IMG/VR virus record: IMGVR_UViG_3300028612_000777
Coordinates: 1-37,392 of that record
Source: a virus
Taxonomy: Duplodnaviria; Caudoviricetes
Direction: 5' to 3' (one strand)
Length of the DNA stretch: 37,392 nucleotides
The notes under the pieces are model-generated. The model was not told the DNA's origin, did no database searches, and saw nothing but the letters and a program-made list of their open reading frames with translations. Made by a program: the position numbers and the translations under genes. Below are positions 1 to 37,392 of the stretch, piece by piece. Numbering within the stretch: position 1 is the first letter of the stretch; each line of letters opens with the position of its first letter.

Positions 1-392
1 AGATGTAGATAAGACTGGAACAAGAATGGTGCAACTTACCGTATCACATGATAATAGCACAAAGGCTGAAATCAAAACCTATATGGACACGTATTCGATA
101 GAGTACAATTCAGGCGATACTAAACAAGACCTGATTGATAAGACAATGATTTGGCAACTTGATAACGGTATTCCAAGCGAAGAAGAATCATATGAGTACA
201 CAGAAAGCGTAGTAGATACCACTACTACCATTACTCCCACATGGAAAGAAAGTGCCTTCAAGGGCAAATTAGGCGCACCCAGAGTCAAACCTGACGGCAG
301 TCTGGTAATTGTAAAGGGTGAGTTCAGTATGCTGACAGGAGAATTATCGGCTATGAAAGATTTAGGGAATGACATGGATTATCCCAACAATT
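1..392. repeat. Terminal direct repeat / circular overlap, copy 1
   Basis: 1-392 matches 37001-37392 except at offsets 115, 124, 207, 298, 334 and 373, implying a 37,000-bp circular unit. Confidence 0.97.
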
Positions 393-457
393 CTATACTG
401 ACAAAGTCTGAAGCGCAAACATTAGTTCGCACTTGGGATGTAGAAGATTTGGGATGA
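1..457 (+). CDS. 3' part of an origin-spanning hypothetical protein (186 aa in total, starting at 36897) with an HeH/LEM-like motif
   Basis: ORF 26..457 is in frame with ATG 36897 across the overlap; contains STKAEIKTYMDTYSIEYNSGDTKQDLI, resembling a helix-extension-helix motif. Confidence 0.8.
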   Translation, partial: DVDKTGTRMVQLTVSHDNSTKAEIKTYMDTYSIEYNSGDTKQDLIDKTMIWQLDNGIPSEEESYEYTESVVDTTTTITPTWKESAFKGKLGAPRVKPDGSLVIVKGEFSMLTGELSAMKDLGNDMDYPNNSILTKSEAQTLVRTWDVEDLG

Positions 458-536
458 TTATTGTTACTTACTTAATTGATTACCCTTGCGAATTATTTGA
501 ATGTGTAACTTATTCTAAATATTACGGAGTATAGGT

Positions 537-791
537 GTGAATGGCGGCGATATTAAAAGTGCTATTGATGCACGATTATTGATACAGTTAGCAACGATAG
601 TTATAACTATATCAGTAGCCTGGGCAGCGATGGGAAACCAGATGAGTAACCATATAATAAGCGAAGATATACACATGGATTACCGAGAACTAAAAGGCGA
701 ATTTGTTACAAGGGAAACATACGATAATGAAGTAAAATTTATGAACGAAAAATTAGACCGTATAGAGAAACTATTATTGGATAGACAATAA
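537..791 (+). CDS. Small membrane protein with C-terminal coiled coil (lysis-region hypothetical)
   Basis: Hydrophobic stretch LLIQLATIVITISVAWAAM, then KFMNEKLDRIEKLL; GGAG upstream. Confidence 0.7.
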   Translation: MNGGDIKSAIDARLLIQLATIVITISVAWAAMGNQMSNHIISEDIHMDYRELKGEFVTRETYDNEVKFMNEKLDRIEKLLLDRQ

Positions 792-860
792 TTATGCCCT
801 GTGTTAACTCCTTACCATGTTACCCACATAAAAACCTCCTCAGTTAGGCAGGGCATAGCT

Positions 861-1097
861 TTGGATTTTGTAGAATATGGAATGGTCGGTGTAGTCGCAG
901 TATTGTTTGTAGGCTTGATTAAGTTTCTTCAAAAGATAATAATTGATAAATTAGATAATGTTGAAGGTATTACCATTAAGTTAATAGATAGATGGAATAA
1001 GTCTGATTTACAAGCGGATGATAGGCATGAGAGATTATTAGAAGAAATGAGTAGAATAAAAGAAGGGTTACATTATTTAAAAGGAAAGGCAGGCTAA
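861..1097 (+). CDS. Single-TM, coiled-coil protein; holin-like candidate (start uncertain)
   Basis: EYGMVGVVAVLFVGLI TM segment then amphipathic helix, in the lysis cluster; TTG 861 preferred over the ORF-track start 801, which lies inside a hairpin. Confidence 0.55.
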   Translation: MDFVEYGMVGVVAVLFVGLIKFLQKIIIDKLDNVEGITIKLIDRWNKSDLQADDRHERLLEEMSRIKEGLHYLKGKAG

Positions 1098-1166
1098 AAT
1101 GAGTGATTATTTAACATGGACTAATGGGTTTTATCTGTTAGGATTAATTCGTATAGGAGTATTATA

Positions 1167-1463
1167 ATGGAATGGATTGCAGCGAAACTTGGAGTAGAAG
1201 TTGTACAGTATGCAGCTGGAGGTGCTGTAGCTATTGGAGTTGCCTGGGCATTGAAAAAGATACCTAATGCAACAATTAAAGCAAAGTTTGGTGTGCTGAT
1301 GTATGGTGCAGGAGTTACCTGTACTTTAGGATTGGCAAAGTTCAAATGGACAAAAAAGGTATGGAATAAGACTATTGAGCCTTATTTAGTGGATGCTATA
1401 GATAATATAGTAGCACATGGAATACAAGAGTTTGTTCGTGGTTTAAGGTCAGATAACGAATGA
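1167..1463 (+). CDS. Membrane protein, holin candidate
   Basis: AGGAG RBS, two hydrophobic segments, directly upstream of the lysozyme. Confidence 0.6.
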   Translation: MEWIAAKLGVEVVQYAAGGAVAIGVAWALKKIPNATIKAKFGVLMYGAGVTCTLGLAKFKWTKKVWNKTIEPYLVDAIDNIVAHGIQEFVRGLRSDNE

Positions 1464-1497
1464 AAGTCGTTGTAAGTTTTAAATGGGAACTCGGGTA

Positions 1498-1914
1498 ATG
1501 AATTATAAAAGACTCAAGGAAAGTGTTGAAAAGCATGAAGGCTTCAGCCGTAAAGTATACAAAGATACGCTTGGTATTGATACGATCGGGTATGGCTTTG
1601 CAATCAAAGACTTGGTTCTCGAATCAGACATTGCCAGTATACTGCTGGACAGAAAACTCACAGACCTTATACTACAATGTTTCAATCGGTTTCAATGGTT
1701 AAGTCGGCAGCCCACTGTGATCCAGGAGACGGTGATTGAGATGTGTTACCAGTTGGGAGTAAGAGGATTCAGTAAGTTTGTAAAAACAATATCATTTTTA
1801 GATGAAGGAGATTATCAGAAAGCGTCTATTGAAATGTTAAGATCAAAGTGGGCGGCACAAACGCCTAACCGGGCGATTGAACTAAGCGCGAATGTAAAAG
1901 GGTGTATCTCTTGA
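1498..1914 (+). CDS. Endolysin, T4-type lysozyme (GH24-like)
   Basis: HEG...YKDTLGIDTIGYG (E-D-T catalytic pattern) and SKWAAQTPNRA, closely matching T4 lysozyme motifs. Confidence 0.93.
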   Translation: MNYKRLKESVEKHEGFSRKVYKDTLGIDTIGYGFAIKDLVLESDIASILLDRKLTDLILQCFNRFQWLSRQPTVIQETVIEMCYQLGVRGFSKFVKTISFLDEGDYQKASIEMLRSKWAAQTPNRAIELSANVKGCIS

Positions 1915-2150
1915 TTCACTATTGAAAAATATATAAAGTAAAACATCATTTCTCGTCAAGGATAAAACTGGAATAAATCCCCTTATATTGGGTATATATA
2001 CCCTTCTCTATTATATGTAGTAGTATAAGCAAAATAAACTCACCGCAACTAAATGAGTTAATAATGCAAAATACACAAAAACCTGTTCCTCAATAAAATA
2101 TATTCTATCTAATATATTTTCAATAAGTAACATTATGTATGTTAAAACGC

Positions 2151-2179
2151 TTGCTACCTTACACCATGTAAGTTATATT
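2151..2179 (+). promoter_or_regulatory. Sigma70-type early promoter with an inverted repeat in its spacer
   Basis: TTGCTA-17 nt-TATATT; CTTACA-cca-TGTAAG at 2158-2172; preceded by an AT-rich tract. Confidence 0.65.
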
Positions 2180-2259
2180 GGCTCATTATTATGACTGATT
2201 ACTACCAATTACGCCCGATATTACCTGATTCCGACCACACACCACAAGGAAACCAATTC

Positions 2260-2472
2260 ATGAGAGACTACCTAAAGGCTGAACAGGCTGCTGATTATTT
2301 GCAAGTACATAAAAAAACATTGAACCAATACGCCAGGGAGGGGCGGATTCCAAGATACAAGTTCGGCGGAAATATCAGATATAAGGCGACGGATTTAGCA
2401 GAATTTATTGAAAAGAACAGAGTGATACCAGATATGAACCGGGAAGCAGTCAAGGAGGTAATAACGAAATGA
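2260..2472 (+). CDS. Excisionase-like / MerR-type HTH DNA-binding protein (HTH_17-like)
   Basis: YLKAEQAADYLQVHKKTLNQYAREGRIPRYKFGGNIRY; AAGGA upstream of ATG 2260. Confidence 0.88.
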   Translation: MRDYLKAEQAADYLQVHKKTLNQYAREGRIPRYKFGGNIRYKATDLAEFIEKNRVIPDMNREAVKEVITK

Positions 2473-2564
2473 ACTATGACAAATTTTTAGATCGTATGGC
2501 AGCAGCAACGGTGGCAGGAGCAGCTATTTATTTCACAATACATTTTTTAATCTACATCACATAA
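2469..2564 (+). CDS. 31-aa single-TM protein (not in ORF track)
   Basis: AGGAGG RBS, ATGA overlap with the previous stop; MNYDKFLDRMAAATVAGAAIYFTIHFLIYIT. Confidence 0.6.
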   Translation: MNYDKFLDRMAAATVAGAAIYFTIHFLIYIT

Positions 2565-2583
2565 ACAAAAAAGAGAGGCGAAC

Positions 2584-2865
2584 ATGAAACACACACCAGG
2601 TAAATGGCAAGTAAAACAATGGAAAAGGGATCATTACGTACATGGTTTTGAAACCGTTATCACAGATGCAAGAGGTCACGGCTTATTTACATCAACACAA
2701 AAAGGTAAAAGTAAGAAGGTTGAAGCCAACGCAAACCTAATCGCAACAGCTCCGGAAATGCTTCAAGCGTTGAAAGATTCATTAATGGTCTTGCATGAAT
2801 ATCAGATAGAAGAATCAATACGAAATGAACTTTGGGATATAATCGCCAAAGCGGAGGGCAAATGA
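2584..2865 (+). CDS. Phage hypothetical protein of the KHTPGxW...ANAxLIAxAPEL type
   Basis: MKHTPGKW and EANANLIATAPEMLQALK, motifs common in phage early proteins. Confidence 0.8.
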   Translation: MKHTPGKWQVKQWKRDHYVHGFETVITDARGHGLFTSTQKGKSKKVEANANLIATAPEMLQALKDSLMVLHEYQIEESIRNELWDIIAKAEGK

Positions 2866-3146
2866 TGAGAATACAAATGCGAATTAAGTGTGCCGTGTGT
2901 CAATCGCCCATTACACATGACCTGACAAGACCGTTCGGATTACGGATAATATGTCCTTCATGCCCCAATGGCGGTCATTGGCAACCAAAGTCTAAAAAAG
3001 ACAAATGGCACATCGCTAATGTGGAGGAGGAATTATCGGACATCAGTAATTCATCTTATAGAGACCAATGCAACTCTGACAGATTTGATTTAGCGGATGA
3101 ATATGACGACCCAATCCAACGTGCAGAAATAAGAGCGGGCGCATAA
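2862..3146 (+). CDS. Hypothetical zinc-ribbon protein
   Basis: CAVC and CPSC pairs; GGAGG RBS and ATGA overlap at 2862. Confidence 0.7.
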   Translation: MMRIQMRIKCAVCQSPITHDLTRPFGLRIICPSCPNGGHWQPKSKKDKWHIANVEEELSDISNSSYRDQCNSDRFDLADEYDDPIQRAEIRAGA

Positions 3147-3147
3147 T

Positions 3148-3420
3148 ATGAACTGCCCGAACTGCGACAAAATAATGGATGAGATTGAATACGGCACAGC
3201 TGAGTCGGATGTATCCGAATTAGGTGATGGTTGTTTTGAATGTGGGTTATTTATTGATCCGGATGGTTGCGCAAGTTTTGACGATGAGTACGCCAAGCAA
3301 AGAGAGGCATTAACATTGCCCCGGACGGCAGATTCGCCTCCGCCCAAGTCCTCACGCATTTTTCATAGCTTTTTATGTAGTGAGGAGTCCGGGGTTGTTA
3401 TCGAAAGAGAGGCAACATAA
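3148..3420 (+). CDS. Hypothetical zinc-ribbon protein
   Basis: CPNC and CFEC pairs; the 3' third overlaps a structured RNA element. Confidence 0.6.
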   Translation: MNCPNCDKIMDEIEYGTAESDVSELGDGCFECGLFIDPDGCASFDDEYAKQREALTLPRTADSPPPKSSRIFHSFLCSEESGVVIEREAT

Positions 3421-4370
3421 TGGAGTATATCTCCACAAAAGATATGAGCCGTGAGGAGTGGCTAAAACTACGCCCGACGTATTTGGGAGCATCGGAGTTT
3501 GGATCAGTCCTGGGGTTAAACAAATGGTCTACGCCATTGGACGTATACCGCATCAAGATGGGCGACAAGGTAATCGAGGACAATATACGTATGAAATTCG
3601 GCAGGGACGCAGAGGATTTGATTGCGGATTGGTTTATGGAAGAAACCGGTTTAACTGTTCACAGGGAAAATAAGATCAGGATACATTCCGATTATTCATT
3701 TATTGGGACGAATCTGGATAGAATGATTGTAGGCAAAAACAGTGAAGGGACTGGCAGTTTACAGATTAAGACTGCATCGGATCGTGCTGTTCAATCGTGG
3801 GAAGGCAACACGAACCTGAATTACTACGCACAGATACAGGGTGAGTTAGCTGTTACCGGATGGAGTTATGGTTATTTTGCGATCCTGGTTGTGGGGTTTG
3901 CCGGAGTCCAGGAGTTAAAGATTATCCGGTATGACAGGGATCAATCTTTCATTGATGATATGCTGCCAAAACTGGTGTCATTTTGGAAGGATCACATTGA
4001 GAAGAATATTGCGCCGGAAGCGATTAACACGAATGATCTTTTAACGCTGTACCCCCAGAGCGAAGAAGGCAAAGAGGTTATAGCGGTCAAAGAGACTTTA
4101 AATGTGTATAAAAGGCTGTTAGAGGTTAAGGAATCACTGGCTTTATTCAATAAGCAGAAGAAGCAATTGGAGCAAGAGATTAAGCTGGCGATGCGGGATG
4201 CAGAGCGGTTGACGCTGGACGGATTTGATCTTATTACGTGGAGATCGGCAGCCGCATCACGGAAGTTTGATACCGAGGGGTTCAAAAAAGATTACCCATT
4301 ATACTATGAGAAATACTTGAAAGCATTTAATGGTTCAAGGAGATTTCTTGTTAAAACACCACAGGAATAA
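3420..4370 (+). CDS. YqaJ-like viral recombinase exonuclease (lambda Exo family)
   Basis: EWLKLR..LGASE..GLNKW.TP, NLDR, QIKT, YYAQIQ; directly upstream of RecT. Confidence 0.93.
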   Translation: MEYISTKDMSREEWLKLRPTYLGASEFGSVLGLNKWSTPLDVYRIKMGDKVIEDNIRMKFGRDAEDLIADWFMEETGLTVHRENKIRIHSDYSFIGTNLDRMIVGKNSEGTGSLQIKTASDRAVQSWEGNTNLNYYAQIQGELAVTGWSYGYFAILVVGFAGVQELKIIRYDRDQSFIDDMLPKLVSFWKDHIEKNIAPEAINTNDLLTLYPQSEEGKEVIAVKETLNVYKRLLEVKESLALFNKQKKQLEQEIKLAMRDAERLTLDGFDLITWRSAAASRKFDTEGFKKDYPLYYEKYLKAFNGSRRFLVKTPQE

Positions 4371-4383
4371 AAAGGAGGCAGAA

Positions 4384-5400
4384 ATGTCAAAAGCAATAAC
4401 AACCACAAATGGCAGCATCCGGGATAAAGCCCTTGCTGCTGTTAAAAAAGCGGATAAGGCTGGGACGATGCTGGGTCTTAAAGCGAATGATATCACAGAT
4501 ATTATACGCACATATAGATCAGCCATAGCCCAAGCAATTCCGAGGCATCTTACGGTGGATCGTGTGATCCAGCAGGCGACTACGCTGGTATCGAGATCGC
4601 CGGCAATAGCCGAGTGCAGCGTTGAGTCTATTATCGGCGCAACCATGCAGGCATCCATATTGGGATTCCAGCCGGTGGCAGCACTGGGTCAATGTTACTT
4701 CGTTCCCTTTTACAATAAGAAGTCTGGGAAGAAGGAGGTGCAATTCATAATTGGGTATAAGGGTTACATTGATTTAGCCCGGCGATCCAATGAGATCAAG
4801 AGCATCTACGGTTATCCGGTCTTTGAGAATGACACGTTTGAGTTTGAGTTAGGTCTTGAGCCAAAGCTGAAGCATATACCGGCGATCGGTCATCGGGGGA
4901 ATCTTACCCATGCCTACGCAGTTGCCAAGTTCATTAATGGCGGGGAGGCATTTGATGTTGTTACCCGGGAAGATGTAATGAAGCGTAAGAACGTCTCACA
5001 GGCAAAAGGATCTGAGTTTTCACCCTGGAACACCTGGGAAGAAGAAATGTGGGTCAAAACGGCGATTAAGACCCTGCAAAAGTGGCTTCCGCTCTCTGTT
5101 GAGCAGCAGCAGACCATTGCAACGGACGAGAGTGTCATTAAGATTCAGTCCTTTGGCGTTGATGGAGAATTAAACCCGGATGCGGTAGAGATTCCTGATC
5201 CGGAGTTTGAGGAAGTGGCAGAGGAAGTGGCAGAAGAACCGGTGGATGACGGAATAAAGTCAGCCGAGGCTGAATTGAGTGATCATAAAGCGGCTTTAGA
5301 AAAAGCATCCAAGAAGCAGCAGGATAAGGCTGATGATGGGATACCACCGGAGTACGAAGAAGTACCGGTAGAAGCCTATGAAAAAGAAGAACTGTTTTAG
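4384..5400 (+). CDS. recT: RecT-family single-strand annealing recombinase
   Basis: LGQCYFVPF, QFIIGYKGYIDLARRS, SPW...EEMWVKT and an acidic tail; AGGAGG RBS before ATG 4384. Confidence 0.93.
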   Translation: MSKAITTTNGSIRDKALAAVKKADKAGTMLGLKANDITDIIRTYRSAIAQAIPRHLTVDRVIQQATTLVSRSPAIAECSVESIIGATMQASILGFQPVAALGQCYFVPFYNKKSGKKEVQFIIGYKGYIDLARRSNEIKSIYGYPVFENDTFEFELGLEPKLKHIPAIGHRGNLTHAYAVAKFINGGEAFDVVTREDVMKRKNVSQAKGSEFSPWNTWEEEMWVKTAIKTLQKWLPLSVEQQQTIATDESVIKIQSFGVDGELNPDAVEIPDPEFEEVAEEVAEEPVDDGIKSAEAELSDHKAALEKASKKQQDKADDGIPPEYEEVPVEAYEKEELF

Positions 5401-5486
5401 ACAAACGGTGTAGATGATGGCGGCAGCAATATGCGGGTTATCAGAACATGGCAAACAATCGGTTTTGCTGCTGCCTCTCTAATATA

Positions 5487-5810
5487 ATGACTATATACCA
5501 CAACACTAATTTATTAACAAAAAAAGAACTTATTTCTGCTGAAAAGAGAGCCAGCACGGAGACGGATATGGTGTATTCTCATTTCAAGTTTTGTCCAGGT
5601 CAGTGTTTTACTCCGGATGAGATTAGAGAGCGTATGCACCTGCCGGAGATAAAAATAATAGGAATCCGCAGGGCAATCACTAATTTAACGGCAGAGGGCT
5701 ATTTACGAAAAACGGACAAGATGGGTATTGGCACGTCCGGTGTTAAATGTCATACGTGGGTCTTAAATGAGTCACGTGGTGAGCAAGTGCGGATATTTAA
5801 GATATGGTAA
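5487..5810 (+). CDS. Winged-helix DNA-binding protein (putative; start uncertain)
   Basis: FTPDEI...IRRAITNLTAEGYLRKT wHTH-like pattern. Confidence 0.65.
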   Translation: MTIYHNTNLLTKKELISAEKRASTETDMVYSHFKFCPGQCFTPDEIRERMHLPEIKIIGIRRAITNLTAEGYLRKTDKMGIGTSGVKCHTWVLNESRGEQVRIFKIW

Positions 5811-5953
5811 GCCTGATCCATACACTTGTAGACTTTTTCGGCATTATAATTGTGGGCGGTATAGCAATCGTCCTTTTATTCTTTGCCACCGGGGTTCTTA
5901 TGGTTTGCCTTGATGAGTTGAGAATTTATTTGTACGGCAAAATTTCTAAATGA
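5804..5953 (+). CDS. 49-aa membrane protein (not in ORF track)
   Basis: MVSLIHTLVDFFGIIIVGGIAIVLLFFATGVLMVCL..., overlapping the upstream stop. Confidence 0.55.
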   Translation: MVSLIHTLVDFFGIIIVGGIAIVLLFFATGVLMVCLDELRIYLYGKISK

Positions 5954-5983
5954 GAAGTAAGTAGTTTGATAAATTAGATCGAG

Positions 5984-6505
5984 ATGATAAAAATAGATAC
6001 AGATATACCGATACCAGAAGATTATGATAAACATCTTCCTAATTATAAACGAGATTGCATAGCCGCATTAAAATCTTTAGACATTGGAGATTCTATTCTT
6101 ATAAAAGACAGAACCCATGATACAGCAAAAATTTATGTGTGGTGTGCAGAGCGCAAAACGAATTTAAAATTTACTGTTAAATTTATAAACCATTGGGAGC
6201 ATAGAATATGGAGAATTGGTAATGACGTTAATAACAAGTTATGTAAAACCAAAAAATGTTCTCGTTGTAAGATGGATATAAGTAAGGATAAGTACAGTGG
6301 CGGTTGTTATTGTTGTAAGGATAAGCATATATATCCGAGAGAGTTGTTAACAACACCGTGGGAATATCTTGGTGGTCGATCCAGGTCAAGCCAACATGAC
6401 TGGAATAAGACTCTTGATTATATAGATGAGTTCTATGATGGCTATGGAATCTATGATGCGATACGCAGAAATATTGACAACGAAGAGTTTCTAAATGAGA
6501 AGTAA
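5984..6505 (+). CDS. Hypothetical protein, possible DNA-binding N-terminus plus Cys-rich region
   Basis: IKIDTDIPIP...LDIGDSI...RIWRI domain followed by CSRC/CYCC; flanked by 18-bp direct repeats. Confidence 0.65.
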   Translation: MIKIDTDIPIPEDYDKHLPNYKRDCIAALKSLDIGDSILIKDRTHDTAKIYVWCAERKTNLKFTVKFINHWEHRIWRIGNDVNNKLCKTKKCSRCKMDISKDKYSGGCYCCKDKHIYPRELLTTPWEYLGGRSRSSQHDWNKTLDYIDEFYDGYGIYDAIRRNIDNEEFLNEK

Positions 6506-6574
6506 AATGAAATGCACAATAAGCTATTGATTAAGGGGGTCTTATTGTGGAAAGCAATAATATGGCAGTAAATA

Positions 6575-6802
6575 ATGAAGAAATCTAAATGCAAGTATAT
6601 AGATGGTGGCTATAAAATAGATTCTGGCGGCAGAATGGTCAGGGGCGATATGAATAACTATTATCGAAATTTAGAACCATATCTCTGTAAAAAATGTAAT
6701 ATGGTATGGCAACCAATGACAGAAGACCGTCAATTATCTGACTATTTAACAGGGTTTCCAAAATATGGGTGTACAATTAAAGTATGTACAAATTGTTTGT
6801 AA
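6575..6802 (+). CDS. Hypothetical Cys-motif protein
   Basis: CKKC and CTNC pairs. Confidence 0.6.
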   Translation: MKKSKCKYIDGGYKIDSGGRMVRGDMNNYYRNLEPYLCKKCNMVWQPMTEDRQLSDYLTGFPKYGCTIKVCTNCL

Positions 6803-6831
6803 GGGTATAATCTTAAAAAATATGGGAATAA

Positions 6832-7248
6832 ATGATCAAATTTGAAGTAAGGGGACAGCCGCAGGCATTAAAGCGTCACCGGTCTACCGTGAGGGGCGGA
6901 ATAATCAGGCAGTACGATCCCTCCGCCGCAGCTAAGCGCAGTTTTCTGCTTTACGTTATTAATCATGCGCCTAAAACGCCCATAGCGGCTGCAATATCTA
7001 TCAAGGCGACCTTTTGTATGACCAGACCTAAAAGTCACTTCAGAACAGGCAAATACTCCAGTATCTTAAAGGATAACGCCCCAACCCGGCATACCGGAAG
7101 ACCTGATTTGGATAATTTAATAAAATTTGTATCAGATGCGCTTAATGGTGTCTTCTACAAGGATGACTCCCAGATCGACAGCATTGCAGCTGTAAAGTTT
7201 TATGATGTAGTACCAAGAACTGAAATAGAGATAGATGATATCTGTTAA
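6832..7248 (+). CDS. rusA: RusA-family Holliday junction resolvase
   Basis: RPDLDNLIKFVSDALNG...DDSQI signature. Confidence 0.93.
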   Translation: MIKFEVRGQPQALKRHRSTVRGGIIRQYDPSAAAKRSFLLYVINHAPKTPIAAAISIKATFCMTRPKSHFRTGKYSSILKDNAPTRHTGRPDLDNLIKFVSDALNGVFYKDDSQIDSIAAVKFYDVVPRTEIEIDDIC

Positions 7249-7600
7249 ATTAATTTTTGATTCATTACCTACTCAATCAGTGCCAATACTGGAAACGAGA
7301 AGTGGCATATATTTTTTATATGATGGCAAAGAGGTGGTTTATGTAGGGAAAAGTAATAACATAATATTTAGGGTACATACTCATAAATACGGAAAATTAC
7401 ATACCGGTATTAAAAAGTGCTTTACTCGTGCGAAAAGTAAAGAATATCCGAACTATGATGATTTTATGCTATCAGTGATAGAGAACAGGTGGATTAAAAG
7501 ACTCACTCCTAAATATAATTTACAGGGAAATCCGAGATATATTTATAATCAAAAAAAGAAATGTTATGAAACAGCAACACCACACACCAAAGTAAGGTAA
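7235..7600 (+). CDS. GIY-YIG nuclease-family protein
   Basis: SGIYFL...VYVGKS..I..RV..H, E..WI..L.PKYN. Confidence 0.85.
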   Translation: MISVKLIFDSLPTQSVPILETRSGIYFLYDGKEVVYVGKSNNIIFRVHTHKYGKLHTGIKKCFTRAKSKEYPNYDDFMLSVIENRWIKRLTPKYNLQGNPRYIYNQKKKCYETATPHTKVR

Positions 7601-7624
7601 AGGTAAGGTAAAGGTAAGGTAAGT
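7592..7624. repeat. Short tandem repeat of (A)AAGGT units
   Basis: gtaaggtaaaggtaaggtaaaggtaaggtaagt, an 11-bp period built from 5- and 6-bp units. Confidence 0.9.
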
Positions 7625-7658
7625 AGGACAGTGATTAAATGATTATACAACACATTAT

Positions 7659-7843
7659 ACGACGACAAGAGCAAAACCTATTATACAAGTTATATAATCC
7701 ATTATATAACCCATTCCACGACGACAAGAGCAGAACATATTATAAAAGTTATATAATCAAATTATATAACCCATTTCACGACGACAAAAGTAGAACATAT
7801 TATAAAAGTTATATAATCAAATTATATAACCCATTATATAACT
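7659..7843. repeat. Three 59-60-bp tandem repeats with internal TTATATAA palindromes
   Basis: Units begin ACGACGACAA at 7659, 7718 and 7778; units 2 and 3 are nearly identical; directly upstream of the replication gene RBS. Confidence 0.93.
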
Positions 7844-7859
7844 CATAAGGAGGCAGCAA

Positions 7860-8834
7860 ATGGCACGCAGAAGAATGATTGATCCTGGACTGTGGGCATC
7901 CGGGCATAATACTAAACTTATATACAGGCAGCGACTGTTGTTCATTGGATTAATATCAAACGCAGATGACGAAGGAAGAATAAAAGGAAATCCAAACTAC
8001 ATCAGAGCAGTTGTGTTTCCGTACGATGATATACCCGGAAATGAGATATTAGACGATCTGAATTTATTAGAATCTGAAAAAATGATCTCACAATATCTGG
8101 TGGAAGATGTGCGTTATATCCAATTATCAAAATGGAAAGACTTCCAAACGATCAACAGACCACAGCTATCCAAGATTCCATCAGCTATTGACGACAAAGT
8201 GAACAGTTCAATGAACGAATCAGTGTATGAATCAATGACCAATTCACGACTAAGAGAAGTTAAAGGAATTAAAAAAGAAAATACACAAAAGAAAAAAAAT
8301 GTGGTGGTGTATAATTTTGAAAATCATAATAAAGAAGTTCCATTTGTGATTGCTTTTTGGAAACAATGGGTTAATCCTAATTCACAGGAAGCCATAGCTG
8401 GAAGTCCTACACCAACAGAAAAAAAACAAATCATGGACTATGCGTTTGCTTACAGTCAGGACATTGAGTTTTGGAAGCCGTATCTTGGGACTCGATTAAT
8501 CCGCATACAGAATGGGGATTTTCATCATAGCAGCATCAAGGCGTTCGCCGGGGGTGGGTTCAGAGATTATGACCCGGAAAAACCTAAAAAAGGCAAAGAG
8601 CCTATCACCAGGAAGTACGATAAAACAGTCACAGGCTATTACAAGGCTTACTGCTCAAAATGCGGGAAGATGGAATTACCGCCTGGGAAGTTTCAGCTTT
8701 ACGAAGGATCAACGTGCTGCAAGGTAGATTATACTCCTGTAAAACCAAAAGAATCACCCGGCAAGCCGCACAAAGTATTTACGCCTGACACCCGGTCAGA
8801 ATCAACGCAATCCCTGGCGGATATACTGCCTTGA
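7860..8834 (+). CDS. Phage replication initiator / replisome organiser with C-terminal zinc-ribbon-like motif
   Basis: MARRRMI...RLLFIGLISNADDEGR N-terminus, internal 12-bp repeats followed by an A-rich tract, CSKC...CC near the C-terminus; AGGAGG RBS. Confidence 0.82.
   Translation: MARRRMIDPGLWASGHNTKLIYRQRLLFIGLISNADDEGRIKGNPNYIRAVVFPYDDIPGNEILDDLNLLESEKMISQYLVEDVRYIQLSKWKDFQTINRPQLSKIPSAIDDKVNSSMNESVYESMTNSRLREVKGIKKENTQKKKNVVVYNFENHNKEVPFVIAFWKQWVNPNSQEAIAGSPTPTEKKQIMDYAFAYSQDIEFWKPYLGTRLIRIQNGDFHHSSIKAFAGGGFRDYDPEKPKKGKEPITRKYDKTVTGYYKAYCSKCGKMELPPGKFQLYEGSTCCKVDYTPVKPKESPGKPHKVFTPDTRSESTQSLADILP
8196..8300. promoter_or_regulatory. Putative replication origin (iterons plus A-rich tract) inside the initiator gene
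   Basis: 12-bp-phased units tcaatgaacgaa / tcagtgtatgaa / tcaatgaccaat at 8208-8243, then an A-rich stretch, as in lambda O-type origins. Confidence 0.6.
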
Positions 8835-9049
8835 TCACCACGATGAAAAAATACCGGAAGTTGCAGGATCGGCTTACGGAGGCTGAAAAATCGCTGGAGC
8901 GGGCGGAAGCGGCTAACTATAAGCTGCAAAAAATCCTCAAAAACGTCCAGGATGTCATAAATCTCTGGGAAAGTCGTATTATCGGCAATTTAAAGGCTAT
9001 TTCTACCCTTGCTGCATACCTATCACCCGACGAGAAAGACAAAAATTAG
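8831..9049 (+). CDS. Hypothetical coiled-coil protein
   Basis: TTGA overlap with the initiator stop; heptad-like YRKLQDRLTEAEKSLERAEAANYKLQKIL. Confidence 0.6.
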   Translation: MITTMKKYRKLQDRLTEAEKSLERAEAANYKLQKILKNVQDVINLWESRIIGNLKAISTLAAYLSPDEKDKN

Positions 9050-9186
9050 GATCAGCAGCCCGGAAACCATAGGGGCATAAACCCCAGAGCAAATTGGATC
9101 TATTCCGTGCGATTACTACCCATTCCGCACAATTACGACAATCCAAAACAATTTGACTTTTACATTTTTAGCTAACAGATTCCAGC

Positions 9187-9345
9187 ATGGATTCCGTAAC
9201 CATCATCATCGTCCAGTCGTTAGTTGTGGTGATTGCATCGTTAGCCGGAGCGCACATCTACCGCAGAGGAACGAATAATCAATCCGTTTTTGAAATCCCG
9301 CCTAAAATACCGTCTGAAAAGTTGGATGAATCATGGGAAAATTAG
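9187..9345 (+). CDS. 52-aa single-TM protein (not in ORF track)
   Basis: MDSVTIIIVQSLVVVIASLAGAHIYRRG..., filling the gap before TerS. Confidence 0.55.
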   Translation: MDSVTIIIVQSLVVVIASLAGAHIYRRGTNNQSVFEIPPKIPSEKLDESWEN

Positions 9346-9361
9346 ATATTAGGATGTACGG

Positions 9362-9760
9362 ATGCGGCTAACTTCAAAACAGATCAGGTTCGCTGAACTT
9401 TACACCGGGAACGGCACGGCAGCGGCTATTGAATCCGGATACTCAAAGAAATCAGCATCAGCCCAGGCAACTCAGCTGCTTAAAAACCCGCTGATCATTG
9501 AAGCGATCCAGGAACACGAATCTGTGCGGACAGAAAAACGCATTGCGACCCGGGAGCAACGGCAGGTGTTCTGGACAACGATCATGTTAGATGATGGCAA
9601 GCACATGAAAGATCGCTTGAGGGCATCGGAATTGCTCGGCAAATCCAATGGAGATTTCATGGACAGGGTAAGCATTGACATTCCTGGCTTAATTATAAGG
9701 ATGCCGGAACTTGTTCCTGTGGGAACACCGGTTGCCTACGAAACACCGGGGGAGGCATGA
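9362..9760 (+). CDS. terS: Terminase small subunit
   Basis: LTSKQIRFAELY..NGTAAAIESGYSKKSA...LLKNP and DRLRASELLGK; precedes TerL. Confidence 0.93.
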   Translation: MRLTSKQIRFAELYTGNGTAAAIESGYSKKSASAQATQLLKNPLIIEAIQEHESVRTEKRIATREQRQVFWTTIMLDDGKHMKDRLRASELLGKSNGDFMDRVSIDIPGLIIRMPELVPVGTPVAYETPGEA

Positions 9761-11211
9761 ATTGGTTACTAACGATTGTTGTGGTAAGTGTCATGTATGA
9801 TGTTCAGCCCCAGGTGGCAGAAGATTCATCTATTGAGCAGTGGATACCTCATGCGGGCAAACAGACGGAAATACTTAAACGCAGAGAGTTCGAGTGTCTA
9901 TTTGGCGGATCACGTGGCGGCGGCAAAACAGATGCTGGATTAGTCTGGCTGGTAGCACCGGAATATTACAAACATCCCAAGTACAAAGGCTTGGTGGTGC
10001 GGCGCAATGCAGATGACCTGTCTGACTGGATCGCCAGAGCCAGAGCCTTTTATCATCCGTTAGGGGCTACATTTGCCGGTAAAACTCCGATCATTAAGCT
10101 GCCGGCGGGTGGATTCATCAAAACAGGTCATTTGAAGGATGAAAATGCCTACACCAAGTACCAGGGGCATGAGTACCAGAAGATTCTCATTGAAGAACTC
10201 ACTCAAATACCCAGGGAAGAAGATTATTTGAAACTGATCTCATCATGCAGATCAACAGTCCCGGAGTTAAAGCCACAGATATTATCGACCACAAACCCTG
10301 GCGGTGCGGGTCATGTGTGGGTTAAGCAGCGGTTTGTGGATGTAGCCAAAGATAAAACGCATTACGACAAGGTCTCCGGCAGATCAAGAATATTTATTCC
10401 AGCCCGGATCGAAGATAACCCAACCTTGATGGACAACGATCCCGGGTATGTTAAATTCCTGGAGTCGCTGCCCAATGATTTAAGAAAAGCCTGGCGGGAT
10501 GGTGATTGGGATATCTTTGCCGGACAGTATTTCAAGAAGCTGCGGAAGTCCATTCACCTGTGCGAACCGTTTGTAATTCCCAGATCATGGACAAAGTTCA
10601 GATCGTTGGACTGGGGATACGGTCACAACACGGTCTGCTTGTGGTGGGCTGTGGATCACAATTCACCCTCCAATGCGTATATATACCGCCGGTACATCCA
10701 GAATGAGACAGTTGTAAGCGAAATGGCGCAGAACATACTGGATATGACCCCGAAGAATGAACAGATACAGACGACAGCATCCGATCCGGCAATATGGGTG
10801 AAGAATCCCTACTCGGAAGCACCGACGGATAAAACGATGGCAGATGTGATCAGGACGGTAGGATTACACATTGAAAAAGCCAATAACAACCGTATTAACG
10901 GCTGGCAAGCCTTGCGGGAACTGTTAGAGTGGAGCGATGAGAAGCCAAGCCCCAGGCTACATATATTTGAAACCTGCGAGGATGTGTTTGATGGGTTGAG
11001 CGTATTAGTCCACAATGAGAAAAAGCCGGAAGATGTTTTAAAGGTGGGCGGGGACGACATTGGTGATTGTGCAAGGTATGGGGCAATGCACCTGTATGCT
11101 GCATTAGCACCGGAGAAAGATAAGTCGAAGGAAGATAAATTTATAGAATCAATAGTAACAGATCAGATATTTGCCGGTGAACCGGATAACTCAACATGGG
11201 ATAATGTCTAA
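9757..11211 (+). CDS. terL: Terminase large subunit
   Basis: Walker A GGSRGGGKT, Walker B ILIEELTQ, coupling motif TTNPGG, nuclease motifs SLDWG and DDIGDCARY. Confidence 0.96.
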   Translation: MNWLLTIVVVSVMYDVQPQVAEDSSIEQWIPHAGKQTEILKRREFECLFGGSRGGGKTDAGLVWLVAPEYYKHPKYKGLVVRRNADDLSDWIARARAFYHPLGATFAGKTPIIKLPAGGFIKTGHLKDENAYTKYQGHEYQKILIEELTQIPREEDYLKLISSCRSTVPELKPQILSTTNPGGAGHVWVKQRFVDVAKDKTHYDKVSGRSRIFIPARIEDNPTLMDNDPGYVKFLESLPNDLRKAWRDGDWDIFAGQYFKKLRKSIHLCEPFVIPRSWTKFRSLDWGYGHNTVCLWWAVDHNSPSNAYIYRRYIQNETVVSEMAQNILDMTPKNEQIQTTASDPAIWVKNPYSEAPTDKTMADVIRTVGLHIEKANNNRINGWQALRELLEWSDEKPSPRLHIFETCEDVFDGLSVLVHNEKKPEDVLKVGGDDIGDCARYGAMHLYAALAPEKDKSKEDKFIESIVTDQIFAGEPDNSTWDNV

Positions 11212-12944
11212 TGAGATCAAATGTATCAACCACATTGGATTACGACGAACACACTCTGGAAGCCATAGCGGATAGTGCCGATCAGATTTCCCGGGTTAAG
11301 AAATGGTTTGAAGAATCGAAGAAAGCCAGGGAATCACAGTCAGAGCGGTGGCGAAAGAATGAAAAGCTGTATTACGGACAGCACTGGGTGGAGACGCAAA
11401 AGGATTCCAGGACAAAGCTGGTGTATAATTTCCCCTTGAGCGTTGTGGAAACAACTATGCCGATCATTGCGGATCATTTACCTACGGTGGATATTATGCC
11501 GAAGGAACAGGACGACGTTATGTTTGCGGATATGGTACAATCACGGTTCGATCAGCTTGCAGACCAGTCAGGCTTATATGACAAGATATTATTAACCGTT
11601 AAGGATTCGCTGATATATTCAAACGGATACCTGGAGGTATTGCCTGAATTGGACGAAAATGGCAGTCTGACCGGCATATCGGTCAATGTGCCTGACCCAT
11701 ATACGGTATTCCCCCATTATTTCGCTACAACGATGGAAAACGCCAATTATATCATCTTTGCAACACCCATGCACGTAAACGAGATTGAGCAGCAGTATGA
11801 CGTGCAAGTCACACCGGAAGGCAATTTAGACGATTACCGATCTTTTCAAACGGCGGTAGATGATGAGACCAGGGAAGGGGACGATATGGCACTGGTTATA
11901 GAGTGTTTTAGCTATGACCCGGACAGGGAGACGTATCCGAACGGACGGTTTACAGCGATTGCCCGAGAGCAGCTGCTGATCGATGAGCCATTAGAGTTGT
12001 CACGGATTCCTTATTTTATGGTGGGAAACTACAAGTCAGCCCATACCTGGTACGGTATTGGTGAGCCGGATTTAGTGCGAACACAGACCAAGACGTTAAA
12101 CGAGGTTATGAGTTCTATTGCAGATAATATTCGGGAAGCAGGAAACCCCATACGCAAAATGACTCCGAGATTTGTCGCAAAAAACCCATTAGGGATTAAC
12201 CCTCATGCCGGGGGGAAGGTAGTGGTAGACGATCCAAAAGATTTAACGTGGGACGCTCCGCCATCCATACCGGGGTACGTCCAAAACTATATTCAACAGA
12301 CCTCTGTAATGATGGATGCTGTTACCGGTGTCCATGACGTTACCCAGGGCAGACAGCCCACAGGCGTTACAGCTGCATCAGCGATTGCAGCATTGCAGGA
12401 AGCAGCCCAGACACGCATCCGGTATAAGATTACCAAAGAGATCAGTACGATGATTAAAGATGTGGGGAATTATGTGGTTGATTTGATCCAGACGTATGAC
12501 GATCAGATATTGTCGTTAAGAGAAAGATATTCCGGCGGAGACTTTGAGTTTAAAGAATTTAATCCCCAGGCGGTAGATGAAAAGACCGGAAAAACCTTTT
12601 CAGAAGGTCAGTTCGACATAACAGTGGCAACAGGTTTCAGGCAGCCATCCGGACGTTTAGCTGCGGAGGAAAGAGCGTTGAAACTCTATGAACTGGGTGT
12701 CTATGGTGTTGAGGATATTGTTATGGCACTAAATGAGCCGAATAAACAGGATTTAATAGAAAGATTTTATAAGCGGCAGCAGGAAGCGCAGATGCAGCAG
12801 CAGGGCGGAGAACAGATACCGCCGGAAGTGATAGAGCAGTTTCAGCAGCTTGTGGAGATTGCGCAGCCGGGAACGCCGGAAGAAGAACAGTTAAGGGAAA
12901 TGATGGAGCAGTATCCAGAACTACAGGAGATCATCCAGGCGTGA
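11211..12944 (+). CDS. Portal protein (podovirus-like)
   Basis: 577 aa after TerL; YYG.HW, VYN, TGVHDVTQG...TAASAIAALQEAA, Gln-rich C-terminus. Confidence 0.88.
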   Translation: MRSNVSTTLDYDEHTLEAIADSADQISRVKKWFEESKKARESQSERWRKNEKLYYGQHWVETQKDSRTKLVYNFPLSVVETTMPIIADHLPTVDIMPKEQDDVMFADMVQSRFDQLADQSGLYDKILLTVKDSLIYSNGYLEVLPELDENGSLTGISVNVPDPYTVFPHYFATTMENANYIIFATPMHVNEIEQQYDVQVTPEGNLDDYRSFQTAVDDETREGDDMALVIECFSYDPDRETYPNGRFTAIAREQLLIDEPLELSRIPYFMVGNYKSAHTWYGIGEPDLVRTQTKTLNEVMSSIADNIREAGNPIRKMTPRFVAKNPLGINPHAGGKVVVDDPKDLTWDAPPSIPGYVQNYIQQTSVMMDAVTGVHDVTQGRQPTGVTAASAIAALQEAAQTRIRYKITKEISTMIKDVGNYVVDLIQTYDDQILSLRERYSGGDFEFKEFNPQAVDEKTGKTFSEGQFDITVATGFRQPSGRLAAEERALKLYELGVYGVEDIVMALNEPNKQDLIERFYKRQQEAQMQQQGGEQIPPEVIEQFQQLVEIAQPGTPEEEQLREMMEQYPELQEIIQA

Positions 12945-13084
12945 TTCAACGAATTATTATCTACTTAAAAAAATTACATACAGTTAGATCAATACCGGAT
13001 GATTTTACCGGTAAGATTCTAATAAACTGCCAATTAGGCTATGTTAATAATATCGTGATATCGGAGAGTATTAAAATAGCCTGA
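12941..13084 (+). CDS. 47-aa YezD/DUF2292-like small protein (not in ORF track), candidate antitermination factor
   Basis: GTGA overlap with the portal stop and AGGAG upstream; MIQRIIIYLKKLHTVRSIPDDFTGKILINCQLGYVNNIVISESIKIA (helix, FTG, beta-hairpin pattern); family assignment from recall only. Confidence 0.65.
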   Translation: MIQRIIIYLKKLHTVRSIPDDFTGKILINCQLGYVNNIVISESIKIA

Positions 13085-13118
13085 ATTAGACCCAGATTTG
13101 ATTAAACCGACCTAAAAC

Positions 13119-13188
13119 CCGGGGAAATCGGAAAAACCGAAGCCCTGGACACTCTTTTCAAAGCGAGAGGAGCGTTCAGGGCTTTTTT
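13119..13188 (+). terminator. Intrinsic terminator with overlapping alternative (antiterminator) hairpin, copy 1
   Basis: Terminator AAGCCCTGGAC 13140-13150 pairs with GTTCAGGGCTT 13174-13184, then a T run; competing stem CCGGGG/CCCTGG encloses TCGG-AAAAA-CCGA. Confidence 0.8.
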
Positions 13189-13242
13189 AATGTCAATAAC
13201 CAGTGTCAATCACATGATTGACCAACTGAAATGAGGACACAC

Positions 13243-14037
13243 ATGATAGCAGCAGAAAATGTATCATACGAAAGCGTAGAAGTCTCGGACTCTGACCTTG
13301 AGGGTATAGAGCAACCCAGTGAGCCATCTACTGAAAACAAACCGGTAGAAGCAAATACCGGTGACGAAAGCGATAACGACGATAACGACGCACCAGCAAC
13401 GGTCATGGTTGGAGATCAGGAGTATACTGTTGATGAAATCAATGATGCTTTTGATTCCCATAAAAACAAGACTGACTGGAATAAAACCAATACGGAAAAG
13501 GCGCAAAAGATCGCAGACCAGCGCAAGAGTGTAGAGCCGATGGTTCAAATGGTGAAGATGTTCAATAATAACAAGGATTTCACTGAATTATTGATGGATT
13601 CCATAGAAGATGAGTTAGGGGAGGAGGGGAAAAGCCTTTTCGAGAACGTATTAAAGGCTGATCCCGGAGTAAACCCTTACAAGTCTCAGCTGGAAGAAGT
13701 ACAGCATGATAGAGACATAATGCAGGCGGATGCAACTTTAAACAAAGCGAAGTCCGAACTGAAAAGCAAATTCAAGCTGAAAGATAATAAAGTGAACGAT
13801 GTTGTTGATTTTGCAGTAAAAACTCACGAAGAAACCGGCAGGCTTATATCTTTAGAGGAAGCCTATAAGGTACTCGATTATGACACCTTAAAAGCAAAAT
13901 CAGAGAAGAATAAACCTAAACCTCCGCAGCTGGCAAACAAAGATCGTGGTGCAGCCGCTATCCATACGTCCGATAAAAAGGCAGGGACGGCTAACTACGA
14001 TGATGTTGATATAAGTGGATTCAACCTGTTTGGTTGA
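13243..14037 (+). CDS. Capsid scaffolding protein (putative)
   Basis: Acidic disordered N-terminus, DWNKTNTEKAQKIA helix, LEEAY near the C-terminus; lies between portal and capsid. Confidence 0.78.
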   Translation: MIAAENVSYESVEVSDSDLEGIEQPSEPSTENKPVEANTGDESDNDDNDAPATVMVGDQEYTVDEINDAFDSHKNKTDWNKTNTEKAQKIADQRKSVEPMVQMVKMFNNNKDFTELLMDSIEDELGEEGKSLFENVLKADPGVNPYKSQLEEVQHDRDIMQADATLNKAKSELKSKFKLKDNKVNDVVDFAVKTHEETGRLISLEEAYKVLDYDTLKAKSEKNKPKPPQLANKDRGAAAIHTSDKKAGTANYDDVDISGFNLFG

Positions 14038-14066
14038 TGATTAATTAGAAGAAAGGAGTTTAAGCT

Positions 14067-15095
14067 ATGGCTTTAACTTATGATTCTTTAGAATCGTTGA
14101 TCGCAAGGAAATATATGCCTATTCTTGCTGACAATATCTTTGTCAAGAGTCACCCTCTGACAGCAATTTTAAAGAAAAAATCAAAAACATTCAGCGGGCG
14201 TGAAATTGGGCTGCCCCTGGAAGTAACGGATGCAGACAGCACTAACAATGTTGTATGGGGATCGCCGGGTGCAGCATTAACCCCGACGGTATCAGACCCA
14301 TTCACACTGGCATTGTATACCCCGCAGATGCTGACCGGAACTTTGAAGATCAACAAAGAGGAGTTCCTCATAATGAATACACCGGAAGCGGTGAAAAACA
14401 TTGTGTCCTCCAAAGTGAAGAACCTTCAAAAAACCCTGGAAAAGGCTTTTGCTGATGCCATGTGGACGACAACCACAAGCGCATGGAACGCATTAACGGT
14501 TCTATTGAACGACACCAACAGCACGGCAGTAGGCGGTATTACACCAACAGCTACCTTGAATACGTGGTGGAAAACATCGATGGTAGATGCAGAAACTATC
14601 CGGCAAACAACGGCGACTGCCGTAACGGAGAGTGATCTGTATGATGCAGACTCCGGAACGTATATTCCCAGGATGTTAGCCCGGGGCGTTGCCAATGCCA
14701 AGAAGCAGACCGGCGAAACACCCGATTTGATTGTGGTAACTCAATACCTGTGGGACGTGATGGAGGATATTCTCGATCAGAAAAAAGCGGGTAATAAGTT
14801 CCATGATACAATGGGCGCAGCCGGGTTCAAAGCACTTGACTTCCGGGGCGTTGCTGTGATTGCTGATGCAGATTTACCTTTATCAGGTAATAAGGCAAGT
14901 ATGTACTTCATTAATTCGGATTATCTGTATATGTTCTTCAATTCCGGTGCGAAATTTACCGCCGGGAAATTCATTGAGAGCGATACGGCTAATACGCACT
15001 CCATGAAGGTTCATACCTACGGAAACCTGGTTACATCTAACAGAAACGCACATTGTGTTATTGAAAATGTGTATTCTGACAGCAGTTACGTCTAA
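14067..15095 (+). CDS. Major capsid protein
   Basis: 342 aa after the scaffold, strong AAGGAG RBS; DNIF..HPL, PDLIV, FRGVAVIAD, MYFINSDY, YGNL...NR. Confidence 0.88.
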   Translation: MALTYDSLESLIARKYMPILADNIFVKSHPLTAILKKKSKTFSGREIGLPLEVTDADSTNNVVWGSPGAALTPTVSDPFTLALYTPQMLTGTLKINKEEFLIMNTPEAVKNIVSSKVKNLQKTLEKAFADAMWTTTTSAWNALTVLLNDTNSTAVGGITPTATLNTWWKTSMVDAETIRQTTATAVTESDLYDADSGTYIPRMLARGVANAKKQTGETPDLIVVTQYLWDVMEDILDQKKAGNKFHDTMGAAGFKALDFRGVAVIADADLPLSGNKASMYFINSDYLYMFFNSGAKFTAGKFIESDTANTHSMKVHTYGNLVTSNRNAHCVIENVYSDSSYV

Positions 15096-15107
15096 ACCGT
15101 AAATAGA

Positions 15108-15152
15108 ATGTGAAGCTATCAGGGGGTGGATAACTATCCATCCCCACTTCAC
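15108..15152 (+). promoter_or_regulatory. Stem-loop after the capsid gene (no T tract)
   Basis: GGGGTGGAT-aact-ATCCATCCCC enclosed by TGTGAAG/CTTCACA, abutting the next RBS. Confidence 0.55.
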
Positions 15153-15164
15153 AAGGAGAATATT

Positions 15165-16010
15165 ATGACCACAGCCGAAGCCTTAACCATACTTGGACAC
15201 CGCCTGGAAGACCCCACTGGCGATTTGTTTGACGATACCCTTAAATATCTAATGCTCAACCGGGGTCAGGACAAACTGATTCAATACTTAAATCCGCACT
15301 TGTTGCAAGAATTACAGTCAAGCACCACAGCGATCGCTTTAACGGAAGATTCAGAACTTCCAGATGATTATAACGATTATTTTACTGCCAGTGATTTAGG
15401 CAGCACACCTTTTGGCGGATTGACCGGCATATTTGGTATCCGAGATGCTACTACCGGAGATTTTTATACAAAAACATCCTTTGAAACAATGATGATGGCG
15501 ATGGATGCAGTCCGGGCAATCATCAGCGATCGTGTTTCGTCTGCCTATCCGTCTATAAAATTTTATTTCTTAAAAAACCGGGTGTATTGCCACCCGGGGC
15601 TACATGATGTAAATGTGTACTATATCCGTCAGCCAGCAGAGTTTGGATCGACCATAGATGTGCTTAATAACCTTATTGTTGGACAACGCTATAGCATCGT
15701 GGTCGTCGGGACTACAGATTTTACAGCACACGGAGCGAGTGCTAATACGGTTGGAGTGGAGTTTGTAGCAACCAATACAGGATTAGGGACAGGCACGGTA
15801 GATGTCGAATGTCCATTAGAACGAATATTCCACGATGCCTGGGTTGAACTGGCTGAGTACGAGTTATGGATGACAAATAGAGATTTTGACAAGTCGCAAG
15901 AAGCCTTATCCAGGGCAATGGCAATAATTAATCAGCATAACACGTCTATCCCGGCTCTGAATATACCGGATCAGGTGAATGATCCTTTTTATAATTCTCA
16001 TCATATCTAA
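15165..16010 (+). CDS. Head-tail adaptor (putative) with an inserted fibre-type module
   Basis: Follows the capsid; N-terminal helices (LNRGQDKL), YYIRQP, FHDAWVELA; AGGAG RBS before ATG 15165. Confidence 0.65.
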   Translation: MTTAEALTILGHRLEDPTGDLFDDTLKYLMLNRGQDKLIQYLNPHLLQELQSSTTAIALTEDSELPDDYNDYFTASDLGSTPFGGLTGIFGIRDATTGDFYTKTSFETMMMAMDAVRAIISDRVSSAYPSIKFYFLKNRVYCHPGLHDVNVYYIRQPAEFGSTIDVLNNLIVGQRYSIVVVGTTDFTAHGASANTVGVEFVATNTGLGTGTVDVECPLERIFHDAWVELAEYELWMTNRDFDKSQEALSRAMAIINQHNTSIPALNIPDQVNDPFYNSHHI

Positions 16011-16013
16011 ATT

Positions 16014-19000
16014 ATGGCGAAACGTATAGATATACGAAGTTTTGAAGGTGTGATCACCAATGCCGATCAGGAAGATTTACGTCCGGAAGTTTTAACAGCC
16101 TTAAAAAATTTACGCCCGGTAAACGGTAAGCTGGTTAAAACATTCGGGGCAGGGGAGTTTACAGATATCCCTGCACCGGTGATTGATGTTATGTCTGCAA
16201 AACTCGGTGAAACGTATACGGTTCGCAATGTGTTTGTGTTTAATTCTGTCTATTTATCAACCACAGAAGCCCATCAGCACCGGTATATCGTTGTAGCAAC
16301 CGACGACACCAGTAAGAATACACGGATTCTATGGTGGGACTATGATGTCCCCGCTGTATCCAACTGCTTGGTCTTTACCGATAATACGCTGTTCTTCTCT
16401 ACCTCCGCAGCCCATAAAATTGATGAAGATGATTATGTAATGATCCAGGATGTGAAAAATAACGATGGTGCAGCTATCACCGGCTGTGAGATTTTTGATC
16501 AGGCAGGAAGTCAGTCAGATGCCGATACAGTCTATATAAATTCACCTTCCGGGTTTGGCGGGACGTGGATGGACGATCGCGGTGAGTTAGATGTGGAAAT
16601 CATATCAGCAAAGCCATCAATGGGCGGGAAGTTGTCTCGTCATTTGCAATTTAACACTATAACGGTTGGATCAGACCAGATGACTAAAGTAGGGCATATA
16701 GCCATCGTGGAAGTGAATGGCGGATCAGCCGTCGTAACCCTTGCTGCAATAGCAAAATTTACAGAAGGCTTTTATAGGCTGTACTATTCTACAGATGGTA
16801 CGAATTTTACAGCCCTGGCAACATCGGAATGGAGCGGAATCATAAGCTCAGGCATTAATATTAATATCCACCAAATAAGAGCCTTTAATAATTCTTTTTA
16901 TGTAGCGGTTGAGCATTATAAAGACCCAACAAATTATACAAGCATAGTGAAGGTAACGCCGACATGGAGCGCATCGGTTGTAACCTGGGCGGATACAAAC
17001 CCTATACAACTCGCACAGCAATTATCAGCGTGTCAGATGGTGGATTATACCCAGGGCGGAAGCAATTATTTGATGATTTTATTTAATGATGGTACTGCCG
17101 GGCATTTATACCGTCTCGACACCAGCGATACACCCACTAACTATACATCTGGTCTGCCGTCCTCTGATAAAGCACTGTATCTGTGTATGGGTCTTGATTC
17201 TCCCGGTAAGGAAAATTTCTTCATTTCGTGGGCTTGGGCAGGCACAGTATATATTTACTATTGTAGAATTACCCATCTTGGCAATACAAATCCCTGGACA
17301 TTAATTAGTGACGGTATTATTGATAGTGCTGAAAATGTTATTGCTATGGACGGATATAAGCACCAGGACGATAAAACGGCTATCGTATGTCTGGAAGATA
17401 CCTCAGCAAATACCCATAAAGTATATACGATAAAAGATGATGGCGGCTTTGAATTGACATTATTAAATATCGCAATACCGACAGATTCGCAAACTGACGG
17501 CAAAGTAATAAGAATGTATGGGACTCATGCCACACCAGGCGGAAATGAATATCTCTATATCTCATACGATACATATAACGATGGCACGCAGCATGGAGGC
17601 ACTGTATATATAATAGCCGAAAGCGGAACACACGCACAAGTAACCGAATGTGATGCCGGGGCGGATTTAAAGGGAAAATCTATAGTGTCGTTTGGAGATG
17701 TATCAACAGTCTTTAGTATGACCTATGCTAAAGCACACATGGTTTTATACGGTGCGTTTGTACAGGGGACAGGAGTCACGGCAGAGGAAACAACTGTATT
17801 CCGCCATAGCGACGTGGGCTGGGCTACCGGAACATGGAGCGGAAACGGATCGCTAAAGTACAACTGGCGGGATTTGTTGGGTTTCTTTGACATATCAGGA
17901 GATTTTAAACAGGAAAATAACCGTAATCCGATTGTTCCGATGGGCGATTCTATCCGGTTTCTTCCTGGTGTAATATCTGACGGTGACGAATTATGGGTCG
18001 GGCATATAGACCGCGAATTGCTGGGCGGGAATGTCACCTATGCTGACGACTTTTATGGTCTTATTAATGCGATTACAAATCCGTTTAAAATTAACGGACA
18101 CGATATATCCCTCACAGAGAATGAAGTGAGAGCAGAGGAAGGTGTCAAATATGCTGTAACAGCTATCTATGACGGAATCCAGGAGTCGCTAATTGATGAT
18201 GATGATGTGCATAAACTGAATATATCAGCAAACATAAAAAAATCCATTGTTGATTTGACGATTAAGATTAATACAAACAATATTAACAAGAGGATTACCG
18301 GTATTAATGTATACAGATCGTCTATGCTGTCTACGCAAACATTCGGAAGTTTTTCCTTAATTCAGACAGTTAATCTATTGGATAGCTATACAGACTTAAC
18401 ACCTTTGAATGGGAATATTCATGCACTAAAGGACGACAAATTTTGGATTGTAGATAAAAATAATGCGTTAATAAAAAGTGGATTAATTGCTGGTAATTTA
18501 GCAAAAATAAAAATTACAGGAGCATATCATGGCGCACGTAAAAGGATAGAATACGACGAGGCTAATGCTCATCCAATCATTAAGCCTGTCTGGTATGACT
18601 CCGGGGCGACTCTATCGTCCAATCCCAGCTCATCAACCTCAATAGATGTGTCAGATGGGACTAAATTCAGCACAGGGCAGCTTATCCATGTCACAGGGTC
18701 TGTTATGGTAAACGAGGCTTACGTTAATGGTTATTATTATAACACCAAAGACGGCTCTTATGACGAGATAATGGAAATTACCTATATTGTTTCAAATACT
18801 CTGACAGTGGTAAGGGGTTATGAAGGATCAACAACATACACATCCTATTCTACCAGTGATTATATTTATATTTATAGCGGTATCTCATACATAAATATTT
18901 TAGGGACTTCAGGAGCGAATATATTTAATGCAGGCTGGGCGTTTGATCATAACGTTTCCGGGTCAACTATAATAGAAACCGATACAACCGGTGCGTTCGG

Positions 19001-20333
19001 GGCAGGATATACAGGGATTTTAGAGCCTTTAGATACAGACGATTGGGTAACGAGCGGATCAGTAGACATCTCTTTGGCAAACAACAGAACTTTCTACGGA
19101 GTCCTCTCAACAGATGAAACGCAAGAAGAAGTGAATATTGTCAATGCTGTAAGCAATTATGATACTAAACTTGGATTTGGTTTTGTAAATATGAAAAATA
19201 AGATTATGGCTGATAAGATCACTTTAGAAGGTGTTTTTAGAGGGAGTGCCTCATTTGAAGATTTAGGCGGCGGTGTATATAATGTTACAATCAATGATAA
19301 CGGACTCCCGGCAGGCGCATATCACTATAACGAGGGTGAGGACAGCATTAATACGTCCGGGAAATTCGGTAAAGTGTTTAAAGGGCGGATGTTTTTATTC
19401 AATTTACGCCTGGATATCGGCGATGAAAACGAAGAACACCGGGATTGGCTGTCTTATTCTGAATTAGAGCAGTTTGATGTTCGATCTGTCAGCAATGTGA
19501 TTGGATTCCCGGATAAAGAAGGCGGAGAAGGGACAGGCATGGCTGAACTGTTCGGCAGGCTGCTGCTGTTTAAGCCTCAAGCTATCTTTACCCTGGATGT
19601 GGTAGACCCGACCGATCCCGCAACATGGAGACGGAGGGAAAGTAAGCATAATATCGGTAATATTGCTCCGCAAGGCGTTGTAGAAGCGATTGATTCGGTA
19701 TATTTTGTATTCCGGGATGGTATTTATCGATTAGACCCAAATTTTGCCGCTGCTGCGGATGCAACGCCATCCAAGCTGAACCGCATTACTGAGCCGATCA
19801 GGGATATCTTCGACGGCATAGACGATAAAACGATTATTAAGGGAGCGTATGATCAGAATTTAAACGAAGTGGTTTATAAATGGGTCAGAAGTTCATCACA
19901 GGAAGTCTGGGCGTATAATGTCCATGATCAAGCCTGGAGGCAGTTGGATACAGCCGGGGCGGTAGATATGTATTTCCATAATGAAGATAATTACCTGAAT
20001 TATTATGACGAAACAGCAAAAAAAATACACACATTCAATAATACAGAAAGTTCCACAGCCAGCTTTAAAACAATGAGATTCCCGGTAGGAATGGATAGAA
20101 AAACTAAAATACGCCATGCGGCATTTCAATACGATGGACAGGATACCATAACGGTAAATGTCTACGTCAATGGCGAAACAACCCCATCTACAACACATAC
20201 GCTAACCGGGACAGGTCGGCAGATTAGGAAAATACCTCTGAAACGGTATGCAAATTCCGTCCAGTTAGAAATAGAATCAGCCGCATCAACAAACACTTTA
20301 GAATTTGAAAGACTACAATTAGAAACGGAGTAG
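16014..20333 (+). CDS. Tail nozzle / stabilisation-type structural protein with large beta-rich insertions (putative)
   Basis: 1439 aa; FEGVITNAD...LKNLR N-terminus, propeller-like C-terminus (GRLLLFK, IGNIAP, VYFVFRDGIY, WAYN); follows the adaptor. Confidence 0.65.
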   Translation: MAKRIDIRSFEGVITNADQEDLRPEVLTALKNLRPVNGKLVKTFGAGEFTDIPAPVIDVMSAKLGETYTVRNVFVFNSVYLSTTEAHQHRYIVVATDDTSKNTRILWWDYDVPAVSNCLVFTDNTLFFSTSAAHKIDEDDYVMIQDVKNNDGAAITGCEIFDQAGSQSDADTVYINSPSGFGGTWMDDRGELDVEIISAKPSMGGKLSRHLQFNTITVGSDQMTKVGHIAIVEVNGGSAVVTLAAIAKFTEGFYRLYYSTDGTNFTALATSEWSGIISSGININIHQIRAFNNSFYVAVEHYKDPTNYTSIVKVTPTWSASVVTWADTNPIQLAQQLSACQMVDYTQGGSNYLMILFNDGTAGHLYRLDTSDTPTNYTSGLPSSDKALYLCMGLDSPGKENFFISWAWAGTVYIYYCRITHLGNTNPWTLISDGIIDSAENVIAMDGYKHQDDKTAIVCLEDTSANTHKVYTIKDDGGFELTLLNIAIPTDSQTDGKVIRMYGTHATPGGNEYLYISYDTYNDGTQHGGTVYIIAESGTHAQVTECDAGADLKGKSIVSFGDVSTVFSMTYAKAHMVLYGAFVQGTGVTAEETTVFRHSDVGWATGTWSGNGSLKYNWRDLLGFFDISGDFKQENNRNPIVPMGDSIRFLPGVISDGDELWVGHIDRELLGGNVTYADDFYGLINAITNPFKINGHDISLTENEVRAEEGVKYAVTAIYDGIQESLIDDDDVHKLNISANIKKSIVDLTIKINTNNINKRITGINVYRSSMLSTQTFGSFSLIQTVNLLDSYTDLTPLNGNIHALKDDKFWIVDKNNALIKSGLIAGNLAKIKITGAYHGARKRIEYDEANAHPIIKPVWYDSGATLSSNPSSSTSIDVSDGTKFSTGQLIHVTGSVMVNEAYVNGYYYNTKDGSYDEIMEITYIVSNTLTVVRGYEGSTTYTSYSTSDYIYIYSGISYINILGTSGANIFNAGWAFDHNVSGSTIIETDTTGAFGAGYTGILEPLDTDDWVTSGSVDISLANNRTFYGVLSTDETQEEVNIVNAVSNYDTKLGFGFVNMKNKIMADKITLEGVFRGSASFEDLGGGVYNVTINDNGLPAGAYHYNEGEDSINTSGKFGKVFKGRMFLFNLRLDIGDENEEHRDWLSYSELEQFDVRSVSNVIGFPDKEGGEGTGMAELFGRLLLFKPQAIFTLDVVDPTDPATWRRRESKHNIGNIAPQGVVEAIDSVYFVFRDGIYRLDPNFAAAADATPSKLNRITEPIRDIFDGIDDKTIIKGAYDQNLNEVVYKWVRSSSQEVWAYNVHDQAWRQLDTAGAVDMYFHNEDNYLNYYDETAKKIHTFNNTESSTASFKTMRFPVGMDRKTKIRHAAFQYDGQDTITVNVYVNGETTPSTTHTLTGTGRQIRKIPLKRYANSVQLEIESAASTNTLEFERLQLETE

Positions 20334-20337
20334 AATC

Positions 20338-21081
20338 ATGGATCCATATACAGCATATCTTTTATATCAAGGCGGTAAAAAAGCAATCGGAAGCGTGTCC
20401 AGGTTGTTAAACCCGAAATTCGGGCAGACACGGTACGGATCACAGCTGCATAGAATAAAGGAGCAAGGTATATATAGCCAGGCAACACGATCCAATATAC
20501 TTACAAAAACAGGCAGGCAGTTCGATATCACAGCCGCACCTTCAATACAAAAAACACAAGGCAGGCTCATTAGGAATAATATGTATAACTCGGTTGCATC
20601 CGTTAAAACATTAGCCCAGCCGGGGATTGCAAAAGCAAGAGTCATGGCGCATACAGAAGGTGATTTACAGGCAGTCAATGAAGAAACAAAGCAGAGAGCC
20701 ATCATTTCCTACGCTCAGGGTATTGACAGAGATAAAGCAGAACGCCGGGGAGCAGTTGCAGATTTGGGCGGAGTAGCCCTTGACTTTGGAGCGCAGTATT
20801 ACGGAAAAAAAGCTGCGGATAAAAAGGCTTTGGATGCTTCTTATTCAAGTGCCTCTAAATCCGGGTACGATCCAAAAGAAATAACACTGCCAAGTGGCAA
20901 GAAGTCTTTTATAGACATTTCACCAAAATTGCTCAAAGAGGCTGGGAATAAGATAATTGACGATTATATGACACAAGGAGATAAAGGCGACCCGGCAAAA
21001 TTACTCCAAGAGTTAATTAGACAATTTGGTGCAAAAGATGGGGCTGCGATTTTTGAGGCTATGGCAAAAGCGGGGATATAG
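20338..21081 (+). CDS. Putative internal virion / ejection protein
   Basis: MDP start, Ala/Gly/Gln-rich helical sequence, positioned after the tail genes as in podoviruses. Confidence 0.55.
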   Translation: MDPYTAYLLYQGGKKAIGSVSRLLNPKFGQTRYGSQLHRIKEQGIYSQATRSNILTKTGRQFDITAAPSIQKTQGRLIRNNMYNSVASVKTLAQPGIAKARVMAHTEGDLQAVNEETKQRAIISYAQGIDRDKAERRGAVADLGGVALDFGAQYYGKKAADKKALDASYSSASKSGYDPKEITLPSGKKSFIDISPKLLKEAGNKIIDDYMTQGDKGDPAKLLQELIRQFGAKDGAAIFEAMAKAGI

Positions 21082-21083
21082 AA

Positions 21084-22163
21084 ATGGGTAATATTCGAGA
21101 TTATTTAGACAAAAAGATTGAACCTCGCAAAATGTCGGACAATGATCGTGCCATCGCCAGGCATTATTCACAAGCATTTCTTGCAGACAGTCCATTTACC
21201 GGTGATTATGCGGGGACAGCTATTGCCGTTAGAGATTCGCTTGCCGTATCTAAATACGACCCAAATGCAACACCTGCAATCGCAAAGGTAAATAAGAATA
21301 AAAAGACCGAAAAAGACTATATTCAAGCATATATAAACGCCAAAGGGACATACCAGTTTAATCCTGATTCAGTCTCCGCAGATCAAGCAAGTGATTATAA
21401 ATTTAAAAACCGGATGATTGTAAAAACGAATGAAGAATTAAAAGCAAAAGCGGAAAAGCAGTTTAAAGAAAAATATCCAGTTCCTTTGGAAGAAATACTT
21501 GAAAAAATTAATAAGGATGCAAAAGCATACGTAAAATTTCTTCAAGAGACAGGTGTGCGGAGCGCAGCGGAAATACAGCACGCCGCAAAAGTGTTTATGA
21601 GTCAAAGCATGGAAAAGGAGGGGTTAGACCCGGCGGGGTATATACGGTTAGATGAGCCGGACAGACCGAACACACCACACGTTGAATCAGAAGACGAAGA
21701 TTTAGAAGATGTAAAAATAATACCACAGTCAGTTATGCAGCCAATTAAGATAGATGAGCCGTCCCCTGTCCCGGTTAAAAAGAGGGAACAGGAATATGCA
21801 AAAGAGACGCTTGCTATGAAAGTCGCAAATCCTCCTCCAGAATCCAAAAAAATTGGCAAAAAATTAGAGGCTAAATATCAAGAACTAACTAATAAATATA
21901 AAAACAATAGATACATTGAGGTTAAAAAGACCTACAATAATAATACGAACAGATGGGAACTCAAATTAAAAACTGATGTTGAGGGCGAATTGAAAAGGCA
22001 ACTTGGAATATATATATTGCCAGGCGGTGAAAAGATAGACATATCGCATATTAAAGAGGATTCAAATCGCAATCCAGATGAAAAAGAAGCATTATATCAA
22101 AGCAAAATAGTAAAATATGTTGGTGAATACATTCAAAATGATTTAAACAATCCTGGCAAGTAA
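21084..22163 (+). CDS. Putative internal virion / ejection protein
   Basis: 359 aa, charged and helical, coupled to the giant ORF by TAATG. Confidence 0.5.
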   Translation: MGNIRDYLDKKIEPRKMSDNDRAIARHYSQAFLADSPFTGDYAGTAIAVRDSLAVSKYDPNATPAIAKVNKNKKTEKDYIQAYINAKGTYQFNPDSVSADQASDYKFKNRMIVKTNEELKAKAEKQFKEKYPVPLEEILEKINKDAKAYVKFLQETGVRSAAEIQHAAKVFMSQSMEKEGLDPAGYIRLDEPDRPNTPHVESEDEDLEDVKIIPQSVMQPIKIDEPSPVPVKKREQEYAKETLAMKVANPPPESKKIGKKLEAKYQELTNKYKNNRYIEVKKTYNNNTNRWELKLKTDVEGELKRQLGIYILPGGEKIDISHIKEDSNRNPDEKEALYQSKIVKYVGEYIQNDLNNPGK

Positions 22164-25100
22164 TGCCTGAACCATTTACAATACCGCAGATAAAGCCTAA
22201 AAAGCAGGCTGTACCCCCAGAGACAGTGTCGCCTTCATACGATCTGTTTGGGTGGGTAGATGATATAGCTAATTTTGAGAAACCCTCCTTAAACGGCGAA
22301 TATGAGCCTCCGCAACAGCCAGAAGTCTATACAGAGGGTCATATTGTCCGAATGTCTGACGGCAGGGAAGAAATTATGGTCGATACCGGAGAGGAAATTG
22401 ACGTTTCCGGTATCCCTCATTATTTAGCAGAGAAAGACACCGGGGAACAATATTACATCCCGGCAAGCGATGTGCCGCAAGATTCACTAACGGCTGTCGA
22501 TGATCCGGTAATGGATACGGTCAGAGCCATAACAGAAGCAAACCAGATGCGGGCTGAGCGCGATTCGGTCATATTAGAAAGTTCTGATCCTGAAAAAACA
22601 TTGACCGAGTTAAGGCAGGTGGAAAGCAAGGTTAAAAATGAATCGCCGGAAGTTCAAAAGTTCGTATTAGACAGACATAGAGCGCAATACAGACAACCCA
22701 CACCGTTTGAACAGGCGGGAGATATCCCACCTGGGCGTGATTTCACAGGGCAGGGGTTTGCCGAAGCAACAAGACCGGGGCATCTCCCGGAATATCCAGA
22801 AGGCGAAAATGTAAAGCAGTTTTTTAACGAAGCGTTTGCACAACCATATTATTCCATGATGTCTGGAGTACAGGGCGGTACATCTCGGTTTTTCACTATG
22901 TTAGATAACTACGCCAGATATTTAGAGGACAAAACAGGATTAGAAGGCAGGGGCGGACTCTTTGAAGATTTAGCAAAACTGTATAACGATAATGCTGAAT
23001 ATTATGACAGTAAAGGTATTGATCCAAAAGAAGGGTTTATGAACTCTCTGGCAGATGCGTTATACACTGGTAGCGGTCAGTTAATAGTTGATCTTCCGCA
23101 AATAATAGCGTTGAGGAAATGGGGATTACCCATCTTTATGGGTGCGCATGGCGGGAGTGAGGCTATTGCAGAAAATGAACAATATAGTGAATTAATGGCA
23201 TCTTTGCGGGGCGGAGAAACACAGTTTAGATATCTTAATGAAAACGAATATATTAAGCCGGAAGGAATAAAGCCTGCAATAGAGGCTATCAATCGAGGAG
23301 ATCAATACCAATCATTTCATGGGTCTCCTTTACTTATGCAAACTATTGATAAATATAAAACGACTGAAAAGCCGGATGAGCATAGTATAGCACTCGGTAT
23401 AGCCAAAGGGGTAGGCAAGGGAATTGTACTGCATAATATACTTAGCGGGCTGAAATATGCACCTCAATACATTGCCAAAACAACAGCCGCTACCGTGTTT
23501 GGCGGTATGTCGCTACAAGAAGAATTGAAAAAGCCTGCGGTAGAAAGAGACATGGCAAATATAGTCGCCGGTACTCTTATGGGGGCATTTTTTGGCAAAG
23601 GTCAAAAAGGAAAAACACATAAACAGTTCTTTAGTGAGATTTCTGATGGTCTTGGGCTAAACAAAATAACCGAGTTGCAACTGACTAAAAGCGAGATAGT
23701 GGCATTAAGGAAAGTATTTAATGCGCCGGAGGAAGCTACACTGTCAGATATTGAGTTTATACAGGGTATAACCAAAAACGGTAATAAGTCTTTTCTCTTT
23801 AACGAAGTGTTTAGAGGCGAAGGACGGATACCTGTAACATTAAGCAATAAAATTAAAGCCGTTATGAACAGGGTTCTTGGCAGACCGGTCACAGAAGGGT
23901 TGGAAATCTCCGAATTACCAGTAAAAGAAAAATTAGAAGGCAGGACGGTTAAATATGAGCCACCGATTGCAGTACAGAAGCCGTCACAGATAGAAGGCGA
24001 GGTTAAACCGGATATTGTGGAAGTCCCAGTGGAGATGTTAAAAAACATTGTTAAAGAACGACCACCAGGTGAACCCACAATTATTGAAGCTATTGGAAGT
24101 AAAGATGTAGTGTATATAGGAAAAACAAAAGCAATAGACGGCAAAGAGGCAGATGTATATTTATATGAAAACAAGAATATGCTTGCTAATTGGAGATTCA
24201 TGGTCATAGGAAAAAACTATGCAAGTGAAGTGGGCTGGGCGGTTGGACTTGAAATATTAAACGAAAAACTTCCAACCGTAGATGTGTTTGAAGATTTAAT
24301 TCGACTGGACAGGAGATTTGCAAAACCACCTGAGCCTCCTGTAGAAGTTCCGGAACTACCAGCAAAAGAAGAGTACGTAAACGAAGAGGAGTTGTTAGAT
24401 ATGCTGGATGACAAGGAGGGGTATCTGGCGGACACAAAAGAAGAAGCACCTGAAGGAACACTTGATGTGAAGAAACCCACAGAGACAGATGCAATTATAG
24501 AATTGAAGGATTTGTTTCAAGCGGTTGATCCAGAGGTAGTATATGAGGAACGTCTTTCTGAATTAAGGACTCTTAAAGATAATATAGAAGATCCGTTACA
24601 CCCAGAAACTCCAGAGAATGCCATGTTACAGATACAGGCTGCTGGTCGGGAATTAGCTGGACTTAAACCAGAAGATGTACAAATAGCAGGACAAAATTAT
24701 CAGAAAGTAAAGGATGGTACGCTGGTAGATATAATAAAGATCCATAAAGGCGCAGATATGGGTACGGTGATTGAAGAGCGTGCAGAAACATGGTATTGGA
24801 CACAAGAACAAATAAGCCCTGACTGGGATAAAACAATAACTGAAGAAAGGAGAAAATACCATGATAGAACGAGAGAAAAAGACGACCCAACACAAAGTAA
24901 TCTGGAATGGTTCAGTGATAAGGCGAAGGACAATGCGATTGGTGCGGAACCAGTCGGGAAGGTCGGTGCTGCTATTCAGCGAATCTTTACCAAGTTCCGA
25001 CAGTACGCCCAAGCTCTCCAAAAGAGTGCCAAGAAGTTTGCTCGTTACGTTAGAGAAGGCAAAGTCCCGAGTAAATTAAAGTCCTTTTTAGAGAAAGCTG

Positions 25101-28100
25101 TTGAAGAGCCGATCCCAACGCCTAAAGAGGTGGCGGCAGCTCTGAAAAAGAAAAAGCCCAAACCAAAGAAGATCAAATATGATATAGCATTAACGCCGAA
25201 GAACCCCAAGTATGAGTTGATCCTCGAAAAGAAAGCAAGGACACACAAAGAATTAAAAGAAATTATACCTGCGAATAAGAGAGTTGCCCAGAAGAAGCCC
25301 AAGGGCAAGCCATATAAGCATATCAGCGGTGAGAGATTCAGTGATTTAGATCTAAGTAAGACTGAGGCTAAAGTCACGCTTACAGATAAAGATATTCAGG
25401 ATGTTTGGCAGAAGGTTCTTAAATCCACTAATATACCAAAGGCAGAATTGCCAACAGGCATGGAGCCGCATGGTGCTGCTTTCTTCAATGATGCATTAAG
25501 TTTACCAGACAGAAGCAGGTACTGGTACGAGAACTCCGCTGAAACATTCAATGATCGTTTTGTGGACAACACACCAGAAGAGATCCAGACAATATTTTCT
25601 GTAAGCAGCGCAGCCAGCGTACAGGCTACTCCTGAACTTCAAATGAGAAGAACTCTAAGTATATTGGCAGAAAATGAGCAAGGCATACCAATTGAGACAG
25701 GTTTACCGACACCACAGTCAGTATCAGATGCCTTATTCAGACATTTGGCTGGCTTAAAGACAGGAAATTTCGAGCAGACTTTCAGTTATTTGAGTGGTTT
25801 TGTTGAAGAGCCTCCGCTATCTACTAACGACAGGCAGGTCGCATCTTATTTTAATATAGACCCCAATGAGCTTGCTGCTGACCCTAGACTGTATGAAGTA
25901 CTGTCAAAATTCCACATAGAGCTGCGGGATAAGATCAATTCACAACTGGAGAAGGGACAAAACAAATATGAGAGCTGGCAGATTCAGGCAGTTGCCTGGG
26001 TTCAGGAAAGAATAAATAAAGGCGTATCCACTGAAGCAAATGATTTAGAAGAGGCAATGGATGCAGTATTGAATAGACTGAAAAATGCTGATGTAGATGT
26101 TCCAGTGAATGAAGCTGGTCAAATGATTGTTACAAAAGAATTGCTCAATAAGCCCAAGGTCATTGATGTTTTGACACCAACCACAAAGCAATTAAGAGAA
26201 AGTAAGATAGCAACGGTTGAAGTGGGCACCACTCAAACCCCAGTGGGAAAACAAGCTGCGAAATTATTGACCAGGGTCAGGGATATTTACGATAAGACAA
26301 CAGATCCACGAATAAAGAAACAACTTGACAATGTTCGTCATCATTACAGATCAATACAAATTCGTGCCTTTAAAGAACTTGGCAGAAAAAGAAGTGAGAT
26401 GTCAGGAAGTCCAAATCTTATTGATATGATTGTTACCGCAATGACTGGTAAACGAGCAATAATTACAAGGATCGATTTTGGTCATGGTGTATTTGGAACC
26501 TATAATGGTATTGCGAGTCCTAATATTCGTATACCAATGGTACAGAAATTTGGGGATAAGTATGTACCGCTAACCGATGATCAGATTAATATGGTATTGG
26601 GATTCATTGGTAAACCATTCAAACAGGATGCTATGGCAGCAAGTAAATTTAAGCCTGTAGATCCACAAACAGATCCAGACACTCACACTGTTTTCATAAA
26701 ACAGTATAAAAAATTACATTCAGAGATAGTTGAAGATATTGAAAATGAGTTAAATAGAATTTCTGGTCTTGATTTTAGTTTCAATGTTCATCATGTCCCT
26801 AATGGTGTTGTTATAGATGTGAACCCGCATTTTAATGCTGATTTCACAACTGAAGCACCTGATAAGGTGATGTTAAATGATGTGATAAAAGAGGTTTTAG
26901 GTGACAAAGTTAACATAAAGTACTTGGATAATACATATGATGCTAACTATTTTGAGCACCCTGATTATAACCAGTTAATAAGGAGATTAAAAAATGGCAT
27001 CGCAGAAAGACACAAAGCTGCCCTCAGGAAAAACACTAAGGCAAGTCCAAGCCAATCTAGATCAGCTATACAAGGACAAAAACCGATCAAAGAAATTCTC
27101 GAAGGATTTTCCAAGCATGACATTGGAAGAGCAACGGCGGGAAGGATTAAGTACAGAGCCGACATTGATTATCTCAACAGGGCGCAGACCGAAATTGAAA
27201 AAATAGCATCTAATTTCGATAAAGATACTGCTGTATGGAATAAAAAATCTGAACCAATTATAAAAAGAGCGGAACAACCGCCCCCACCCACCTACCATAT
27301 AAAGAGACTATATAAAGATTTAAAAAGTGGAAAGACTGCGGATCTCTCCGCAGCAGAATTAAAAGCCGAAGCAGTCCGTTTAAGAACTGGCAACCCCCCC
27401 CCCATATACGCAGGATCAATCAATCTCGATAAATTAATATTAGACGATGCGGTTAATATGGGCTTTACGCCGCAAAGCATGAGACTGCTGTACGACGGTC
27501 TTGTCAGTGTAGGAAAATTTACATTTAATGATCTTCCTGGTAAATTAAGATTAGAAGCCCGCCGGCATGGAATCAATAAAGATAACTTTACCGAGCAGTT
27601 TGGTAACTTTAAAAATGCCTCCGCAAAAGCACAAGCCTGGTTTAAAAAAGTTTGGGAAGCTATAAAAGCGTGGTACGCAAAGAACCGGGAATACTTGCAG
27701 CAGGGAGCGATTAATCCGAAGCCTATCGGTTTTATCAATACTATGGCTGAAAGGTATAACCAAGCCGGCAGACCCAATAAATTACAGTTTATAAAAGAAT
27801 TAAAAGAATCCGGCTTTACTAAACAAGAGATCAAAAGGGCATCGCAGCTGTATACCCAGATCAAGGAAAAGAGCCTTGTAGAGCCTGGTGTTGTTACACC
27901 TATCGAAAAAGAACTCTCTAAACTGGAAGATAAAGAGCAGGAAGCCGTTGATCTGATCAAGGCAGCAGGGTATCAAACGACAGAACAGTTTAAAGCCCGG
28001 GAAGTGCGAGACGATATACGCCAGAGGATCACCACATTAATACGAGGACACCGGATCGGGTCAAAAGAAAAGAACCTTGAACTGATGAAGTTGAAAATGA

Positions 28101-31100
28101 TGATTCGCAACTATGCAAAAGATCATTTACCAAAATATGAGATTACCAAAGGACAGATAAAGCCCATATTAACGGCATTGTCCAAAGTGAAGAACGAGCG
28201 GCAGCTGAACGCTGTATTTAACCGTATTGATGAAATAGCAAAAAAAGTCCATACCAAACAGTTATTAAGGGGAATAAATAAAGAACTTAAACGTACAAAG
28301 ATGAAGAAAGTGTCCGGGAAACTGACCGGTAAAATGACAGCAGACACACAGGAAACGATTGAACAGGTCAGGCAGATAGTAAAGATGTCATTGACCGAGG
28401 CGGAAACGGAAACGACAGCAATGTATGAAATAGCCGTTCATCAAAACACCGAACCATCTGAAAAGGATGCGCAGCGCATTTATTTACTGGAACTCTATGG
28501 CGGATTAAAAACCAAATCTGTAGATCAGTTAGCGGATGCGTTATTAAACCTGCAATCCATTATTAATGATGGTGTTACGCTGCGATCCATAAAAGAACAA
28601 GTCCGCAGAACCAAAAACGATATTATGCAGCGGAAAGCTGCGGAGATCATCACCGGTGGCAAACCGGTTCATGGCAAACTATTACGTAGAACCCAGGGTT
28701 TGGACGATACAAAGATGACAAGGATCATCTGGAATATTATGCGGGGGTCTAATGCGACAATGCAATCCTGGGAAACACTTCTGGACATATACTCTTTTCA
28801 CGATAAAGGGTCAGCACCATACAACAGTTTTTTAAATATAAAGTTTGGTGGCGATTTGCGGGAGGCTGATCTGTCTGAACAGGAAGGAGTCAGGCTCAAA
28901 GAAATTATATTAACAGAATCAGCAGAGAGTATATTCGGTGCGAAGGGAAGAAAATTAGAAAAGATTCTAAACAAAAACGAAACGCCGGAAGAAGTAGATG
29001 TTGAAATCATGGTGGATGTATTACCGGAGCGGCTCATTCAATACGGCAAAACAACTAAATTAAAAGTCAGCCAGAATGAATTAGCCCAATATTGGATGTG
29101 GCTGCAAGACACAAAATTAGAAGAAACATTTAAGAATATGGGTTTTACCAAAAAAACAAGATTCCAGATTGAAGTAGCATTAGACCCTAAAGTGCGGGGA
29201 TTTGCTGAATATCTGCTGAATGAGTTTTACCCGGCGTATTACCCGGAGATCAACAGCATATACAAGAATATGTTCCACGTTAATCTGTCATATAACCCGA
29301 AATATTCCCATTTATCCAGGGAGTTTTACGGAAAAGACACGGATCAGGGAGAAACGCTGGACAGCACCAGTCCATTAGCCTCGGCGTACAGCGGGCATCT
29401 GATTGCCCGGGTAGACAGTAAGCGACCCTTGCAGCCAACGGATATGCTTAAAAACGCCTATCAGCATATATTCCAGATGGAACATTTCATTTCCCATGCG
29501 CAGCCGATCCGTGAACTTCGGGCAGTGTTTAATGATGCAGAAGTCCGGGGCGGCATGGAGGAATACTTCGGTGTTAAGATGCTGCAAGTGTTCGATCGTT
29601 TTGTGGAAGATATAGCCCGGGGCGGAATTAGCCGGGATAAGGTCAGTAAATCTGTGGACTTGCCGATCCGTAACTTTATCAGGGCTAAAATAGGATTGAA
29701 GCCGGTCATCTTTTTAAAGCAGCTTGCTTCTATACCGGCAAACATGGCAGAGATGCCGGTACACCAGTTTATTAAGGGTATGGGCGGATTCTTTATTAAC
29801 CCAAGAAAAGCCATTAGAACGCTGAAAGATTCGCGATTAGTAAAAAGCAGGGGCAAAGGGTTTAACCGGGATGTCAGGTCTTTACTTGTAAGGTCTACAA
29901 CTAAACGCCTATCGAACACTAAAGGTTTTAATGATTGGCTCATGTCATTGGCTAAATTGGGTGATATAGGGGCGATTATCTCTGGCGGCTGGTCTGTGTA
30001 TGACTATCACTATAAAATACAGATTAAAGCGGGTGAATCACACGATGCAGCCCATCTGTATGCCATAGGGAAGTTTGATGCGACAGCCGAGAAATGGCAG
30101 CAGTCCGGTCAGGTGAAGAATCTATCTCAATTACAACGTAGTGGTTCAGTAATGAAAATGTTTACCATGTTCCTTAATTCCCTAATCCAGTATTTCCAGC
30201 AAGGTGAAACAGGTATCAGAAACTTAATCGCCGGTCGTGGCAAGAAAAGCGAGAATATCAAACGGACACTCGTTGCTTATGTCGTTTTACAGGCAGCGTT
30301 TCAAATTATAGCCCAGGGACTTAGTTTTGACCCGGATGATGAAGATTTTTGGAAAGAACTCTCTATATCATGGGCGAAAGGTATACCTATACTTGGCAGT
30401 GCATTGAAATGGCTGGTCTTTAGAAGATTCATGTATACCATTACTCCCATAGAGTCAGTGATACCGGAACTTGGGCGAGCGTGGGATGCCGGCGGCAAAA
30501 TAGTCCAGGCTGTGGGCGGAAAAGAAGAATACACACAAAAGGAACTGGTTAAAATGGCTGACGATGTTATGAATGTAATCGGAACTGTGACTGGTACGCC
30601 GTATCAAGGAGTTAGCGGTATTGTTAAAGGTGTTTACGAGACAGTTACCGGAGAAGCAGATAAGCCAATCCGCAGATCACTGGGCTACAGTAATTATGCT
30701 TTATATGGAACAAATGAAGAAAAGCGGCTAATCCTGATTAAAGCGGTGGAGCATAATAAATCACAAGAAGAATTTATAGAAGATTTAAGCCTATATTATA
30801 AAGGTGAAGGTAAATCAGCTGCCTATATTAAACTGGCAAAGAAAAAAGCAATAAAGGATTATAAGATATACAGCCGTTACGGACTTGACAATGATAAGGT
30901 CAATGAATTAATGAAAGGCGGACAAACGAATGACGATAAGGCTAAATATCTTAAAAGGCTAAAAGGAGAAATGCCGGCAGCAGAATTTAAAAAGTTTTAC
31001 AACGAGGCGAAAAAGCTGAAGGTGATATCGGACGACCTGCATAGTAAGTTCACAGGGAAAAAGAAAAAATCAATAACCAGAAAATTGCCGTCCCGCCAGG

Positions 31101-31123
31101 CATACAGCCGCAAAGCATATTAG
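22163..31123 (+). CDS. Giant (2986 aa) polyvalent / ejection protein
   Basis: Long open frame, multidomain; degenerate zincin-like motif, HhH-like domain and helical C-terminal region with hydrophobic segments. Confidence 0.78.
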   Translation: MPEPFTIPQIKPKKQAVPPETVSPSYDLFGWVDDIANFEKPSLNGEYEPPQQPEVYTEGHIVRMSDGREEIMVDTGEEIDVSGIPHYLAEKDTGEQYYIPASDVPQDSLTAVDDPVMDTVRAITEANQMRAERDSVILESSDPEKTLTELRQVESKVKNESPEVQKFVLDRHRAQYRQPTPFEQAGDIPPGRDFTGQGFAEATRPGHLPEYPEGENVKQFFNEAFAQPYYSMMSGVQGGTSRFFTMLDNYARYLEDKTGLEGRGGLFEDLAKLYNDNAEYYDSKGIDPKEGFMNSLADALYTGSGQLIVDLPQIIALRKWGLPIFMGAHGGSEAIAENEQYSELMASLRGGETQFRYLNENEYIKPEGIKPAIEAINRGDQYQSFHGSPLLMQTIDKYKTTEKPDEHSIALGIAKGVGKGIVLHNILSGLKYAPQYIAKTTAATVFGGMSLQEELKKPAVERDMANIVAGTLMGAFFGKGQKGKTHKQFFSEISDGLGLNKITELQLTKSEIVALRKVFNAPEEATLSDIEFIQGITKNGNKSFLFNEVFRGEGRIPVTLSNKIKAVMNRVLGRPVTEGLEISELPVKEKLEGRTVKYEPPIAVQKPSQIEGEVKPDIVEVPVEMLKNIVKERPPGEPTIIEAIGSKDVVYIGKTKAIDGKEADVYLYENKNMLANWRFMVIGKNYASEVGWAVGLEILNEKLPTVDVFEDLIRLDRRFAKPPEPPVEVPELPAKEEYVNEEELLDMLDDKEGYLADTKEEAPEGTLDVKKPTETDAIIELKDLFQAVDPEVVYEERLSELRTLKDNIEDPLHPETPENAMLQIQAAGRELAGLKPEDVQIAGQNYQKVKDGTLVDIIKIHKGADMGTVIEERAETWYWTQEQISPDWDKTITEERRKYHDRTREKDDPTQSNLEWFSDKAKDNAIGAEPVGKVGAAIQRIFTKFRQYAQALQKSAKKFARYVREGKVPSKLKSFLEKAVEEPIPTPKEVAAALKKKKPKPKKIKYDIALTPKNPKYELILEKKARTHKELKEIIPANKRVAQKKPKGKPYKHISGERFSDLDLSKTEAKVTLTDKDIQDVWQKVLKSTNIPKAELPTGMEPHGAAFFNDALSLPDRSRYWYENSAETFNDRFVDNTPEEIQTIFSVSSAASVQATPELQMRRTLSILAENEQGIPIETGLPTPQSVSDALFRHLAGLKTGNFEQTFSYLSGFVEEPPLSTNDRQVASYFNIDPNELAADPRLYEVLSKFHIELRDKINSQLEKGQNKYESWQIQAVAWVQERINKGVSTEANDLEEAMDAVLNRLKNADVDVPVNEAGQMIVTKELLNKPKVIDVLTPTTKQLRESKIATVEVGTTQTPVGKQAAKLLTRVRDIYDKTTDPRIKKQLDNVRHHYRSIQIRAFKELGRKRSEMSGSPNLIDMIVTAMTGKRAIITRIDFGHGVFGTYNGIASPNIRIPMVQKFGDKYVPLTDDQINMVLGFIGKPFKQDAMAASKFKPVDPQTDPDTHTVFIKQYKKLHSEIVEDIENELNRISGLDFSFNVHHVPNGVVIDVNPHFNADFTTEAPDKVMLNDVIKEVLGDKVNIKYLDNTYDANYFEHPDYNQLIRRLKNGIAERHKAALRKNTKASPSQSRSAIQGQKPIKEILEGFSKHDIGRATAGRIKYRADIDYLNRAQTEIEKIASNFDKDTAVWNKKSEPIIKRAEQPPPPTYHIKRLYKDLKSGKTADLSAAELKAEAVRLRTGNPPPIYAGSINLDKLILDDAVNMGFTPQSMRLLYDGLVSVGKFTFNDLPGKLRLEARRHGINKDNFTEQFGNFKNASAKAQAWFKKVWEAIKAWYAKNREYLQQGAINPKPIGFINTMAERYNQAGRPNKLQFIKELKESGFTKQEIKRASQLYTQIKEKSLVEPGVVTPIEKELSKLEDKEQEAVDLIKAAGYQTTEQFKAREVRDDIRQRITTLIRGHRIGSKEKNLELMKLKMMIRNYAKDHLPKYEITKGQIKPILTALSKVKNERQLNAVFNRIDEIAKKVHTKQLLRGINKELKRTKMKKVSGKLTGKMTADTQETIEQVRQIVKMSLTEAETETTAMYEIAVHQNTEPSEKDAQRIYLLELYGGLKTKSVDQLADALLNLQSIINDGVTLRSIKEQVRRTKNDIMQRKAAEIITGGKPVHGKLLRRTQGLDDTKMTRIIWNIMRGSNATMQSWETLLDIYSFHDKGSAPYNSFLNIKFGGDLREADLSEQEGVRLKEIILTESAESIFGAKGRKLEKILNKNETPEEVDVEIMVDVLPERLIQYGKTTKLKVSQNELAQYWMWLQDTKLEETFKNMGFTKKTRFQIEVALDPKVRGFAEYLLNEFYPAYYPEINSIYKNMFHVNLSYNPKYSHLSREFYGKDTDQGETLDSTSPLASAYSGHLIARVDSKRPLQPTDMLKNAYQHIFQMEHFISHAQPIRELRAVFNDAEVRGGMEEYFGVKMLQVFDRFVEDIARGGISRDKVSKSVDLPIRNFIRAKIGLKPVIFLKQLASIPANMAEMPVHQFIKGMGGFFINPRKAIRTLKDSRLVKSRGKGFNRDVRSLLVRSTTKRLSNTKGFNDWLMSLAKLGDIGAIISGGWSVYDYHYKIQIKAGESHDAAHLYAIGKFDATAEKWQQSGQVKNLSQLQRSGSVMKMFTMFLNSLIQYFQQGETGIRNLIAGRGKKSENIKRTLVAYVVLQAAFQIIAQGLSFDPDDEDFWKELSISWAKGIPILGSALKWLVFRRFMYTITPIESVIPELGRAWDAGGKIVQAVGGKEEYTQKELVKMADDVMNVIGTVTGTPYQGVSGIVKGVYETVTGEADKPIRRSLGYSNYALYGTNEEKRLILIKAVEHNKSQEEFIEDLSLYYKGEGKSAAYIKLAKKKAIKDYKIYSRYGLDNDKVNELMKGGQTNDDKAKYLKRLKGEMPAAEFKKFYNEAKKLKVISDDLHSKFTGKKKKSITRKLPSRQAYSRKAY

Positions 31124-31127
31124 AGAT

Positions 31128-31156
31128 TTGTAATGATGATAAATCTAAAGTAAATT
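31128..31156 (+). promoter_or_regulatory. Putative sigma70 promoter for the fibre module
   Basis: TTGTAA-17 nt-TAAATT just upstream of attenuator copy 2. Confidence 0.5.
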
Positions 31157-31179
31157 AACCGTACATATTAATTGACTTA

Positions 31180-31247
31180 CAGAGTCAATCTTAAAATTAG
31201 ACGCTCTGCATAATCCAACAGGTTGGGGTTGGTAGGGCTTTTTTTTT
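31180..31247 (+). terminator. Intrinsic terminator with overlapping alternative hairpin, copy 2
   Basis: GCTCTGC 31203-31209 pairs with GTAGGGC 31232-31238, followed by 9 T; competing stem CAGAG/CTCTG encloses TCTT-AAAAT-TAGA. Confidence 0.78.
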
Positions 31248-31267
31248 ATCTGAAAAGGAGCAATACA

Positions 31268-31525
31268 ATGTCCGCAATACCTATCGTAAAAGGGTTAGGA
31301 TCGGCAAATAAAGCCGTTAGTATAACAGACAATGAAACCACTCACGTTAAATGTCGTGCAATATATGTAGGCACAGACGACAGCTATGATTTTTATATAA
31401 ACGGTGTTTGGGTAAAGTTTAAAAATGCCAATGAGGGTTCGATCTATCCTGTTAGAGCAACAGGGGCAAGAATATCTGCTGGTGGCGTTGCACCAAGCAC
31501 TGGCGACATAGTGTTTTTGAACTAA
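31268..31525 (+). CDS. Small beta-rich tail / spike-base-like protein (putative)
   Basis: AGGAG RBS before ATG 31268; CRAIYVG...F.NA..GSIYPVRA pattern; coupled to the LamG gene. Confidence 0.65.
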   Translation: MSAIPIVKGLGSANKAVSITDNETTHVKCRAIYVGTDDSYDFYINGVWVKFKNANEGSIYPVRATGARISAGGVAPSTGDIVFLN

Positions 31526-33951
31526 TGCTTGGATTAGGCACTTCTCTAACCAGGGGAGGAAAAGTAGTTCGTACCTACGTCAAGGACGGTCTCAAACTCT
31601 ATATGCCCTACAAAGGCTCTGACGCTTCCGAAGTAAAATTCGTAGGCACAGGCTCTACCAGTTTTGATGGTAGTAATGATTATGTGGATACAAACTCAAC
31701 ATTTCAATCTACCTTTCAAGGTTCATTTACAATTAGTGCATGGATAAAGCCCACTGATGGTAATCCTTCAGGAGATGAAATATATATTGGTACAAACAAT
31801 GCCGATGATACAGATGCTATGTATCTCTATGTTAGAGATGGAGGAGAATTAGGGTTTTATTATAAAACAAATAATAATAGTGATTTAACTTTAACAAATA
31901 GTGCATTGTTCACTGATGGACAGCAAGATTGGTGTCATGTATGTGCAGTTGTTGATGATACTTTAAATCAGGTAAGTCTTTATTTTAATGGAGTTTCACA
32001 AACATTAAGTGTTAGTTATGATGGTGATATTTCATCAATAACTAACTCTGATTTTCAGTCAAGTGGAACTACTCCTAATTTATTTATTGGGGCTTATTCT
32101 GATAATGGAACATCATCAATGGAGTACAAAGGCTCTATCAAGAACGTATCTATTTGGAGTAGGTGTTTAACCGCCACAGAAATTCAGAATGTAATGTATC
32201 GGTCATATGCAGAAGTAAGTGGCAGACTTGCAGATGGGCTTGTGAGCTGGTGGGCTTTGGATGCTACTGGGTTAGGCAGTGAACTTATTACTAATGGAAC
32301 ATTTGATGATGCAAGTACGACAGGATGGGAATTAGCATCAGAGGGTTCAGAGGTTGTTAATCTTTTTACAATTAGTGCATCTGGGAATGGATGTAATGTG
32401 TCAACTGATCCAAATGCTGACCACAAATATTTTGGGACAGCAGATGATGGGTCAGCTCAAGGTTATGGTTTTAGTATTATAAATGACAGAACTTATCAAA
32501 TATCTTTTGATTATACACAAAATAGTGGTATTTCTCCAAGAATAAGGATTAGAAAAAATAGTCTTGATGGGGGTAATATAGCGGATTTTGAAGTGGCTGA
32601 AGGAGCATATACAAATACTACTGTAGAAACAAAGACATCAACCTTTACTGCAGGTGATTATTCTGGAGGAACTCCTGCTAATATTGGCTATCTATCATTT
32701 GACCTTGGAGCAAGTACAGCTACAAATTTTACTATTGATAATGTAAGTCTTAAGGAAGTATTGGTTAAAGACCTAAAAGGTTCTAATGATGGTTCTATAT
32801 ATGGTGCAACAGTAGACGAAGACCTCTACGGTGGCGATACTCCAGTAATCCCAAGAGCCATAGACAATGCAAGAACAGTACAGGCAGATGCTATTGGTGC
32901 TGGGAGTGCTTATTTTGATACAAGCAATACTGACTATATAGATTGTGGGGTTATAGATTTTGATACTAATGATTTTTCTATGGTGGCTTGGTATAATGCA
33001 GATTCTTTAGTAGACTATTCAGGAATAGTAACTAATAGAGAAAGCTCTGGAACTTATATTGGTTCTCAAATTAGAGTTAGAGGTGCAGATATAGAATTAA
33101 TAACAGATTGTGGTGGTATCTCTTTTGAGACTAAAACAGTAGCATTTGTTCCTATTATAAATAGATGGACTCATGTAGCCGCAACAGTTGATAGAGATGG
33201 ATTGCAGAGTTTATATATTGATGGAACACTCCAAGCAACAACTGATATTTCTGGTCAATCATCTGTTGACTTAACTCATACAGATAGCTTGATGATTGGA
33301 AAATATATAGCAGATAATAGGTATTTTGATGGCAACATCTGTCAAGTTGGTATATGGAGCAAGGCACTCACCCAAGCACAAATCCAGAGTGTTATGGAAA
33401 AAACATACGAAGAATTGACTGCATCAGAGAAAACGAATTTAGTCTCATATTGGGCATTGGATGAAACGATAGAATCAAGTGGAACTGGTGCAAGTTTTGT
33501 ATATGATAAAGTAGATACTTCTTTGGGGAGTGAGTTATTAACTAATGGTGATTTTTCTGATACTACTTCTACCGATTCATCTTCAAGTGCATTAGCAGGA
33601 TGGACAAATGAATATACTCATAATTCTAATAGTAAGTTTACAATATCAGGTGGTGCTTGTACTCTGATTTCTGATGGTACTTCTACAAGCATGAAGCAGG
33701 CTATTCTTACTGTTGGGAAAGTCTATAAAGTAACTGTAAATATTACGGATGTTACTTCGGGTGGAATTAAAATTTATACAGGTAGTAGTACTTTACCGAC
33801 CAATATTACAACAACTGGAATACATACAATTTACAAAACTGCAGAAGATTCTGATTTGGAGGTATGGAGAAAATCAGGAGTGACAAGCAATGTTACTTTT
33901 GATGATATTGTTGTCAAAGAAGTCCAAGGCAATGTAGGACAACTAATCTAA
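31525..33951 (+). CDS. LamG / concanavalin-A-like repeat fibre protein with carbohydrate-binding-like modules
   Basis: Two LamG domains (FDGSNDYV, FTISAWIK, WCHV, LYFNG; SMVAWY, WTHVAAT, LYIDG, FDGNI) and two GSEL..NG modules. Confidence 0.85.
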   Translation: MLGLGTSLTRGGKVVRTYVKDGLKLYMPYKGSDASEVKFVGTGSTSFDGSNDYVDTNSTFQSTFQGSFTISAWIKPTDGNPSGDEIYIGTNNADDTDAMYLYVRDGGELGFYYKTNNNSDLTLTNSALFTDGQQDWCHVCAVVDDTLNQVSLYFNGVSQTLSVSYDGDISSITNSDFQSSGTTPNLFIGAYSDNGTSSMEYKGSIKNVSIWSRCLTATEIQNVMYRSYAEVSGRLADGLVSWWALDATGLGSELITNGTFDDASTTGWELASEGSEVVNLFTISASGNGCNVSTDPNADHKYFGTADDGSAQGYGFSIINDRTYQISFDYTQNSGISPRIRIRKNSLDGGNIADFEVAEGAYTNTTVETKTSTFTAGDYSGGTPANIGYLSFDLGASTATNFTIDNVSLKEVLVKDLKGSNDGSIYGATVDEDLYGGDTPVIPRAIDNARTVQADAIGAGSAYFDTSNTDYIDCGVIDFDTNDFSMVAWYNADSLVDYSGIVTNRESSGTYIGSQIRVRGADIELITDCGGISFETKTVAFVPIINRWTHVAATVDRDGLQSLYIDGTLQATTDISGQSSVDLTHTDSLMIGKYIADNRYFDGNICQVGIWSKALTQAQIQSVMEKTYEELTASEKTNLVSYWALDETIESSGTGASFVYDKVDTSLGSELLTNGDFSDTTSTDSSSSALAGWTNEYTHNSNSKFTISGGACTLISDGTSTSMKQAILTVGKVYKVTVNITDVTSGGIKIYTGSSTLPTNITTTGIHTIYKTAEDSDLEVWRKSGVTSNVTFDDIVVKEVQGNVGQLI

Positions 33952-36887
33952 TGGCTACCACAATAGCACTAACATCACAAGCTGGAACAAACGCACCTTA
34001 CAAGCTCGGCTCTCCTCCAGACTTCGGCGCTCTGTATAGTGGCAGGGCATTAGAGTTTGATGGGGTTACGGATTATGTTACTTCAGATATTATACAATTT
34101 CTTCCAATAACTTTTGCTTTTTGGATATATCCTGACGAATGGTCTGGTATACACGATGATAATGCAATTGTAATAGGATGGAGATACACTACATACGACC
34201 AGCATGGATGTTTTGTACAATTAACCAATGCTGGTCTTTTACAGGCAAGTTGCCATAATAATGCTACTACTTTTAAAAACGATTTAAACTATACATTAAC
34301 AAAGAATACATGGCAACATATAGCAGTAACATTTGATACTCAAGGAGTAACTGCTGGTCAAAATGACTCTACATCAATAATAGGAACAATATATGCTGAT
34401 GGAGTTCAAGTAGATACATTAACAGCTGGTGGGGGACTGATGTCTTCTGCTACTTTTGGAATTGGAAGTGTTACTGATGCTGCTGCTTATTTTCCTGGTA
34501 AACTATCCAACGTCCAAATCTGGGACAAGGCTTGGTCATTATCAGACGTACAATATGCCTACACACATCCAGAGAAACTAATCACAGACAATAGTTCTGT
34601 CACATCTGGCACTACCATATCCAACTTAAAGGCTTGGTATCCTTGCACAGAAGGTAATCCAAGAAGCCCACAGACTACTGTATATGATGGCTCTCCTAAA
34701 GGATTGGGGAGTGAGTTACTTGGTGACGGAGATTTTACATTAACAGGCACATTAGCAACTAATACAACTGGGACATATTGGAAAACAGATAGTTATGATT
34801 TCTGGTCAATTAGTGGAAGCCAAGCAATTCTTACAAATCCTAGTGGTTCTGGTGTTGAAATGGAAGAAATTTCTGGTGGTAGTATTGATGATACAATAAT
34901 TGCAGGAGCACTTTATAAAGTTGTTTTAGAGATTATATCGGTTACTGGTTCGGGAGACTTCAGAGCAAGAGTTGGGAATACAGGTGGTACTCTCCGAAGT
35001 GCAGTTGGTACATATACAGAATATATAGTTGCATCTAATACAGATGCTTTTACACTCTCATCTGGAGGAAATGATACTGTTGTAATTAAGGTTGATAATG
35101 TCTCCGTCAAATTAGTCAAAATGGGCAATCACGGTACAACTAAATTTTTTAATGAACTGGCTGAAGATAATGCTGCTGATGATGATACTGGAGATTGGAC
35201 AAAAGGAAGTGGGATGACTCTTGCTTTTTCTTCAGACCATTATACAGCAACAGCAACTGGTAATAATAAATATTTTTACTTAACAGCAGCTACAGCTGTT
35301 ACATCTGGGAGAACATATAAAATATCAATAGATATGAAAGACGGGACAGCATCAACCATATCTGGAGATATGGGGATTGTTGATGACGGTGTAAGTTTTG
35401 CTGGTTCTCCTACCCATACTTCATTTACAACAGGAGGCAGTTTTGCAACAAAAACTCATACTGTGGTAGCAGATGCAACAGAAAATGCACATATATATGT
35501 GGAAATAGATGGTTTGGCTGGTAGCAATATTCAACTTAAAAATTTCAAAATGGAAGAAGTAGGCGTAGCCACAGGCTGGACTACTGCTGATGCAGAGCCT
35601 TTAATCCCACAGACTGCTTTGATGGGGATGAGTAAGCCGATGGTGTTTAATGGGATTGATGATTCAGTAAGCTGTGGAACTGTATCAGAGATTACTGCAC
35701 CTACTGCTTCCTATTCGGTTTGGTTTAACGCAACTACTGTGGGTGCGGACGATGGGATATTATGTAATAATAATACAGGTAATGATAGGGTAGGTATGAT
35801 TTTTAGTGCGAATGGTAGATTACAATTTTCTGGGACTTCTGGAAGTAGTGGATATCATATATATTCAGATTCAGTAATAAGTACAGACACTTGGTATCAT
35901 GTTGTATATACAAGAAGTTTGTCTGGTAGCTATACAACAATAAAAATGTATGTAAATGGTGCATTACAAGCTGATACTGATACAAGCGAATATACCCAAA
36001 GCACATCTATTAATACTCTTTTTATTGGAAGATTATCAGGAACATCGGCATATCATTTTGAAGGTATTATAAATGAAGTTGCAATATTTACTGATGAACT
36101 TTCTCTTACACAAGTACAGGAATTATTCAATGATGGAGTTCCATTTGATTTAGACGGAAGTACATTAACAGGCAGTCCCACATTAACAAATTATTATAGA
36201 AATACAGGAACTGGTACTTGGTCAAATTTAAAGAATCCAGGAACTGATGATGGCACTCCTGCAGGTTCTCCAGCCACAATCCTCCTCCCAGAAGGCACTA
36301 CCTCTGGCAAAGATTTATTAGGCTTTCCTTTAACCCATCCCAATTCTGGGTGGCTGAATTTGAGTGGGAGTGAGTATGTGGAGATTGCTGATAATGATGT
36401 ACTTGATATAGAAAGTGCTGTTACACTTGAATGTTGGGCTAAATATACCAGTCCTCAAAATGGGTATGCACAACTAATGGCAAAAGGATATGATGGAGCA
36501 TATCAAATACATTCAAATGTAAGTGCATCTGCTGGATTGCCCAGATTTAGGTTGAGATTGTGGAACGGCTCAAGTTATGCAATGAGTGGGTCTGCACTGG
36601 CAACTACCAGATGTGATGATAATGAATGGCATCATATAGTTGGAACTTATTCGGAGGGAGGCGGTGCTGATAATGTGAATATCTATATCGATGGAGATTT
36701 AGAGACTACTTCAACAAGTACTGGCATTATAAATTCAAATACTGAACCATTTCATATTGGAAGAGATACATATTCAGGAGGTAGTTTCTTTGATGGTTCT
36801 ATAGATGAAGTAAAAATATACAACAGAGCATTATCAGAACCAGAAATTTTAAAAAATTATAAACATGGCAAATCAAAACATAGTTAA
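33951..36887 (+). CDS. LamG / concanavalin-A-like repeat fibre protein
   Basis: Three LamG domains (ALEFDGVTDYV; FNGIDD, WYHVV, FEGIINEV; WHHIVGTY, FDGSIDEVKIYNRALS) plus inserted beta modules. Confidence 0.87.
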   Translation: MATTIALTSQAGTNAPYKLGSPPDFGALYSGRALEFDGVTDYVTSDIIQFLPITFAFWIYPDEWSGIHDDNAIVIGWRYTTYDQHGCFVQLTNAGLLQASCHNNATTFKNDLNYTLTKNTWQHIAVTFDTQGVTAGQNDSTSIIGTIYADGVQVDTLTAGGGLMSSATFGIGSVTDAAAYFPGKLSNVQIWDKAWSLSDVQYAYTHPEKLITDNSSVTSGTTISNLKAWYPCTEGNPRSPQTTVYDGSPKGLGSELLGDGDFTLTGTLATNTTGTYWKTDSYDFWSISGSQAILTNPSGSGVEMEEISGGSIDDTIIAGALYKVVLEIISVTGSGDFRARVGNTGGTLRSAVGTYTEYIVASNTDAFTLSSGGNDTVVIKVDNVSVKLVKMGNHGTTKFFNELAEDNAADDDTGDWTKGSGMTLAFSSDHYTATATGNNKYFYLTAATAVTSGRTYKISIDMKDGTASTISGDMGIVDDGVSFAGSPTHTSFTTGGSFATKTHTVVADATENAHIYVEIDGLAGSNIQLKNFKMEEVGVATGWTTADAEPLIPQTALMGMSKPMVFNGIDDSVSCGTVSEITAPTASYSVWFNATTVGADDGILCNNNTGNDRVGMIFSANGRLQFSGTSGSSGYHIYSDSVISTDTWYHVVYTRSLSGSYTTIKMYVNGALQADTDTSEYTQSTSINTLFIGRLSGTSAYHFEGIINEVAIFTDELSLTQVQELFNDGVPFDLDGSTLTGSPTLTNYYRNTGTGTWSNLKNPGTDDGTPAGSPATILLPEGTTSGKDLLGFPLTHPNSGWLNLSGSEYVEIADNDVLDIESAVTLECWAKYTSPQNGYAQLMAKGYDGAYQIHSNVSASAGLPRFRLRLWNGSSYAMSGSALATTRCDDNEWHHIVGTYSEGGGADNVNIYIDGDLETTSTSTGIINSNTEPFHIGRDTYSGGSFFDGSIDEVKIYNRALSEPEILKNYKHGKSKHS

Positions 36888-36896
36888 GGAAAAATT

Positions 36897-37392
36897 ATGG
36901 CACATTACGAATTATACATCTGTCTGACAAAGGCAACTTATGAATCAGCAGTACCAAGCGTACTCCAGCCCAAATTAGGGTGGGATGAGTACACCTACAA
37001 AGATGTAGATAAGACTGGAACAAGAATGGTGCAACTTACCGTATCACATGATAATAGCACAAAGGCTGAAATCAAAACCTATATGGACACGTATTCGATA
37101 GAGTACAATTCAGGTGATACTAAGCAAGACCTGATTGATAAGACAATGATTTGGCAACTTGATAACGGTATTCCAAGCGAAGAAGAATCATATGAGTACA
37201 CAGAAAACGTAGTAGATACCACTACTACCATTACTCCCACATGGAAAGAAAGTGCCTTCAAGGGCAAATTAGGCGCACCCAGAGTCAAACCTGACGGTAG
37301 TCTGGTAATTGTAAAGGGTGAGTTCAGTATGCTTACAGGAGAATTATCGGCTATGAAAGATTTAGGGAATGATATGGATTATCCCAACAATT
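36897..37392 (+). CDS. 5' part of the origin-spanning hypothetical protein (ends at 457)
   Basis: AAGGA upstream of ATG 36897; MAHYELYICLTKATYESAVPS... stays open to the window end and is in frame with ORF 26..457. Confidence 0.8.
   Translation, partial: MAHYELYICLTKATYESAVPSVLQPKLGWDEYTYKDVDKTGTRMVQLTVSHDNSTKAEIKTYMDTYSIEYNSGDTKQDLIDKTMIWQLDNGIPSEEESYEYTENVVDTTTTITPTWKESAFKGKLGAPRVKPDGSLVIVKGEFSMLTGELSAMKDLGNDMDYPNN
37001..37392. repeat. Terminal direct repeat / circular overlap, copy 2
   Basis: Matches 1-392 with 6 substitutions. Confidence 0.97.

Follow-up and report, generated by a model that had tools for sequence, protein, structure and literature searches.

A small-protein gene and a covarying RNA hairpin that overlaps a predicted terminator form a conserved cassette in phage late operons

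The late genes of the phage genome analyzed here raise a simple question: how is transcription of the head genes carried past a strong predicted terminator that stands directly before them? The window, by which we mean the whole stretch of DNA analyzed, is a 37.4-kb record (37,392 nt; Duplodnaviria, Caudoviricetes; IMG/VR IMGVR_UViG_3300028612_000777) in which all genes from position 9362 onward lie on the + strand, in the order small terminase, large terminase, portal, a 47-aa ORF, an acidic putative scaffold, major capsid, and virion genes (Table 1). For the scaffold gene, which has no family match in Pfam or PHROGs, we infer the identity; a GAGG at 13233-13236 points to 13243 as its start. 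Further downstream, gene 16014-20333 (1,439 aa) has no family match, gene 22163-31123 (2,986 aa) has a single unnamed PHROG match and probably encodes an internal virion protein, and the two LamG-domain genes occupy 31525-33951 and 33951-36887. The ends of the window (1-392 and 37001-37392) repeat each other over 392 nt at 98.5% identity, with six mismatches; the record is classed as linear, and the window probably represents a complete genome that is circularly permuted and was put together from a mixed population. A relative of the capsid protein at 43% is named from a Marinimicrobia genome, and a related portal (26%) occurs with the same RNA motif at a locus in a genome sampled from the phylum of that Marinimicrobia record.

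Table 1. Positions of the late-gene features discussed in the text (window numbering).
Feature	Position	Strand	Evidence and remarks
Portal protein gene	11211..12944	+	Pfam SU10_portal 3.8e-14; PHROG 156 portal 1.8e-38; stop overlaps small ORF start (GTGA)
47-aa small protein, candidate antiterminator	12941..13084	+	GTG start overlaps portal TGA; unnamed family, distant kin of DUF2292/YezD
Element 1 fold A, antiterminator-like hairpin	13119..13148	+	Folding, covariation, CM
Element 1 predicted intrinsic terminator	13139..13188	+	Base is the 3' strand of fold A
Conserved hairpin CAG-T-GTC-loop-GAC-CAA-CTG	13201..13228	+	Directly before scaffold ribosome-binding site
Acidic putative scaffold gene	13231..14037, likely start 13243	+	First gene after element 1; in relatives, located between portal and capsid
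Major capsid protein gene	14067..15095	+	PHROG 9953 major head protein 2.4e-28
Element 2 fold A, no adjacent small ORF	31180..31208	+	CAGAG / TCAA / TCT..AGA / CG / CTCTG; CM match
Element 2 predicted intrinsic terminator, U9	31203..31247	+	Overlaps fold A; between 2,986-aa gene and LamG-domain genes
Genes behind element 2: 85-aa ORF and two LamG-domain virion structural genes	31268..36887	+	Pfam Laminin_G_3; PHROG 8510 virion structural protein

A first-pass annotation of this region had proposed that a small ORF coupled to the portal gene is followed by two mutually exclusive RNA folds, the second of them a strong intrinsic terminator, and our analysis agrees with it on each point. The ORF lies where it was placed, its start overlapping the portal stop codon. 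The terminator hairpin (13139-13185, with a U6 run at 13183-13188) has a predicted energy of -31.3 kcal/mol (z -6.5), equaled by none of 200 shuffles; its stem has bulges, and a simple terminator scan did not list it. Upstream, 13110-13155 takes fold A as its MFE structure (-15.1 kcal/mol, z -3.2), an energy matched by 1 of 200 shuffles. Positions 13139-13148 are common to both structures, and in step-wise prefix folding fold A is kept until about 13176-13180, when the terminator takes over. The pairing drawn for fold A fared less well: the hairpin is real, but of the 6-bp outer stem with a 3-nt loop originally proposed (-13.6 kcal/mol), relatives conserve only three outer pairs (GGG/CCC) together with a 4-nt 5' loop. 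In this conserved register (-8.6 kcal/mol) GGG at 13121-13123 is followed by the loop GAAA at 13124-13127, an inner stem TCGG..CCGA (13128-13131/13137-13140), AG, and CCC at 13143-13145; the GAAA of the window departs from the consensus 5' loop, A(C/U)(A/G)(A/C).

An independent promoter at 13190-13240 had been named as the other way in which capsid expression might be explained. In a scan covering sigma-70-like sites, the only one behind the terminator (13218-13247, 9/12) overlaps the likely scaffold start codon and is for that reason unusable as a scaffold promoter, so that the scaffold gene is without a usable promoter of this type at 13190-13240. The scan found 13 promoter-like sites, compared with 17.3 in shuffles.

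A separate hairpin lies between the terminator and the scaffold gene. Its GTC..GACCAA core is found in 59 of 63 related intervals, whether the cassette described below is present or absent, and its outer pairs covary, being changed on both sides, next to a CAA bulge. It has no Rfam match. We consider it a candidate translational operator for scaffold autoregulation, for which phage P22 provides a precedent.

The 47-aa product had been likened to DUF2292/YezD. For the window protein taken alone this likeness is not seen: scans of Pfam, NCBIfam, and PHROGs gave no credible match, DUF2292 (PF10055; Pfam cut-off 22 bits) did not match it at E <= 1 or anything in the genome at E <= 10, the single sequence aligned with YezD by hhalign at 0.3%, and a single-sequence homologue search recovered only the protein itself. 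The likeness does hold at the family level. Homologues were first located through gene order, in the gap that separates the portal and scaffold genes of capsid relatives, and profile searches then gave 24 proteins and, from a seed profile that included the window protein, 422 clusters at E <= 1e-3. This large unnamed family, in which the closest relative of the window protein (P0246) is 62% identical to it, shares a helix followed by the pattern F-T-G-x-I-x-I-N-F-x-x-G-G-I-x-N-I-N-x-x-E-S-x-K, with N29, G24, G33, E42, and K45 among the conserved residues; in the window protein a helix is predicted at residues 2-15 and strands at 24-29 and 34-40 (model pLDDT 75). For a set of 142 members DUF2292 ranks first among Pfam families, with nine matches at E <= 0.5 (best 3.8e-6), and the OscA model has two weak matches (best 0.064). 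Aligned by hhalign with a six-sequence YezD alignment, the family profile scores 88% probability (E 3e-6, 44 columns), with both glycines aligned. Since the matches are those of the family profile and the window protein falls below the Pfam threshold, the family is, at profile level, a distant relative of DUF2292/YezD, and the window protein is no member by the curated cut-off.

The pN/pS ratio is 0.19 for 22 related marine CDS, a value drawn from non-independent pairs. The family has no arginine-rich stretch. An ESM Atlas search returned unnamed clusters only (scores <= 0.81), neither a PDB sequence search nor tblastn with one family protein against plasmids and cultured phages returned a match, and fold searches with the monomer model were uninformative (best Z 3.3, best E 1.0). 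Only one of nine loci from a peptide-pattern scan of genome contigs is real, the remainder being chance hits. The profile search of two phylum samples found the family in 3 of 301 genomes of one and gave a single doubtful match, inside a long ORF, in the other (301).

The gene and the RNA come and go together. Capsid relatives provided 63 distinct portal-scaffold intervals. Of these, 18 carry the ORF, fold A, and a strong terminator, 45 carry neither ORF nor fold A, and none is mixed. Six of the 45 have some other hairpin with a U run, one of which (L132) is intergenic and terminator-like; a terminator before the scaffold gene is thus apparently passable by other means as well. The two states alternate among near-identical capsids (in a quick tree used for alternation only), near relatives gaining and losing a cassette of about 230 nt. 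In 31 cassette-less contigs, three of them at least 90% complete, the ORF was found nowhere (0/31) and neither was the RNA (0/31), which was recovered from all four cassette-bearing contigs used as a positive control. Several cassette-less relatives have only 18-21 nt between portal and scaffold, which indicates that the two genes are normally on one transcript, that no promoter is needed between them, and that an inserted terminator must be passed.

The co-occurrence of RNA and protein homologues proposed as a check in the first-pass annotation is also seen from the RNA side: in a set selected on RNA only, a family ORF lies no more than 400 nt upstream of 46 of the 74 distinct elements, compared with 0 of 74 in each of two control regions, and 28 have no adjacent ORF. 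The spacing from ORF to element ranges from -1 to 258 nt (<= 30 nt in 37 of the 46, 79-258 nt in the other nine). One complete genome (G826, locus L253) carries the ORF, but neither the descriptor nor the CM detects an element there. All of these counts are non-independent, as many of the loci are from related marine phages. Loci L211 and L212, from the unpublished genomes G344 and G446, are not relied on for any conclusion. The ORF, fold A, and the predicted terminator that overlaps it belong to a single conserved regulatory cassette. The portal-scaffold interval is also a hot spot for small accessory genes in relatives (L006, L015, L022, L051, L010), namely lysine-rich ORFs of 30-45 aa with the pattern MP.LK.K..K.Y.KKG..AY.KAL and a 160-aa ORF of no known family; these frequently precede the cassette.

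In the RNA motif an outer stem of 3 bp encloses, in this order, a loop of 4 nt, an inner stem (3-5 bp) with an apical loop that varies, and an AG; the 3' strand of the outer stem also serves as the base of the terminator. With a relaxed descriptor, a hairpin and overlapping terminator were found behind 45 of 51 ORFs selected on protein similarity, compared with 34 of 255 shuffles; by eye, 35 of the 45 are canonical (23 from one marine clade), eight variant, and two doubtful. Scanning viral contigs for the RNA only, with the outer stem and two inner pairs fixed and the rest free, yielded 98 loci. In their 57 distinct cores the free inner pairs 3 and 4 are paired in 51 and 42 cases, respectively, using all four Watson-Crick types, and none of 10,000 permutations reached as high an inner-pair covariation. 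Fold A therefore covaries among homologues, as the first-pass annotation had supposed it should. In a 42-row alignment 98.6% of cells are paired, a figure to which the fixed pairs contribute circularly; none of 500 shuffles, which ignore relatedness, did as well, and slid controls reached at most 62%. The outer stem is changed on both sides in L243 (TAGG/CCTA) and in a second element of the window (CAGAG/CTCTG), and the overlap of fold A with the terminator is kept in all canonical copies. An Rfam scan of window positions 12800-13400 gave a best score of 18 bits, with all scores far below cut-offs, and a search of sequencing runs listed no holder of the RNA.

Some RNA subtypes have protein subtypes of their own. 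Elements with an AGAG/CTCT outer stem (L217, L220, L239, L267) go with FC[LM]GG proteins, and those with ACGG/CCGT and a long inner stem (L174, L191, L266) with FNQGG proteins. Variant elements with a long extra stem in the apical loop (L208, i.e., G124:C50, and L232, L258, L228) go with an F/M-S-Q-G-G subtype; L208 looks chromosomal rather than phage. The match may reflect cognate pairs or plain relatedness.

Elements without an adjacent ORF bear on whether the protein might act at a distance. We took 27 such loci and searched 26 contigs. Fourteen encode a family protein elsewhere, in every case (14/14) upstream on the same strand, at distances of 0.3 to 17.7 kb. In the other 12 no ORF was found; most are fragments, and one is a complete genome (G764) with a weak element only. 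One phage (G760) combines a single ORF with four elements that are distributed over its head operon, every one with a terminator, and two others (G773 and G775) have two elements each.

The window itself holds a second copy, which had not been included in the first reading. Element 2 is intergenic, about 18 kb downstream of element 1, with compensatory changes in its outer stem. Among CM matches in the window it ranks second (15.5 bits, E 0.12), its pairing was read by eye, and in the family register its fold A has -4.2 kcal/mol and a UCAA loop that is off the consensus; its terminator has -15.4 kcal/mol, with 2 of 200 shuffles as good. It is weaker than element 1, and weak by itself. The motif is carried by 2 of 24 loose terminator candidates in the window, namely elements 1 and 2. 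A strict genome-wide descriptor gives exactly two matches in the window and none in six cassette-less contigs; it is specific rather than sensitive, as it misses known true elements (e.g., G813-G816). With a looser descriptor, 2 of 97 terminator candidates in those six contigs are flagged. An extra 8-bp hairpin at 31171-31189 competes with the 5' arm of element 2 fold A and coexists with the terminator, making it a possible anti-antiterminator.

The fold covaries, it overlaps the terminator, and one gene may have several such sites. Our best reading of these sequence patterns, with a probability of roughly 0.7, is that the small protein is a trans-acting, RAT-like antiterminator forming a feed-forward switch for late genes. 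The head genes would be cotranscribed with the portal gene, and by default most transcripts would end at 13188 and 31247. The small protein, translationally coupled to portal, would build up from the short transcripts, recognize the conserved internal loop (4 nt facing AG), and hold the three-pair outer stem of nascent fold A, thereby sequestering the terminator base and allowing read-through at its own site and at the distant second one. Its action would be local, with one site per terminator as at the RAT of BglG/SacY, and not processive like that of lambda N or Q. Since every site is downstream of the gene, such a circuit would impose a threshold or delay: weak or early transcription would yield no capsid or fiber proteins, and strong late transcription would lead to read-through. 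The protein has no sensory domain, which weighs against reading the cassette as a switch, above all at L174 and L191, where the ORF has its own promoter-like sequence and precedes a putative head-protease gene. Also counting against the reading are the 12 contigs with an element and no ORF, the complete genome with an ORF and no element (G826), the hairpin of L132, the weakness of element 2, the off-consensus 5' loops of the window, and the YezD loci described below that show no element or no evident terminator.

Several other readings share part of this evidence. Fold A might be a loading site from which the protein modifies RNA polymerase in the manner of lambda N at nut, possibly with host Nus factors, or the protein might bind polymerase while a host factor reads the RNA. 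The small size of the protein would suit this, as would the upstream, same-strand position of the gene in 14 of 14 distant cases, which is expected of a factor working best in cis. Such a factor, if processive, would have no need of the separate overlapping copy that each terminator has (four in G760), the apical loop is variable and not boxB-like GNRA, and the family is without an arginine-rich motif; we regard polymerase modification as unlikely. Somewhat less likely still is that fold A is a riboswitch aptamer or a host-protein site, e.g., for CsrA at GGA, with the small protein serving another role in the cassette. Here the 28 of 74 elements without an adjacent ORF count in favor, as do conserved loop bases that could bind any ligand and an AGGGA that resembles the CsrA motif. 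However, all 45 intervals that have lost the ORF have lost the RNA as well, 31 contigs have neither, and the GG is paired and replaced with compensation, the GGA being gone, in L243 and in element 2.

A similarly low probability attaches to the idea that binding of the protein to fold A stabilizes the short RNA upstream, leads to its processing, or holds down synthesis of the protein itself, with the capsid genes expressed through leak or from an unrecognized phage promoter. The promoter scan leaves room for sites of other than the sigma-70 type, L132 has its terminator-like hairpin without a cassette, and some hairpins behind YezD genes are without a terminator. Against this, the overlap is kept in all canonical copies, and because fold A and the terminator are mutually exclusive, any binding that stabilizes fold A opposes termination. 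We find leader-peptide attenuation, in which translation of the ORF rather than its product would set the fold, very improbable: 37 of 46 adjacent ORFs do end within 30 nt of the element, but nine end 79-258 nt away and others kilobases away, some ORFs have several sites, and the ORF is under purifying selection with a folded sequence pattern in place of regulatory codon runs. Just as improbable is a DNA-binding activator for which the inverted repeat would be the operator and which would switch on a promoter located past the terminator. Lambdoid and P2-like phages do use small late activators, and the inner stem is a short palindrome; yet what that stem conserves is pairing rather than sequence, with all four pair types in use, an asymmetric 4x2 loop and the terminator overlap fit an RNA, and no sigma-70-like promoter fits behind the terminator. 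Antitermination at the hairpin remains the reading that we prefer.

The kinship with YezD may extend to gene context in some bacteria. An Rfam scan of 20 related loci detected a SAM riboswitch in L269 only, a Bacillus mycoides locus with the order SAM riboswitch, yezD, hairpin and terminator, cysH, which suggests the same device behind another input. The full layout of gene, internal-loop hairpin, and overlapping terminator, which is an observation of this analysis and not a feature taken from publications, is present in two Bacillaceae loci (L269 and L270) of the six YezD loci used; two have a hairpin without an evident terminator (L213 and L214), and in two, among four YezD genes from a plasmid collection, none was seen (L271 and L272). 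In the gammaproteobacterial L213 and L214 the YezD gene is followed by short motifs that recur and by a CUGACCGG-loop-CCGGA hairpin, a little way ahead of a porin-like gene. It has been reported, in the parts of the papers available, that oscA is of unknown function and cotranscribed with a downstream sulfate-binding gene (PMC3596284 and PMC2996968, citing Viti 2009) and that yezD is up in deep starvation, its deletion having no effect on viability (PMC6385201); the available part of PMC7921472 contains expression data only. In the open-access literature on DUF2292, YezD, oscA, PA0284, and phage antitermination we found no published description of the system, which has no Rfam match either, and no mechanism in print for YezD or OscA. 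Eight supplementary files of PMC8040213 are without DUF2292 or YezD, and PMC9120772 has no whole-word match.

The cassette is real, conserved, and apparently undescribed, and is probably a variant of protein-dependent attenuation. We would give even odds to a broader proposal, that the YezD/OscA-like proteins and the phage family make up one widespread, undescribed superfamily of RNA-binding antiterminators of ~45 residues, each with a cognate internal-loop hairpin, used as plug-in feed-forward amplifiers at late-operon terminators in phages and, behind promoters or riboswitches, at sulfur genes in bacteria. If the antiterminator reading is true, a large unnamed phage family would acquire a function, and DUF2292/YezD/OscA, as its kin, one that can be tested; phage late genes would have a compact RAT-like control distinct both from N/Q and from activators; and a ~45-residue protein with a 25-nt RNA, available in natural sequence variants, would be a small part for synthetic transcription circuits.

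Compared with known systems, the closest by protein is DUF2292/YezD/OscA (PF10055, NF033785), with which the family shares profile similarity and, in L269 and L270, the arrangement of gene, internal-loop hairpin with a 3' AG, and terminator. It differs in that the window protein matches neither model, in its motif (FTG-x-I-x-I-N-F-x-x-GG compared with YG-x-V-x-I-x-[VI]-H/Q-DG in YezD), and in the 5' loop, which has 4 nt in the phage family and 3 nt in YezD. Leader-peptide attenuators have a fixed short spacing to one ORF and regulatory codons, features not found here, where the spacing is -1 to 258 nt, or up to 17.7 kb, with several sites per ORF. HutP and the ANTAR proteins (AmiR, EutV) are trans-acting proteins that oppose an intrinsic terminator; what they sense is a ligand or phosphorylation, the RNA motifs they bind are different, and at E <= 1 the small protein matches none of these families in Pfam. 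With lambda N/nut, Q/qut, and AlpA the proposed system would share phage-encoded antitermination gating an operon. Lambda N/Q and AlpA are processive and act through polymerase, whereas here each terminator has its own overlapping site; the hallmarks of lambda N/nut (an arginine-rich motif, a boxB GNRA-type loop, and a single site acting on many terminators) were not found in the family or its elements. The nearest parallel in mechanism would be BglG, SacY, LicT, and NagY. At RAT sites, according to the part of PMC12502629 available, SacY/BglG/NagY stabilize a hairpin and so block the base of the terminator. To that extent the likeness includes a protein-stabilized hairpin overlapping the 5' arm of the terminator (here predicted folds and covariation), a gene within the transcript it regulates, and several target sites. 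The differences are that the small-protein family has no CAT or PRD domain match in Pfam and consists of stand-alone proteins of 42-60 aa with a predicted alpha-beta-beta fold and no sensory domain, that the RNA motif is another one, that the gene here lies upstream of the site, and that the genes controlled would be those of phage heads and fibers instead of sugar operons.
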